Part shown: in pieces, positions 1 to 64,000 of the stretch
Layout: each line of letters begins with the position of its first letter
How positions within the stretch are numbered: the first letter of the stretch is position 1
Assembly: GCA_024137785.1 (NCBI GenBank)
Contig: JAHRHZ010000115.1
Span: forward strand, 515,579-579,578
Reading direction: 5' to 3'
Origin: Ginglymostoma cirratum
Lineage: Eukaryota
Length of the DNA stretch: 64,000 bases
Notes under the pieces: generated by a model
What the model was told of the DNA's origin: nothing
The model's database searches: none
The model's input: the letters and a program-made list of their open reading frames with translations, nothing else
Program-made: the position numbers and the translations under genes

Positions 1-36
1 GTTTTCCTGCTCCTATGATGCTGCTTGACCTGCTGC
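1..36 (+). mobile_element. 3' fragment of Penelope-like element (family 1), cut by the window edge
   Basis: GTTTTCCTGCTCCTATGATGCTGCTTGACCTGCTG is identical to the sequence following the hammerhead core at 35537 and 55093. Confidence 0.8.
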
Positions 37-201
37 ATTCTATTATATTGGTTGGTTTGTTAGTTTTAATGGTACATTTCTCTGTGATAGTTTTGTAAGA
101 AGCAGTTTGAGGTCTAATTCGCATCATAGTTGTGAATATCGCATTGAAAACAAGTACTGACCGTCAGTTTACGATGGAATTTACACAGTACTCCTTCAAG
201 G

Positions 202-240
202 TGTTTTTGCTCGAGTTCAGCCATTGTTTCTTGCGCTGTG
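202..240 (-). promoter_or_regulatory. V(D)J recombination signal sequence, 23-bp spacer
   Basis: Minus strand directly after the V exon: heptamer CACAGCG (240-234), 23-nt spacer, nonamer GCAAAAACA (210-202). Confidence 0.93.
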
Positions 241-714
241 GTCTGTTGTACAGTAGTAGATGGCAGTGTCTCCGAACTTTAAGTCCATCATCTTCAATGC
301 GAAGATGTCGTTTGAAGTGTCTTTGGACGCAGTAAATCGACCTTTAATCGCTGGCGCGTAGTAATTGTTCGATGAACTATGGTAGCTAACCAACGATTCC
401 AGTCCCTGTCCGGGAACCTGTCGCACCCAGCTCATCCAGTCGCTGACAAGATTGAACCCGCTGGTTTTACAGATCAGTCTCAGGACGCCTCCGGTCTCTG
501 CCTCTGGTTGAGTCAAAGTAATCTCCGACTGGACACGTTTAAAAAGAAATCAAAAGACATGCCGTGCAATCAATGTTGATGGAAAGATTTCTGAGTCCTT
601 TACATGCCTGAGGGTGACTAAGACTGAGACAGTAACAAAGAGAGACTTGAAGAATAAACACCCATATGATAATAACGCCAGTAACAAACTGAGAAAAATT
701 GTCGATGTAATCAT
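241..714 (-). pseudogene. IGHV: Immunoglobulin heavy-chain V segment, shark IgM type (leader 714-666, V exon 536-241), probable pseudogene
   Basis: Leader MITSTIFLSLLLALLS; V exon [57 protein letters not shown] with both Cys and the FR2 Trp. Donor reads ATGGGT (no GT), acceptor reads AC (no AG), about 3 codons are missing in FR1, and GLEW is GLES. Confidence 0.9.
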
Positions 715-799
715 TCTGCTAACTTGCAGAAAACTGATCTGTCAAGATATTTCTAAACAAACCAGATCCAGGAATGTTGAATTACAGTCCAGTGACTAG

Positions 800-810
800 A
801 ATTTATATGC
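800..810 (-). promoter_or_regulatory. TATA box of the VH promoter
   Basis: GCATATAAATT on the minus strand about 90 bp upstream of the leader ATG. Confidence 0.55.
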
Positions 811-973
811 CCAACGAAAGGGGCAGGCTTACAGTCTCCGTCTGTTGGTTTCCTGGTGGGTGCTATGAATGGATCCACGTACCACACCCCCTCCCCACCC
901 CCACAGCCCGACAAATTGGTCTATATATTTTCACGTTTTTATTTTAAACATGGACTATTTTCCATCGTAGGAT

Positions 974-981
974 ATTTGCAT
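974..981 (-). promoter_or_regulatory. Perfect octamer ATGCAAAT upstream of VH
   Basis: ATTTGCAT on + equals ATGCAAAT on the coding strand, 260 bp upstream of the ATG. Confidence 0.35.
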
Positions 982-2516
982 TGCTGGATATCTTGATTGG
1001 ACGTGTTCCCATACTTTTATTAGCGAAACAACAAATGAACAGCTTGAGGTCTGATATAGATGATAGTTTTTAATATTTGATTAAATACAATAAAATTAAT
1101 TCAATTGGAAATCAGCTCATTTCATTTCTTGACATTCATTGACATGCAGATAAAAGAGGAATTTTTTAAAAAATCAATAAATTTATCAGCCGACAAATTG
1201 CTTACTTTTTTGCAGACACTCCCAGTCTCTGTCACACAACAAAATAGCATATAATTCATGATCGGCGTTTATAAATTAAATTTCAGCAACTTAATAAGGA
1301 GCATGTCCAAAGATATTATGCTCAGAATATGAGTGGACGTGTCGAAACAGTATGACTTCAGAGATGAGAAGAAGCTCCTTACATAGAATGATATATCTCC
1401 TTGAACATTTTTTCAAATTGGTCGGACCGAACACAATCATTTGAAAATGCACAGTCAAAGAAAACTGCATGAGTAAATAATAATCTGTGATTTGACAGTG
1501 AAACATGACACTCAGATAAGATTTTGAAAGACAATCTAATGAATTAAAACAGGTCGATCGATAAGTTGAAAAAATCTCCTCAGCGTCCAAATCATTGTCG
1601 GTAACTCTATGGGTATATCATGTTCACTTCGGAAGTGTTATAATCATTGCCACTGATGCAGGTCATGAACATAAGATTTATCTGCTCAATGGTGGCTATG
1701 ACAGGTACTGTTAATTAAAAGACATCAGGAGAAATTAAAAGTTACACTAAACCAGTCCTTGCCACGTCAAAAGAACCCTCTCACGTTACGAAGGTTGCAC
1801 TGATCAGAGAAGGGTTGAAGAAGCTATGCGAGTTCAAGCGAACTAAATTTTGTAAAGTTACTTCAAGATGCTAACAAACAGTCAGTTTGGTTTCATTTAT
1901 TTCACATTATAGAGCTTTAAAGTAGTTAATAAACAAGCTAAACTGACTAGAATGACCTTTGTTTGGAAGTAATAGAAATTGCTGGTGTACAGTAAATTTC
2001 CAGTTTTCTGATAGTCACACAGTAAATGCTGTATTCAGTGATGTCTATTCACGGAAGACGTGCCAAGTGACGTGTGCCCTTCGTGCGTAGTTGCAAAAAT
2101 ACAGCTTTTTTTGGGAAAAATATCTTTTCATTGATTCATATACCCTTTAATGTACCAAGCATATAATCTGGCAGCAATCAGGTCCACTGCAAAAAAAGAC
2201 GCTGGAGTTCACAGTGTCATTTACCGGAAGCATCTGGAGTTTCTACAGTAAATCAAAGGCATTTTTCTTCACTTGATGACTACTTGGCGGAAAACCAAAT
2301 TCAAACCAGAAACATCGCCTCCACATAAATATATCCAGCAACATTGATGGAGAAAATGTTAGTTTTTAGTTGTGTAACTTTGATAATTGGTCTTTTCTCT
2401 CGTGAAAGGAAATATTCGCAGAGTCTCAGACACTATGCAAACATTAACAGTTGACTGGACGTTCGCTACAACAAGTTATAATTTTGAGATAGACAGATAA
2501 ATGGGAGATAGAAAGG

Positions 2517-2899
2517 NNNNNNNNNNNNNNNNNNNNNNNNNNNNNNNNNNNNNNNNNNNNNNNNNNNNNNNNNNNNNNNNNNNNNNNNNNNNNNNNNNNN
2601 NNNNNNNNNNNNNNNNNNNNNNNNNNNNNNNNNNNNNNNNNNNNNNNNNNNNNNNNNNNNNNNNNNNNNNNNNNNNNNNNNNNNNNNNNNNNNNNNNNNN
2701 NNNNNNNNNNNNNNNNNNNNNNNNNNNNNNNNNNNNNNNNNNNNNNNNNNNNNNNNNNNNNNNNNNNNNNNNNNNNNNNNNNNNNNNNNNNNNNNNNNNN
2801 NNNNNNNNNNNNNNNNNNNNNNNNNNNNNNNNNNNNNNNNNNNNNNNNNNNNNNNNNNNNNNNNNNNNNNNNNNNNNNNNNNNNNNNNNNNNNNNNNNN
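2517..2899. other. Assembly gap
   Basis: Run of N. Confidence 1.
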
Positions 2900-5859
2900 A
2901 GATATTTTGTCTGTTTAGAGTTAATTGGCCATGTCGTTGTTCCTGATGCTAAGTTAGCTTATTTATTTCACACGAGACGATAGCCGTAATACACTGTACT
3001 TTGTCTCAGTAATGACTGAGCCTTATCAGTTTACGTCTGTAGTGTTCGTGAGTCGATAACTGAATCTCTCCACGATATCAGTATTATGTCAAAATACCCT
3101 GTTATTGCTTAGAATAAAATAGATCCCATTCATACAAAACCAAATCCAGTCTCGGCTAATCTGTATTTATTCAATTTAAATCTCTTATTTTCTAGTAACC
3201 CTACTTAGGCCAAGCGAATCCCTTTCCACAATGAAGGGTTATATTTTTCAATTGAGGATAGTTTAACAATGCTAATACTTATCAATAAACATTCTACAGT
3301 GTGCTGCTCATGTATAGTACGGTCAGGACGTCTATGTCGTTTTCAGAGGTACCAAAGTTTTCTCCATTGATCAATTGGAAAATACATTAAATGACATCAA
3401 GAAGAACGAGGAAAAATTTGACAAATATTCATCTTAGCATCTCACTGAAACTTCTGATCGATTTCTCGAATGGGTGATGATTTGTTCAACAGATTGCAAA
3501 AAAAAGACTGTATTTATACCTGACTTAGAATTAATACGACTTTAATCATTCAGTTTTGTTTTCCTTTCAATACAAGGCAAACACCCGTTGCCAGTAAGGG
3601 AAATCACATTATTAATATACTGAAGAACTGTTACATTTGGCGACCAAACAAAACTATTTTACGTTTTGTTTAAAAGATTGGCTTATTTGTCATTGTGTGT
3701 TCTATGTGATCTTTGGTGAAATGAGTCTGGCTCTGCTATAATGAAAGCAAAATAGTTGGCCAACACTCTCATAACAACTATAGAATGCAGTGAGACGATT
3801 TCTGTATCATAAGAGAATGTGTCCGGAATAATATAAAAGGAGCTACTTACTAATCGAAGAAGAACGGAGGCAGGATCTAGTCTCGAGTGACTATAAATAA
3901 GTTTCTGTGGATAGCATAAAGGGGCAGAGTTAAATTTTATCTAAACTACAATTTTTTGCAGTTAAATCTCACAAGGTCAAAGTTTCTAGCTAACATAATA
4001 ATGGTTTGTTGTCACATTTGAACCGAAGGTTTGATCTTACCATAATCACTACAGTGATAGATTTTTACACAATAAAGGTGGGTACATCTAACGGTGAAGT
4101 TGATTGAAGCAAACATATTGTCTGCTGCAGCAATACCAGAGACAGAGACAGACGTCAATGCTTTATTTAATACTTCATAGAATACGGTGTGGTGATGATG
4201 AAGTCAGTATCAAGTGCACTCAAGTCAAGATTCTGCCTGACATAATAACATATGTGTGTTAGAGCCCAATATATAGCTTGCCGAACACCTAATACCAGAG
4301 TCAAACGCTATTTGAACACAAAAACATGGAGTTAGTTTCATAACAATCCCAAGGTCCCCCGAATTGAAAATGAAAAGAGAAAATGTTGTTATTAAATCTG
4401 CAGGTCAGGCAACATCTCTGAAGGAAACAAAGCACAGGCCTTCCGTTAATATTGGCGACATTTAATTTAAACAGAAAACACATCCGGTCTCTGACAATTT
4501 ATTTTTCCAGAACGTGTGCTCCGTAGCCTTTCCACAAGGATGCTGAAAGCAAGAAACACGTCAGATCATTCTTAAGAAATTGGGGGCATTGTCACACCTG
4601 AGGCTTTTTATTTATTCAGTCCAGAGTCTTGATTGCAAAATGTTGTAAATGTTCACGATGGTAGGTTATGATATTAGTAATTCTGATTTGATTCGTCTGT
4701 TATCATTTTTTCTCACGTTCAGAAAAGGTGAAGGGAATGAAAGACACATCGACTCTTGGCAGCATCTCCATTCAGCAAAGGACGGGTGCCTACAAAGATT
4801 TGCAGCTTTGAAAAAGCCATCCATTACTTAAGAAAACATACTTTGACTCCTCGGAGTTTTGGAAGGACTGCATACCTCTTGAGCAAGCGCATAGAGGTTC
4901 CTGGAATGGCAATAATTATCACTGATGTTGCATACAGCGAGCCAGTGAACCTAATAGACACCTGATTTTAACAGAAGACTGAAGGGCAAGAAGGGTCTGA
5001 CGGTTTAAGGCCTAGTACGGTATTATAGAAAGCGTCAGAGAACTAATTTGGCTGAAACTAAGTGGAAGCCTCATGACTAACGTGATTAGGACTGACGCCA
5101 GCTGAGTCAGGCAGGATGTGTTTTTTTCAACTGGAGGACAAACATAGTGGACTCTCGCATATTATCAAATGTAAGATAGCAAAGGGACATATGACAGAGG
5201 AACCTAAAACAACCTGCTCATTCTGCTTCTTATCAACAGCTTGCAAATTTTATAGACAACAAAGGACAACAGCTAGTAACTCAGAGAAACTAACGTTTAA
5301 ATCTTCTGCTTGAAGTAAATTATGACTAATAAGATTAAACAGCAGAAGATCACCAGAAGAAAATGTTAGCGACACAAATTTAAATAATATTTGAAACTCT
5401 GTTCATCCAGAGATTTGTACGCCATCATGGTTTCTTAAATATCAAGATAATAATCAACTTCAGAACAAGCTCTTTCAAAGAGAGGAATGTGTGAAGCTAC
5501 ACAATACTGCGCTTTATTTGAATTCAATGATGGTCAGGGTTGGATACAGGAAAAGTAGGAAAAGTGCTTTCTGCATATATTGATTCTGTTTATCTGACAC
5601 ACCGACACAAGTGCACACATACTTTACTCCAGTCCTCTCGATAGAGGATATCAGTTACACATCAGAAATAGTTGGTAAATGAGCAAAACGAAAGGAAATA
5701 AAGATAAAAATAAATTTTCAGTGAAGTGTTCCTGCGCAAATAAATGGAGATCCTTGTTGACAGCCCGGGATCGAGGTGAACGACATGCTGGGGTATCAAC
5801 ACAAATGACACGTGACATATTTCATGCGTTGAGTTTTTTTTTCAAAATTCTACAGATAC

Positions 5860-7510
5860 AGGGAATGCTCCAGTAGAGTGGAAAATTGTGAATTGAAATA
5901 ATGTATTAAAAAGGGGAGATACAAAAAGCAGAAACATGTTGCCAGTTAATAGCATTTGGCATAAGGAACATGTCAGAAACGTTTATTCGGGAAATTATAC
6001 AGGAGCACTTAAAAATTATCGAAGTTTTCAGACGGAATCATTGTTACATTGTAATTGGAAAATCATGCCTACAGATCATTGTAGATTTTTGAATAACTAA
6101 CATCTGCATTTGATAAAGGAGAAGCAAGACATGCATCATAGTTCGATTTTGAGAAATCAGAGAAATATCGGAAAATAGAGAACAGAAGTAGGCTAGTCAA
6201 ATCACTGAGCTGGTCCCATTATTCAATATGATCATGGCTGATCAAAGTCCGGTGAACTTTCTCAGCACCTCCTCTACGGAAAGGCCATCTTTTCTGAGAT
6301 AAGGCGACCTTACCTGTACATCATACAATAGTTTCAGTCTAACCAAGCCCCTATGCAATTAAAACAAGGCTTCTCTATTCCTGCGTTCACATCGCCTGAT
6401 AATAATGGCTAATATCCTATCAATGTTCTTAAAGTATATTGAATAAAGTTCCAAATCAGACTTCGTCGCAGAACACAAATACTTGTGATGGAGTGGTGAT
6501 ACGCTGGAATGAATAGAATATTGGCTAGCTTATCGAGTCCAATAAGCAAACGTAACTTTGTACTTTTTGATTGTCAAGATTCAATAAATCGTGTATCAAG
6601 CGATCAGTGTTGCAATCTCACTGCTTTACAGTTACTTGAAATGACTTGGCTAAAGGGATGAAAACTGTTTAATAATATGCTGTTTCATAACACATTGATA
6701 TGTCGGAATGTTAGTTGTAAAGAACACTTTTGGAAGCTAAAAATAGATATGTATTGGTTAAGTGACTGGGAAAGCAATATCTAACAAATGTAGCAACATG
6801 GCTCAACTTTCGATATGTCTGTATTTTCAGGGATAGTACAGTAGAGATCAGTGATGCAGAGGCATCAGAATGCTTTTGAACATTATCTGCAAAAGTTGAG
6901 AATGCAGGAACTGCAATTTCCTAATAAAACTAAAAGACTGTAATGTTTTAGTTCGAAATGAGTTCAATACAATAGTATCAAAATCATGATTCGTGTATAC
7001 AGTGCATTGAAAGAGATCACATCAGCAGTCGTGTACACGGATTGGTCCTTCTGGAAGGAAGGATGGAAATGTGTTGCGAGGATTTCGGGGAAGATTTATG
7101 AGATGACTACATGCAGTGGACATGTTCGCTGATGAGCAATGTTTGGACGGGATAAACTTGAACACACTTAAATTTGAATAATGTAAATTATGTCAGGTCA
7201 TCAATCACCTCGACACGGTAAATGGGCATGAAATTCATCTTTTGAGATGAGTGGCCACAGTTGAAAATCAGAATTTGCCCATTTGAGACAAAAGTAAGCA
7301 TATCTATTGAAATGCAGTCGTTGGAACTATTTTAATAAAAATGAGTTGAAGCAGAATTTACCAATATCTTTTGAAGGCAGTGATAGATAGATTCTTGTTA
7401 AGTAAGGGAGTGAAAGATTATTGGATGTGGGAAGGGATACGGAATGAATGGGTGTGCAGGCTCAAAGGATTGGATAGCTTTTTCTAAATCTATGATGTGG
7501 CTGCTGTGTA
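5860..7510 (+). mobile_element. Old CR1-type LINE, RT and 3' region, heavily decayed (nested minus-strand fragment about 6180-6430)
   Basis: Colinear with the RT/3' region of better-preserved CR1 copies in this window. Confidence 0.6.
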
Positions 7511-8599
7511 AATGAGAAAGAAAGTGTAGGGAGAGAGTTTGAGTGAGACAGTTGGAATGTGTAGCAGCTGATTGGCCTATTTGACGAACCCATGCACTTA
7601 AAGTATCGTCGAGATGTTTGAATTGAAACATAAAACATGCGGTCATACTTTCAATGGACTCTCACAACGTATTGAACATAAACATACTTATTTGCAATGC
7701 CCTACCCTTTCAATATGTATCAGTAAAAAAAGAAACAATCTGAAAATCATTTGATGGAGGTACTTAGTTAACATAATAACAGACATTGCAAGCAGTTAAA
7801 AATTATGTTCTGGACACGCAGACGTCTTAACACAAATTTTACACGCGTAATATTATGTGAAGTATGAATTACTCACATCGAACAACTGCAATTAAAATGA
7901 CAAAATGCATTATTTATTTCATTATTTATTCCAAAAATAATCACAATTGACCAGATGCAAGTGTGCACATTATTCCCCTTTACATCCATCTATCTCGAAG
8001 AGGCAGGGTTTTTTTTTTATTATGCACTTAACAGAAATTAGATGCTTGTTTTAACATATTCATTAACATCAAACTGTCCACCGAGTTCTCCATCTTTAGT
8101 TGACTTGGATCGCATGCTTCAGAGAGTTAAGATTTTTTTTTGTATTTTTAATCAGTTACATTAAAAGCCACCTTTACATCGAGCCCTCTTGATGTCTACA
8201 CCTGCTTCTTGTATGGTGCAGTTAACTTATGTAGTGTGTACTGTATTAATAAGTGAAAGATACTCTGAAAGATAAGTTATGATACTAAACCAGAAACAGG
8301 TAAAATCGTTCACGTATGAGTCAAGGCTAACGCAGCAAAGCCTTTAATGAAGTCAAATTTAAAGTTAAGGAAACTTTCTGCAGAGAACCATCAATTCAGA
8401 ATTTGACACTTTTCCGAATTGACAGTTGGATAACCACCTGCATTCAGAAATTCAACTGATTTTCAAACAGAAAATGGAATGTAGATGTAGATGGTACGTT
8501 TAGCATTTATTAAAACCTCTTTAAATCTCCTTGAGTTGCTTACTAGCTGAATCATTCCAGAAGGCAGTTCAGAGTCACTAATTTAACAGAAGAATACTG

Positions 8600-10445
8600 G
8601 GAGTGTGATCTGGACACCCAAAACAGACGAGAAAGACAGATGTGTGGCATATTCCAGGAAAGTGTAAAAACAGTACTTAAAAATATAAATGGATTTCAAA
8701 TTCCCCGTTGTTAACTGGGATGGTCTCAAAGTGAAGTGCCCAGAGGAGACTGAGTTCTCAAAACGTGACCAGGAGAGTTTTCTTTCTAAGATAGAATTTC
8801 GAAAGCTCTACAAAGTCCTGGGGTGCAGGCCCTAATTTTAGGGAACAAATCCAGGCAAGTGGCAAAAGAGTCAATTGGAGACAATTTTGGTGATAGTGGC
8901 TGCTGTTCTGGAAGATATCAGATATTCAGGGGGAAAATAAAAATATCGATGAGAAATAAAAGTTTTGAATTGAGGCAAGGCCGATTTTATTCTGATATGA
9001 CTAGACGTAACGAAAGTGGCTCAGGAGCAACTACCAACGGAAAACATACATCAGAGAACTGGAAGTTTTTCCAATGCGAAATAATGAGATTGTAGGTTCA
9101 AATTGTTCCTTAAAGATGAAGACAAGTAGCAAAAATCCCAAAGGTCGCAATAGATGGAGAAATGTAAAGGATCAGAGAAGCAAAAAAACTACATTTATGG
9201 TAGATACTGCAGTCTCAGAATCTCAGAAACACAAGAAAAATGCAGAAAGTACAGGGGTTGCTTAAAAATAACTAAGAAAAGTAAAGAGAATGCCTTTTCT
9301 ATAAAACAAAAGTGGCTATAATAGAGGAAAAGTCAAAAAACATTCAATGAATATTTAAAGAGCAAGAACATACTGAGGGAAAGATTGGGACCCATGTGAA
9401 AACTGAATACCTAACTGTGGTGGAGCTGGAAGACTTTAGTTTTTTTGATACAGTACGTTACATCTGTTCTCACGACAAAGAAAGATACAGAGATATAAAT
9501 CTGGTAAGAATGCTGTGGTAATTCAAAAATGTTCAGTTGGGACAGAAAAAAATATTTGTGGTGTTCGAGGGCATAAAATTGCATAAGATACAAGTCCCAA
9601 AACCCTAAGCAAGGGAATAGATTATACAGACCCTGGTGTGAATTTTCAAATCGTCCATGTACGACAGAAAGATGCCAGAGCACTGATGGCCTGCTAGCGT
9701 GTCGATTCAAGAATTTTTGCAAGGATCATTCACGGAATTACATTATAATCTCTTGAGTCTAGCATCGGTGCAGTGGAAATTATTGTAAAAAGAAATCTGA
9801 GAGACGACATTCATTAAAAGTTGGAAACATAAGTTTTAAAAAATAAAATTCAAAATGACTTTTTTGGGAGTGGTATCATGTCAGACATTTTTGATACCAT
9901 GTTCCAAGGAGGCGACGATATGTGTGGTTGAGGGGAGAAAATGATGTAAACCACGTTGACTTCAAGAATGTTTCTGATTAGGTCTTTCATCTAAAATGAG
10001 TTAAAAATTCTTGGAGCTCAATGCAATTCTGGAAATTGTATCCAACGTTTACTTGATGGAAGAAAGCAGAGTGTAATAACTGAAGGTAGTCTTTGTGAAA
10101 AAAAACTTTGTGCCCAGTGGTGTTTTGCAAGATTTTGGTGCTGGGTCATTTATGGTTTGTAATTTATATTGATGATCTAGTCATAAATACAGGAATTTTG
10201 ATCAGTCAATTCATAGATGAGGCGAAAGATGTGTGGTATTGCAATTAGTCAGGAGGAAAGCCTTACACAACTGTATGATATAGATAATTTACCTGTCGGA
10301 CAGAACAATGCATGATAGCTCATTATCCTGAAACCTGTGAAAGTGAAGCATTTTAGATGACTATAAAGTCAAGAGAATAAACGATGCATGGTTTGAACTT
10401 TCAGAATGTAAAGGATAAGTGGTCACTTGCTTTGCATATCCCCTT
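8600..10445 (+). mobile_element. Decayed CR1-type LINE ORF2; resumes at about 13640-13700
   Basis: Remnants of the DFN/DW, DFxKAFD and PSGVxQxxVLG motifs; colinear with the copies at 17730 and 42115. Confidence 0.7.
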
Positions 10446-10449
10446 CAAG

Positions 10450-13400
10450 GGAAAGGTGATGGTCGAGAGGTATTGTCACTTGATTATTAATTCAGGAAAC
10501 TCAGCTAATGTTTTGGGGATCCGCGTTTGAACCTCGTGACGGTAAATTGTGGAATTTGAATTTAAATATGTATGTCTGGAACTACTGATGACAGTTAAAA
10601 CATTATCTATTTTCAGAAAGTCCCATCAATAATTTCCTTCAGGGAAGGGAATTTGCATTTCTCACTTGGTTTTGGCCTACATGAAACTCCAGACCCAAAG
10701 CAATATGGTTGATTCTCAACTGCCCTAGCAAACCATTCAGTTGAATCAATTTGCAAAATCCAAATAAAGGGATGAAATTAGATTGAGCTCCTGGCATTGA
10801 CCAACATGCTGGCAGAGTCTTCGGCAGAAACATCTGCATTGAACCTGCAACATCCTCCTTAGAAACAACTTGGGTCTGATGCCAAATTTTGGATATCTTT
10901 CTCACAGACTAGTTATGCGACAGCCTGCTAAATTCATCGTTCAAACACAGTCACACAAGCACTATACCATCCCTGAAATGCCCTGTCCCACCTGCAGGAC
11001 ATCCTACCAGAAGTGGCAGCACATTAGTTAACAGTCGGAAGGGAGTTGCTTTTGAGTTGTCAACATTAATTCTAGACCACATGCAATTTCATGCCTTCTA
11101 GTTTAAAAATAGGCGCAGAAATCTCCTTCTAATTGCTATGAACCATCTACTCTTCGCTGATAATCAGTTCTCCTCAATTTTTAACAGCAGTTGGGAAAGC
11201 ACTGAAGGTGGCAAGGAAGCAAAATGTACTTCGGCTGGTGAACTTGAATGTCTACCTGTAGGAGTACTGAGGCAGCAACACTACTGTTCGAGCTGATCGG
11301 ATCCAAAACGACATGGCCCCCAGATTGGATATGCAGTCGTTGGTGAGGGGACCAACAAGAGGGAACCTGCATAGTCGACCTCATCTTTACCAAATACCGT
11401 CAGCAGATGCATCTGTTATTGACAGAATCAAAACAGTGATCACCATATAGCCCGATGTCGAAGAAGTACCACCTTCGCATTGAGAATACTCTACAATGTG
11501 TTGCCTCACTTTATCAGCATGCTAAATGGGACAGATCTGGTAACTCAACATTTGACATTCATGATGTGTTTTTGGCCATCAACAGAATCAGGATTATATT
11601 CCAGTGTAATCTGCAACTCCATCGTCCTGCATATTCTCCACTCAATCAGTTTGATCAAGAGAGAGGATCAGCCCTGGTTTAGTACAAAATTTAGGAAAGA
11701 ATCCCAGGAGCAGCATCGAGCATACTTTAAAAAGAGGTTTCAACCTGCTGAAGCTGCACACAGGTAATATTCACGTGCCAAACAGTATAAGCAGCAAGTG
11801 ATAAACAGTGCGAAGCAATCTCACAGCTAATGGATCAGACCAAAGTTCTGCAGTGGTGCCACATCAAGTCGTGAATTGTGATGATCAATTAAACAATTAT
11901 TTTCAGAGGATCAGGCCAGCCATATATTCTCACCTTTAACAATGGAAGAGACCAACACATCAGTGCAAAACGTGAAGCTGAAACATTCACAGCTATCTTC
12001 AACCAGAAGTGCAAAATGAATGATTTATCTCAGCCTCCTCTCATGGCAGCAACATGACAGATACCAGTCTTCAACCACTTGAATTCATGCCACTTGATTT
12101 CAGGAACCAGTGGGGAGAGCTCAGTACTGCAAAGGTTATCGGCTCTGACAAAATTCTGGCAATAGTACTTAAGACCTGTACTCCAGCATGTTCTACTCTC
12201 CTATCCAAGCTCTTCCATCACAGCAAAAACATCAGAATTTGTCCGAATCAGAATATGGAAAATTAAAAAGGAATTCCCTGTACACAGAAAGCGGATCAAT
12301 ACAAACCAGCTAATTACTGCATCATCAGTCTGCTCTCAATCATGAGTAAAGTGTTTGAAGATACCATCAAAAGTGCGATCAAGCAGCATAAGCTCAGCAA
12401 TAACTTTCTCGGTTACGTGGGATAATGCAATGGCCACTCAGCTCCTGACTGAATTACTGACATCGTTCAAACGTGGACAAAGAACTGAATTCCAGAACTG
12501 AGGGAAGACTGACAGCCCTTGATATCGAGGTCAGTTTCGACCGAGTATGGTTTAAGGAGACAGAGCCAAACTGGAATCAATGAGTATGAGGTGACAAGCA
12601 TTTCTCTGTCTGGAGTCATAACTGGTATATAAGAAGGTGGTTATAGTTGTTGGAGTTCATTCACTCAGCTCCAGGGCATGTTTGTTGGAGTTCCGAAACG
12701 TAGTGTCACAGGCCAATCATCTTCAGCTGCTTCATCAAAGACCTTCCCTCCATCACAAGATCAGAAATAAAATGTCCACTGAAGCTAACACAATGCTCAG
12801 CACCTTTTCCGACTCCTCAGATACAGAAGCAGCTCATATTCAAATCCAACGAGATCCGAGCAATATCCCGACTTGGGCTGTCAAGTAGCAAATAGCATTG
12901 ACACTATAAAAATGCCAGACAATGACCATTGACAGTAAGAGACAATCTAATCACGGCCCTTGTACAGTCAATGGTGTTACCATCACCGAATCCTTTGTTG
13001 TCCACATTCTGGGGGTTGTCAATGACTAGAAACTGAACTGGACAGGCCATATTAAAACACTGGCTACAAAAGCAGACCAGCGGCAAGTAGTACTGTGCCG
13101 AGTAACTCGCACTCCTGACTCCCCACAGACAATCTACCATCTAAAAGGCAGGAATCAGGAGTTGTTAGCATACTTTCTCAATTTTATGGATCGGTGTAGC
13201 TCCAACTACACTCAGGAAGCTTGACATCATCCAGGACAAAGTAACCTGCTTGATCAGCAGCATGTTCACAAGCATCCAGCGCCTCCAAACCTGATGCTGA
13301 ATAGTTACAGCGCATACAATCTACAAGATGAAAATGTAGAAATTTACCAAAATTATTAAGCAGCACCTTATTAACCTATTACCACTCCCATCGAGTAGGA

Positions 13401-13639
13401 CAAGAGCAGCAGATACATGGGAACCACACTACTTGCAAGATCCCCTCCAAGCTACTGACAGCCCTGATGCAGAAATATATCATTGATCCTTCTCTGTAAC
13501 TGGGTCAAAATTCTGGAATTCCCTTCCGAAGGACATTTTGTACTGTGACATTTCAGAAAGGCAGTCATCACCATCATCTCAACTAGAGACGGGTGCTAAC
13601 GGCCAGTGTGTCCAACAAGTAAAAGCAAAAAAAAAAAAA
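10450..13639 (+). mobile_element. Composite retroelement: tRNA-derived SINE head/body (about 10450-10740) fused to a decayed APE-RT ORF and poly(A) tail
   Basis: Head matches the SINE at 58835; APE start (ILLRNNLGLMPNFGYLSHRLVMRQP) near 10850, SDH near 11435; RT TALDIEVSFDRVW near 12510 and GVP..IFSCFIKDL near 12690; A-tail ends 13639. Confidence 0.75.
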
Positions 13640-13829
13640 TCCTTGAATGTAAAGTGCCAGTTCAATAACTTGGCTAAAAAGGCAACATGAGGAATTGATA
13701 AGCTGTCAAAAGACTTGCAGTGAAGATCCAGTTGGGATTTCAATTGTTTCCACGAATATAAAATGAAAATGCTAGCATAATTAACAATAATCTTCGACTT
13801 ACTTAAGTTTTGGAACTCCTTGCATGGCT

Positions 13830-14045
13830 CAGTATTGTCATTCAGAGAAGGAGGCCTGTACTGCTTACCTGCCTGTCCTACTTTTCAAAAGTAAGGCGCT
13901 TGTTCCTTAACTGCTCCTAAACTGACTAAGAAGCCAATCAGTTGTATTAAAGCTTCTTTAGAATCACAAATCATTATTTGTCCAGCAAGACGACAGGGTT
14001 TCAAAAACGTAGATGATGACCACATTCTTGAAAAGCAAAACTAAC
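13830..14045 (+). mobile_element. Decayed short derivative of the same SINE/LINE family (body plus 3' tail)
   Basis: TTCAGAGAAGGA..CTTACC, AAGCCAATCAGTTGTAT, then a tail resembling 13550-13590. Confidence 0.45.
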
Positions 14046-14339
14046 TTCTTCACACTTCAACCAATAATTCAAAAAGTTCAATGCCTGGTTGTGTAAGGAA
14101 ATCTAACGCAAAGACAGAGTACAAATCATGGAAATCATGAAAATCATGGATAAGTTTGGACAGAGAATTGATTGCAGTCTTTAGATCGATGATTATGTGC
14201 AAAATCTCTCGTGATATTGTGTAAACAGCAAACGAATTCTCCCCAGTATTTCGCACCATTATTTATTTATGATGTATAGTGTCTGATTTAATACCTTTCT
14301 GTTTGTGGCAGCTTCATGAGCATATTTGCTGCGTTTCTA

Positions 14340-14695
14340 ACGTCGCATCACAGTGTAATATCACTGGAGGAGCATTCCCGAATCCAAGTTTGATGTTTAT
14401 TGGACAGGGGTTGAAATCCCAGTGTTTGCTGTTTGTGCAATTTCAATTCAAAGAAAACCTGGAATGACAAAGCAGGCTGAATGGCGACAATGTAACCAGA
14501 GTCAATGGAAAAACACAAAAACGGTGAATCACTAATAACCGTTAGAAAAGACATCTATCACCCTTTCCTGGTCTGGCCTACAGACCCACAGCAAAAATAA
14601 TTGACTCTCTTCTGAAATGGCCTTAGCAAGCTACTCAATGGGCGATTGGGAATAGGGGTGCATTGCCGACACACCATGAAAGAATAAAAGAAAAT
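14340..14695 (+). mobile_element. tRNA-derived SINE (same family as 58835), decayed
   Basis: CCTGGTCTGGCCTACAGACCCACAGCA..CTGAAATGGCCTTAGCAAGCTACTCA followed by tail and A-rich end. Confidence 0.65.
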
Positions 14696-16504
14696 ATAAG
14701 CGTGACTAAACCTCACAAAAACTACATTAATTAACTGAAATCGCCTTCGCAGTTCCTGATTTTACATCAAGTATTTTATCTGAATATCCTAAAACGAACT
14801 TTGAGCTAAGTTGAGCCTTTGGATATCTTTTCTGTCTAAACGTATTAAAGTATAAATCAATAGGAGATAAAGAATAAATTCAGTTGTACGGAAATGTTGC
14901 ATTGACTGAACTGCAGAATTTCCAGAAATGATTTTTTAACCTGAATTAAACTTTAACATTGTGTTTAACTTTTGGTAATAAGCAACATCTGTTGCATTCG
15001 TTGCTCAGGAAATTTGTATTCATTTCTGCCAACAGTCAACTTTCTTAAAATAAACTTGTTTTGATTCAAAACTTATCCATAAATAACTTCGTTCATCTGG
15101 GTTGGTCGCCATCAGCGCTTTTGAAACCACTGAAGCGTTTATGTAAATAAATACAGAAATAGAACTCTCAAAATAGATTACAAAACAACAAAAACGCAAT
15201 TTATATTTCCCAACGAACACAGAATACAAATGGTAGCAAATATGCCAATGACTCAACGGAATGTAATACTAATTGACGGAGGACTTTTTAAATTATAAGT
15301 AATATGATGTAGAATCACATTGATACCAATTTCAACATTTAGTAAAAGCATCTCTATTTGGAAGATACACTTGCACAAGCAATGTTTCTGCTTCTCTCTC
15401 TCTCTCTCATTCATCCCTTCCCGCTTTCTCGTTTTTCGTTGTATCTGACACCCTGTTTTTCTTCTCCACAATCGGACAATGTTTTTTCTCCATAGCTTGA
15501 AGTCAATTCTTAACTCACACATTCTGTCAGCCCAACTAATGCACCTTTATTTCCCACAGAGACTTGAGTCAGTCGGGCATTTTTTTTCCCGAAAATGTGT
15601 ATTTGAGTATTCGGTGATCTGGAAGTGCTTATCGGGAAACCACAGAGTGGTCTTTGCTCAGCATCTAATTGGTAGGGTATCGAAGGTGCAAGGCTTTACT
15701 ATGACGGTGTTGAAAAGGCTTTTCATTGTATCATACCAGTGTTGTTCATGGCTGAAAACTGTTTGATGGCTCAGTGTAATGCATAATTAGTGTATAATTA
15801 AACTTCACTGCACATCTCATGGAATGTTTAATATTAAAGTGAAGAGGGCGGTTTACTCTGCATCGAAATTGTATTGTACATGGCGTGAAAGTGCTTTATT
15901 TTGGGAATCTTTGATGGAGGAGCTAAACCATACCGTATTTGACATGATTTTATTGGATAGAACAATGTAGACAGACATTTATTCCGCAGTTATTGTGAGC
16001 TGTGCAAGCACATAATGTAACAGCGTAAAGGGGTCTTTCACTTCTGCCATTGTCTTCCTGATTTGGGCATGTTTGATAGCAGAAAGAAAGGGGGACAAAA
16101 CCCTGCGTCGAACTTTTGTGATACAGACTTGCGTGTGTGTGTGTGTGGAGGTAAATAGTATGTAATATGTGTAATATGTGTATATTTCACGCTCCACATG
16201 CCAACAGTGTTTTTGATACAGTAGTTTTCGACGTATTTTCGTCTGTCTTTAACATTCTCCGTAGCAGCCTTGGTAGTATTTGATAAATATTCAACAAAAT
16301 TGAAGGGACACTGGTTTAGTTACCAAATTATAGAAAGGATGTGATCACACCAAACAGGGACTGATATCTATTGATGATGTTATCAAGACTTTTTTTTTTG
16401 TCATGTCAAAGAGGAATTGAAGTGTCTGGACTGGTCTTGTAAAACATGAAGCTGATGTGAAATTCAAATCAGGCCTGTAATAATACTGCAATGTCCAACT
16501 TAGA

Positions 16505-17290
16505 GCAAATATTAATTGCAATTCCATAAGAATGGGAACCAGAAGTAGGCCATTCTGCCGATTGCTCTTCCATTCAGTGCTGTGGGTCTGGAGTCACATG
16601 TAGGCCAAACCGGGTAAGAATGGAAGTGTCCTTCCCTAAAGGACGTTCATAAACCAGATAGGCTTTTCCTGGCAATCAACAATGGATTCATGGTCATCAT
16701 TAGATTCTTTATTCCAGATATTTTACTGAATTCAAATTCCATTAGCTGCCGCTAGAGGATTCGAACCCTGGTCCCCAGAATGTTATCTCAGTATCCGGAT
16801 TAACAGTCTGGTGACAGTACCACTAGGTCGTCCTTCTAATTCCATTCCCAATTGAAAATCTGTCCAGTTAATCCTTGAAAATACTGAGGGACGCAACCTC
16901 AACAGTCTTCTGTGGTAAAAAAAATCCGCAGATTTACTGGGAGGAGAAATTTGTGGTTTAAATTTGTGGTGTCCGATTCAGACAATATCTGCTCTTCCCC
17001 TAAACTGTCCCACAAAGCGAACAATATTTTTGCATTTAACCCATCAAGTTCCCTATAAATAATTCATGTTTCAATGTGCCACCATTCAATCTTCTATATC
17101 CCAAAAGTACAGGCACAAACCACTCATCCTGTATTCACAGAACAGGCCTTCCAGCCTCGCGATCAGCCGACAGAACCTCGTAAGGATTGTTTCGTATTCC
17201 AGTGGATCTTTCCTTCAATACGAGGCCCAGAACAGTTCACAGTATTCAAGCTGTAGAGTGACGAATGCTTTTATACTTCTTACAATGATT
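16505..17290 (-). mobile_element. CR1 3' fragment interrupted by a SINE
   Basis: CR1-type 3' end (AGAAGTAGGCCATTC) and RT C-terminal remnant. Confidence 0.6.
16578..16836 (-). mobile_element. tRNA-derived SINE (same family as 58835), tail missing
   Basis: Reverse complement aligns to 58835-59105; B box GGTTCGAATCC is intact. Confidence 0.8.
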
Positions 17291-17297
17291 TTACATT

Positions 17298-17725
17298 CAT
17301 AGAGCCATAAATCATGGAAACAAACGTTTCAGTACAACTCATCTGACCGAATCCCATTCGCCAGCATTTCGCCCATATTCCTTTAAACTCTTCTTGTTCA
17401 TACATACATTCAGATAGCTTTTAAATGTGGTAATTGCACCCACATCCAACACTTTCTCTGGCAGCTCATTATATAAACGCACCGCCCTCTGTGTGAATGT
17501 TACCCCTCAGATCCTTTTTAAATTTTACCCTTCTCGTCTTAATCCTGCATCTTCTCGTTTCGGACTTCCCCACCCTTGGAAAAAGACCTTGTTTATTCAA
17601 CCTATCAACGCTCCTCATTAATTTATAAATCCGATAAGGACAACCCTCAACCTCTGACGCCGCAGGGAAAAAAATGCCTCAGCCTTTTCAGCCCTCCCTA
17701 TAGCTCAATCCCTCCTGTCCTGTGA
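17298..17725 (-). mobile_element. CR1/HER1-type LINE 3' end
   Basis: Reverse complement matches 19090-19515. Confidence 0.75.
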
Positions 17726-17729
17726 CATG

Positions 17730-19515
17730 AGACGGTGTTGGAAAATATGGTTAAGGAGAATACAAAGAGTTTTTAAGAATAGGTTAAGGACAAAAGGGTA
17801 ACCAGAGGGAGAATAGGGCCTCTTAAAGATCTTCTAGTCTCCCGAACTGTGGAACCGCACGAGATGTGGAAATTGGAGAATTTAGGGAAACAAATAGCGG
17901 TATCTTGATAAGTGTCCATATTATAGAGGAGGAGGAGGTGCTGGACGTCTTAAAATGCATGAAGGTGGATAAATCCCTGGGAAGCAAGTACTTCAACGGG
18001 AAGCTAGGGAAGTGATTTCTGGATGCCTTGATGAGATAGCTGTATGATCCATAGTTACAGATGTGCCAGAACCCTGGAGATTTGGAGATTTGCTAACACT
18101 GTGCCATTATTTAAAGAAGGTTGTCAGCACTTTCGACTGGGTGTGCCTCACATAAGAGCTGGGAAATTCGTTGGAGAGGATTTACATGTATTTAGAAAGA
18201 AAAACACTGATAAGGGACAGTCAATTTGGCTTTGTGCACGGAAAATTGAACCTCCCTAACTTGACTGAGTTTTTTTTTGAAGAAGTTACAAAAAGAATTG
18301 ATGAAAGCAGAACAGTAGACGTTGTCTGCATGGACTTCGGTAAGGCTTTTGACAAGTTCCGCATAGTAGACTGGTTAACACGATTAGATCTCACGGAATC
18401 CAGAGAGAACAAGCCATGTGGATACAGAATTGTTTCGAAGATGGGAGACAGAGGGTGGTGGCAGAGGGTTACTTTTCGGATAGTAGGCCTGTGACAAGTG
18501 GTATGCCACGAAGATGAGTGCTGGGTCCACTGTTTTTGTCATGCATATAATGGTTCGGATGTCAATATAGGAGGTACGGTCAAAACGTTTGTAGATGACT
18601 CCAAAATTTGTGATTTAGTGGACAGCACAAAACGTTACTTCAGAGTACAAAGGGACCTTAACCAGATGGGCTGATGGGCTGATGGGCTGAGGAGTGGCAA
18701 TTGGAGTTTAATTTAAATACATGTGCAATGCGGCATTTTGGTACGGCAAATGAGGGCCGGAGTTATACCCTTCATGATAAGGCCCTAGGGAGTATTGACG
18801 AACAAAGAGACCTTACAGTGCACTTTCACAGTTCCTTGAAAGTGGAGTCGGAGGTAAATAGCATAGTAAAGAAGGTGATTGCTACACTTGCCTTTATTGG
18901 CTCAGCGCAGTGAATATAAGAGTTGGGAGATCATTTTGCCGCTGTACAGGGTATTGGTCTGACCACTTTTGGAATATTGTGTGAAATTTTGTTCACTCTG
19001 TTAAAGGAAAATGTTGTGAAATTGCAAAGAGCTCAGAAAAAAATATGCAAAGATTTTTGCCTTGGTTGGGAGATTGAGCTATAGGGAGAAGCTGAATGGA
19101 CTGAGACTATTTTCTCCAGAAAGTGGGAGGCTGAAGAGTAATGTTATAGAAATTTATAAAATCATAAGACATGGAGAGGGTGACTAACTTATGTCTCTTC
19201 CCCAGGATAGGGGAGTCCAAAACTAGAGGAAGTAGGTTTCAGCTCAGAGTGGAAAGATTTAAAAGGGACTTAAGGTGTAACTTTTTCACACAGAGGGTGG
19301 TGGATGTGTTCAGTGAGCTGCCAGATGAAATACTGGAGGCTGGTACAATTGCAACATTTGAAATGCATCGGATGGATATATGAATAGGAAGAGTTTGGGG
19401 GGATTATGGGCCAAATGCTGGAAAATCGGACGAGATTAATTTAGGATATCCGGTCGGCATGCACGAGTTTGACTGAAGGATCTGTTTCCATGCTGTAAAC
19501 CTCTATGAGTCTGTG
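17730..19515 (+). mobile_element. CR1/HER1-type LINE, RT and 3' UTR, 5'-truncated
   Basis: ORF pieces SQFGFVHGK, VDVVCMDFGKAFDK, FVDDSK, FFTQRVV; ends in CTATGAGTCTGTGACTCT. Confidence 0.9.
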
Positions 19516-19519
19516 ACTC

Positions 19520-22280
19520 TCTCCAGCCTTTCCCTATAATTCAAACCTTACCTTCCCACATCATTCCGTTAAATATTTTCTCCACCCTCAACCGCATGAT
19601 AATATCCTTCCTATAACAGGGGGACCAGAACTGGACGCAGGACTGCAGAAGAGGACTTACCAATGTCCTGTAGAACCTCAACAGGACTTCCCATCTCCCT
19701 ATACTCAAATGTCTGAGCAATGAAGGCAAGCGTGCTAAATGGCTTTTTGGCCATCATGTCAACATGTGATGCAAACTTCAAATAATTATGTATCTGAAAC
19801 TATACGTGTCTCTGTACTACAACGTGACCCAAGGCCCTACTTTTAATTGTAAAAAGGCCTGCCTTTGTTTGTTTTAGCAAAATGCAATACCTCGCATTTA
19901 TCCAAACTACACTCCTTCTGCCAGCCCATTGACCCAATCAAGCAAGATCTATTTATAATCTTAGATAACTTTCTTCAATGTCCACTATACACCAATTTTG
20001 GTATCATTCACAAATGTATTAATCATGCCTTCTACATTCTTATTTAATTCATTTATGTAAATACAAACAAAGTGAACCCCGCACCGATCCCTATAGAACA
20101 CTGCTCAGGCCTCCAGTCTGAAAAACAATCCTCCACCACCACTCTTTGTCTCTCACCTTTAAGTCAATTTTCTACCCAATTCGCAAGCTCACTCTTGAAT
20201 CCCAAATGATTTAACTTTACCAATTAGCCTATGATGCAGAAATTTGTCAAAGGCTTCACTAAAGTCCAAGTGAACAATGTCTGCTGCTCTGTCCTCATCA
20301 ATCTTTTTGTTCACTTCCTCAAAAAATACTCAATCAAGGTTTTTGGACAAGGTTTCCCACACAAAAAGTCATTCTGACTATCCCAAAGTGTCCTTGCCTT
20401 TTTGAATGCATGTAAATCCTTCTCCCTCAGAATCATCTCCAACAATTTACCAGTCTATGGTTCCTGGTTTTTCCTTACAGTCTTTCTAAAATAGTGACAC
20501 CACATTGGCCAATCAACAGTTGTCTGGCAGCTATCAATGATACAAATATCTCAGGAAAGGCCTTCCAATCTTTTTCCCTAGCTTCCCAAAAAATTCTGGG
20601 AAACACCTGATCAGGTTCTGGGTTTCATCTCCCTTTTTATGCTTTCAGCCCTCCTCTGTTATAATATGAACTGCTTTCAAGATGTCACTACATTTTTTCC
20701 CCAAATTCCCTAGGTTCCATGTCCCTCTCCACTGTAAATACTGACGCAAAATATTTGTTTGTTATCTCACCCATATCCTATGTCTCCAGCCAAGGACTGC
20801 CGCATTGGTCTTTACGGGGCCCTATTCTCTCCCTGGTTACTTTTTTTGTCATTATTCTAATTGTAGAATTTCTTTGGATCCTCCTTAACTCTATTTGCCA
20901 AAACTATCCATGTCTGGTTTTTTTGCCCCAGCTGTGTTCCCTCTTAACTATACTCCTACCACCTGTATACTCTTCCATGGATGCAGTCAATCCTAGTTGT
21001 TTATATCCTATATAGGCCTCCGTCTTTTTCTTGAATAGAGCCTCAATTTCTCTAGTCTGCCAGCATTCCCTACACATACCAGCCTTGCCCTTCACACAAA
21101 CAGGAACATACCGTATTTGAAATTTCGTTATCTTATTCTTAATGGCCTCCTAATTCCCAACCGTTGCTTTACTTGCAAACAGCAGTCAATTTTTCAAAGT
21201 TCTGTCCAATACTGTGAAAATTAGCCTCACTCCAAATTAGAAATTTCACTTTTTGATCGGTTCTATACATTCCCTTAATCATTTTTAAAGTGGTAGAGTA
21301 GTGATAATTTGCACTAAAGTACTCCCCCATGGACACCTCAGTTACTTGTCTTACCTTATTTCCCAAGAGAAGGCTAAGTTTTGCCCCTTTTCTGTTTTGT
21401 ATATCCATATTCTGAACGAGAAAAGTTTCTTGTACACACTTATCAAATTCCTCCCCATCCAAGCCCTTAACACTATGACATTCCCATTCAATGTTTGTAA
21501 AGTTAAATTCCTCTACCATTACCCTTTTTTTCCCTTACTGGTAACTGAGATCTCTTTACATATTTGCTTCTGATTTTCCCAGTGATGGTTGGGAGACGTA
21601 TAGTTCAATCCCAGCATGGTGATCATCCTTTTCTTATTTTAAAGTTCCACCTACACAACTTCACTGGAAGATATTCCAGGAATATCTTCCCTACGTTTTG
21701 CTGTAATGCTATCCATAAACGCCACTCCACCTCTTGTGTTGCCTGCATTTCTATCTTTCCGATAGCGTGCGTACCCTGGAACAGTAAGCTGCCTGTCCTG
21801 TCCATCCCTGAGCCACGTTTCTGCTACAGGTATGATATCCCGGTCACATGTTCCCAACCATGCCATAGGTTTATCTGCCTTACTTATCAGGCTTCTTGCA
21901 TTATAGTAAATGCAGTTTACTTTGTCAGTCTTAGCTTATTCCCTGCCAAAACATTGACTGCCTTGAATTAGAATTAGAATTGCTCACCTTACCTACTTTA
22001 CCAGCCTCAGCCTTTTCTCTTTTCTCACTATTGCTTTGGTTTCCATCAGCATCTCACCACATCCCATGCCCCCGCCTTACTCATTTAAAGCTCTGGAATT
22101 AACACTCGTGAATTCCTGAACAAGAATATTGGTCCACGTTCAATTCAGGTGGTAGCCATCCCTCGTATACAGGTCATTTCTACCAGTGAAGTGATCCCAG
22201 TGCTCCCAAAATGTGAATACTGTCCCCTGTTTTCAGCTCCTCAGCCACGCATTCTCCTGCTCTGCACTCCTATTCCTAGT
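19520..22280 (-). mobile_element. CR1/HER1-type LINE, APE and RT, decayed
   Basis: DIIPVAETWLRDGQDRQLTVPGY (APE), EFNFTNIEW, YRTLVSPLLQSCVQFWSP. Confidence 0.9.
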
Positions 22281-22429
22281 CTCAATATTCCATTAGATTT
22301 GAAACACGGTCCAACATTAAGTTTACCTTCCTAATTAACAGCCAAAATTAAAAGCTAGCATCTTGTGATTCAAGGACGCGGATTCACAAATCTGTTTTGT
22401 AGATTTTTGATTGTAATTTTTTTTAACAA

Positions 22430-24130
22430 TATTTAGCTGCTCTATTTTTCCTACAAAATTGCATAACTTCGCTTCTTCCAATTATTCTCATTTATTTCAT
22501 CCACATTGCTCTACTATGCACGTTTTGGCTCAATCTCTTGGCCTTCCTATAAGCCTCTAGTAAAGTTTTTGTCTCAAACTCATTAATTGCCTTCTCTCCT
22601 AGTTTTATATTATTAGCAAACTTGCCTACAGTACATTCACGTTTCTCATTTATGTTGTTAATGCACATTGTCAATATTTGTGGTCCCAGCACTGATGCAC
22701 GTGATAATCATTTAGTTACAGCTTGATATCCGATAAAATGAAACTCTTAATCTAAAAGTATTTCTGCTTTGATTCAGACACTCCTTTCTCCACGCAAATA
22801 TGCTACCTCCAAAGCCATGGGTTCCTATTGAGTAATCCTATGTGTGGCACCTGATGAAACGTTTCCTGAAAATCTAAATATATTGCACACACACTCTTCT
22901 TTTTTTCTGCTTTTTAGTTTCGCAAAGAATGCTACTAAATTTATCAGACAAGATTTTTCTTTCATAAACAATTTTCAGTCCTCTTGACCCTGTCATGTAC
23001 TTCTAAATGCTCTGCTGTTTTATTCTTTGTGGTAGACTTCACTATTTTTCTAACAACTGTTCTTAAACGAAATGGCCTCAGTCATCCCCTTTTTGTGTCT
23101 TTCCTTTTTTTGAATAAAAATGCTACCTTGTCAGTTTCCCAATATTCTGGAATTCTTCCAAACTCTAATGATTATTGGAAAGTTACTGCCAGTGTACTGA
23201 ATACTTCTGTCGTGTTTTATTTTCTATCTGTGATTGCATCTCATTAGTTCCAATTTACTTAGTGGTATTTAGTCCAATTATTTGTACTGGCTATTTTTTT
23301 CATTGATAGTTATTATATTGTATTCCTCGCCTTTGTTGTCTTCATTATTCAGTAACTTTAGAATGTTATTTGTCTTCTACTGTAAAGGCAGATGCAGTGT
23401 ATTTATTCAACTCGTCTGTCATTTTATGTTTGTTCCCAGTCATTAATTCCCCAGCTTCACTCAATATGGGTCTTTGTTCACTATGGCCCTACCTTCCTTT
23501 CTATACATTAAAAAAAAAGCTTTTGCTGTCCTTTTTGATGTTACCCATAATTTGACTTCAATGTTTAATTTCTCCCTCCTCGTTAATTTGTGTTTGCTTC
23601 TTGGTAGTTCTTTAAACTTTCGGGATACTCTGCTTACCAATAATATTTGCAACATTTCATGTGTTTCTTTTATTTCAAGTTGTTGCTATCTTTAACTTCT
23701 CTGCTTAACCATAATTGGCGTATCCCATTCCTATAATTCTTCTTTCTCTCTTGGATATATCTTTGCTGTGAACCATGAACTATTTTTCTTAAATATTTTC
23801 CATTGTTCCCCATATGTCTTTGCTATCAAACTCCTTTCCCAGTCTATTCCAGGAAGCCCTGCTCTCAACCTTTTGCAATTACCTTTATATGAGCTTAGCA
23901 TAGCTGTTTCTGACGCAATTTCCTCCGTCTCAAACTGAATGCTAAAGTTTGATTTTTGATAATGAATATTTCCAAGGGAATCTTTGAGTCTGTCATCATT
24001 TATTAAGCCTGCCTCATTGCATCTTACCATATCCAATGTACCAATATGTCTGGTTGGAGCTACAACATATTGTACTATCCCAAATACACTCTGCAAATTC
24101 TTCGAGACTGCTTTTGCCAATCTGATGTTA
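22430..24130 (-). mobile_element. Older CR1 LINE ORF2
   Basis: LGPQILTMCINNI..KFANNIKLG (RT) and QYVVAPTR..LDMV (APE). Confidence 0.8.
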
Positions 24131-25009
24131 CCCTGTTGGTTCATGGCAAACCAATGGAAGTCTCACCATTTCTCTCAGCCATTAGGGACTCTCTCTCATG
24201 CATAGTCGATGTGCAGGGTCTTTATATCATTCTTAAGCATTATTCACGTGGATCCTTTGCGGAATCCTGAGTTGCATGGCTGTCGGAATCTCAACATACG
24301 GAAAGTCAATTCACAAGTCACATGTTTCTACACTGTAGATGCACACAAGTCACATTTGTTTGGTCATTTATAAACTCTCCCTTTGAGAGGAAAGCCGAAT
24401 TCGAGAATTTGTCATGTCACTTCCAAATCTCAGCACTCCAAATGGGATACCCTGGTGCCCATATCAACTAAACACCAAAAACTCCTACATGCCTCTATGC
24501 AACAGTACTCTTCGCAAGTGCTTCTGCGCCCTTGAGGCTTTCTCAGTTTGTCCGGCCTGAAATGAAGACACTGACTGTTGTCGTGACCTTGAAGTCAACA
24601 CCAAAACAGCTCTGCTGTTGCAATTTTGCAGTAAGAAGAAATAATTTAGCAGTCATTCCAGCCAAGCACATTATTAAATGTATTTGTGGATAATACATCT
24701 CATGTTCTAAATGAAATAAAATTAATGTCATTGTTATGTTAATCATTAAAGAATTGGAAAACATTAGTAGATTATAAAACAACAACTAATTTGGACAGGT
24801 GAAAGGGTTTGTTTTGTTATAGAAATGCCATTTATTTGCAAGCTGGCAATTGCTGGAGAACAGAGGTGGTTGTGATAACTGAATCCCGCAAATGGAAACT
24901 ACCAGTGACATGAAACAAATGTGACCCATATTAATACCGAACAAAGCTAAATATATTGTTACATTGTAATTAGGCCTATGGGGTAATTATGTACGTCACA
25001 GAATCGTTC

Positions 25010-25500
25010 ATTGATAGAGCTCAACAACACAGAAAATGTATTTTCAGCCCATTGTATTTATGCTGGTCAAAAACAACCACTGAACTATTCTAATCCCATT
25101 TTCTAGCACTTGGAATATAGCCTTGCATACCTTGATGTCACAAGTTACATCAAAATGCCTCTGAAATGTTATTAGTATTTCTGCATCTAACACTGTTTTA
25201 GGCAATGAATAGCAAATTTCCACCAGCCGCTGCGTGAAATGAAAAATAAAACATGACTCCCTTCTGAACCTTCCGTCCTTTACCTTAAATCTGTGCCATC
25301 TGGTCAATAATAGTCCTTCTACTTCAGGGAAAGTTTCTTCCTGTCTGCTATGTCTATGCCACTCATAACTTTGGACATCTCAGTAATGGCCCCGCTCATT
25401 CTCCTCTGCTCCACAGAAACAACTGAAGGTTATCCAATCTCTCTTCATATCTAAAACTCTTCAGATAAGGCAAGATCATGGTCAACCTCCTTTGAAAAAT
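25010..25500 (-). mobile_element. CR1 3' fragment
   Basis: TRWHRFKV..FTQRLVEICYSLP. Confidence 0.75.
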
Positions 25501-25875
25501 GGAACCATTAGAGGTTTCATCCAACTTGTCTGATTCCAGACCCCATGCTAAAAATGACCAAAAACTTCCCATTGAATTTCTTTAGCGCTTTGACTCGAAG
25601 AGACCATAGCTCAAAGTATGAAAGTACATTTCACTGGAGTGGGTGAAAAACAGCGCAGTGGCTGTGAATAAAATGATGTAAAGTTCCAGCAGAGGAAGAG
25701 GCGACACTGAAGCAGCCACCTGATGACAAAAATGTTTCCTTTGCCAGTGAAATTGACCGCTTCACAAAGTGGGGTCCATTGAAGTGAAGCAGTGATGTGA
25801 TTATATTTGCTACTTGTGCACGTGGTGAATGTCCCCTTTCCCACTCACGTTACAAATCTACACACAAGGTACGTG

Positions 25876-25948
25876 GGGCCAGTGACACAACAGATAAAAC
25901 ATCTGACTGCGAATAAGAAGATTGTAGAATCAAATCCTACATGGCTCA
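25876..25948 (+). tRNA. tRNA-Arg (ACG family) pseudogene
   Basis: GGGCCAGTGACACAACAGATAAAACATCTGACTGCGAATAAGAAGATTGTAGAATCAAATCCTACATGGCTCA is colinear over 73 nt with vertebrate tRNA-Arg-ACG; A/B boxes and anticodon are mutated. Confidence 0.8.
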
Positions 25949-26038
25949 AGTGCTCTTTGTGATGTTTCAGTACTTCTAAACTAAGTTTTCTGATTGCCCT
26001 GAAGCAGGAAGGAGGTTTGAGTTCCTGATGTGCCGGAA

Positions 26039-26392
26039 CGAGAACCTTTTCAATGTCTCAGATCAGTTATGTCCCCCAGAACATCAGAGCCAATGCCCCA
26101 CTGGCTTCGGGGAAGGGAAACTTGAAATAATTCCCCAAAACTGAGATAAGCAACTTTATATTTCCCAAACCGACTGAGCGAACCACCGTGCCTTCTGGGA
26201 ATGGAACGGAAACTGAGCAGAAAACCCAGCTTAGAACTTTGTGAACCTTTTAAAACTGAGTGGGAGACGGATTCAGTGGAGAATGAAGGAGCAATAGCAG
26301 CAAGGGCACTTCCCCCTTCTTTAAAGGGCTAGGAAAATGACTCTGATGTTCTGGAAAGCATTGACTGTCCTGAGACAATGAAAGAATTCTCG
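26039..26392. repeat. Imperfect inverted repeat (arms about 55 bp)
   Basis: CCAGAACATCAGAGCCA (26076-26092) vs TGACTCTGATGTTCTGG (26338-26354) match at 16/17, extending outward through TGTCTCAG/CTGAGACA and CGAGAA/TTCTCG. Confidence 0.75.
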
Positions 26393-26444
26393 GTAGAGCT
26401 GTTCTGCTTTTGCTGTTGTCACTGTCAGGAACAATAAAACCTGA

Positions 26445-26515
26445 TTCCCTGACTAGAAATCAAAATGGGCTACTACAGTGAAAGCACTGAATAGTACCCA
26501 CTAGACCATCAGGAA
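26445..26515 (-). tRNA. tRNA-Glu (TTC) pseudogene
   Basis: TTCCTGATGGTCTAGTGG..GCTTTCAC..TCAGGGAA matches vertebrate tRNA-Glu; T arm degenerate. Confidence 0.8.
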
Positions 26516-26844
26516 CGATGCCATGTACACTTGCATCTTCTCTTAATGACACTGATTTTGGCTTCTTTGTCCCAGGAGAGATAAGTTTCTCTTCCAAAAT
26601 GGTCGCTTCATCGAGCATGTAAGGAGGCCATTCAGCCCATCATATCATCATCACTCACATCACCTAATTCTTGAGGATAAGTTCCTGGATGGAGAAGCAG
26701 GAATGTAGAATTGCAAACTCAAACAGATCAGCCCTCTGGCCTGTGGAGAAAATGACATTGTGCTGTTCAGTTGGAAATAACTTCAGACAACAATTAAAAC
26801 GCACCTTTGGATGTCAGCTACAGTAGGTGTATGAAAGTTTTGTA

Positions 26845-26917
26845 AGGCCCCAGAGAGAATTGTAAGTGTGATCACTGGTTTGCAATACTAGTGCTGTAAC
26901 CACTGAATACAGCTGAT
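26845..26917 (-). tRNA. tRNA-Thr (TGT family) pseudogene
   Basis: TCAGTGGTTACAGCACTAGTATTGCAAACCAG..CTGGGGCCT is colinear with vertebrate tRNA-Thr-TGT; 5' stem and B box decayed. Confidence 0.7.
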
Positions 26918-27429
26918 AATGACAGACGTGTTTTAATACAGACAAAAATTGATCACCTCGAGCATGATATAATTAGACTATGGGAGATGTATAAACAAGC
27001 CAAGACAAACCTAGAACTCTATTCACTGAGAAACGTTCTCACAGATTAGAAGCTGCAATGTAATAGATGACTGGACACTCTGCGTGTCATAAACCAAAGC
27101 AATGTAACAAAATGGAGGCAGGGTCAAGCCGTTTACATGTGGAAGGGTGGGAGAGTGATGAATAGAGTGGATATCAGGAAAATGAGGGGCAATCGTGGTT
27201 TTTGGGAGGTGACTGTAGGTCTAGTGGAACAAGGCTCAATGTGGTGCTGAAGACCGGTTTTCACTGATTACCTTGGTACACAGATCATTCCAGATCCATC
27301 ACCCACAATGACTCCCTCAGTGTGATGCCCTCTGCGTACCTTGGTGTAGTTCAGTGCCGCTAGGGGATCCATACATTTTTAAATTGGTGAACTTTACGCA
27401 GATCAGTTTTGCAGCCTCACATTAAGACT

Positions 27430-27800
27430 GTAAACTTTAGGACCAGAAAAAGACCGCTCAATCCATCAAGTCTGATCCACCATTCAGTGAGCTCATGTCT
27501 GATCTGTTGACATTCAGCTGCATTTTCTTGCCTTTCCCCTAAATCCTTGACATCCTGACTGATTACAAATCCGTCTATCTCAGCCTTGAATATACTTAAT
27601 AACCTGGCCTCAACTGCCCTCTGCTATGAAGAATTCCATAGATTCACAACCCTCTGAGAAAATAAATTCCTCATCCCTACCTTAAATATGCAACCCTTAT
27701 TGTTAGATTACATCACGTCATCCGAGACTGCCTCAGGTCAGAAACCAACTTTTCCACATTCAACCTATCAAGCCTCCAAAAACCTGCATGCTTCAAGAAG
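27430..27800 (-). mobile_element. CR1 3' fragment
   Basis: TTCTCAGAGGGTTGTGAATCTATGGAATTC (SQRVVNLWNS) on the minus strand. Confidence 0.75.
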
Positions 27801-27976
27801 GAACAGGCTTAATTTTGCTGTACTGGAGCTGAACAGTCGAAGGTGATGGTTTGCAGCATTTCCTTCCATTTGCTTTCATCTCAGATGTGAAACTCTCACT
27901 GATTCTGACAGAGGTGCTTTCTTCGTGATTTTTAAAGTCAAGAATTTTGAGTTTCGACAGGAGCAACAAGTCCTCA

Positions 27977-28048
27977 TTTCCTGACCCGGAATCAAACCTA
28001 GGAAACAGTAGTGAGAGCACCAAATCATAACCACTACATCACCAGGGA
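27977..28048 (-). tRNA. tRNA-Glu (CTC) pseudogene
   Basis: TCCCTGGTGATGTAGTGGTTATGATTTGGTGCTCTCAC..GGTTTGATTCCGGGTCAGGAAA; mostly CpG-decay changes. Confidence 0.85.
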
Positions 28049-28843
28049 ATGAATCAATATGCTTGCCACTTTTCTTCATGAAACAGCTTTGGACCTTTTT
28101 TTTGTTCATTTCAGTTACAAAATGATAGAGTCAATGAGATTTAATCAGTGTGGATGGAGATCCTTCAGTGCATCATGTCAATGCCTGTCATCAAATAACC
28201 ATTGTTTCTAACTCCTACTTCCAGCACATGGCCCGTAGCCTCGTGGTCTGATGTTTCAAGTGTTCATCTAAATCGTTCTTCAATGTCTTGAGGTTTTCAG
28301 TGGAACACCAACAACTCCTTCAGGCAGTGATAGGAAATATTGCTGGAACACAAAATTCACGTTTTCTTGCTTAAAGACAGTTCTGAAAGCCCAAGATCTT
28401 TCTCTAAGCCATTTCCTACTTTTGCTGAGGTTGCCAACAATGTGGTTTTAATTCCCTCATTGGCTGAGGTTATCACAAATGGTTGTCCTTCTCAACCTCC
28501 CTGCTCGCCTTGGGTGTGTTATCCCTCAGGTTAAACCACTACCAGTTATATTTCCATAAAGAGAGCAGCCTCATAGTCCAACATGAGTGTGTCGACTTTA
28601 CCTTTTAATAGCAGCTGAACTTTTCCAGCAGCTTTGTTTTGGCTCTTGATTTGCTGTAAATCAAGAGTTCTTTCGTTTTATTTACCTTTTAATAAGTGGC
28701 ACTGTGTCAGAATTTGTGGTATAACATTCCTGGAAAATGCAAGTGACTTTTTATTCTACATTCAATGTATTTTGAATATCAGTTGCCTTTGTAGGAGATA
28801 AATGGAAAGATTGCTTGTACGTAGTGCAAGAAGTAAATTCAAA

Positions 28844-29545
28844 TGAGATAGTAGGAACTGCAGATACTGGAGAATCTGAGATAACAAGGTGTAGAGCTGG
28901 ATGAACACAGCAGGCCAAGCAGCATCAGAGGAGCAGGAAGGCTGACATTTTGGGCTTAGACGCTTCTTTAGAAATGGGGGAGGGGAAGGAGGTTCTGAAA
29001 TAAATAGGGAAAGAGGGGGAGGCAGATAGAAGATGGATAGAGGAGAAAATAGGTGGAGAGGAAACAGACAGGTCAAAGAGGTGGGGGTGGACCCAGTAAA
29101 GGTGAGTGTAGGTGGGGAGGTATGGAGGAGATAGGTCAGTCCAGGGAGGACGGACAGGTCAAGGGGGTGGGATGAGGTTAGTAGGTAGGAGATGGGGGTG
29201 GGGCTTGAGGTGGGAGAAGGGGATAGATGGGAGGAAGGACAGGTTAGGAAGGCAGGGACAAGCTGGGCTGGTTTTGGGACGCGATAGGGGGAGGGGAGAT
29301 TTTGAAGCTTGAGAAGTCCACATTGATACCATTGGGCTGCAGGGTTCCCAAGCGGAATATGAGTTGCTGTTCCTGCAACCTTTGGGTAGCATCATTGTGG
29401 CACTGCAGGAGGCCCAGGATGGACATGTCGTCTGAGGAATGGGAGGGGGAGTTGAAATGGTTCACGACTGGGAGTGCGAACCGAGCGTAGGTGTTCTGAA
29501 AAGCGGTCCCCAAGCCTCTGCTTGGTTTCCCCGATGTAGAGGAAA
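28844..29545 (-). mobile_element. Penelope-like element family 1, 3' part (left arm of inverted composite)
   Basis: FLYIGETKQRLGDRFSEH (GIY-YIG) and a 3' region that is the reverse complement of 29850-30523. Confidence 0.92.
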
Positions 29546-30523
29546 TCATTCTCTGACACTTCCACCATCTGCAATCCGACCCCACCACCAAAGACATTTT
29601 TCCCTCCCCATCCTTATCTGCTTTCCAGAGGGACCACTCTGTCCGTGACTCCCTTGTCCGCTCCACACTCCCCTCCAGCCCCAGCACACCCGGCACTTTT
29701 CCTGCAACTGCAGGAAGTGCTACACCTGTGCCTACACCTCCCCCCTCACCCCCATCCCAGGCCCCAAGAAGACTTTCCACATCAAGCAGATGTTCACCGC
29801 ACATCTGCTAATGTGGTATACTGCATCCGCTGTTCCCGTTGTGTCCTCCCCTACATCGGAGAAACCAAGCAGAGGCTTGGGGACCGCTTTGCAGAACACC
29901 TATGCTCGGTTCGCACTAAACAACTGCACCTCCCAGTCGCGAACCATTTCAACTCCCCTCCCAATCCTCAGACGACATGTCCATCCTGGGCCTCCTGCAG
30001 TGCCACAACGATGCTACCTGAAGGTTGCAGGAACAGCAACTCATATTCCGCTTGGGAACCCTGCAGCCCAATAGTATCAATGTGGACATCACGAGCTTCA
30101 AAATCGCCCTTCCCCCTACCACTCCCAAAACCAGCCCAGCTCGTCCCCGCCTCCCTAACCTGTCCTTCGTCCCACCTATCCCCTTCTCCCACCTCAAGCC
30201 CCACCCCCATTTCCCACCTTCTAACCTCATCCCGCCCCCTTGACCTGTCCGTCCTCCCCGGACTGACCTATCCCCTCCATACCTCCCCACCCACACTCAC
30301 CTTTACCGGGTCCATCCCCACCTCTTTGACCTGTCTGTCTCCTCTCCACCTATCCTCTCCTCTATCCATCTTCTATCCGCCTCCCCCTCTCTTCCTATTT
30401 ATTTCAGAACCCCCTTCCCCTCCCCCATTTCTGAAGAAGGGTCTAGGCCCGAAACGTCAGCCTTCCTGCTCCTCTGATGCTGCTTGGCCTGCTGTGTTCA
30501 TCCAGCTCTACACCTTGTTATCT
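29546..30523 (+). mobile_element. Penelope-like element family 1, 3' part (right arm of inverted composite)
   Basis: NVVYCIRCSRC..YIGETKQRLGDRFAEH with frameshifts; TSD AAGTAAATTCAAA at 28831-28843 and 30524-30536. Confidence 0.92.
30427..30461 (+). ncRNA. Minimal hammerhead ribozyme core
   Basis: CTGAAGA-A-GGGT(CTAG)GCCC-GAAA-CGTC; stem I is weak. Confidence 0.6.
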
Positions 30524-30544
30524 AAGTAAATTCAAACGCTGCAA

Positions 30545-30950
30545 TGGGGGCCGCTGAGCCATCACTCCGAACCCAGGGGATCATCCCCCATCTAGGGAAG
30601 TGAGGATCATTGCGCATGCTCCGTATAATCCGCCGCACGGCCAGTCTGGTGTGGGCGCAATCCCGAAAGTGGTCGTTTTATTTTTCTCGTCTTCATAAAC
30701 AGGTAACAACGAGGCGGAGCGGAGGAGGCGATGGACGGTGCGATTTAATGTATAGGCTTTTCACACACTTTGTGAATGAGGCGGAGCCCGATGAAAGAAA
30801 CCATCTGTCCTTGTTTCACCACACGAGGCTTCCTCACGGCGGACTAGGCCGCGAGTCCCGGCCGCCGTCTTTGTTGGGGGCGAAGGGCAGCCGCGCGCAT
30901 GCGTATTAATCCTCGGGCAGGAGAGAAAATGTGGATCTCTGGGGCTGCAG
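30545..30950 (+). promoter_or_regulatory. CpG-rich promoter/first-exon region of a zinc-finger gene
   Basis: Dense CpG; NRF1-type TGCGCATGCTC (30611) and GCGCGCATGCG (about 30893); candidate donor CAG/GTAACA at about 30702. Confidence 0.6.
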
Positions 30951-31049
30951 GGATGGAGTTTATGAACTCCTTTTGCAGGGGATCAGGAGGGGAACATTTA
31001 CGCGCAGCTTTAAAAAAAAGAGAAACGTTTATTTCTTATTTTTTTGTTC

Positions 31050-31205
31050 TGGACTGACAGTGATCGCTTTTGTAAACTTATTTTACAGGATATTTGAAGA
31101 GGATTTGCATTTCGGAAACTCAAAACAAGCAACGCATCAAGATCTGACAGTGTCACTTGATTCACTATTTCAGCACTGGATATTATTGGTCTTTGAATGT
31201 AAGAA
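31050..31205 (+). pseudogene. Truncated ZNF module (acceptor and linker only)
   Basis: CTGACAG..TTTTACAG/GATATTTGAAGAGGATTTGCA..ATCAAGATCTGACAG..CTTTGAATGT is homologous to 36060, 37916 and 57621, but no fingers follow. Confidence 0.6.
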
Positions 31206-31482
31206 TCAAGCAAAATGAAATTAACATAAGATTCCTTTCTTATATCTCCCTGTAATTCTTGCTCAATATCTTAAATCTTGATCCTGCATAACTTTACTAT
31301 CAGCTAACGGGAACAGCTGCTCTTTATCTCCTTTACCTAAACTTGGAGGTGATGGTGTTCATATTCACTGGCTACCGGGTTCCTTCTCGGTGGTGGAGGC
31401 TGAGTGTTTGGAAGATTTTGACAAATTTCTGGTCAAGTTTTAGGTCCCTACCTTTCAGTCCCTACCTTTTGATTTCTCTATC

Positions 31483-32535
31483 ATACAGTCACAAAGTCAT
31501 ACAGCATGGAAACAGACTTTTTGGTCCATGCCAAACATAATCCCAAACTAAACTAGTCCCACCTGCCTGGTCCTGACCAATATCACTCCAAACCTTTCCT
31601 ATTTTTGTAATTATCCAAATGTCTTTTAAATTGTGTCGTTGTACCCACATCCACCACTTCCTCAGGAAATTCATTTCACATGCGAGCCTCTCTCTGTGTA
31701 AAAAATTTGCCTCATGTCTGTTTTAAAGCTCTCTCCTCTCACCTTAAAATGTGCCCCATAGCCTTGAAATTCCCCATCCGAGGGAAAGATAGCTACCATT
31801 AACTCTATCTGTACCTTTCATTATTTTATAAACTACCATCAGGTCACCTCGCAACCTCCTACGTTCCAGTGAAAATAGTCCCAACGTATCCAGACTTTGT
31901 AAGTCAAACTTTCCATATCTAGCAACATCCTGATAGATCTCTTCTGAACCCTCTCAGCTTGATAATATCTTTCCTACAACTGGGTGGCCAGAACTGGACA
32001 CAGTATTCCAGAGGAGGACACACCAATGTCCTGTACAACCTCAACATGACTTCCCAACTCCTATATGCGAAGGAATGAGCAATGAAGGCAAGTGTGCCAA
32101 ATGCCTTTTTGAACAGCCTGTCTACGTGATGCAAATTTCAAAGAATTATGTACCTGCATCCCTAGGTCCCTCTGTTTTACAATACTACCTTAGACTCTAC
32201 CATTAATTGTATAAGCCCTACTCTTGTTAGTTGTACCAAAATGCAGTACCTCGCATTTATCCAGGTTGAATTCCGTCTGCCATTTTTCAGCCCATTGACC
32301 CATTTGATCAAGATCCCTCTGTAATCCTAGAAAATCTTCTTCACTGTCTACCATGCCACCAATATCAGTGTCATCAGGAAACTTACTAACCATGCCTTCT
32401 ATATTCTCATCCAAATCATTTGTGTAAATGACAAGCAAAAGCGGTCCCAGAAGCAAACCCTGCGGAATACTGCTGGTCACAGGACTCTAGTCCGAAAAGC
32501 AACTCTCCATCATTACTCTCTGTCTCATGCCATCA
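31483..32535 (-). mobile_element. CR1/HER1-type LINE 3' 1 kb
   Basis: TSSIPQGLLLGPLL..SKFPDDT; LYRTLVCPPLEYCVQFW. Confidence 0.9.
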
Positions 32536-32806
32536 TCACATAGAAGACAGGGTCTTGTGAGATCTTGTTGCATAAGGGGGTGTTCTCAGTAAACTCCAGT
32601 AATGATCTGCAAGTACTATGAATGAAGATCCTGTTCCAACCACTGTCCACTCACTTTTCATCCTCTTCCCAGAGACAGGGCTCCAGTAGCTCCTTGGAGT
32701 CTCCAACTCCCACAATCCTTGATGCAGGGACCACACATGTCGGAACACCTGAAACTGCACATGTTCAGGATAAGGGCAGGCTTTGGAGCATGTGCAAGAC
32801 ATACCT

Positions 32807-33163
32807 CATAGATCATAGACCATAGAATCCCTACTGTGTGGAAACAGGCCATTCAGCCTAACTAGTCCATGCCACCCCACCGAAGGGCATCCCACTGCGA
32901 CTCATTCCCCTACCCCTGCATTTCCACATGTGTACCTCACCTAACTTAAACATGCCTGCACACTGCAGGCAATTTTGCATGGCCAATCCACCTAACTTGC
33001 ACATCTTTGGACTGTGGGAGGAAACCGGAGCACCCGGAGGAAACCCATGCAGACATGGGGAGAATGTGCAAACTCCACACAGACAGTCGCCTAAGGGTAG
33101 AACCTAACCTGGGTCCCTCGTGCTGTGAGGCAGCATTGCTAACCATTGAGTCACTGTGCCGCA
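32807..33163 (-). mobile_element. HE1 SINE (V-SINE)
   Basis: tRNA head, V domain GTGTGGAGTTTGCACATTCTCCCC..CCTCCCACAGTCCAAAG, CR1-type tail. Confidence 0.9.
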
Positions 33164-35000
33164 TCTGGGGTGGAACACATTAGCGTTGTGATTTGCTGGC
33201 GAACATGCAGCCCTCCGCTCCCTCCGCTCCAATCCCAACCTCACCATAAAACCCGCGGACAAGGGAGGGGCAGTCGTAGTATGGCGCACTGACCTCTACT
33301 TTGCTGAGGCCAGGCGCCAACTCTCTGACACCTCCTCCTACCGCCCCCTAGATCATGACCCCTCCCCCGAGCACCAAACCATCATCTCCCAAACCATGCA
33401 CAACTTCATCATCTCAGGTGACCTCCCACCCACCGCCTCCAACCTCATCATTCCCCAACCCCGCACCGCCCGCTTCTATCTCCTCCCCAAAATCCACAAA
33501 CCTGAATGCCCCGGTCGACCCATTGTCTCCGCCTGCTCCTGCCCCACCGAACTCATCTCCACCTACCTAGACTCCATTTTCACCCCCTTGGTCCAGGAAC
33601 TTCCTACCTACGTCCGTGACACCACCCACGCCCTCCGCCTCCTCCAGAACTTCCAATTCCCCGGTCCCCAACACCTCATTTTTACTATGGACATCCAGTC
33701 CCTATACACCTGTATTCCCCATGCTGATGGCCTAAAGGTCATCCGCTTAGCCGAACTCGTCCTCACCCTCAACAACTTTTCTTTCAATTCCTCCCACTTC
33801 CTACAGACAAAGGGGGTGGCCATGGGTACCCGCATGGGCCCAAGCTATGCCTGCCTCTTTGTAGGTTATATGGAACAATCCCTCTTCCGTACCTACACTG
33901 GCCCTAAACCCCACCTCTTCCTCCGTTACATTGATGACTGCATCGGCGCCGCCTCGTGCTCCCACGAAGAGCTCGAACAGTTCATCCACTTCACCAACAC
34001 CTTCCACCCCAACCTGAAGTTCACCTGGACCATCTCCAACACTTCTCTCTCCTTCCTGGACCTCTCTGTCTCCATCTCGGGCAACCACCTAGAGACAGAT
34101 GTCCATTTCAAGCCCACTGACTCCCACAGCTACCTGGAATACATTTCCTCCCACCCACCCTCCTGCAAAAATGCCATCCCCTATTCCCAATTCCTTCGCC
34201 TCCGCCGCATCTGCTCCCAGGATGAGACATTCCACCCCCGTACATCTCAAATGTCCTCATTCTTCAAGGACCGCAACTTCCCCCCCACAGTGGTCAAGAA
34301 CGCCCTTGACCGTGTCTCCCGCATTTCCCGGAACACATCCCTCACGCCCCGTCCCCACAATAATAACCAAAAAAGAATCCCCCTCGTCCTCACATACCAC
34401 CCCACCAACCTCCGGATCCAACGCATCATCCTCCGACACTTCCGCCATCTGCAATCAGACCCCACCACCGAAGACATTTTTCCCTCCCCACCCTTATCTG
34501 CCTTCCGGAGGGACCACTCCCTCCGCGACTCCCTTGTCCGCTCCACACTCCCCTCCAGCCCCACCACAGCCGGCACTTTTCCTTGTAACCGCAGGAAGTG
34601 CTACACCTGCCCCCACACCTCCTCCCTCACCCCAATCCCAGGCCCCAAGAAGACGTTCCACATCAGGCAGATGTTCACCTGCACATCTGCCAATGTGGTA
34701 TACTGCATCCGCTGTACCCGTTGTGGCTTCCTCTACATCGGGGAAACCAAGCGGAGGCTTGGGGACCGCTTTGCAGAACACCTGCGCTCAGTTCGCAACA
34801 AACAACTGCACCTCCCAGTCGCGAACCATTTCAACTCCCTCTCCCATTCCTCAGATGACATGTCCATCCTGGGCCTCCTGCAATGCTGCAGTGATGCCAC
34901 CCGAAGGCTGCAGGAACAGCAAATCATATTCAGCCTGGGAACCCTGCAGCCCAATGGCATCAATGTGGATTTCACAAGCTTCAAAATCTCCCCTCCCCCA

Positions 35001-35400
35001 NNNNNNNNNNNNNNNNNNNNNNNNNNNNNNNNNNNNNNNNNNNNNNNNNNNNNNNNNNNNNNNNNNNNNNNNNNNNNNNNNNNNNNNNNNNNNNNNNNNN
35101 NNNNNNNNNNNNNNNNNNNNNNNNNNNNNNNNNNNNNNNNNNNNNNNNNNNNNNNNNNNNNNNNNNNNNNNNNNNNNNNNNNNNNNNNNNNNNNNNNNNN
35201 NNNNNNNNNNNNNNNNNNNNNNNNNNNNNNNNNNNNNNNNNNNNNNNNNNNNNNNNNNNNNNNNNNNNNNNNNNNNNNNNNNNNNNNNNNNNNNNNNNNN
35301 NNNNNNNNNNNNNNNNNNNNNNNNNNNNNNNNNNNNNNNNNNNNNNNNNNNNNNNNNNNNNNNNNNNNNNNNNNNNNNNNNNNNNNNNNNNNNNNNNNNN
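35001..35400. other. Assembly gap
   Basis: Run of N. Confidence 1.
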
Positions 35401-35502
35401 CTTTACTGGCTCCATCCCCGCCTCTTCGACTCGTCTGCCTCCTCTCCTCTATCCGCCTCCCCCTCTCTCCCTATTTATTTCAGAACCCTCTTCCCCTCCC
35501 CC

Positions 35503-35538
35503 ATTTCTGATGAAGGGTTTAGGCCCGAAACGTCAAGT
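35503..35538 (+). ncRNA. Minimal hammerhead ribozyme
   Basis: ATTT-CTGATGA-A-GGGT(TTAG)GCCC-GAAA-CGTC-AAGT: core, 4-bp stem II, palindromic ACGT in place of stem III, 4-bp stem I. Confidence 0.75.
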
Positions 35539-36403
35539 TTTCCTGCTCCTATGATGCTGCTTGACCTGCTGTGTTCATCCAGCCCCATGCTTCTACTGGT
35601 CAACTTATGGGGTGTCAAAGTGTCACCATGCCCACACAGGTACAGGTTCCACCCCCGAAATCATCATAATGCTGGAAATTGACCTTTGAGAAACAATTGA
35701 GGACTGGAAGCATTCTGTCAGATTGAACCCTCCTTTTCTGTCCAACATCTATGAGCAAAATCCTTTCTTTTAGCTTCCTTTCTGTTTCCTTTTTTTTCCA
35801 TTCTGTGGTAAAATTATTGACTTGTAGAAACTGAAGGGAAGTAAGTGAACTTAGGCAGGGTGCAGAGTCTGTACAGGACAGGAAATAGTGACCTTGGATC
35901 TGTTTATCAGTACCTTCAGGAGAACGGGGAGGGTATATATTAGGGACAGCAGAGTGAGCATTGTGGGAGAATGTGGGAGGAGAGAGAGGAAAAAGCTATC
36001 CCAGAGGAAACTAGAATCCTCTGTTCTGAATTTTTAACTTATACTTATTCCTTTTACAGGATGCTAGAAGGTGAAGATTTGCAGACAGAAATCACAAAAC
36101 AAACATCATGTGCGGATAGTGATTAAATTAAGCAGAACTTGAATAACCATTGATGGAGAAATGTCCATTTGTTCTGTCTGCATCGAAGGTTTTAAAATCA
36201 GTTTGACTAGAAAAGCCCTGTGACACACCCTCTTACCCCAAGTAAGAGTCTTCCAGTGAACCAACTCTGGAAAAAACTTTAATCGGCGACGCAGCCTAAA
36301 TAGCATCAGACCATTCACAGCAGGGAGACACCATACCCACGCTCCGTGTGGATGAGGCTTCAGCTGATTATTGAACACTCAGAGACACAGCAACACCAAT
36401 AAC

Positions 36404-36994
36404 ATGGAGAAACCATGGAAGTGTGATGACTGTGGGAAGGGATTTCATTCGCTGTCAACACTAGAATTTCATCGACGTGGTCACAGCAGGGAGAGGCCAT
36501 TGACATGCTCTGAATGTGGAAAGGAATTCCCTAATTCGTCTGCTCTTCGGAAACATCAACGTGCTGCCACTGGAGAGAGGCCTTTTGCCTGTTCCGAGTG
36601 CGGGAAGAAATTCAGGGAATATTTCACCTTGTTGAGACACCAGCGAGCCCACACTGGGGAGAACCCATCCACCTGCTCGGAGTGTGGGAAGGTATTCACT
36701 CAGTTGTCCAGCTTGCGTGCACACCTGCGAGTTCACTCCGGGGAGAGACCATTTAGCTGTTCTGATTGTGGAAAGGAATTCATTCAATTATCACATCTGA
36801 GGAAACATGAGCAAATTCACACTGGGGAGAGACCATTCAAGTGCTCCAACTGTGGGAAACGATTCAGGGATTCATCTGGCCTACAGGTACACCAGCGAGT
36901 TCATACTGGGGAGAGGCCATTCATCTGTTCCGAGTGTGGGAAAGGATTCATTCAGTCATCACATCTGCGGAAGCATAAGCAAATTCACAAGTGA
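36404..36994 (+). CDS. C2H2 zinc-finger protein, 196 aa, 7 fingers (finger 2 lacks its last His)
   Basis: ATG in AACATGG context, MEKPWKC start, TGERP linkers; acceptor TTTTACAG at about 36059. Confidence 0.8.
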   Translation: MEKPWKCDDCGKGFHSLSTLEFHRRGHSRERPLTCSECGKEFPNSSALRKHQRAATGERPFACSECGKKFREYFTLLRHQRAHTGENPSTCSECGKVFTQLSSLRAHLRVHSGERPFSCSDCGKEFIQLSHLRKHEQIHTGERPFKCSNCGKRFRDSSGLQVHQRVHTGERPFICSECGKGFIQSSHLRKHKQIHK

Positions 36995-37039
36995 ACACAG
37001 GATCTGCTGTGAATCAGCAACAGCATCCGTTCTGTTAGG

Positions 37040-37310
37040 TTGCACCTTCGAAACTCTAAACCGCTGAAGTGTAGAACAAGGGCAACAGTTACCAGAAAAT
37101 ATGCCTCCACGTCGCACACCATCATCACTTGGAACTATATTGGCTGTTCTTTCACTGTCACTGGGTCAAAATCCTGGAACTCTTCCCTCACAGCATTGTG
37201 GGTGTCCCTACACCACAAGGACTGTAGTCCCAGAAGGCAGCTTCTCAAGCAAGACAATTCAGGATGAGCAGTAAATGCTGACATAGATATTGATACTATA
37301 CCCCATGAAT
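37040..37310 (+). mobile_element. 3' fragment of the LINE family seen at 10450-13639, in the ZNF 3' UTR
   Basis: CACTGGGTCAAAATCCTGGAACTC matches about 13500; shared tail. Confidence 0.7.
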
Positions 37311-37915
37311 TGATTTAGAAATGACCGAAAATGACATCCAGGACTGAGCCATGTTCATTTTGACAGTTGGTAAACTAGGGAGGGTCAGAAGGTTTCTTTC
37401 TGCTGGACTGGCTGCTTTCACCACTTTGCTTCCAGTGAGTCTGATGCTGTTTGAGCCTGGGATTGCACATTCCTGCCAAAATGATTCCCAAAAGCTGTGA
37501 AGGACGTTTCTCCTGCACAGTCAATAATGTTTTTCTTCCCACTACAAAATCTGACATAAATACATATGTTCGTCCCATTGAGTCTGCAGCACAGGGCTAG
37601 GCCAATCGGCTCAATTGGTCTCTGTCAGTATTTATGCTCCATGTGAGCCTCCACCCTCCACTCTTCGTCTCACCCATCAGCAGATCCTTCTGTTCCATTC
37701 TCCGACATGAATGTGTCCAGCTGCTACCCTGCTCCTTCTCAGGGGTGAAAGCTGAGTGTTTGGAAGATCTGACAAATTCTGGTCAATGTCTAGGTGTATA
37801 AAATCCGTCTCCTTCAGTTCATGCCTTTCACTCTATCTTCATATAGAAGCCAGAATCTTTGAGACATTCCCTCTCACTCTCTTGTTTTTTTTGTTGTTGG
37901 ACATCAATTATACAG

Positions 37916-38050
37916 GATATTAGAAGGGGAACATTTAAAACCAAATATCACACAAAGATTTGATGGAGTCATTCAGTTTATCACAAATGGAATGTCGTCA
38001 GGTTTTGAACATGGATGGAAAAAGCCTCGTTCACAGTGGAGAGAAACCGT

Positions 38051-38083
<33 letters not shown>

Positions 38084-39215
38084 GAGTAGGCTTCAGCCAA
38101 TCATCAGACTCCACAAACCACAAATGCAGTCACACTGGGCAGAAACAGTGGAAACGTGTGGATTGTGGGGACGAATTTGTTTTCCCATCTGAGCTGGAAA
38201 CACATTGCAGACGCACCAGTAGCAGTCCATCTACCTACTCAGTATGTGGGAAGGAGTTCCCTCAGTGATCTAACCTGCTGCAACAGCAACTCGGTCACGC
38301 TGAGGAGAGATTATTTCAATGTCTGGACTGCTGGAAGTACTGTAAAAGTCCCAGGAGGCTGCTGTGCCATCAATGTGTTCACACTGCAGACAGATCTTTT
38401 AAATATCCAGACTGTCAAAAATGCTATGAAACATCCAGGGACGTGGAGTCCCACCAATTTGCTGACACGGAGGAGAGACCTTTTAAATGCTCAAACTGTG
38501 TAAACTGCTTTAAAATCTCCAGGAACCTGATGTCCAATCAACTCGTTCACATTAATGAGAGACCTTTTAAATTTCCAGATTGTGGGAAATGCTACAAACC
38601 TTCCAGGACCTGATATCCCACCATGTTCACTCTGAGGAGAGACCGTTCATGTGCTGTCTCTGTGGGACTAAGTTCAGGCGACCATCTGAACTCATGGAGC
38701 ACCAACAGGTACACACTGGGGAGAGACTGTTCTGCTCCAGGTATGGGAGGGGATTTACTCGGTCATCCAACCTACTGAGACACCAGCCTGTTCACATTGG
38801 GAGAGTTTTTTTTGGGGAACTGCAATTACAAGCTCCTGGGGACTGACTTATCAATGTGTTCACACTGAGGAGAAACCTTTTAAATGCTCAGACTGTGGGA
38901 ATCACTATACAAGTTCCTGGGGACTGTTTTATCATCAGTGTGTTCACACTGAGGAGAGACCTTTCAAATGTCTAATCTGTGGGAAGTGTTATTGAATTTC
39001 TGTGGAACTGACGTCCCATCAACGTGTTCACATGACGACAGACCTTTCAGGTGCTTTCATTGTGGGACTGTTTTCAGGCGATTATCCCAACTCTCAGGAC
39101 CAGCGAGTTCACACTTGGGAGAAACAATTCACCTGCGCTGTGTGTAAAAAAAAAAAAAAAGTTAGCTCACTCATCCACCTTGCTGAGACAGCAGAGAGAT
39201 CACACATCTCAACAG
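37916..39215 (+). pseudogene. C2H2 zinc-finger pseudogene (more than 10 degenerate fingers)
   Basis: Repeated HTEERPFKC/HTGER units with stops and frameshifts; AATAAA at 39285. Confidence 0.9.
38053..38080. repeat. (GT)14 microsatellite inside a finger CxxC
   Basis: Direct inspection. Confidence 0.95.
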
Positions 39216-39554
39216 TGATTGGACTTTGCTGTTAATCACATCCAGAAACTGAAAGCAATGTTTAAATTTTCAGGATAAACGTTAAATAAATCAGCTTTGT
39301 GTTAAATACACTGTGGCAGGTCTTTGTAATACTTCGATTCCAAGTTAGATCCTTTTGTAGGATTCTCCCTCCCCTGCATCTTCACCTTGAACAGCCATTT
39401 GTGCATGCAGCAAGATATACATCCCAGCCCTGACATCGTTCTCCACTTTCCCTCCTGTCATACCCCATCAGAGCACATGTCCATCAAATCCACCACCTCA
39501 TCTCTTGAATCTGTTTCCTCTGACTACTGACTTCCCCAAGTTGCTTGTATTATT

Positions 39555-39877
39555 GAGCGGCATGGTGGCACAATGGTTAGCACTGCTGCCTCACAGCACC
39601 AGGGACCTGGGTTCAATTCCAGCCTTAGGCGACCATCCGTATGGAGTTTGCACATTCTCCCTGTGTCTGCATGGGTTTCCTCCAGGTGCTTCGGTTTCCT
39701 CCCACAGTCCAAATATGTGCAGGTTAGGTGGATTGGCTGTGCTAAATTGCCTGTAGTGCTCAGGGAGGTGTAGATTAGGTGGGTTATAGGGGGATGGGTC
39801 TGGGTGGGTGTTTTCAGGTTCAATGTGGACTTGTTGGGCCGAAGGGCCTGTTTCCACACTGTAGGGATTCTATGATT
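39555..39877 (+). mobile_element. HE1 SINE
   Basis: Full head, V domain, tail ending GGGATTCTATGA. Confidence 0.92.
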
Positions 39878-40574
39878 GATCATTCTCCCTCTTTCTCTGG
39901 GACTGTCCCTCTCACCTATCAAACTTGAAACCTTTTACACCACTATCTTTGCAGATGAAGGCTTTTCAGCACAACATGACTGCACTGACTCTAAGCAATT
40001 TCCCTCATTGCCAGCCTGCAGAATTTTTTTCTGTTGAAAATTCTTCCCATTGAATTAATTATCATTGTCCTCCTGAATGTTTCAATCAAACTTTTGTGAG
40101 ATCTGTTCATATCTTCCTGTCAAAAGGTCGCACAGAAGTAGGTCCGAGGAGGAAAAGATGCAACAGGAGGGTTTTTTTTTGTCCGTTTCAGTTTATGTTG
40201 TACAGGAAGATGTCAGATATCTCAAGGCTTTCACCTCATTAAACATCTCCCGATGGATTCCCAAACACCAATTGGCACCATCACACATTGGGGATGGTGA
40301 GAAACACCTCGGCCAAGAAGTCTGGACCTCAGGAACTTGTCAAAAGGAGGAAGGTGTGGATTTCATGTTCCAGTGAAAAGGCAATGGCTGTTGGCACTGA
40401 GTGAGCCAGTTATTTGAGCTCCACTGCAATATATCATCTGGTGGAAATTTGTTTTCATGAAAATATCCAGAAAACAAAGCTCACAGGTTGAAATCAGTGA
40501 CAATAAGACAATTTCTGAAGGCTTGGAGCTGTTTTCCTGATAGTGGTGGTGGTGCTTGATCAGATTTCTGAAGC

Positions 40575-41640
40575 CTTTCCATTTGGAAAATGTTCAATGC
40601 CTCGTTTCTTCTGACCAAAGTACAGAATCTTAGTTGCCCATATTGTATTCCATTGGACACTTCTTTGCCTATTCTCCTAGCCTGTCTAAGTCATTCTGCA
40701 GCTCCTTCATTCCTCAAAACTAGCTGTCTCTCCACCTATCTGTGTGTCATTTGAAAGCCTAGCTACAATGCTTCAGTTCTTTTAGCAACTTCTTAAATGT
40801 ATATTGTGAATAGTTGTGGTCCCAACAAATGACCCCTACAAAACCCCACTAGTCACGAACTACTATCCTGAAAAAGATTCCTTCATGCCCACTCTTCTGC
40901 CAGTCATCTAATTGTTTAGAGATAAAATGTTGTGGAGCTGGATGAACACAGCAGGCCAAGCAGCATCAGAGGAGCAGGAAAGCTGATGTTTCCGGTCGAG
41001 ACCCTCCTTCGGAAATGGGGGAGGGGAAGGGGATTCTGAAATAAATAGGGAGAGAGGGGGAGGCGGATAGAAGATGGATGAAGGAGAAGATAGGTTGAGA
41101 GGAGACACAGAGGTCAAAGAGGCGGGGTTAGAGCCAGTGAAGGTGAATGTAGGTGGGGATTTAGGTGGAGGAGAAGTCAGTCCAGGGAGGACGGACAGGT
41201 CAAAGAGGCGGGATGAGGTTAGTGGGTAGGAGATGGGGGTGGGGCTTGTGGTGGGAGGAATGGATAGGGAGGTGGGGACTAGCTGGGCTGGTTTTGGGAT
41301 GTGGTCGGGGCAGGGGAGATTTTGAAGCTTGTGAAGTCCATATTGATACCCTTGGACTGCAAGGTTCCCAAGTGAAATATGAGATGCTGTTCCTGCAGCT
41401 TTCGGGTGGCATCATTGTGGCATTGCAGGAGGCCCAGGATGGATGTGTCGTCCGAGGAGTGGCGGGGGGCTGAGTTGAAATGGTTCGCAACTGGGAGGTG
41501 TAGTTGTTTGTTGCGAACTGAGCGTAGGTATTCCGCAAAGCGGTCCCCAAGCCTCTGCTTGGTTTCCCCGATGTAATTGTTTATCCTTGACTGAACTTGC
41601 CCCTAACACCATGGGCTTTTATATTCTTTAGCAGCCTGAA
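40575..41640 (-). mobile_element. CR1 RT fragment split by a Penelope insertion
   Basis: CR1 RT sequence is colinear on both sides of 40919-41573. Confidence 0.65.
40919..41573 (-). mobile_element. Penelope-like element family 1, 3' fragment with decayed hammerhead (about 40985-41012)
   Basis: Matches 28880-29540; 10-bp TSD TAATTGTTTA at 40909-40918 and 41574-41583. Confidence 0.9.
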
Positions 41641-41939
41641 CTTAAACACTTCTCCTGTTTTACGTGTCAGTTAAATTCATCCTCTCTTATTTTGGGATTT
41701 TTTAAAATATGAGGGAGAACAAATTCACACAATCAGAGACAATGTGTTGACCTAATATTGAAGAACAAGTTCTCACACTGAGATCAGCAAGTTTAGTTCA
41801 TATCCAGTTTTTAAACTGGATCACTTGTGTCAAGAGTCAAACAGCACAGCAATAGACACTTTGTTCCAACCCATCCATGCTGACCAAGTTTCTCAAACTA
41901 GGCTAGCCTCACATGTCTGCATTTGGCCCATATCACAGG

Positions 41940-42110
41940 TATGGTCTCACCAATATACTGTACATCGGGGCATTCTTGCCTGTATCGTATGAGATCAACA
42001 ACAGTGGCCAAGTCACATGAGTATCTGCTGTGTACATTGTGACCGGTGTTCCCACTTGTAACGGTTGTATCTATGTCGATGATCTGGCATGTCTAGCAGA
42101 GGTTGCCATG
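41940..42110 (-). mobile_element. Internal fragment of a different Penelope-like family (Cys linker and GIY-YIG)
   Basis: Minus strand reads HGNLC*TCQIID..RYSCDLATVVDLIR..QYIGET. Confidence 0.7.
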
Positions 42111-42114
42111 TAGT

Positions 42115-42905
42115 CCACAAGGACTTCAGGATAGAATAGATAGACTGGTCAGATTGGCACACTCTAGCAAATGGAATATAATCCTGAAAGATCTGAGGTG
42201 ATGCGTGTTGTGAGAATTAACAAGACAAGGGAGTAGACAGTGAATGGCAGTACCTTGTGAAGTACAAGGAATCAGAGATATTAGTGTGCACGTCCAGAGA
42301 TCTTTGAGGAGAACAGGTGAGTGAGGTGGTTAAGAAGACAGAAAGAATGGTTGCTTTTACTAGTTCAGGCATTGAATACCAGAACAAGGAGGTCATGAGG
42401 GAGCTATATAAAATGTTAAGCCACATGCTTGGGTGCTGCATGCAATTCTGGCCGCTAAACAGGAATGATGTGACTGTACTAGAGAGGATATACAGGAGGT
42501 ACACCACGATGTTGCCTGAGGTGGAGCCTTTCAGTTATGAAGGCAGATTAGATAGGCTGGCTTGAAAGGGTTACAGAGTCATACACCTTTGAAACAGACC
42601 CTTCGGCCCAACTAGTCCATGCTGAACATAATCCCAAACTAAACTAGTGTCACCTTTTGAGCGTAAAAGGCATGATTGAGTTGTTCTCTGTCATGAGACG
42701 CACAGATAGGGCAGAAAAGGAGAAACATTTGCTCGTAGTAATGAGGTCAATAACCTCAGCTTTAAGGTAAGGAGCAGAAGGTTAAGAGGAGTTTTAAGTC
42801 TGTTTTATTTCACCCAGAAGTTGGTGGGAGTTTGGAAGTCGCTCCCTGAAAGGGTGGTTGAGTTAGGAACCACCACAGGGTATTTGGGTGGTCACTTGAA
42901 GCGCC
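42115..42905 (+). mobile_element. CR1 3' fragment
   Basis: GIEYQNKEVMRELYK..CMQFW; VGVWKSLPERVV. Confidence 0.8.
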
Positions 42906-43500
42906 ATAGTATCTCCATATCTGAGCCAGGAGCAGATCACAGTGAGACGCCGCCAAGACAGAGAGAGAGAGAGAGAATGTGGCTTTCTCCCACTCTCGCT
43001 CTCTTCCCCAACCCACCTCCCTCCCCGTTCTGTTCCCATCTCTCTCCCTTTCTCTCCCTCCACCTGTCCCTCGACTTCCTGTCTCCTTCTCCCTTCACCC
43101 GCCCGTCTAACTCTAACCTTCTCTCTTCCCCCACTTTCCGTCTCTCACAGTTTCACCGTCTCCCTCCTTCTAGCCCACAGAGATGCCGGACAAGGAGGGC
43201 GAGAGGCAGGAGGACAGTGAGGCCGGGATGACGGAGGAGACAGGGCTGGCTGGAGATGCCGTCCTCATACACGGAGACTCTGAGCACCTTCTGCAGCACG
43301 ACCACCATCCACGGGGCGGTGAGGCTGATCTGTACTGAGGGCAATCGGATGAAGACCAGCCTGTGGGCAGCCATCCTGGCACTCACGTTGGGTGCCATGT
43401 ACTGGCAGAACCTCCAGTTCTCGGTTCAAATCTCCCTCTTGATCCACAGCGGCAACATACAGTTCCCCGCTGTCACCGTCTGTACTCTCCACCCGTACCG

Positions 43501-43600
43501 GTAAGGCTTCCTCTACACCGTCCCCCCCCGCATCAAACAGTCCCAGGGACATTTAGGTTAGATACGGAGTTAAGGTCTCTCTACCCCGTACCCAAACTGA
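43501..43600 (+). repeat. About 68-bp tandem repeat unit, also at 44740-45000
   Basis: GTAAAGCTCTCTCTACACTGTCCCC-ATCAAACAC..GGTTAGATAC units. Confidence 0.75.
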
Positions 43601-44793
43601 TGTGAATGTATTTGTGCCCCCTGCTGGTACAAGGAGGTGAGCGTGGACCTGAAGGAGTTGGAGCTTTTGACCTGGGAGGTCCTCTATGTCCTGTGCGGCT
43701 ACGAGGGCCCCGGGGATGGAGCTCCCATGCCACCCACCCAGGGCGGCCATCCCACGGCGCCTGGGCCTGCGGCTGATCGACCCTGAGGGGCGGTGTGGTT
43801 CGCCAGCCCTGGGGATCGGGCCCTGACAGGGGGTTGCAGCGGCGGCGAGGGGAGCGCCTGGACCCACAACCCACCTTTGGTCCGCAACAGCTCCTGGAAG
43901 AGCAGCTTCAAACTGGAAAGTTCTGGAAAAGTGGCAGGGGCCTGTAGGTGTTCGGGATACGTTCTCTGATGTACCTGGGGCTGTCCTGACCCAGACCCGG
44001 GCCCGCCCCATCCAGACACGGAACCTGTTTTGCCTGGCTGATCGACCTGGTGAGGCGGCGCGGCAGTGCCTTCAAGCTCCCTCCGCCCAGGCTCTGGAAA
44101 CCTGGGACAGTCGGAGGTGAGGCCTGCCCTCATTTTGTGGCTATTCTCACTTTTTCTAACTTCCTCCCCATGCTTTCTCCACAAATCCACCCCCCCCCCC
44201 CCCCCCGCCCAACATACTCCACCGATCCCTGTCCACTGGCGGAGACTGCTTTTACAACTTGGCACTCATCCGGCGTGGTTGCCCTGAAGGAGTGGTACGC
44301 CTTCCACTACGTGAACCTTATGACACGTATCTCCCTCGATGCATCACCCTTGGACGAGGCGAAGATGGGAGAGTTCGTCCAGGATTGTCGGTTCAATGGC
44401 TTCGTCTGTAGGGAGACGTGAAGGAGAGGAGAGAGAAAGAAAGAATCAGAGGTGAGGGAATGAGAGAGATAGAAAGAGAGAGACAAAGAAGAGGTGAGGG
44501 AGAGAATGAGAGAGAGACGGGGAGTGTGGAGAGAGGGGGTGGGGACGGAGAAGAGAGAATGACAGAGACAGAGAGTGAGGAATATCACTGATCTCTCCGT
44601 CTCTGTCTCTCTCAAATTCCAGTTTCGACACGTCCTTTCACCATCCGGTTGATGGAAACTATTACACCTTCTTGGGATTAACAGCAGCTCCAAGTAGGAA
44701 TCCTCCAAGGCTGCAAAAGACCGCCATGAGTGAAAACTGAGAATAAAGCTCTCTCTTCAATGATCCCCATTAAACACGCCCATGTCAGGGACA

Positions 44794-44887
44794 AAAACAA
44801 AGTTGCTGGAAAAGCTCAGCAGGTCTGGCAGCATCTGTGGAGGAGAAAACAGAGTTCACGTTTTGGGTCTGGTGCCCCTTCCTCAGA
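44794..44887 (-). mobile_element. 94-bp Penelope-type mini-insertion (family 3) starting at a decayed hammerhead core
   Basis: Minus strand TCTGAGGA-AGGG..CCC-AAAACGTGA; TSD TCAGGGACA at 44785-44793 and 44888-44896. Confidence 0.75.
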
Positions 44888-45580
44888 TCAGGGACAGCAC
44901 AGGGTTCGATACCGAGTAAAGCTCTCTCTACACTGTCCCCCATCAAACACTCTGAGGACATGGACAGCATGGGGTTAGATACGAAGTAAAGCTCACTCTT
45001 CTCACTCTGTCTTTGTGATGCCCAGGTCTGTCCCTTGTGCTCAGGATCGAACAGAACAATTCCATTCCCTTCTTGTCGATGGCGGCTGGAGCCCGGATGA
45101 TGGTTCATAAAGGGGCTCGCTCCCCCTTCGTGGAGGACGGTGGCTTTGATTTTCACCCAGGACTGGAGACCTCTATCAGCATGAGAAAGGTGAGGGAGGG
45201 AGAGAAGGAGCCCCCCATCTCTTCCATCACCGGCCACTGCCTCACACTCTCCCTTCCTGTCTCTCTCACCTCCTCTAGCCCGTACACCCCTCCTATCTCT
45301 GTAGCCTTCTCCTACCCTTACACCCCTCCCTATCCCCATCTCTAGCTCTCTCACTGTCTCACTCTGCCCCCATTCCAGGAGGTTGTGTCTCACCTCCAGA
45401 GGGCCGTACAGTGACTGCATGGAGAACAACTCTGAGATCCGAGTTGTAACCTCTACAAATCCGACTACACCCAGCAGATAACTGGGCTGCAGTGCTGCCG
45501 GCTCACCTCTGTCTGTGGAGTTCTGGTGATCAGTGGGGAGCAGACCAGATATAATGTGCCCAAGCCTTTGCGAAGCCTGC

Positions 45581-46000
45581 AGGCCTCAGGCTTTCGGCCT
45601 GTTGTTGAAATTTGGCATTATTAGTCCTCAGACTTTTCAGCCTGTTGCCGAAATTGCCATTGCTAGGCCTCAGACTCTGAGGGCTTGTTGCTAAGGTTTG
45701 TGTTCCTAAGTCTCATCTCCTGGGCCCGTTGCAAAGGTTGGCCTCCCTAGGCCTTAGGCTCCTGGGCCGGTTGCTGATGTTTTCCTCCCTAGGCCTTAGG
45801 GTTTCTGGTCTTTTGCTAAGGTTGACATTCCTCAGCCTCAGGCTCCCAGGCCTATTGCTGAAGTTCATGCATCTAGGCCTCAGCCTCTGGAGCCTATTGC
45901 TAAGGTTGGCATTCCTAGGCCTTAGGCTCTTGGGTTTGTTGCTAATGTTCACATTTCTAGGCCTCCGGTTCTCCAGCCTGTTCCTCAGGTTCCTAGTCCT
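45581..46000. repeat. 42-bp minisatellite, about 10 units
   Basis: AGGCCT-like anchor recurs at 45581, 45623, 45665, 45708, 45749, 45791, 45833, 45875, 45917, 45959. Confidence 0.92.
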
Positions 46001-46284
46001 TCTGTTGCTGCTCTCAACATTGCAGTCCAAGCCTTTCTCAACACATCTTTCCACTCAGGCCCTGACTGTTCCTCTCTCTTTTCAACTCACCTCATCCTCC
46101 AAAAGACCTGCATCTGTTCCTACTTCTAGCTCACCATGGTATCCCACCGCAGCTGCACTTACTATTACTACTCACTGCCCCCTGTAGTGGAGTGCTGCAA
46201 TTACAACAAGCACACCTCTTGGATTAAGTGGGGCTTTAGTGATAGGCCCGTATTACATACATGGTTAGTCACATATCCTGGAAT

Positions 46285-46510
46285 GAGCTACAGATACTTG
46301 TGGCCTGTTGCTGAGGAGGAGATGGGACTTGGTCAGGATTTTGAGGAAGGTTCTTGAAGATAAGAGGGAAATTGGCCAGGATTTTGTGCCCAAGATAAGG
46401 ATGAGATGGGACTTGGCCATGATCTTGGGCCTGTTGCTGAGTTGGGAGGGAAATTGACCAATGTTTTGAGCCTGTGCTCAGGATGAGGCAGGAATTGGTC
46501 AAAGGTGATC
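46285..46510. repeat. Second, diverged 42-bp minisatellite, about 5 units
   Basis: GGCCTGTTGCTGAG at 46302 and 46428 (3x42); GATGGGACTTGG at 46321 and 46405 (2x42). Confidence 0.75.
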
Positions 46511-46678
46511 AGGAAGAACAGTTTTCTTGCTCACCTCTCTCAGTTTCTCTCACTCCCAAGACACTGTTATTACCAGTTGACACAAGAATTTACTACTGTC
46601 CTCAGTTGCTTCAAAACCTGTCGGAAGCCATGCAAGTGAGTACAAGAGCAAACAAGGAACCAGGCCTCAACCAGAACG

Positions 46679-46750
46679 CTGAGGGACCGGGCACTGTCGG
46701 ACGGTCAGCACTGAAGGACCGGGCGCTGTCAGAGGGTCAGTGCTGAGGGA
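46679..46750. repeat. 32-bp tandem repeat, 2.3 units
   Basis: CTGAGGGA/CTGAAGGA at 46679, 46711, 46743. Confidence 0.85.
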
Positions 46751-46892
46751 TTATAATTAATCTAATTCTTGATGATATTTCCAGACAAAGTGAATATCAG
46801 ATGGTAGCTGGATATGCAAACTGGCCGTCAAAAAATTCAATGGTAAGCCTAACAAAATTAAATCGGCAAAAAGCCCTCCTATATGTGGAGAC

Positions 46893-47335
46893 ATTCTCTC
46901 TCCCCACCTCTCTCTCTCTCTATCCCCTCTCTCTCTCTTTCTCACCCCCCCTCTCTCTCTCACTCTCTCCCCTCTCTGCCCCCTCCTCCCCACCTCTGTC
47001 TCCCTGCCTCTCTCTCTCCTCCTCTCTCTCTCTCCCCCACCTCTCTCCCTCCCCTCTCTCTGCCCCCTCTCTCTCTCCCCCCTCCCTTCTCTCTCTCTCG
47101 CCCCCTCTCTCTCTCCCCCTCTTTTTTTCTCTCTCTCTCACACACGCTCACATTCTCGCTCTCTCTCCTTCTCTCACTCTTTCTCTCCTTCTCTCACTCT
47201 CTCTCTCACTATGTCACATACTCTCTCACAGACACTCCCGCACTCTATCTCACCCACGCATGCTCTGTCGATGATGTTGTGTTCTTCTCTTTTTCTCTCC
47301 CCCTCTCGGCCTCTCCTTCCGCTCTCCCTCTCCTA
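46893..47335. repeat. Polypyrimidine (CT-rich) low-complexity tract; similar tracts at about 42960-43170 and 44420-44615
   Basis: Direct inspection. Confidence 0.9.
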
Positions 47336-47914
47336 CCCAAGCAGGAAGGAATTGGCCAAACTGAACTGCATATCAATGAGGGAGACCCCAGCATTGCCTG
47401 TGCATTTTCCCAGCTCCTGCTGCTTTGCAGAATCACCCTATGCACTCTCCCCAGGGTGGGCGCACAGCGGAGCAAAGTGGGAGCATGGGCATGAGCGGCT
47501 ATGCCCAGAGGGGCGAGGGAACACGTGTTAGGGGGTGGCCAAGGGCTCCAGCGAAACCTCAAAACCCAAATCTCTGGGAGAACAGTGCTATTGAGATACA
47601 TTTTTGCCAGTTCCAAGAGGTGAAAGGCATGGACCGAAGGTTTCTGAAGTGCGGGACAGGTGGGGGCGGGAATGAAGGAGATCCTCCTTTAGTCACAAGT
47701 AACATCCCATCTTGCCATTTTCTTCTCAGATGCTTGCCAACTTGGGAAACCAATGAAGTCTCTGGCTTGGCTCTTCCATCATGGACCCTGGAAATGGTGG
47801 AACTCATCTTTGACCTTATCACCATTGCAGCCATCTTGCTTAGGGCCCACCTTCTGAGCCCGAGGCCTCCCAATGAGGACTCCACCCGTCCCCCAGAGCC
47901 TGTCCCTCAAGTCT

Positions 47915-48436
47915 TTCCTTCATTCATTTGATTTCTGTGAACTCTTCCTTACTGTCCTGTTTTGACAGCATTGCCTTGATAAATTGTTTTGATCCCTCTA
48001 CTTTAATTAGTTTGTACAGTTTTGAATTATTTATTTCTTTGGTTAGACCCTCGGCATGTGACTCATACCTGTCATGTTAGTCTAGTCATTTAGTTTATCT
48101 CCACCACCACCTTTTTATTTGTAATTATCTCTCCACCTCACACTTAGATTATAGGTCATACCTTCACTGGTTATTCAGCTGTTGACACTTTACTCACAAT
48201 CTAACATTCTTGGCCACCTAAAGAGACTTATCATCTGACAATCCACTCACACCAGTTGTGTAATCTTTTGATCTCTCTGCCTACAAACTCTGGGTCTGTG
48301 TGCTCTCACTACTCATGATGAAGTGACTGCACTCTGAAAGCTTGCATGATTTCAAATAAACCTGTTGGACTATAACCTGGTGTCCTACGACTTCTGACTT
48401 TGTCCACCCCAGTCCAACACCAGCACTTCCACATCA
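47915..48436 (+). mobile_element. Penelope-like family 2, 3' region with decayed hammerhead (about 48315-48343)
   Basis: ATGATGAAG..CTCTGAAAGCTT followed by TAAACCTGTTGGACTATAACCTGGTG..CCAGTCCAACAC, repeated at about 48775-48870. Confidence 0.6.
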
Positions 48437-48511
48437 TTATATGTTCTCCAGTTACCATCAAACGTGTACTTAACATTTGATAAAATTAACAGCTACAGTC
48501 AGGGCTACTCA

Positions 48512-48670
<159 letters not shown>

Positions 48671-48747
48671 TCAATCACTTCATTCATTTCACAGTATGAT
48701 AGGGTCACCTGTAGTGTAACATGAAAGCAAGATCATGGTTGAGGCCA

Positions 48748-48878
48748 TCTTCACTGCACCTCAAGATGGTGCGCTCTGAAAGTTTGTGATTTCACGTAAA
48801 CCTGTTGGACTATAACCTGGTGTCATGTGACTTCTGACTTTATCCACCCCAGTCCAACACTGGCACCTCCCTATCAAA
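48748..48878 (+). mobile_element. 131-bp Penelope-type mini-insertion (family 2)
   Basis: Direct repeat of about 48310-48436; candidate TSD GAGGCCA at 48741-48747 and 48879-48885. Confidence 0.65.
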
Positions 48879-49239
48879 GAGGCCAGTGATGCAGAAGGGA
48901 CACAATGGGGGATCAGGCTAATTTGAATCGAGTAATGTAACATGCTTAATAAATTACATCAGGGTAGAACATCCCCCAGTGACCATCAAATGGTGTCCTG
49001 AACAGTACTGTGGGTGGGTTGCCAATGTGGAGAGTAATAGTATTCGACAAACTAAGGGGTTAAATTCAGATCAAGCCCCCAGCTCTGTTTCTAAAGTAAG
49101 TACCTGCAGAGATTCTGCATCGGTTGTAATTCTACAAACAACCCGGGATTGTGGATAATTCTCAGCGGATTCCAAAACTGCCAATGTCACAGTTTATTCA
49201 AGAAGGGAGCAAAACTCCTGGAATTTGAGAAACCAGCTG

Positions 49240-49900
49240 ACAGAGCGTTTCAGTCAGGGGGAGGTGCGGTCACAGCCCCACCCCCCTCCCAATCACTCCG
49301 ATTGACTGGAGGGTCACCCGCTCCAACGCCGTCATCGAGTCCCGCTTCCCCTTCCTATTGGTGCAAAGCCACCGTCAATCACCTGGCTTGCCGCGGGAGA
49401 GAGCATGCGCAGTGCTGAAGTGTGCGGTGCAGGGAGAGATTCGGTTGGAACATCATGGCGGTTGTGATCACACTCAGGTTCGCGGAGAAGGGAGGATGGA
49501 GCTGGGAGGGTGGATTGGGATGTTCTATAAACACGTTGAGAACAATTTAAACAAGGGAAGGCTACTGTTGCGTTGTCTGAACCAGCCACAGTTTCTCGTC
49601 GGTGAGGCCCTGGTCGGTGGCCGCCATCTTTATAGAAAGTCACCGGGGACAATGCGCATGCTCAATCGTGCCGACCAATCAGGGAATTCCTAGCTCTGCT
49701 TCCAGCCTTCACCGTGACGTCAGGCCGCAGCCCAGCCCACGTTCTATAATTGGTTGAAGGAGACAGGACGGAAACCCTGGGAACTGACCCTCCCCCTCCC
49801 CGGTGCAGAACCCAAAGACCAAGAACAAGCTGCAGATCACGCGTTTACAGACCTGAGGCTTCTCCCCCGGAACAGGCTCATATTCATGGTCACCATCTTG
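49240..49900. promoter_or_regulatory. CpG-island promoter, probably bidirectional
   Basis: NRF1-type GAGCATGCGCA (49401) and TGCGCATGCTC (49653) in opposite orientations, YY1 GGCCGCCATCTT (49619), CRE TGACGTCA (49715), several CCAAT/ATTGG boxes. Confidence 0.75.
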
Positions 49901-50393
49901 GCTATATGTTGAGCAGGACGTAAGTTTAGCTATCTTGCTAATCCAAGAGTGGGCTAAAGAAATGAATTCAACCACGTTAGACGTGGAGAATACTCGGGGT
50001 GAAGGAAAGGATGGACCCAGGACTTTGGATTTCAGCTCAGGGACGACGGTGTTTTGCGGGATTGGTGACTTACTCTTTTGATGAACAATACAGTTTCCAT
50101 ACAAATTGGAATTCTTGGTTTTGAATTGCTCTCCTATGCTTTTGGTGGACAGTTTTGTGAACGTCTTTCCCAAGGTTTTTTTTAGGAGTTCTCAGTATCA
50201 TGGGTCTTTGAATGCACCAGGGGAAATGTTTGTCTGTGCTGACCTGGCTGTAACATTTCACCCATCAGTGTGAGATGTGAAAAGAGCTTTAAACAGTCAC
50301 AAAACCTCATAACAAACATTACACTATTCAAAGCAGGAGAAACTCTTCAAGTGTTCTGTTCACAACCTAGAGAAACACAAGGACACATGTGCC

Positions 50394-51824
50394 ATGGAAA
50401 AACCATGGAAATGTGAGGAATGTGGTAAAGGATTTGATTACCCGTCCCTGCTGGAAAACCATCGACGTTATCACACTGGAGAGAAGCCGTTTATTTGTTC
50501 TGTATGTGGGAAGGCATTTACTCAGTCATCTGGCCTTTGGTCACACCAGCGAGTTCACACTGAGGAAAAGCTGTTCAGCTGCACTTCCTGTGGAAAGAGA
50601 TTCAGGCATTCTTCTGCCCTTACTGTGCACCAACGCACTCACAACGGAGAAAAACCATTCACCTGCTCTGAGTGTGGAAAGGGATTCACTCATTTATCCA
50701 CCCTGCAGGCACACCAGCGAGTCCACACTGGGGAGAAGCCATTCACCTGCTCAGAGTGTGGGAAGGATTTCACTCAGTTGTCCACCCTCCAGATACACCA
50801 GCGAGTTCACACTGAGGAGAAGCTGTTCAGCTGCACATCCTGTGGAAGGAGGTTCAGGCATTCTTCTGCCCTCACTGTGCATCAACGCACTCACACTGGG
50901 GAGAGGCCGTTCACCTGCTCTGACTGTGGGAAGAAATTCACTCAGTCCTTTCATCTTCAGGCACATCAGCGCATTCATACAGGGGAGAGACCTTTCTCCT
51001 GCTCTGTGTGTGGGAAGGGATTCATTGTTTTACCCACTCTGCTGAGACACCAGCGAATTCACACAGATGAGAGGCCTTTTAAATGCCCCGATTGTGAGAA
51101 GGGTTTTAAAAGTTCCCAGGAGCTGACGCTCCATCAACGTATTCACACCAATGAGAGGCCGTTCAGGTGCTCTCACTGTGGGGCTGGATTCAGGAGATCA
51201 TCTGACCTCATTCTCCACCAACGAATTCACACTGGGGAGAGGCCATTCACCTGCTCCGAGTGTGGAAAGGGATTCACTCGGACAGCCAATCTTCTGAAAC
51301 ACCAGCGATTTCACACTGAGGAAAGACCATTCAGCTGCTCAGAGTGTGGGAAAGGATTTACTCAGTCCTCCACCCTGCTGACACACCAGCAAGTTCACAC
51401 CACTGAAAGGCCTTTCAAATGTCCAGACTGTGGGAAGTGCTTTAAAATTTCCGGGGAGCTGATGCGCCATCAACGTGTTCATACTGACGAGAGACCATTC
51501 AGGTGCTCTCACTGCGGGACTGGCTTCAAACAATCATCTCAACTCAGTATGCACCAGAGAATTCACACTGGAGAGAGGCCCTTCACCTGTTCCGAGTGTG
51601 GGAAGGGGTTCACTCGATCATCCCATCTGATGATGCACCAGCAGATTCACACTGGAGAAAGGCCTTTCATATGCTCCACGTGTGAAAAGAAATTCACTCA
51701 CTTATCCAACCTGCGGAGACACCAGCGAGTTCACACAGGGGAGAAGCCATTCGCCTGCTCCGAGTGTGGGAAAGGATTCACTCGGTCATCTAACCTGCTG
51801 GCCCACCAGCGAGTTCATGAGTAA
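50394..51824 (+). CDS. C2H2 zinc-finger protein, 476 aa, 17 intact fingers, no effector domain in this ORF
   Basis: Kozak GCCATGG, MEKPWKC start, 17 C-x2-C-x12-H-x3-H units with TGE(K/R)P-type linkers. Confidence 0.93.
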
Positions 51825-51889
51825 CTGCACTGATTGGATCTTGCTGTTAATCACGGCCAAGATGTTCATAAACTCCAGTCCAGTTAGAC

Positions 51890-52290
51890 AGAATTGTTAT
51901 GGTGTAGAACTAAGCCATTCAGCCATTACATCTACATTAGTTCTCTGAGGTATTATGCCTAACTCAATTCTCTCACATTTTTCCTGTAAACTTGCTTGTT
52001 ATTTAACCTTAATTATCAGCTAAATACCTCTTCTTCAATGCCTCTTTGGAACCTGCGTCCACCATATTTCCAGACAGTCTATTCCAATTCCAGATCCTGA
52101 CTACACTTGTGAAAAAAAATGTTTGCCTCATAGTTGCCTGTTTTGCAAAACACTTAAAAGTTGTGCCCTTTGGTTTGCATTCCTTTTGACAAGCAGGAAC
52201 AGTTTCTCCCCATCAATTGACATGCAGTCATGATTTTGAAAACTTGCAACAAATATCCTCTTAGTCTCATTTCCAAAGAAACTGTTCCCA
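51890..52290 (-). mobile_element. Old CR1 3' fragment
   Basis: Resembles the CR1 3' ends at 25010 and 27430. Confidence 0.6.
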
Positions 52291-52296
52291 AAGTCA

Positions 52297-52519
52297 GGGT
52301 GGCACAGTGACTCAGTGATTAGTCCTGTTGTTTCAAAGCACCAGGGAACTTGGTTCAATTCCACCCTCAGGCAACTGTCTGTGTGGAGTTTGTACATTCT
52401 CCCTGTGTCTGCGTGAGTTTCCTCCCACAGTCCAAAGTTGTGCAGGTTAGATGGATTGGCCATGCTAATCTCAGGGTTACACGGGTAGGGGTGGATCTGG
52501 GTGCGACGTTCTTCAGAGG
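52297..52519 (+). mobile_element. HE1 SINE running into a gap
   Basis: Head and V domain. Confidence 0.85.
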
Positions 52520-52919
52520 NNNNNNNNNNNNNNNNNNNNNNNNNNNNNNNNNNNNNNNNNNNNNNNNNNNNNNNNNNNNNNNNNNNNNNNNNNNNNNNNN
52601 NNNNNNNNNNNNNNNNNNNNNNNNNNNNNNNNNNNNNNNNNNNNNNNNNNNNNNNNNNNNNNNNNNNNNNNNNNNNNNNNNNNNNNNNNNNNNNNNNNNN
52701 NNNNNNNNNNNNNNNNNNNNNNNNNNNNNNNNNNNNNNNNNNNNNNNNNNNNNNNNNNNNNNNNNNNNNNNNNNNNNNNNNNNNNNNNNNNNNNNNNNNN
52801 NNNNNNNNNNNNNNNNNNNNNNNNNNNNNNNNNNNNNNNNNNNNNNNNNNNNNNNNNNNNNNNNNNNNNNNNNNNNNNNNNNNNNNNNNNNNNNNNNNNN
52901 NNNNNNNNNNNNNNNNNNN
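52520..52919. other. Assembly gap
   Basis: Run of N. Confidence 1.
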
Positions 52920-52994
52920 CCGAAACGTCAGCTTTCCTGCTCCTATGATGCTGCTTGGCCTGCTGTATTCATCCAGCTCTACACCTTGTTATCC
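52920..52994 (+). mobile_element. Penelope family 1, 3' end (hammerhead cut by the gap)
   Basis: CCGAAACGTCAGC..CCTTGTTATC. Confidence 0.85.
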
Positions 52995-53147
52995 CAGTCA
53001 CTTGTCAATTCTTTTGGAAGTTCAACACTGTCCTGCTCACAGTTTACACTGATTCAAAACTTGGAAACATTCACAAAATTTAATGTTGACCCTTGCACAT
53101 CAATGTCTAAATCATTTATGTGTATGTCAGGAAAAGCAAAGCATTTT

Positions 53148-53488
53148 CATTGAATCCCTACAGTGTGGAAACAGGCTATTTGGCCTAACAAGTTCACACC
53201 AAAACTCCGAAGAGCATCCCACCCAGACTCAAACCCCTCCACTCTATCTCTGTAGCCCTGCATTTCCCATGGCTAATTCACCTAACATACATGTTCCTGG
53301 ACACTGTGAGCAATTTAGCATGGCCAGTCTACCTCATCTGCACATCGTTGGACTGTGGAGGAAAGAGGAGCCCCCAGACGAAACCCTCGCAGATACAGGG
53401 AGAAAGTGCAAACTCCATACAGACAGTCGACCAAGGCTGAAATCAAACTCGGGTCCCTGGTGCTGTGAGGCAGCATTGCTGACCACTA
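53148..53488 (-). mobile_element. HE1 SINE
   Basis: Reverse complement of the HE1 copies at 39555 and 56014. Confidence 0.88.
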
Positions 53489-54613
53489 ACTTGTGTAGAA
53501 CTAACTTCAGGGGTCTCCACTGAAAATCTTACAGCCAAAAAATGTGTTAGCCATTCCTCTCTGTTTCCCATCACTCAGCCAATTTTGTATCCATGTTACT
53601 CCTGTCCCTTTTATTCCATACATTTCACTTAAGTTTCTTGTGTGACACTGTTTTAAACAGCATTTGGAAATCCATGTAGACTACTGCAACAGTACCACCT
53701 TCAACAGTTCTGTTGAATGTCTTGCTTCAGGGTTTCCAGTACTCGGCTCACAACAGGCCTTCCAGGTCTCTGACGATTTTATCCCCCAGCAGCGAATACT
53801 GCAGTTGAACTGAGTTGGTTGTAACTCTGTTGTATTGTTTAGTTACTGAATTGATTCACATTACTTCCAGGTATTTTGGTAAATGTGCTAATGAGGAAAG
53901 CAATGGGACTGTTCAATACATCCCTCCTCTATGGTCCTGCACAAACCTTTATTCATTGTATAACCTTTCAGTTCCAAATAAGATTGGCCAAGACCCTGGA
54001 GGACTCACTGCTAACCATCTTATCAGATCACACATTCCTTCTGCCAGAAACTGCAGCATGGAATTTAAAACAGGCTGATGGAGTTTGAAGTATGACCCAG
54101 TCCTTTAACATAATCACGGATTCATGATTAACTCTTCAATTTAATGAACTGACACTGACAACTTATTCAGTCATATACTTCTGACTGGTGACAAATTCAC
54201 ACATTTGGTTAAATGCCTTCCTGAGTTAAATATTAGTCTTAAAATGACTCCCTTATAAAATGTAAGTCGTTTGAAAAGGGTGAATTTCTACTTAAGTGAA
54301 CTACCCAGGTTCACTCACAGGTGTCTGTATAAAGATCTTCCCTTACCACCTCCTTCAAGGTTGCAATGTCTTCAGTAGTGGTCAGACAATCAAATCAATT
54401 TCTCTTTAAAAGTTCGTAGGCAAAGGCAGTAACATTTCCAAGAGAGCTTCTGTAAAGACTTCATCTTTTTATTTTGGATTGTGGAACAAAGTGGGGAAAC
54501 AAAATTAAGCAAAGGTCTGTGGATGGAGTTGCTGCACTTCCTAAAAACATGTTACTGAAACTCATTGTGAGTTGTGTTCACACTGTTAGTTTCTTTACAC
54601 AGTGGGGGAAGAG

Positions 54614-55338
54614 AGTTAAGAGGCTATGGCACTGGGTATGTGCAAACAGTTGAGTTGACTTGAAGTCTGAAGGCATCAGTATGACCAAAATTCTCTGATG
54701 CTCCTGATTAGCTGAATGCTGTGGTTCTGAACAACACAGAGAGAAGCCTCCAGGTTGCAGAAATGAGTATCATCCTTGCTCGCGCGCTCTCTGTAGTGAA
54801 GTAATCAAAGTTTGGAAGACAGCAAGAGATTATCTCCCGCCAGCTGCTGTGAACAGTTGCCTCTACTAATAATCAAAAGATTTGACAATTAGCGTGCTAA
54901 CTACCCTGTGTCTTTTGTGAAGAGCTGAATGTATGTGTAAGTCAGGAGATGGGAGAATAAAAGGTTTTGGAAAACAGAAAGAACAATTGGGGGGTGGCAT
55001 GGAGCGGGGGGAGTTCAGAGTTTGAACTATTAAGAGTTGTGTGTTGGTAATTCATATTTTTTCTGATGAAGGGTTTAGGCCCGAAACGTCAAGTTTTCCT
55101 GCTCCTATGATGCTGCTTGACCTGCTGTGTTCATCCAGCCCCATGCTTGTTATCTCATATTTGTGTTTGCCAATGGTTAGGAATGATCTATTTGCAATAA
55201 AGACCAGTTGTTATGAAGTACAGAAACCTGGTCAGTGTTTTCAGTTTATATTTTATATATAAATCTTTATATTTGGCGGTGCCCCTAGAGAGTAGTGGGG
55301 CTCAAGTATCAGGGCACTTTCCCAATTGGGTCATGACA
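54614..55338 (+). mobile_element. Possible LTR relic
   Basis: Preceded by purine tract AGTGGGGGAAGAGAG, internal AATAAA at about 55196, ends GGGTCATGACA; 5' TG is not intact. Confidence 0.3.
55060..55154 (+). mobile_element. 95-bp Penelope family 1 mini-insertion starting at an intact hammerhead core (55063-55090)
   Basis: Nearly identical to 35504-35589; TSD TCATATTT at 55052-55059 and 55155-55162. Confidence 0.88.
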
Positions 55339-56013
55339 ACCTGTCAACTTATTAGTCTCATCCCCACTTTTCTTTCAGTAGAATGTACATTAGCAACAGA
55401 CAAATGCATTCCATTGAACTGGACCCAAGGTGTGTTAATCCAGTTCTCATTGAGTGCGTTCTTTAAACATATCTCTTAACCTCAGTCACCTCCTCTCTCA
55501 ATAAAACTTTACACATCCAGTTAGTTATTTTCCTCCCATGTTCATAAATCCTGGAGAAATATTGCTCTTTCAAAATTGTCTTTCAAAAATAAATCAATGT
55601 TTTATTCATTTCAGCATAAACGTAATTTGTTTTTTTTTATTTTAGTTGGCATATTTTACTTTGAATTACCATGGTAAGTTGTGCCATTTTTAAAATCAGT
55701 GACAGCCTAATTTGAAGTAGCTGACAGGTTTTTCTAATGTTAATTGTTTTCTGTCAGTTGAAACTGAATTTTCTCTACCCCGAACCACTGAGACTGTTTG
55801 TCATGAGATTTTGCTCTTTTTCTAAAATGGAGAGTTTGTTTCCAATGCAGGAAATTGGCACCACCATTTAATATGACAACCGTCCGCCATTTGCACGAGC
55901 CATAACTCGCAAAACATCACACCATCTTGATACCAATTCAAACACACAGTTTTCTCTTTCCACGTTGACCTAAGTGGCTTTGTGTCGCATATTGTGTTCT
56001 AAATGAATTAACT

Positions 56014-56330
56014 GGGTGGCACGGTGGCTCAGTGGTTAGCACTGCTGCCTCACAGCACCAGAGACCCGGGTTCGATTCCAGCCTTGGGCGACTGTGTGGA
56101 GTTTGCACATTCTCCCCGTGTCTGTGTGGATTTCCTCCGGGTGCTCTGGTTTCCCCCACAGTCCAAAGATGTGCAGGTTAGGTTGATTGGCCATGCTAAA
56201 TTGCCCGTAGTGTTCAGGGAGGTGTAGATTAGGTGGGTTGTAGGGTGTTGTGTCTGGGTGGGATGGTCTGAGGTTTGGTGTGGACTTGTTGGGCCAAAGG
56301 GCCTGTTTCCACACTGTAGGGATTCTATGA
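56014..56330 (+). mobile_element. HE1 SINE, young full-length copy
   Basis: Intact A box TGGCTCAGTGG and B box GGTTCGATTCC. Confidence 0.95.
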
Positions 56331-56994
56331 CAAAACTGTGCCTGCAGTTTCTACAGTGTTTACTTTGAATCAGAATCAGAAGGCTTGAAGTCCTAACTTT
56401 AGCCTAACATTTGCTCAGACCGGGAAAACTGAGAATAGGAGAAGGTGCCACATCCAGCACAGATATTGGCTGCATCATACATTTGTGTGGTCCACAACAT
56501 CCAGAAGACTGCCATTTGCCAACACAGGGATCTGCATTCCCTCTAGACTGTGACCAGGAAACCATTCTGAGGAGACTCAAATGAAAGCAAACTATTGTGA
56601 ATCCTGGATCTCTGAAATAGACACAGAGACTGAAAGTTTACTGGGTTTGGTGGATTATCAGTGCATTCACACCAGGCAGAAACTGTTTCAATATTCTGTG
56701 CCTGGGTAATGATTTACTGAGTCACTGCAAATCTACAGGTGATTCCAGAAGTTGAACTCTGTTATCATTACTGCTGGTTCTGTCTGGATGCGTGACCAAT
56801 TCACATTCTCCTATTTCCTGATGGATAATGGAGGATTCATTTAGTTGCATTTGAGTAACAAATTGTTTCCTTGCTTTACTATTTGCATCCGTGGCCAAAT
56901 CTCCAGATGCAACAGCAAAACAAGTATTAATCTTCAGTTTCTAGAAAAAAATCAATGGTGGTGATATTACCCATCATCCACTCAGGCAGTGATA

Positions 56995-57200
56995 GTCCGC
57001 TATCCACATCACAGGCAGAGCGGTGCACGGGCGGGTCAGTGAGTTCGGGCCTGGGCGGAGGGAGCGATGGAGCTGGTGGCTGGTGAGAGCGGCTCCCTCT
57101 GTGAACAGGGTATGTGGCGGCAAAGGCCAGGGTAGGAGCTCTTGGTTCTGGGTGTGCAGAGATTTGGGGCAGTGACGGGTAGTGGGGTGGGGGGGTGGGA
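56995..57200 (+). promoter_or_regulatory. GC-rich promoter/first exon of the downstream ZNF pseudogene
   Basis: GC boxes GGGCGG, candidate donor GG/GTATGT at about 57110, acceptor TTTTTGCAG at 57621. Confidence 0.45.
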
Positions 57201-57620
57201 GTTGGACTAACAGATGGGTTTTATTAACTCCTTTTCCAGATTGGGAGGATCTACAAACTGCAACCCAGAGAAATGTTTATCTCTTCCCGCTGATGGGGTT
57301 TATAAACTTAAAAATAATGCAGCCTTTGGGAAAGATTGAAGATTGGGGCCCGAAAGGAAGGCTCAGCAGTGACTTGACAGAGCAGTTTAAAATGATCGAT
57401 GTTTTGGATGGGGTTTATATGTACAGAATTTTTCAACATGAAATTTTTTTTCACTTAGAGTGGTTAAAATGTAGAATTCACAGAAAATAGTACAGGCAAA
57501 GAACAAAGATATGTTCAAAAGGAAATTAGAATAGTCTGAGAGGGAGAAGAGATCAGAAAAATAAGTCAGAAGACTGAGGTGAGGTGAATGAAATGGAAGA
57601 GAAAATATACTCTTTTTGCA

Positions 57621-59435
57621 GGGTATTCACGGGTTGGACATCCAGAAGCTGCAACAAGTCATCACATCAAAATCAGACAGAGTCATTCAGTTCATCAGAT
57701 TCTGAATACCATCAGCCTCTGAATGCGGAGAGAGAAATGCTTGTCTGTGAGAAAAGATTTTAAACATGAGTGTGACTGCAAAAGCACCAAGACACACACC
57801 CAAGGGAAAGTGTTCCAGTGAACTGACCGTGGTAAGAGCATTAACCAGTTATACAGCCTGAAAAATAATGACACCATCCACAACAGGGAGAGACCATTCA
57901 TGTGTTTTGTCTGTGCAAATCAGTTTCATTCAATCATTGAACCTGGAAAGAATCAAGAACACTGACACCATGGAGAAACTGTGGAAATGTGGGGTGTGTG
58001 GGAAGGGATTCAGTTACCCATCAGGGTTGGAAACTCATCAACACAGTTACACTGGGGAGAGGCCTTTCAGCTGCTTCGTGTTTGGGAAGCAATTCACTCA
58101 GTCATCCAGCCTCTACACATACCAGCATGTTCACACGGGGGAGAGGCCAATTCTCCATGTATGTACAGAAATTGAACGCTTTATCAACCCTCCGGATGCT
58201 TGAGCAGGTTCACTCCGATGCAAGATCGTTTAAATGTTCTGATTGTGAGAAGAGTTTTAAAAGCAGAAAGGATACATTGATACGTCAATGCAGTCACACT
58301 GGGGAGAGACCATTGACCTGCAAAGTGTGTGGGAAAGGATTCACTCAGTCATCCCACCTCCTGACACATCAACTTGTTCACACTGATGAGAGACCTGTTA
58401 AATGTTCTGACTGTGAGAAGAGCCTTTAGGTGTAAAAAGGGTTTACTGAACCACCATTGCACTCTGACTGGAGAGAGACCGTTCATCTGCTCTGTGTGTG
58501 GGTAGGGATTTACTCGTTCATCCTACCTTCTGACACATCAATTTGTTCACACTGTTGAGAGACTTTCTGGATGTCATGACTGTGAGAAAAAGATTTAAAT
58601 GTGGAAAACATCTTCTTAAACACCAGTACACTTACACAGGGGAGAGGCTATTCTTCTGCTCTGCCTGTGGGAAAGGATTCACTCGAATATCTCACTTGCT
58701 GAGACACCAGTGAGTTCTCACTGGGGTGAGGCCATGCTCCTGTGCTAAGTGAGAACAGGAATTTGTCGATTTATCCAATCTCTGATCCACCAGCGAGTTC
58801 ACACTGGGGAGAGGCCACACTCCCCACAAATGATGGGGAGATGATGGCCTAGTGGTGTTATCACTGGACTGTTAATCCAGAGACCCAGACAACGTTCTGG
58901 GGAAGTGGGTTTGAATCCTGCCTCAGCAGATGGTGGAATTTGAATTCAATTAAAAAATATCTGGAAATAAGAATCTAATGATGACCATGAATCCATTGCT
59001 GATTGTCAGAAAAAAACCCACCTGGTTTGCTAATGTCCTTTAGGGAAGAAAACTGCCATCCTTACCCATTCTGGCCTACACGTGACTCCAGACCCGCAGC
59101 ACTGTGTTTGACTCTTAACTGCCCTCTGGGCAATTAGGATTGGCAATAAATGCTGCGGTTAGTGACGCCCTCATCCCATTAATGAATAAAGAAAAAAAAA
59201 CCTGCTCCCTGTGTGGCAAGAGATTCATTCACTCGTCCCACCTCACCACACACCAATTTGTTCATGCTGATGACAGACTTTTTAATGTTCTGACTGCGAG
59301 AAGAGGTTTAAAAGTAAACAGAATCAGCTGAAAGGTCAACAAATTCACACTGGGGAGGTACCTTTCGTCTTCTCCATGTGTGGGAAAGGTTTCGCTCAGT
59401 CACACTACCTCCTGAAACACCAGCAACTTCACTTG
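57621..59435 (+). pseudogene. C2H2 zinc-finger pseudogene (MEKLWKC start at 57970) with a SINE insertion
   Basis: Many HTGERP fingers with frameshifts and stops, resuming at 59201 after the SINE. Confidence 0.9.
58835..59200 (+). mobile_element. tRNA-derived SINE, full length (family name not assigned)
   Basis: A box TGGCCTAGTGG, B box GGTTTGAATCC, body CCTTTAGGGAAGAAAACTGCCATCCTTACC, tail GGCAATAAATGCTG, A tract. Confidence 0.9.
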
Positions 59436-59564
59436 CGAAAGCAGCAATTGGATTCTGCTGTTATTGCTGCTGTAAACTGCATTCAGGACTGAACCTTGTC
59501 TGGCAATCCGTTTCCAGTGAGTTTCCACAGTTTTGTGTATATAATCAAGGATTTGAACTTCAAT

Positions 59565-59945
59565 TAGGGGCCATGATGAAGTTTGTGAATATCACAGAAG
59601 TTGGCCATGTGTCGGACAATGAGGAAGAAAGCTGTGGACTGCATGATGTCAATGGACTACTCGAGCAGGCAGAAATATGGCCAATGGAATTCATTCTGGA
59701 GGTAATGAATCTGGGAGGACATGGGCCAACTGGGCAAGAAAATGCACAATAATTGGTCAGATAATGAGAAGCACAGAGTAACAGCAAGCAGTTGGAGTGA
59801 TGTCCACAGATTCCCGAAGGTGGCTGGAGAGGCTGGTAAGAAGGTCAGTGAGACGTTTGGTTCAGCCAAGAATATGAGACCACACTGGAACCTTAGAAAA
59901 CACTAGTTAGAGCAGAGCTAGATTACTGTGGACAGTTCTCTTTGT
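59565..59945 (+). mobile_element. Old CR1 RT fragment
   Basis: VDNEEES..AEIWPMEF-type remnant. Confidence 0.6.
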
Positions 59946-60002
59946 CATATTAATCAACAAGAAAGTGAGATGAGATTAATTATCATGAAACTGAAAACAA
60001 TT

Positions 60003-60282
60003 TCATGGAATAATAGAATCCCCTACATGGATGCAGGCCATTCAGCCCATGAATCCACACTGACCCTGTGAAGAGCAGCCCACCCAGCCCCAATTCCATA
60101 CCCTCTCCCTTCAAGCCTTATCCCTGTCTGCATTTTCCATGGCGAATCCAACAAGCCTGAGCGTCACAGACACGGGGAGAATGTGCAAACTCCACACAAA
60201 CAATCACCCGAGGGTGGAATCGAACCTGGGTCCCTGGTGCTGGTAGGCAGCAGTGTTAACCAAAAAGTCACTGCGCTACCCC
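60003..60282 (-). mobile_element. HE1 SINE with internal deletion
   Basis: Head with GGTTCGATTCC and partial V domain. Confidence 0.8.
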
Positions 60283-60626
60283 TTTATAAATTTGTTTATG
60301 TAACTGCAATCAGTGTTCAATTTATCAAATGCAGCTGATGAAGATTAAGCTAACCTACAAGGTATTGTGACAGTGAAAATGTCTGAAGTTTTTCAGCCAA
60401 CTAAAATCTGCAGTGTTTTGATAATAGTAATTAAGAAAAACATTTTGACTAACTTACTATTAAATAAGATGACTTGTCTATAAGAGAAGTTGATTGTTGA
60501 CTCACTGATGAACCTATCTTGATTATAATCTGATTTATTTTGGCCTAGTTAATGAATAAACAAAAGGCAGGGTATCCCAGGCCCACGGAGTGCAAATCCA
60601 TTCCATGTGGGAAAACCAGGGTAATT

Positions 60627-61235
60627 AGAGTCACAGCACAGAAACAGGCCCTTCGACCAGGTTTACTAAGCTGATCTAGTCCCATTTGCCTGTGTTTCCT
60701 TATATCCCTCTGTCACTTTCCTATCCATGTACTTGTCCAAATGTCTTTTAAATTACCTCTACCAATTATTCTGGCAGCTCGTTCCATATACGCACCACCG
60801 TCTGAGTGAAAAAGTTGCCCCTTGGGACCCTATTAAAGCTTTCCCCTCTCACCATAAACCCATGCTCTCCTGTTCTGATCTTATCTACAATGGAAAAAAA
60901 AAGACCATTGCTATTCATCTCATCTCTGTCTGTAATGATTTTACAAATCTCCGTGATGTCATCCCTCAGTCTCCTCTACTCCAGGCTTGTCCAGCTTCTC
61001 CTTATAACTCAAATCTTCCAGTCTCGGCAACATCTTGGTAAATCTTTTTTGTGCCCTTTCCAGTTTAATAACATCTTTCCTACACCAGGGTGACCGGAAT
61101 TTTGTGTGCAGTACTCCAAATATGGCCTCACCAATATCTTGTATAGCTGTAACATGATGCTCCAATTCCTGTACTCACTGCTCTGACCAACAAAGGCAAG
61201 CATGCCAAATGCCTTCGTCATCAGCCTGTCAACCT
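60627..61235 (-). mobile_element. CR1/HER1 3' fragment
   Basis: KAFGMLAF..LYKILVRPYLEYC. Confidence 0.85.
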
Positions 61236-61239
61236 TTGA

Positions 61240-61800
61240 CACCAGGGACACAATTCTTGTAACTGATGAGAACACACATTTGACCACAGCTAATGAACTG
61301 CACTCAGTTCTGGTCCCCATACTCCAGGAACGATCTGACCCAGAGACGCTACAGACAAGATTGATCAGGATGTTTCCAGGATTGGAGAATGTCAGCTCTG
61401 AGGAAAGATTGGACAAGCTGGGATTGTTTTCTGTGAAACAGAGGAGACTGAGGTGAGGTTTCATTGAAATGATAAAATTATGGAGTCCAGATTGAGTGGA
61501 TAGGAAGGAACTATTCATTAATAGAGAGGTCAGTAACTCAAGGACTTCAATTTAAAACAATTCACAGAAAGAGGGGGAGGGGAGAAATCCAGAGTTGGTA
61601 GGGTGCTGGAACTCTTTGTCTGGTAGCATGTTAGAGGCAGAAACCCTCATCATTGTTAAAATGAAAGGACATGGATGCACTTGAAATGCTGGAACATACA
61701 GGTTATGGAATAAGATCCACAGAGTGGGAAGAGCCTGAATAGCTCTGTTTCAGCCTACACAAACAGGATGGGCCAAGTGGCCTCAATCTGTGCTGTAACA
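61240..61800 (+). mobile_element. Older CR1 3' fragment
   Basis: RMFPGLENVSSEERLDKLGLFS. Confidence 0.8.
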
Positions 61801-62299
61801 TTTGGATATTTTTATTCGAACAATTTAGTTTGTTTCTGATAATGTTAATAACCTCCCCAACTGGACTGGAGTTGAATATTCTGGAGAAATGTCAAATAAA
61901 TCAGCTTTGCTTCAAAAATGTCACTGCAGCTTGCTGTATTTCTCCCCTGAGGGTTTAATATCACCTGGAGCTCAGAAAGGACAATCTTGGGGGAGGATCG
62001 TACAGCAGCAGCAGAACGTCAGCCTGGACACATCCTTCAGGGTCACACTGAGGGAGACAAATAGCACTTTGGTCTTTCTCATCTCTGTTCACTGACAGCA
62101 AGGCACCGGGGTTGGTTAATCCTGCAGTGTGTAAGAAATGTGTCCCAGCCACTGTATTCCATAGCTCAGAGCTCTTAGACACAGAATAGAACCCTGTTTC
62201 CAACTGGGTTTAGAGTCAGAGGAAGAACAACGGTCGATGTTGGAAATGTGTTTCAAACCAGAGATTAGAATTTCCAAATTGAATGGTCATTTGAATCTT

Positions 62300-62720
62300 T
62301 TCCTACAATCCATACAATTCCATGGTTTCTCCAAGCTGCAGGTATTCTTGAGTCTCTCCTGGTTCGATGGTTAATTGAATGATTAATTCTCCACACAGAG
62401 TACACATGCGATTTCTCCTACATTGTGGATAGTGTGATGAGGGCTGTGTAACGGTCTTGAGGCCTTTCTACAATTGGTTCAATAGAACCACAGGTGTGTG
62501 CCTCAGTGTTTTCTCCAGTTACCTTGATGTTTGAAATCTTCTCCCACATACAGAGCCGAGAAAGATTTCTCCTTTCACGTTTCCAGGTCGATGATATCCA
62601 GGCTTTGAGTGATTTTGCTATAATGTTTGGTGAGAGTTTTGTTTCTGTAAACCCTTCCCTCTCACACACTGTAAAGGAGTTTGCAGAAGGGCTTACCTCT
62701 GTCAGTGCAGGATAGAGATC
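62300..62720 (-). pseudogene. Decayed ZNF module (acceptor, linker, lead fingers)
   Basis: CTGACAG..CAAACTCCTTTACAG acceptor, GGAGAAAT..TGTGGGAGAAGATTTCAAACATCA, and GGAGAAACCATGGAATTGT at about 62333-62315. Confidence 0.65.
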
Positions 62721-62887
62721 CAGAGCAGGCAGTCCCAGTTTGGATCAACATTTGTTCCTCCTCTCATTTGCGAACTGAGCCTGAGCCCTTTCCACTGGTT
62801 TAACCACTCAGTATTCTGGGCTTGCAGCCTACATGGATGTTTTTGAAGCCTCCAAACACACCCTCCCCACTCACCTGGTGACTGCCT

Positions 62888-64000
62888 CATGCCACATGGA
62901 AGGTTGGTTAGTAAATTAGAAACATTTGGGATTGTTGGGTCTTTGGCAGCATGGATTAGGAGTTGGCTAAAGGTTAGGAAACAGAGCGTAGGTACAGATG
63001 GGCATTTCTCAGATTTTGGACGAATGTGGTGTTACTCAGGGAACTGTGTGCATACCCTTATTTTGTCTGTTTTATATAAACGATTTGGAGATGGGTTTTG
63101 AGGGCAAAATCTTGAAATTTGCAGGTGACACTAAGCAGGGGAATACTGAATTGTTGAAGATACTGAGCAACTTTCAGATGGATATTGACAAGTTGGCCAA
63201 GTGGACAGATACCTGGCAGATGAATTTCAATGCAGAAAAATGTGAGATGATGCATCTTGGCAGAAGAAATACATGGAGATCAATGTAGGCTCAATGATAC
63301 AATTTTGAGGGGCATAAAGGAGCAGGGAGACTTCGAGGCTCATTTGCATGATTTCCTGAAGGTGGTCAGACAAGTTGAAACAACTGTTAAGAAGCTTATA
63401 GGATCTTTGGGTTTATAAATTGATGCATAGAGTACAAAAGCAAGGAAATGATGCTACATCCCCACACATCTTTGGTCAGACCATATTTAGAGTTTTGTGT
63501 TCAGTTCTGGGAACCTTATTTCGAGAAGGATGTTAAAGCCCTGAATTGAATTCAAAAGAGATTTACTAAAATGATACCAAGAATGTAGGATTTTAGATGC
63601 AAAGAAAGTTGAGCTAGATTGAGTTTATTCATCTTGGAACAGGGAAGATTAACAGGTGACCTTACTGGGGTGTTCAAAATTAGGCACAATATTGACAGAT
63701 TAAAAAAAGGATATTGTGTTTCCACTAGTCAGTAACTAGGTTCACAATTTCAAAACTGACAGCAAGAGATCTAGGAGTGAGATGATGTCACACTTCTTTA
63801 CTCAGAGAGTTGTTAGGCTTTAGAGTGTTCTGTCTGGGAGAGTGGTAGAGCAAATTCCATAGGCAGTGTCAAAAGAGAGCTGGATATATATTTTAAAGAT
63901 GAAGTTATAGGGCTATGGAGAAAGGAATGGAGAATTGGACTAGCTGGCTACCTCTTTTGGCCGCCAATATAGACACAATTGTCTATACCTTCTGTACTGT
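62888..64000 (+). mobile_element. CR1 LINE RT/3' region
   Basis: MPHGRLVSKL, GVTQGTV..YINDL..KFAGDTK, WQMNFNAEKC. Confidence 0.88.

What the first reader, a model, noticed from the sequence alone, without database searches (positions are those of the whole stretch)
10450..13639. A LINE with a SINE head: tRNA-derived 5' end fused to APE-RT, inserted as one unit
Seen: the first roughly 290 bp match the free SINE at 58835 (A/B boxes and body), and about 110 bp later the APE domain begins, leaving no room for ORF1. RT motifs and a poly(A) tail follow. The host CR1 breaks at about 10445 (..TTGCATATCC) and resumes colinearly at about 13640 (ATCCTTGAATG..AAGGCA), which fits one insertion better than chance adjacency. 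Inference: an ORF1-less protein-coding retroelement using a Pol III-type head as its 5' end, possibly the parent of the SINE family. I cannot tell whether this architecture is already catalogued.
Basis: partly seen in the sequence, partly recalled or inferred. Interest (0 to 1): 0.75.

Follow-up and report, generated by a model that had tools for sequence, protein, structure and literature searches.

The report
Shark LINE with tRNA-derived SINE head
A decayed shark-type jumping gene that encodes its own copying enzyme begins with the same tRNA-like start as nearby short parasitic repeats, a combination textbooks keep apart, but only one such copy could be examined.

Summary
Bases 10454-10726 match the free SINE at 58839-59125 (67% over 290 columns, E 4e-30). 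The homology extends to 10765 with an older copy. The APE domain starts at 10849 and the broken APE-RT frame runs to about 13540, followed by A13. An ATCC duplication flanks the unit, and the host CR1 continues colinearly. No SINE tail lies after the head or after the poly(A), so nesting is unlikely. The ORF belongs to an elasmobranch family in the Zenon-related branch of the CR1 group. Lack of ORF1 is already known there; the tRNA head is the unusual part. The free SINE's tail matches this family's 3' UTR, so the SINE looks like LINE head plus LINE tail. Its body is not the Deu domain. A second head-ORF junction was not found, but no shark genome could be searched and the substitute searches were weak. 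Best reading (0.55): a SINE-headed, single-ORF LINE family. Main rival (0.3): a one-off template-switch chimera. Pol III transcription is untested.

The parts
9902..10441 (+). Host CR1-type LINE, RT region, 5' of the insertion (extends further upstream)
   Evidence: scores 94-112 vs shuffle maxima 60-71 with three CR1-type proteins
10438..10441 (+). Left copy of target site duplication ATCC
   Evidence: sequence
10442..10448 (+). Seven extra bases between the duplication and the head, origin unknown
   Evidence: sequence
10449..10540 (+). tRNA-like head with decayed A box (10460) and B box (10524); the wide spacing suggests a long-variable-arm tRNA
   Evidence: Rfam tRNA-Sec weak hit only on the free SINE
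10541..10726 (+). Body shared with the free SINEs; not Deu by motif search, and unlike Meta or UCON3 by eye
10727..10765 (+). Extension absent from the 58.8 kb SINE but shared with the 14.4 kb copy (to about 10737) and the 13.8 kb copy (to 10765)
   Evidence: 21 of 2000 shuffles; 4 of 2000
10766..10848 (+). LINE-only spacer, room for about 28 codons of leader; no SINE tail, longest A run 4; its two ATGs are out of the APE frame in this copy
10849..11535 (+). APE endonuclease domain, broken
   Evidence: score 82 vs best shuffle 29 of 30; P0055 N-terminal hit 10855-10977, E 0.004
11536..13540 (+). Linker, reverse transcriptase and C-terminal region, broken
13541..13626 (+). End of frame and short, decayed 3' UTR
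13627..13639 (+). Poly(A) tail, A13
   Evidence: sequence
13639..13642 (+). Right copy of target site duplication ATCC (first A shared with the tail)
13643..13790 (+). Host CR1 resumes colinearly; end point approximate
   Evidence: not significant on its own
58835..59199 (+). Free SINE: same head and body, then a tail like the LINE 3' UTR, then poly(A); no run of four T
16575..16842 (-). Second SINE copy, head and body only
14345..14690 (+). Older SINE copy, about 55% identical to the others
13813..13971 (+). Old body fragment matching the LINE head through 10765
   Evidence: E 1.7e-4; 0 of 2000 shuffles
37033..37310 (+). 5'-truncated 3' end of a second copy of the same LINE family; its UTR matches the SINE tail
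   Evidence: E 1.5e-6 to the element; tail 0 of 2000 shuffles

Best explanation
This is a dead, full-length copy of an elasmobranch single-ORF LINE family of the Zenon-related CR1 branch whose 5' end is a tRNA-derived head plus body. SHOWN: head, body, spacer, APE-RT and poly(A) lie between one target duplication inside an older CR1, and the free SINE consists of the same head and body joined to the LINE's 3' tail. INFERRED: a template switch once placed a tRNA or SINE head on the LINE RNA. The 3.2 kb RNA was then made from that head, translated without ORF1 from a short leader by a cap-independent or non-AUG route, and inserted by target-primed reverse transcription. The free SINEs are shorter relatives that keep the promoter end and the RT-recognised tail and borrow the enzyme. 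Whether Pol III really copies the whole 3.2 kb, or the head serves a Pol II or read-through transcript, is open; I put full-length Pol III transcription at about 0.4 if the family is real.
For: One ATCC duplication and colinear host CR1. No SINE tail in the spacer (803, 963 and 940 of 2000 shuffles score as well; no profile hit). The join keeps the entire ORF plus about 28 codons of leader, like relatives with leaders of 21-34 residues (5 of 21 listed); random truncation plus switching should rarely do that (inference). Three other copies leave the LINE sequence at three different points, 10726, about 10737 and 10765, as deletion derivatives would. The SINE tail matches the second LINE copy's UTR (0 of 2000). 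Head and ORF seem similarly old: the head differs at 55 of 202 sites where two SINE copies agree, and the ORF is 49% identical to a Heptranchias fragment. Of 21 near-full-length relatives, 18 lie on contigs only 125-1280 bp longer than their ORF, in line with short single-ORF elements. T4 runs are at chance level in this ORF (8 observed, 8.0 expected) but 1.8-fold enriched in 5 CR1 fragments (41 vs 22.5; Poisson p about 0.05). I also recall, from no call and unverified, that shark assemblies often show this head running into this ORF; that recall adds a little to my odds.
Against: Only one junction is known. One search found no candidate protein across the junction, one search gave 2 short contigs that do not reach the 5' end, one search found nothing, and 0 of 229 stored proteins hit the head. 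The tail of this very copy does not match the SINE tail (499 of 2000). The tails of the 14.4 kb and 13.8 kb copies do not match LINE tails significantly (63-1070 and 402-698 of 2000; no hit). Nested end points also arise by deletion within one long SINE. After simulated decay a T4-free start and an unconstrained start give the same count (8.0 vs 8.3), so T runs do not decide. The TTC preference (7:1) is not beyond the element's general C bias (p 0.13). Contig lengths need not equal element lengths. PMC10886601 states that non-LTR retrotransposons use Pol II and that Pol III processivity limits element length.
Confidence: 0.55

Rival explanations
1. One-off chimera. During a single insertion the RT copied an ordinary Zenon-like LINE RNA almost to its 5' end, then switched to a SINE RNA bound in the same particle. 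If the body is the LINE's own 5' UTR, as in SINEs built from a head plus LINE ends, the switch would be homology-guided and would fall exactly here.
For: Also gives one target duplication and no SINE tail. SINE and LINE share an RT-recognised tail. Template switching between small RNAs and LINE RNAs is the accepted route to new SINEs (PMC5499810; PMC5786205). No second junction was found.
Against: A non-homologous switch would have to land within about 85 bp of the APE start after 2.8 kb of copying (inference). The searches that failed were weak and included no shark genome.
Confidence: 0.3
2. Nested insertions tidied up later: a SINE inserted at the 5' end of a LINE, or the LINE into a SINE, and a deletion or gene conversion between the shared tails removed the SINE's 3' part.
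For: The window is dense in nested repeats and holds 4 other copies of the head or body. Seven unexplained bases precede the head. The duplication is only 4 bp, one base of which belongs to the poly(A).
Against: No SINE tail or A run after the head, none after the poly(A), where CR1 resumes at once. An extra, precisely placed deletion is needed.
Confidence: 0.1
3. The head homology is chance, or the junction is an assembly error.
For: The copy is old and the tRNA signal in the LINE head itself is below detection.
Against: E 4e-30 and 2e-25 to two SINE copies; host CR1 is colinear on both sides; the nearest N gap is more than 7 kb away.
Confidence: 0.03

Closest known systems
Zenon / CR1-Zenon LINEs (ZENON_BM; lepidopteran single-ORF CR1; amphioxus BfCR1)
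   Same: Nearest RT relatives lie in a group holding lepidopteran and Branchiostoma proteins; one of them, P0214, resembles ZENON_BM by eye. Single APE-RT ORF and poly(A) tail (PMC6740152, passages; PMC3708506, passages). CR1-Zenon-like LINEs are listed for whale shark (bioRxiv 443036, passage).
   Different: The Zenon-derived element Persaeus, which keeps the Zenon 5' UTR, has no tRNA homology or Pol III promoter; this copy starts with one. No 2A motif was seen in the leader translations (by eye), unlike relative P0175.
SINEs made of a tRNA head plus 5' and 3' ends of a LINE (Bov-tA, WALLSI2, CoeSINE4, SINE2_Gav), and SIDEs (Persaeus, Vingi-1_EE derivatives)
   Same: The free SINE is head, body shared with the LINE 5' region, and LINE tail.
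   Different: There the head is on the short element only, and PMC5786205 found only RTE and Vingi LINEs giving SINE bodies. Here the coding element carries the head and is of the CR1 group.
Ingi-3_AC (Aplysia)
   Same: A coding LINE whose 5' UTR may have taken a SINE segment by recombination (PMC5786205).
   Different: That segment is an internal body piece (243-310 of a 450-base UTR), not a terminal tRNA head.
SacSINE1 / Deu-SINEs of sharks
   Same: tRNA-headed shark SINE mobilised by a LINE (PMC5499810, parts 1-3 of 6; PMC3747384 table).
   Different: The Deu domain shown in the PMC7245038 supplement has no match in the window. The SacSINE1 consensus itself could not be seen.
Small-RNA/LINE template-switch chimeras (U6-L1 type; recalled, mentioned in PMC5499810)
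   Same: RNA-derived 5' part joined to a LINE 3' part within one target duplication.
   Different: Those are one-off copies with a usually truncated LINE part (recalled); here the whole ORF is kept and the SINE part lacks its own 3' end.
TRIMp3 elements (Cassandra, Helenus, Ajax)
   Same: Pol III promoter from a small RNA gene in a retroelement other than a plain SINE (PMC10886601, passages).
   Different: They are short, non-coding LTR elements.

Membership tests
CR1-Zenon LINE | RT groups with Zenon, apart from CR1 proper | tested here: inconclusive
   (40 rows, 380 columns): element plus 2 shark fragments, support 100; within a group containing lepidopteran and amphioxus proteins, support 79; sister to the Zenon-containing clade with support 40 only; CR1-type proteins outside. 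No named reference sequence was in the tree; one CR1-type shark fragment (P0010) fell at the base of the larger group.
CR1-Zenon LINE | APE followed by RT in one long ORF | tested here: met
   (broken, colinear with profile positions 7-923 of 944); relatives carry PF03372/PF14529 and PF00078
CR1-Zenon LINE | No ORF1 (in lepidopteran members) | tested here: met
   83-122 bp between head homology and APE in this copy; not testable for the family
CR1-Zenon LINE | 5' UTR without tRNA homology or Pol III promoter | tested here: not met
   head matches a tRNA-type SINE; contrast PMC6740152
tRNA-derived SINE (free copy 58835-59199) | A and B boxes, tRNA-like head | tested here: met
   0 and 1 mismatches; Rfam tRNA-Sec E 0.32, below the gathering score
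tRNA-derived SINE (free copy 58835-59199) | 3' tail shared with a partner LINE, poly(A) | tested here: met
   0 of 2000 shuffles vs the 37.2 kb LINE copy; 499 of 2000 vs the 13.6 kb copy
SacSINE1 / Deu-SINE | Deu domain in the body | tested here: not met
   17-nt Deu motif, up to 3 mismatches: 0 matches in the window; no likeness by eye to the alignment
SacSINE1 / Deu-SINE | Tail like L2-2_CM or CR1-4_DR | not testable with these tools
   Repbase entries and the supplement of PMC5499810 not available
Meta-, UCON3-, V- or CORE-SINE | Respective conserved body domain | tested here: inconclusive
   Meta and UCON3 alignments compared by eye only, no likeness; V and CORE sequences seen in no call
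SIDE / bipartite LINE derivative (for the free SINE) | 5' part from the LINE 5' end and 3' part from the LINE 3' end | tested here: inconclusive
   met against this one LINE copy and the 37.2 kb tail, but depends on the head being part of the family
SIDE / bipartite LINE derivative (for the free SINE) | No Pol III promoter | tested here: not met
   A and B boxes present
One-off template-switch chimera | Single target duplication around both parts | tested here: met
One-off template-switch chimera | Junction unique in the genome | not testable with these tools
   no shark genome collection; uninformative
Pol III-transcribed coding LINE (proposed) | Sense strand free of T4+ terminators in the active family | tested here: inconclusive
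   11 T4+ runs in this copy; the 3 in the head are absent from the SINE copies, so decay makes them; 3 of the 8 in the ORF have aligned relatives, which encode other residues there, 5 have no coverage; simulation cannot separate the cases

The most novel reading that the evidence does not exclude
Sharks and rays harbour an 'autonomous SINE': a single-ORF LINE family transcribed over 3.2 kb by RNA polymerase III from a tRNA-derived head, kept free of T-run terminators, translated without cap or ORF1, and shedding its own SINE family by internal deletion.
Probability: 0.22. Interest if true: 0.85.

Novelty: new variant of a known kind. Interest (0 to 1): 0.55.

Why it matters
The usual rule is that coding LINEs use Pol II and SINEs use Pol III, with Pol III limiting length (PMC10886601). 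A coding family with a tRNA head would test that rule directly, including whether a Pol III transcript can be translated into a 950-residue enzyme. It would also show a SINE body present in the 5' region of a CR1-group LINE, where a systematic Repbase screen found only RTE and Vingi donors (PMC5786205), and it would blur which partner is parent. If it is a one-off chimera it is a minor fossil of template switching.

Tried and rejected
Looking for a second junction: (profile of the junction reading, 3 rows) had no candidate with three shared words; (bacterial and archaeal genome set, hoping for host DNA) gave 2 confirmed loci of 53 pattern matches, 1.2 and 1.6 kb, too short to reach the 5' end and without DNA similarity to the window; others (plasmids; phages) no match; 0 of 229 stored proteins hit the head. 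One search used the wrong frame and found nothing. The ESM Atlas gave no result for the junction, so that check is open. Pfam on single frames failed because of decay. I first took the SINE for SacSINE1/Deu from recall and dropped that. Rfam gave no ribozyme or other family above its gathering score in either head. RNAalifold on 4 heads gave a weak structure (-12.4 kcal/mol, covariation -0.56) and no cloverleaf. Insertion of the LINE into a SINE was rejected because no SINE remainder follows the poly(A). The T-run and Phe-codon tests of Pol III use were inconclusive; the CR1 control was aligned to distant proteins. Rows left out of the tree: near-duplicates, one tandem-duplicated protein, one host-gene fusion, and most fragments under 800 residues. 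Literature: searches listed no paper describing a tRNA-headed coding LINE; most listed papers were seen only as listings. The Vingi paper PMC3002237 was not held. Repbase and Dfam could not be consulted and may already hold this family. Unseen supplements that may bear on family identity: PMC5499810 (none readable), file 1 of PMC4824008 and of PMC3708506 (not searched), and those of bioRxiv 443036.

Full report
What is there. The region is an old non-LTR retrotransposon inserted in an older one. Bases 10454-10726 match the free SINE at 58839-59125 (67.2% over 290 columns, E 3.7e-30) and a second copy at 16824-16578 (68.9%, E 2e-25). A profile of the four heads finds a fifth, older fragment at 13813-13916 (E 1.7e-4), which matches the LINE up to 10765 (0 of 2000 shuffles overall; 4 of 2000 for the part beyond the 58.8 kb SINE's end point). 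The free SINE has clean A and B boxes; in the LINE head they carry 2 and 4 mismatches (patterns recalled). Tool support for a tRNA origin is weak: tRNA-Sec at 19.6 bits, E 0.32, for the free SINE, nothing for the LINE head, no ARAGORN gene. The box spacing of 63 bases fits a long-variable-arm tRNA; a serine tRNA is my recalled guess.

The coding part. Single-frame Pfam scans fail. A frameshift-aware alignment to a profile of 28 relatives places the APE domain at 10849-11535 (score 82; best of 30 shuffles 29), linker and RT at 11597-13258 (482; 3 shuffles 23-28) and the C-terminal part to 13540 (93; best shuffle 29). The whole path has 27 frameshifts and 20 stops. APE starts 122 bp after the end of the match to the free SINE and 83 bp after the longest homology, so this copy has no ORF1. 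A13 follows at 13627-13639.

One insertion. ATCC flanks the unit at 10438-10441 and 13639-13642. The 5' flank is CR1-type RT; the 3' flank is not significant alone; with the insert skipped the match reads through with all 3 proteins tried (118-146 against shuffle maxima 82-109). At DNA level 3 of 8 other CR1 fragments align across the join, the 18 kb copy without loss of bases, though no joined score exceeds its shuffle maximum. No SINE tail or long A run lies in the spacer, and CR1 resumes directly after the poly(A). Nesting therefore needs an extra precise deletion.

Family. A search of 1.84 billion representatives with one RT-proximal stretch gave 362 hits at E<=0.001, 150 listed. Of the 20 proteins looked up, 13 are gene-model fragments from Rhincodon (11), Heptranchias (1) and Heterodontus (1); one search adds Mobula and Scyliorhinus. 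The source is thus very likely an elasmobranch (inferred). In a 40-row RT tree the element groups with two shark fragments (100) inside a group with lepidopteran and Branchiostoma proteins (79), apart from CR1-type proteins; its sister relation to the Zenon-containing clade has support 40. P0214 resembles ZENON_BM by eye, so 'Zenon-related' is an inference, not a membership. Single-ORF CR1 elements are reported in Lepidoptera (PMC6740152, passages) and amphioxus (PMC3708506, passages), and CR1-Zenon-like LINEs in whale shark (bioRxiv 443036, passages). Of 21 near-full-length relatives, 18 sit on contigs only 125-1280 bp longer than the ORF. Lack of ORF1 is therefore ordinary here; the head is what is unusual.

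The SINE. It is not a Deu-SINE: the Deu alignment in the PMC7245038 supplement (file 1 read whole) looks unlike the body, and a Deu motif has 0 matches with 3 mismatches allowed. Meta and UCON3 also look unlike it by eye. Its tail matches the 3' UTR of a second, truncated copy of the same LINE at 37033-37310 (0 of 2000 shuffles) but not the decayed tail of the 13.6 kb copy (499 of 2000); the older copies' tails match neither significantly. So the best-preserved SINE reads as LINE head plus LINE tail, and three copies leave the LINE sequence at three different points (10726, about 10737, 10765).

How it most likely works. Shown: the anatomy above. Inferred: a tRNA or SINE head was joined to a single-ORF LINE by template switching and became its 5' end; the RNA is translated from a leader of about 28 codons, perhaps without an AUG (the two spacer ATGs are out of frame here, but the copy is too broken to tell); the protein inserts the RNA by target-primed reverse transcription with a short duplication; and shorter forms that keep promoter end and tail spread as SINEs. 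I give this 0.55. In favour are the position of the join, which spares the whole ORF, the nested end points, and similar decay of head (55 of 202 sites) and ORF (49% identity to P0180). An unverified recollection that shark assemblies often show this junction adds a little. The main rival (0.3) is a one-off switch from LINE RNA to SINE RNA during this insertion, which explains the single duplication equally well and would be guided to this spot if the body is the LINE's own 5' UTR. Nesting with later deletion gets 0.1.

Pol III. This copy has 11 T4+ runs, but the 3 in the head are absent from the SINE copies, so decay creates them. In the ORF 8 are seen and 8.0 expected, whereas 5 CR1 fragments show 41 against 22.5 (p about 0.05 for the difference). 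Conserved Phe codons are TTC 7 to 1 against 17 to 34 in CR1 (p 0.006), but not beyond the element's own C bias (p 0.13). Simulated decay gives 8.0 runs from a T4-free start and 8.3 from an unconstrained one. These are hints at most; Pol III use is neither shown nor excluded.

What could not be shown. No second head-ORF junction was found, but no shark genome was searchable and each substitute search had little power.

Comparison with what is known. PMC5786205 (passages and parts 3-4 of 5) describes SINEs built from a small-RNA head plus LINE 5' and 3' ends, from RTE and Vingi only, and one coding LINE, Ingi-3_AC, with a possible internal SINE segment. PMC10886601 (passages) states that non-LTR elements use Pol II and that Pol III limits length. 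PMC5499810 (parts 1-3 of 6) and PMC3747384 (passages) list shark SINE-LINE pairs sharing tails only. PMC11481361, PMC10294476 and PMC5381603 (passages) add that CR1-Zenon LINEs partner several SINE superfamilies in bivalves, where full-length consensus elements average 5.2 kb. Nine searches listed no description of a tRNA-headed coding LINE. Repbase and Dfam were out of reach and may hold it.

Verdict. It is best filed as a new variant of a known kind, pending a copy count in shark genomes that would take minutes. Interest 0.55. The boldest reading, a Pol III-transcribed autonomous element that spawns its own SINE, has probability about 0.22 and interest 0.85.

Noticed in passing
window 33192-35510 (+): Long open frame with RT (E 3e-6) and GIY-YIG (E 2e-4) matches in its first 602 codons, i.e. 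a Penelope-like element; it runs into an N gap at 35001-35400.
   Followed up: partly
window 36368-36994, 50313-51824, 57941-58429: C2H2 zinc-finger arrays, one with 17 fingers in an open 503-codon frame; the window is a zinc-finger gene cluster.
   Followed up: partly
window 58821-58839: Fourteen extra bases before the free SINE form a 7-bp hairpin with its 5' end (-11.6 kcal/mol), perhaps a fold-back made during insertion. The SINE sits in a zinc-finger pseudogene with at most a 2-3 bp duplication.
   Followed up: partly
window 16480-17100 (-): The 16.8 kb SINE copy lacks its tail and runs into sequence that looks by eye like a CR1 3' UTR (compare); its upstream flank matches 27647-27562 (E 4e-5). 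Nested in a CR1 tail, or a tail swap.
   Followed up: partly
window 37033-37310 (+): Truncated 3' end of the same LINE family, 40 bp after the stop codon of a zinc-finger frame; it may lie in that gene's 3' UTR.
   Followed up: partly
window about 6.2-6.5, 18.1-19.4, 19.6-23.4, 31.6-32.6, 40.6-42.9, 60.8-61.5 and 62.9-63.9 kb: Many decayed CR1-type fragments on both strands.
   Followed up: partly
protein P0175, residue 26: A relative of the element carries a 2A-like motif just before the APE domain, as described in PMC3708506.
   Followed up: no
proteins P0162, P0187, P0188, P0205, P0206, P0215, P0216, P0226, P0094, P0214: In 10 of 21 near-full-length relatives the predicted start lies within 11 residues of the first APE strand or after it, hinting that the group often lacks an upstream AUG.
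   Followed up: no
L001 and L002 (JAKSCK010000077.1, JAKSCK010000147.1): Two short contigs in a Spirochaetales MAG encode Zenon-related LINE RT fragments, probably animal DNA in the bin.
   Followed up: no
proteins P0177, P0178, P0179, P0182, P0019, P0028: Several gene models, four of them from named shark or ray sources, include a stretch of this LINE's RT as an internal or terminal segment; exonisation or annotation error.
   Followed up: no
window 2517-2899, 35001-35400, 52520-52919: Three N gaps, none near the finding.
   Followed up: yes

Follow-up and report, generated by a model that had tools for sequence, protein, structure and literature searches.

What does a broken, intron-containing ENaC gene among the zinc-finger genes of Ginglymostoma cirratum record: the loss of SCNN1A from a shark lineage, a delta-like paralogue, or a dead duplicate of a gene still working elsewhere? 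All three were offered by a sequence-only reading of the 64,000-nucleotide stretch analysed here (the window; contig JAHRHZ010000115.1, positions 515,579 to 579,578), and the dead duplicate is the sole survivor of the evidence from a spliced paralogue, a phylogenetic tree and an AU test.

An alpha-type relic in a zinc-finger setting

Positions 43183–47931 hold 11 of the 12 ENaC alpha-type coding exons with gene order kept. SCNN1A coding exons are numbered 2–13 in an excerpt of PMC8662647, and by this numbering all but exon 11 are present in order:

36368–39232, plus strand: upstream C2H2 zinc-finger ORF and zinc-finger relics (neighbourhood)
43183–43500, plus strand: exon 2 relic, with ATG, 18-nt N-terminal deletion, 2-nt frameshift at ~43243, HG motif, 21-nt TM1 deletion at ~43406 and intact GT donor
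43256–43501, plus strand: ORF within exon 2, 82 codons, opening at a second ATG (43256) and closed by a TAA at the donor
43627–43915, plus strand: exon 3 relic, with broken acceptor (CTG), 8-nt deletion at ~43741, 1-nt deletion at ~43827 and broken donor (GA)
44232–44417, plus strand: exon 4 relic, with acceptor and two leading codons gone, 1-nt insertion at ~44259 and intact GT donor
44623–44725, plus strand: exon 5 relic, with 1-nt deletion at ~44672, TAG at 44695 and broken donor (AT)
45026–45189, plus strand: exon 6 relic, with open frame, both splice sites intact and Asn aligned with human alpha D338
45379–45477, plus strand: exon 7 relic, with frameshifts +1 (~45397) and −1 (~45446) and broken donor (AT)
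46106–46223, plus strand: exon 8 relic, with TAG at 46127 and broken donor (TT)
46560–46635, plus strand: exon 9 relic, with broken acceptor (CAA) and one codon missing
46785–46842, plus strand: exon 10 relic, with frame and both splice sites intact
46843–47344, no strand: CT-rich interval at the expected place of exon 11, exon not detected; bridged by no run, with depth 0 at 46922–47122
47345–47399, plus strand: exon 12 (AKLN exon) relic, with 21-nt in-frame deletion
47730–47931, plus strand: exon 13 relic, with three leading codons gone, TGA at 47754, GSS codons present, 2-nt frameshift at ~47784 and no PPxY
50313–51824, plus strand: downstream C2H2 zinc-finger ORF, 503 codons, 17 fingers (neighbourhood)

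Frameshift-aware alignment of the 11 window exons gave 441 identities in 544 aligned residues (81%) to the whale-shark alpha-like protein XP_048450488 (P0005). Pieces of exons 2–3 were recovered by tblastn at E 5e-68, exon 6 by itself matched Pfam ASC (PF00858) at E 8e-9, and exon 2 matched human ENaC alpha at E 4e-22 versus delta at E 1.5e-13. Both the HG motif (TTIHGA) before TM1 and the GSS filter in TM2 are kept in the window copy, and the original description of a pseudogene with eleven ordered exon relics, HG and GSS stands under this alignment.

The decay is extensive, comprising (i) the three stops already reported, TAG at 44695, TAG at 46127 and TGA at 47754; (ii) eight exonic frameshifts (~43243, 43741, 43827, 44259, 44672, 45397, 45446 and 47784), with an apparent ninth at 47345 left out as merely the phase produced by the missing exon 11; (iii) seven broken splice sites among 20 (acceptors of exons 3, 4 and 9; donors of exons 3, 5, 7 and 8), where at least three had been claimed; and (iv) in-frame deletions of seven codons each at the end of TM1 (43406) and in the AKLN exon (47373), both as first noticed, accompanied by smaller ones of six codons at the N-terminus, two at the start of exon 4, one in exon 9 and three at the start of exon 13. 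The native ATG is disabled by a frameshift, with the first stop after 51 codons. The window copy cannot encode a channel subunit, having lost its open frame and several of its canonical splice sites. An exon 11 search yielded no trace (best ungapped score 24 versus 102 for self), and because its expected place is a CT-repeat bridged by no run, the exon may be either absent or repeat-collapsed.

At the C-terminus, the terminal stop of exon 13 lies at the same position as in whale-shark alpha. PPxY is absent from the window copy, likewise from all five intact carpet-shark alpha-like proteins, and is present in the alpha-like proteins of Heterodontus, Cetorhinus and Scyliorhinus torazame. At the position of human alpha D338, the window copy and intact Stegostoma alpha have Asn, and the alpha of Rhincodon, Chiloscyllium, Hemiscyllium and four further sharks has Asp.

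In addition to the flanking zinc-finger ORFs listed above, further C2H2 ORFs lie at 57.9–59.5 kb on the same strand as the ENaC copy; the initial assignment of shark origin, alpha/delta type, pseudogene status and zinc-finger setting is upheld. The zebra-shark model XP_059497708 runs from nine zinc fingers through alpha exons, which match XP_048380577 without a difference over 219 residues, to nine further fingers. Given that zinc-finger genes border the alpha exons on both sides in this model, the cluster is probably where alpha natively resides. Exon 1 was searched for with the linker of XP_059497708, giving no match. Mammalian SCNN1A is syntenic with TNFRSF1A/LTBR; PF00020 is present in two mammalian fused models (P0091 and P0099), and the TNFR parts of these models found no match within the 64-kb window. 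SCNN1D, according to the excerpt of PMC8662647, is flanked by ACAP3 and UBE2J2, whose domains did not appear when 75 of the 95 ORFs of at least 100 aa and 150 of the 152 filtered ORFs of 66–99 aa were scanned against Pfam, a method blind to short exons.

A second, spliced copy in the same species

Runs X1 and X5 carry the same species label as the window and derive from two separate studies, with no run type on record. None of the runs listed as containing the sequence is registered as RNA, which speaks neither for nor against expression. Contigs with no letters differing from the window span 43546–44401 (5 gap letters, place not shown), 45731–46735, 47217–47415 and 47728–48190 in X1, and 43688–43850, 45025–45189, 45160–45436 and 47728–48025 in X5. 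These window-identical contigs cover most lesions of exons 3, 4, 7, 8, 9, 12 and 13, letter for letter, such that the check in reads called for by the sequence-only reading confirms most lesions in contigs from two studies; the exon 5 lesions and the 2-nt shift of exon 2 lie outside the window-identical contigs shown.

The same runs contain contigs of a spliced paralogue, at depths of about 318–346 in X1 and about 8–9 in X5, with splice joints 2/3, 3/4, 4/5, 5/6 and 6/7 in X1, and 4/5 and 5/6 also in X5. The spliced contigs differ from the window at 11 of 319, 43 of 276 and 7 of 170 letters, and the frame is restored through exon 7, with six frameshifts and the 21-nt TM1 deletion absent. The paralogue is seen for exons 2–7, with no high-depth contig on exons 8–13 at 85% likeness. 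Its exon 3 glycine stretch comprises 12 residues, versus 13 in the named whale-shark protein and 11 in that of zebra shark, and this difference from both argues against contamination by either species. Because runs of the same species hold broken-copy contigs as well as the spliced paralogue, the locus reflects neither an assembly error nor a lineage loss.

Age of the duplicate

In the whale-shark EukProt set, model g17701 is of the intact type, and another model, g28324, has the identical 7-residue TM1 deletion and groups with the window copy at support 100/99. Like the window copy, g28324.t1 (EP00061_Rhincodon_typus_P007047) shares eight more substitutions relative to the intact alpha of whale shark, zebra shark and bamboo shark, and the two are 88% identical over 112 columns; unlike the window copy, it is modelled over 112 residues only and carries no pseudogene label. 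Since several sites differ between them, g28324.t1 represents another species' copy. In organism B, both runs (from two studies) revealed two exon 3 copies: the 8 nt are present in the first (26 other letters) and missing from the second (13 other letters), which aligns with 0 gaps to the window over 43605–43809. Organism B's window-like copy has its own additional 10-nt deletion. Two lesions therefore recur in related sharks, as the first reading had proposed to check: the TM1 deletion in the whale-shark model, and the 8-nt exon 3 frameshift in organism B, where it occurs beside an intact-type copy. Together these indicate that the duplicate is old.

The +1 at 44259, the broken acceptor and donor of exon 3 and the broken donor of exon 8 are absent from organisms B and C, and are thus specific to the window lineage. 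Organism C presents one copy over exons 2–5, yet two exon 6 contigs. We also considered whether organism B has the exon 5 frameshift (~44672) in common with the window, which is unsupported: X6 shows an extra letter at this site, and the X9 piece is unclear.

In the tree, the window copy falls inside the carpet-shark alpha-like clade (support 100/100) on an end branch of 0.23, compared to 0.011–0.04 for the others. Pairing with intact whale-shark alpha alone is rejected (p 0.008), as is pairing with that of zebra shark alone (p 0.015). An older split, before Hemiscylliidae, gave p 0.106, so the duplication date is loose.

Uneven decay and alternative readings

Lineage-specific changes number 75 for the window copy versus 16, in 543 sites (p 6e-10), and 15 of the 18 exonic differences to organism B's duplicate that lie among the best-supported 40 of 118 rows change an amino acid, where 72–77% would be expected under neutrality. 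The decay is unevenly distributed, affecting 4 of 93 conserved sites in exon 2 versus 71 of 391 in the remaining exons, with a longest unchanged run of 66 in exon 2 (permutation p 0.0005) and heterogeneity among the 11 exons (p 0.012); exon 4 is also little altered (5 of 57 sites). Uniform decay does not account for the low change in exon 2.

One reading of this least decayed exon is that the duplicate, dead as a channel, is still constrained there, encoding an 82-residue N-terminal peptide (HG plus shortened TM1, from the second ATG) or forming part of a non-coding transcript in which exon 13 is used as well. The open ORF at 43256–43501 fits the peptide, and a hint of splicing into exon 13 comes from the window-identical X1 and X5 contigs, which start aligning at its acceptor (47728) with 160 and 28 letters, respectively, lying elsewhere, unlike the organism B contig, which continues through the intron. 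However, gene conversion by the intact copy long ago fits equally well, given that exon 4 is little altered too; a frameshift closes the reading frame that starts at the native ATG, TM1 is short by seven residues, the window-identical contigs are of low depth (4–14; 47 at exon 13), and DNA carry-over is conceivable. We consider constraint on exon 2 improbable, albeit the best of the alternatives.

Far less room is left for a unitary pseudogene, in which the locus would be the sole alpha gene of a species without an alpha subunit. The many lesions would suit this reading, as would the raw polyA run X20 (24% read), in which no intact-type reads over exons 3–5 and no other letters at the listed sites were observed; 28 reads matched, 4 of them at 99+% likeness, with a depth of 1–3 over exon 4 and intron 4 and with first mates on the minus strand, a number insufficient for a verdict on expression. 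The lineage-specific loss of SCNN1A suggested at the outset is nevertheless contradicted by the spliced, frame-restored paralogue, seen over exons 2–7 in two studies whose runs carry the window's species label, an intact paralogue being what had been named beforehand as pointing to a simple duplicate. Moreover, whale shark has an intact alpha beside an orthologous dead copy.

A shark relic of a delta-like (SCNN1D) paralogue is scarcely credible. PPxY and the Na+-site Asp are both missing, which are delta-like traits in an excerpt of PMC11331422, but PPxY is missing from all five intact carpet-shark alpha-like proteins too. The AU test rejected a clade of the window copy with six delta rows by 253 log-likelihood units (p 1.4e-8), in keeping with the 81% identity to whale-shark alpha-like protein, so the tree of the reconstructed protein requested by the first reading places the window copy with carpet-shark alpha and dismisses its delta-like option. 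The shark alpha-like clade groups with tetrapod and coelacanth alpha (85/92), and its placement as a whole with delta is not rejected (p 0.137); an excerpt of PMC11331422 treats chondrichthyan sequences as SCNN1A.

That an assembly or base-calling error made a working gene look dead is just as implausible: three N gaps occur in the window and long simple repeats within the gene, and a collapsed repeat could account for the missing exon 11, but contigs from two studies match across most lesions of the seven exons that they cover, and two lesions are common to other species.

Discussion

The locus is very probably a broken, intron-containing carpet-shark SCNN1A duplicate, likely segmental in origin, with the separate spliced copy likely supplying the working alpha subunit; it is likely an ordinary unprocessed duplicate pseudogene, and an old one. 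A zinc-finger-flanked block with the alpha gene may have been duplicated segmentally before the intact genes of whale shark and zebra shark split. Because introns are retained, the duplication would have occurred at the DNA level and not by retroposition. Death could have followed via the TM1 deletion and the 8-nt exon 3 frameshift, prior to the split of the window species from whale shark, with neutral decay thereafter. The parent would be expected to keep a full open frame including exons 8–13, as seen for exons 2–7.

The window copy shares exon order, HG, GSS and a short PPxY-less C-terminus with the alpha-like proteins of Rhincodon (XP_048450488), Stegostoma (XP_048380577), Chiloscyllium (XP_043538347 and XP_072410691) and Hemiscyllium (XP_060677679), and differs from them in its stops, frameshifts, broken splice sites, lack of exon 11 and a branch about five times longer. 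Rodent SCNN1D pseudogenes, as described in an excerpt of Gettings et al. 2021 (PMC8662647), are likewise decaying intron-containing ENaC subunit genes with recognisable exons; those, however, are delta losses in situ between ACAP3 and UBE2J2, whereas the window copy is an alpha duplicate with a living parent in a zinc-finger setting. The earlier known duplication of the alpha gene is also comparable, although the event recorded here is far more recent, has been seen in carpet sharks only, and left a dead second copy. We found no published account of the window duplicate in a search with thin coverage of subscription journals.

A bolder interpretation, to which we attach only a slight chance, is that carpet sharks had their own alpha-ENaC duplication as a late parallel of the alpha/delta event, with exon 2 under selection and the living channel modulated by its product, either an 82-residue HG plus TM1 peptide or a spliced non-coding RNA; an intact fifth subunit might then survive in unsampled carpet sharks.

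The ordinary dead duplicate that we favour is a find of modest interest. As the species likely retains alpha and the window copy is not delta, the picture of ENaC evolution is unaffected, although the duplicate's importance would rise if the low decay of exon 2 were to reflect retained function. With a dead alpha copy lying in a zinc-finger cluster, and with such loci already mis-handled by automatic models (whale-shark g28324 and zebra-shark XP_059497708), any claim that sharks have lost or gained ENaC calls for a check that takes extra copies into account. The lesions common to several species, in turn, offer a datable marker for carpet-shark phylogeny.

A decayed ENaC alpha-type gene among zinc-finger genes

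43183-47931, plus strand: ordered relics of 11 coding exons (2-10, 12 and 13) from a gene of ENaC alpha type (the window copy)
both flanks of the window copy, same strand: zinc-finger ORFs

Exon 2 of the window copy matches human alpha ENaC (E 4e-22) better than delta (E 1.5e-13), and exon 6 matches Pfam ASC (E 8e-9), with carpet-shark alpha-like proteins as its closest relatives (85%). When the 11 exons are aligned to whale-shark XP_048450488 with frameshifts allowed, 441 of 544 residues are identical. The lesions in this alignment amount to 3 stops, 8 frameshifts within exons, six in-frame deletions and 7 broken splice sites out of 20; the ATG reading runs for 51 codons to the first stop. 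Exon bounds come from aligning the protein, from the splice consensus and from where spliced contigs join. Exon 11 was not found in the window copy, its expected place being a CT-rich interval bridged by no run. The sequence-only reading of eleven ordered exon relics bearing stops, frameshifts and broken splice sites, with zinc-finger ORFs on either side, is confirmed.

Real lesions and a spliced paralogue

Among public runs, those of organism A contain the largest share of the window's words (0.30-0.45). Contigs of run X1 show 0 other letters against the window over 43546-44401 (with 5 gap letters), 45731-46735, 47217-47415 and 47728-48190, as do contigs of X5, from a different study, over 43688-43850, 45025-45189, 45160-45436 and 47728-48025. 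These matches are the ground for taking organism A as the window's species, and they show the lesions that they span to be real. Beside these window-identical contigs, both runs contain spliced ones (depth about 318-346 in X1). Those of X1 are joined at five boundaries between exons 2 and 7, differ from the window at 11/319, 43/276 and 7/170 letters, restore the shifts near 43243, 43741, 43827, 44259, 44672 and 45397, and fill the 21-nt TM1 deletion; in X5, the spliced contigs restore the frame near 44259 and 44672 and show two of these joints. These comparisons draw on best-supported rows, and the type of the two runs is not on record. In its exon-3 glycine stretch the spliced copy counts 12 residues, where whale shark has 13 and zebra shark 11, so that organism A is probably a third carpet shark. 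Since no spliced parent-type contig was found on exons 8-13 at 85% likeness in X1 or X5, we infer the parent's full open frame from contigs spanning exons 2-7. A lineage-specific loss of SCNN1A, one of the earlier proposals, is contradicted by this spliced paralogue, whose frame is restored over exons 2-7.

The window-identical contigs of X1 (depth 47.5) and X5 start aligning at the exon-13 acceptor (47728), with 160 and 28 letters elsewhere, which faintly suggests splicing of exon 13 into another transcript.

Alpha rather than delta

A 31-row tree was built from 30 selected proteins and the window copy, its breaks written as X, with beta and gamma forming the outgroup. There the window copy nests within the carpet-shark (100/100) and shark (100/100) clades, and sharks join tetrapod and coelacanth alpha at only 85/92. 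In topology tests run without a mixture model, grouping the window copy with the six delta rows was rejected (p 1.4e-8), which contradicts the delta-like paralogue previously suggested. By sequence placement, the window copy is alpha and not delta. Grouping all sharks with delta was not rejected (p 0.137), so these data alone do not prove the shark alpha-like genes to be alpha orthologues. Chondrichthyan sequences are treated as alpha, with weak support near the alpha/delta split, in PMC11331422 and bioRxiv 10.1101/2020.10.19.344341.

PPxY is missing from all five intact carpet-shark alpha-like proteins (P0001, zebra shark; P0005, whale shark; P0002, P0010 and P0011) and kept in Heterodontus, Cetorhinus and Scyliorhinus torazame, and its absence is accordingly no sign of delta here; the strict pattern is also missing from two amniote alpha rows. 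In the same five proteins the chain stops at about 602 residues, and their stem branch is long (0.41-0.46). Intact zebra-shark XP_048380577 (P0001) has Asn where human alpha has D338, the Na+ self-inhibition site, as does window exon 6. PMC11331422 gives Asp in all alpha sequences except two, and its supplement lists no Stegostoma or Rhincodon entry; the zebra-shark Asn is possibly an unreported exception, or a product of conversion between copies.

An old duplicate that died early

Whale-shark model g28324.t1 has a 7-residue TM1 deletion in common with the window copy and shares 8 further substitutions with it against three intact proteins (grouped at 100/99); the same source also yields an intact-type model, g17701.t1. 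In both runs (two studies) of organism B, a second organism among the public runs, exon 3 occurs in two versions: one retains the 8 nt absent from the window, and the other lacks them and has 13 other letters and 0 gaps over 205 bases against the window. The window-like pieces of B, left and right joined as one copy by likeness to the window, cross introns 3 and 4, diverging there by 5-6%, and bear their own 10-nt deletion; B's intact-type lengths agree with the whale-shark protein. The remaining window lesions are absent in B and so arose later. Organism C, a third among the public runs, shows one intact-type copy over exons 2-5, yet two exon-6 contigs.

A position of the window copy as sister to the intact alpha of both whale and zebra shark has support of 86/84, and an older split was not rejected (p 0.106-0.111). 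Of 43 sites that split these two sharks from bamboo sharks, the window copy has the outgroup state at 9 and the derived state at 5, 29 being uninformative. Pairing with the intact alpha of whale shark or zebra shark alone was rejected (p 0.008 and 0.015). PMC8529718 places the split between the whale-shark and zebra-shark families near the K-Pg boundary, so the duplication probably dates back more than about 66 million years.

Uneven decay

Over 543 sites, the window copy has 75 unique changes versus 16 in whale-shark alpha (p 6e-10), and 15 of 18 listed exonic differences from B's duplicate (best 40 of 118 rows) alter the amino acid, with 72-77% expected without selection. Exon 2 has changed at 4/93 conserved sites versus 71/391 elsewhere, and includes an unchanged run of 66 sites (permutation p 0.0005, for a pattern that was picked out only once the data had been seen). 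A second ATG at 43256 opens an 82-codon ORF that retains the HG motif and a shortened TM1. Lasting constraint is a possible but less likely cause. Exon 4 is likewise little changed (5/57), and gene conversion from the parent is the simpler explanation for exon 2.

Other features of the window

217-981, minus strand: V gene segment of an immunoglobulin heavy chain, its V exon hitting Pfam V-set (E 1e-13) and having VH domains as top PDB matches
33192-35510, plus strand: ORF matching reverse transcriptase and, weakly, GIY-YIG; it runs into an N gap (35001-35400)

The V segment, separated from the rest of the window by an N gap (2517-2899), has a leader ATG near 713 and GLESL as its second conserved Trp region; the octamer-like ATGCAAAT stands upstream, and a heptamer/23-base spacer/nonamer signal follows downstream. 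The second ORF is, by its architecture, presumably a Penelope-like retroelement. A repeat of about 680 bases occurs in several copies, 82-91% identical (28876-30526, 34425-34999, 40919-41575), two forming a head-to-head inverted pair within 28876-30526. Introns 7 and 8 contain, at 45550-46000 and 46290-46500, degenerate short tandem-like repeats with ORFs of 100-170 codons, across which organisms B and C align.

Mode of origin

Because introns are kept, the duplication would have occurred at the DNA level. Zebra-shark model XP_059497708 (P0293; RefSeq, zinc finger protein 420-like) places alpha exons, some of them out of frame, between two sets of 9 zinc fingers, and is likely a mis-model. Over 219 residues its alpha exons match the intact protein exactly, and its contig equals in size that bearing the intact gene. 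It is either a faulty model of the intact gene's own locus or a copy of very recent origin, and in both cases alpha adjoins same-strand zinc-finger genes. Since alpha sits among such genes in both zebra shark and the window, segmental duplication within a zinc-finger cluster is the likely route. A Pfam scan of 75/95 long and 150/152 filtered shorter ORFs returned only zinc fingers, retroelement domains, one V-set and ASC, and TNFR sequence had no match in the 64-kb window. In Cetorhinus maximus, three alpha-like models (P0014, P0294, P0295; 99.0-99.6% identical, three small contigs) are recent duplicates or uncollapsed haplotypes.

We found no publication on this duplicate in a search of literature on shark ENaC and its pseudogenes that lay outside most subscription journals. 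Published sources report ENaC genes in chondrichthyan genomes (PMC9581171), alpha and beta transcripts in stingray kidney (PMC9396271), and an exon 2-13 scheme with delta pseudogenes in rodents (PMC8662647); nothing specific came from PMC11406177 and PMC10208646. Lesions, spliced paralogue and carpet-shark placement together bear out the dead duplicate among the original proposals: the window copy is a genuine pseudogene of carpet-shark SCNN1A, an old duplicate of the unprocessed type.

Follow-up and report, generated by a model that had tools for sequence, protein, structure and literature searches.

Penelope-like terminal modules with a preferred 5' start beside a minimal hammerhead core in a carpet-shark-like genomic window

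A base-precise preferred 5' start is real in at least one family of short insertions found in the window, by which we mean the whole 64,000-nucleotide stretch of DNA analysed here. The start lies three nucleotides before a hammerhead core, which is a preferred start and not the sole one. In our leading reading, which we rate as about equally likely to be right or wrong, the short insertions (mini-elements) are TSD-flanked terminal modules of Penelope-like elements (PLEs), and the shared start marks the template RNA's 5' end, with RT priming internally and running off. The element class itself is known. The original prediction of ribozyme-headed mini-elements had missed that these are the terminal module of PLEs, of which the window also contains several longer copies.

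Results and discussion

Mini-elements, their duplications and their hammerhead motifs

Mini-element A (55060..55154, plus strand; 95 bp) starts at TTT, 3 nt before CUGAUGA, and ends without a tail at the main 3' end of its family. It is flanked by an 8-bp TSD, TCATATTT, at 55052-55059 and 55155-55162. Mini-element B (44794..44887, minus strand; 94 bp) starts 1 nt before CUGAGGA between 9-bp TSDs (44785-44793 and 44888-44896), and mini-element C (48748..48878, plus strand; 131 bp), whose degenerate core (CUCAAGA at 48760) lies 12 nt after its start, sits between copies of a candidate 7-bp TSD, GAGGCCA (48741-48747 and 48879-48885). The three insertions were all found where they had been predicted; distances of 3, 1 and 10 nt to CUGANGA had been given, and the first two agree with ours whereas the third is 12. 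Chance repeats were assessed on 4,000 random pairs of positions 94-131 bp apart, counting any repeat at least as long. At ±3 nt slack the frequency was 0.13% for 8 bp and 0.05% for 9 bp; for 7 bp it was 2.3% at ±6 nt and 7.2% at ±12 nt. The TSDs of A and B are therefore beyond chance, and that of C is suggestive only.

Read against the features given in the available part of PMC4209133, positions 55060..55093 of mini A (plus strand) appear to form a minimal type I hammerhead. In helix I, UUU (55060-62) pairs with AAG (55091-93); CUGAUGA (55063-69) is followed by an unpaired A, then by stem II (55071-82), which is present in the predicted fold, GAAA (55083-86), an ACGU palindrome and CGUC, with the predicted cut after 55090. 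Helix I of the mini hammerheads is 2-4 bp long and helix III is absent, which sets them apart from the canonical type I hammerhead. At the gathering score, Rfam gave no hammerhead match in the whole window, and at 54900-55300 no hammerhead was found up to an E-value of 10, where only chance snoRNA matches appeared. Judged by its letters, the core seems intact in mini A and in the family-A copies at 30431 and 35507, and damaged in B, in C and in two other A copies. Mini B has AAAA in place of GAAA and GUG at the cut triplet, and mini C combines the CUCAAGA core with a broken stem II; the term "ribozyme-headed" thus suits A, but neither B nor C.

Although three different families had been proposed, A and B are homologous along their whole length (68% over 98 nt, E 2e-8) and therefore are not independent cases; the sequence of C is unrelated to both. 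A second family-C copy (48304..48437, plus strand) is 86% identical to mini C over 109 nt, and it has no TSD near its core, T-rich sequence running on upstream. No RT-bearing partner of B or C was seen in the window. B is tied to the PLEs by its homology to family A, and C is grouped with them by resemblance only.

The first 89 nt of mini A (55060-55148) match 35504-35592 at 89 of 89 positions, a stretch in which a longer Penelope-like copy ends, whereas with the other A copies they agree at 73-78 of about 90 nt. Because the identity is to the 3' end of a long copy that lies beside an RT and GIY-YIG frame, mini A probably represents no separate lineage, a comparison that involves one mini and an N gap beside which collapse of repeats could have produced the 89/89 match. 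The pieces 1-35, 35504-35592 and 55060-55148 point to a young, perhaps very young, subfamily, with assembly collapse as the alternative. Compared with the remaining A copies, they have in common one extra nucleotide behind the cut site and one missing nucleotide close to the 3' end. Mini A stands singly, with no tandem array in the window, and none of the three minis is tandem.

Longer copies and a Penelope-like partner

A 5'-truncated Penelope-like frame at 33192..35000 (plus strand) runs for about 600 codons without a stop and encodes an RT followed by a GIY-YIG endonuclease (Pfam RVT_1, E 3e-6; GIY-YIG, E 2.2e-4; both slightly below the curated cut-offs). It is 72-89% identical to carpet-shark proteins and about 50% identical to many proteins of 800-950 aa. 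By the labels of its protein matches, the long retroelement frame is 89% identical to whale shark, 87% to zebra shark and 75% to bamboo shark proteins, and this range of 75-89% is why we consider the window carpet-shark-like.

The 3' end of a long family-A copy (35401..35592, plus strand), whose last 89 nt are those of mini A, follows a 400-N gap and is tied to the frame by scaffolding across that gap. The family-A module terminates four other long arms in the window, and one of them, 29545-30523, provides a gap-free connection between the endonuclease region and the terminal module. Two family-A 3' ends form a head-to-head inverted pair (28844..30523, both strands; 1.68 kb) with a 13-bp TSD, AAGTAAATTCAAA, at 28831-43 and 30524-36, and a tail of about 35 nt on the left arm only (28844-28878). 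Such an arrangement, with TSD and one-arm tail, is described for PLEs in the available parts of PMC8557442 and PMC3846280. Given the RT and GIY-YIG partner, the inverted pair with its TSD and the one-arm tail, family A is by all sequence indications the terminal module of an endonuclease-positive (EN+) PLE. The EN+ characters found are thus the RT and GIY-YIG partner (for family A), a minimal hammerhead in the terminal repeat, an optional 30-40-nt tail and an inverted adjoining copy with a TSD. The label "Poseidon type" is suggested by the domain order and by a module layout resembling PAc.

Several copies start elsewhere. An ordinary 5'-truncated family-A insertion (40919..41573, minus strand; 655 bp) has a 10-bp TSD, TAATTGTTTA, at 40909-18 and 41574-83. 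In family B, a 70-bp insertion (28611..28680, plus strand) with a 14-bp TSD, TTTACCTTTTAATA, has a tail-like extension and no hammerhead; it begins about 60 nt downstream of the start of mini B, past the hammerhead, and is a counter-example to a start at the core. Another family-A 3' end (52920..52996, plus strand) has lost its 5' side in an N gap, and an old, weak remnant of the A/B module lies at 4382-4442 (minus strand; nhmmer E 0.004). Among the A-family ends in the window with a visible 5' side, one of five starts at the core and the other four reach from at least 100 to about 890 nt upstream, a count that leaves out two more ends cut by an N gap or by the window edge. One of the two clear B copies starts at the core.

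A single-base 5' junction peak in public contigs

Public sequences were placed at 80% likeness on a reference, 30011-30610, taken from the right arm of the inverted pair, with 420 nt of sequence ahead of the core. Of the 24 public runs listed, four were placed on it: two contig runs (X3 and X15) and two raw-read runs (X20 and X21), the latter contributing 0 reads. X3 yielded 96,895 placed contigs and 6,835 partly placed ones, and X15 yielded 253,540 and 28,104. Loose ends before position 30428 occurred in 381 of the 6,835 partly placed contigs of X3 and in 1,416 of the 28,104 of X15. Position 30428, where TTTCTGA begins, lies 3 nt before the core and corresponds to the base at which mini A starts. 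In both runs the peak exceeds a flat spread about 36-fold (10.5 and 39.5 contigs expected per base), for which all other partly placed contigs were taken as 5' ends distributed evenly over 510 positions. These are counts of contigs, not copies, and cover family A; about 81% of X3 was read, part of the X15 ends fall outside the count, and T-rich or T-ending flanks can shift ends from -2..0 to -3. The breakpoint peak that had been proposed as a check is thus present in family A, and the claim that 5' ends stop at the core rather than at random is supported by these contigs, but the window also holds TSD-flanked copies that start elsewhere.

The loose letters at 30428 are long (median 214 nt in X3 and 255 nt in X15), mutually unlike (agreement 0.35) and A-rich. 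Junctions at this base amount to 0.26 (X3) and 0.18 (X15) of the listed 3' ends; the main 3' end in contigs lies at 30520-30523, and the loose letters behind 30523 start with the letters of the tail. The other listed 5' places, 30123, 30395 and 30463 (102-481 contigs), have short, element-like loose letters and are alignment breaks. Among the 12 loose-end entries listed of 1,354, no junction was found at the ribozyme cut site (after 30458) or at TTTCAG, a splice acceptor-like motif 24 nt upstream of the core. Summed contig depth rises across the core from 7.1M to 14.9M in X3 and from 3.6M to 9.6M in X15, a step that is weak evidence because upstream bins differ more than 10-fold.

Eight of the 15 joints listed (of 259) fall at 30426-30430 and are inverted or head-to-tail. 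Head-to-head inversions join 30426-30430 to 30463 or 30486-87, and opposite-strand joints are also present. Head-to-tail units of 94-97 nt occur in 1-35 contigs per joint, few compared with the 381 and 1,416 junctions into other sequence. Tandems of such units could supply a dimeric hammerhead.

Motif scans for further copies gave 0 and 31 hits in metagenome contigs, 3 in genome contigs and 0 in viral contigs; on reading the flanks, none of these 34 loci carried the flanking sequence of the element. A protein search with one frame of the module found five short gene models with no RT domains. In three of these five spurious models, the module appears to be joined to unrelated residues at the FL-K codons that start at this TTT.

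Proposed origin of the fixed start

In the run-off reading that we favour, the RT/GIY-YIG protein would nick an AT-rich site, and RT would prime internally about 95 nt into the element RNA, or about 130 nt where the tail is included, and run off the RNA 5' end, leaving an insert of fixed size that is probably a dead end. As transcription of PLEs begins in the terminal module of a partial copy lying upstream, the mRNA would carry the module at its front and its back, and priming at the front copy would yield the 95- or 130-nt insert. The RNA would begin at -3, through transcription start or trimming; minis would derive from the upstream module copy and long copies from the downstream one, and B and C would behave like A. 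In line with such an origin, the boundary motif of family A, CCCATTT, resembles a vertebrate initiator. The reading predicts an RNA 5' end at -3 and full-length copies that start at the same base.

Biochemical work on a lizard Poseidon element, as far as the available text of PMC11167929 reports it, provides the background to this proposal. The protein primes RT internally at +111-118 and at a second site, just downstream of the hammerhead; the interval between the two priming sites equals the tail, and product length follows the RNA 5' end. Mutating the hammerhead leaves insertion normal, and none of the RNA reads stops where the ribozyme would cut; the sole reconstituted PLE inserts without self-cleavage. 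The PLE promoter is described as TATA-less and internal, with its start site in the pLTR (PMC2377424 and PMC8557442, both in part). In family A the cut lies 31 nt inside mini A, with no junction there among the loose ends listed, and self-cleavage was rejected as the source of the 5' end because it would remove those first 31 nt. A 5' peak that is precise to the base and leaves the motif whole counts, from within the genome, against templates whose ends are set by cleavage.

Other observations do not fit the run-off reading well. Mini A lacks an extra 5' G, and in Drosophila virilis Penelope the transcription start is separated from the hammerhead by about 120 nt (46 nt and an intron of 75 nt that ends at helix I), in contrast to the 3 nt of the shark family. 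We also considered module plus tail as a protein N-terminus; no frame beat its shuffles (82, 102 and 212 of 300; versus 30 full-length homologues), and in the subfamily of mini A a stop lies in the frame from the CUG-AUG-A codon.

A more detailed version, in which we have somewhat less than even confidence, treats the minis as strong-stop products. Front priming would copy the first 95-130 nt, and inserts of this kind, each with a TSD, would accumulate in very large numbers; the hammerhead, left uncut at the transcript 5' end, would be part of the internal promoter or a protein-loading signal and not a template cutter, and the genome would map the RNA start to the base. If true, this would explain the abundance of single minimal hammerheads in vertebrate genomes and would provide a source of short units that could give rise to tandem retrozymes.

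Alternative explanations

The boundary could instead be set in DNA, with the endonuclease cutting new element DNA at A^TTT or with the T-run serving as the preferred microhomology when T-rich target ends are joined. The boundary does separate A from TTT in CCCATTT to the base, 5'-ATT-3' is the site favoured by the lizard protein, which also cuts its own pLTR (PMC11167929, in part), and head-to-tail joints from 30523 to 30428 (10 and 33 contigs) fit insertion into an older copy. Against it, two ATT motifs 25-30 nt upstream (CTATTTATTTC) have no listed junction into unrelated flank, the boundary of family C has no ATT, and the three T's of mini A itself come in addition to the three T's of its TSD, which argues against in-register annealing; we consider a DNA-set boundary unlikely. 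It had been suggested originally that the ribozyme fold determines where reverse transcription ends, and a folded, protein-bound hammerhead might act either by stalling RT or by letting nucleases trim the RNA only as far as the foot of helix I. The 5' strand of this helix, where UUU pairs with AAG, falls at the start; three copies start at -3, -1 and -12, and the lizard protein binds the region that holds the hammerhead and assists its folding (available part of PMC11167929). RT meets the structure from its 3' side, however, and at -3 has already passed the whole motif, which is an argument and not a test of pausing; helix I has only 2-4 bp, and the minis fold no more stably than shuffles (z -0.37, 0.04 and -1.56). 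Because the motif is already copied at -3 and there is no fold stability beyond that of shuffles, a fold-induced RT stop is unlikely and this part of the prediction finds little support. The trimming version and a transcription start would leave the same RNA end, to be told apart by a cap, and taken together we find a boundary set by the fold unlikely.

The prediction had also offered independent, retrozyme-like elements, and a self-propagating non-autonomous lineage, retrozyme- or SINE-like, could spread from master minis or small circles by using the PLE protein in trans. Fixed ends, high numbers and the head-to-tail joints of 94-97-nt units would suit such a lineage, and in a 2026 preprint, in its available part, animal retrozymes are traced back to the pLTRs of PLEs, with monomers and units described from 51 bp upwards (bioRxiv 10.64898/2026.07.22.740005). 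The minis do not stand apart from the long copies, by the identity of mini A, a sample of one, to a long PLE copy end and its lower match to the other A copies; mini A is single, its ends are not at the cut site, and the mini lacks the RNA beyond the priming site (to +172) on which the lizard protein depends (PMC11167929, in part). A lineage of its own is unlikely, and in this form the prediction is not supported. Finally, ordinary smooth 5' truncation could be combined with detection bias if alignments break at the edge of a motif common to families that differ upstream of it. Among PLE products, short copies are the most frequent (PMC8557442, in its available part), the window holds both long copies and copies that start downstream, and the loose-end entries listed are 12 of 1,354. 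The letters at 30428 nevertheless differ from the element's own upstream sequence, which is C/T-rich, and from the short, element-like letters of alignment breaks elsewhere, and inversion joints as well as the TSD-bounded mini A make use of this base too. We regard this explanation as very improbable and retain run-off at an RNA 5' end as the preferred one.

Comparison with known systems

Much of what is seen here is already in print: PLE repeats that carry minimal hammerheads, single copies that are dispersed, solo pLTRs, also with minimal hammerheads, as well as tails, inversions and retrozymes from pLTRs. The shark elements are like the EN+ Penelope/Poseidon PLEs, as far as the available text of PMC3846280, PMC8557442 and PMC11167929 describes them, in the RT and C-terminal GIY-YIG partner, the terminal-module hammerhead, the optional 30-40-nt tail, head-to-head inverted copies, AT-rich targets, heavy 5' truncation and TSDs of 8-14 bp. 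In the same sources truncation is variable, and solo pLTRs lack TSDs or frame captured DNA, whereas the shark minis are TSD-flanked and show a single-base 5' peak 3 nt before the core. A sharp 5' peak at the core was not found in the PLE, hammerhead and retrozyme literature, Repbase and subscription papers being outside the scope of the search; Fig. S2 of the partly available PMC11167929 (lizard genomic coverage) may show or contradict one.

The hammerhead of mini A also resembles the minimal type I hammerheads of metazoan PLEs (Cervera and de la Pena 2014, PMC4209133, in its available part) in CUGANGA, the unpaired base before G10.1-C11.1, the palindromic ACGU replacing helix III and the short helix I. 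Those motifs are mostly dispersed and single, and are called "probably related to truncated PLEs". The available text proposes RNA ends defined by cleavage and contains no 5'-end mapping of dispersed copies; the shark ends lie 31 nt before the cut.

Like animal non-LTR retrozymes (PMC7229834 and bioRxiv 10.64898/2026.07.22.740005, both in part), the minis are short and non-coding, carry a type I hammerhead, are kin to PLE pLTRs and occur as dispersed monomers with TSDs of more than 4 bp. Retrozymes are defined by tandem units, and the 2020 paper describes canonical hammerheads and circular RNA (PMC7229834, in its available part); the shark minis, in contrast, are single, their cores are minimal or damaged, and they match a long PLE copy at its end. 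The data do not support a retrozyme reading.

Setting of the window

The window is animal DNA with clusters of C2H2 zinc fingers and three N gaps of 383-400 nt (2517-2899, 35001-35400 and 52520-52919), two of them inside or at PLE copies. Zinc-finger arrays with an 84-bp period lie at 36368-36994, 38130-39150, 50313-51824 and 57941-59450; the array at 50313-51824 is an open frame of 503 aa, and those at about 38-39 kb and 58-59 kb look decayed. Scans for bacterial promoters and for tRNAs were both empty and are uninformative. A dispersed repeat family of about 230 bp, with copies 75-85% alike (32933-33162, 39557-39786, 52301-52468, 53253-53485, 56018-56235 and 60167-60276), resembles what we take to be shark HE1/V-SINE. 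The minus-strand frame 61009-61551 resembles, we assume, a fragment of a CR1-type LINE. A degenerate 42-bp tandem array occupies 45581-45991, and a long CT-rich microsatellite 46894-47229. Directly after the inverted PLE pair, a GC- and CpG-rich, promoter-like stretch extends from 30524 to 30850.
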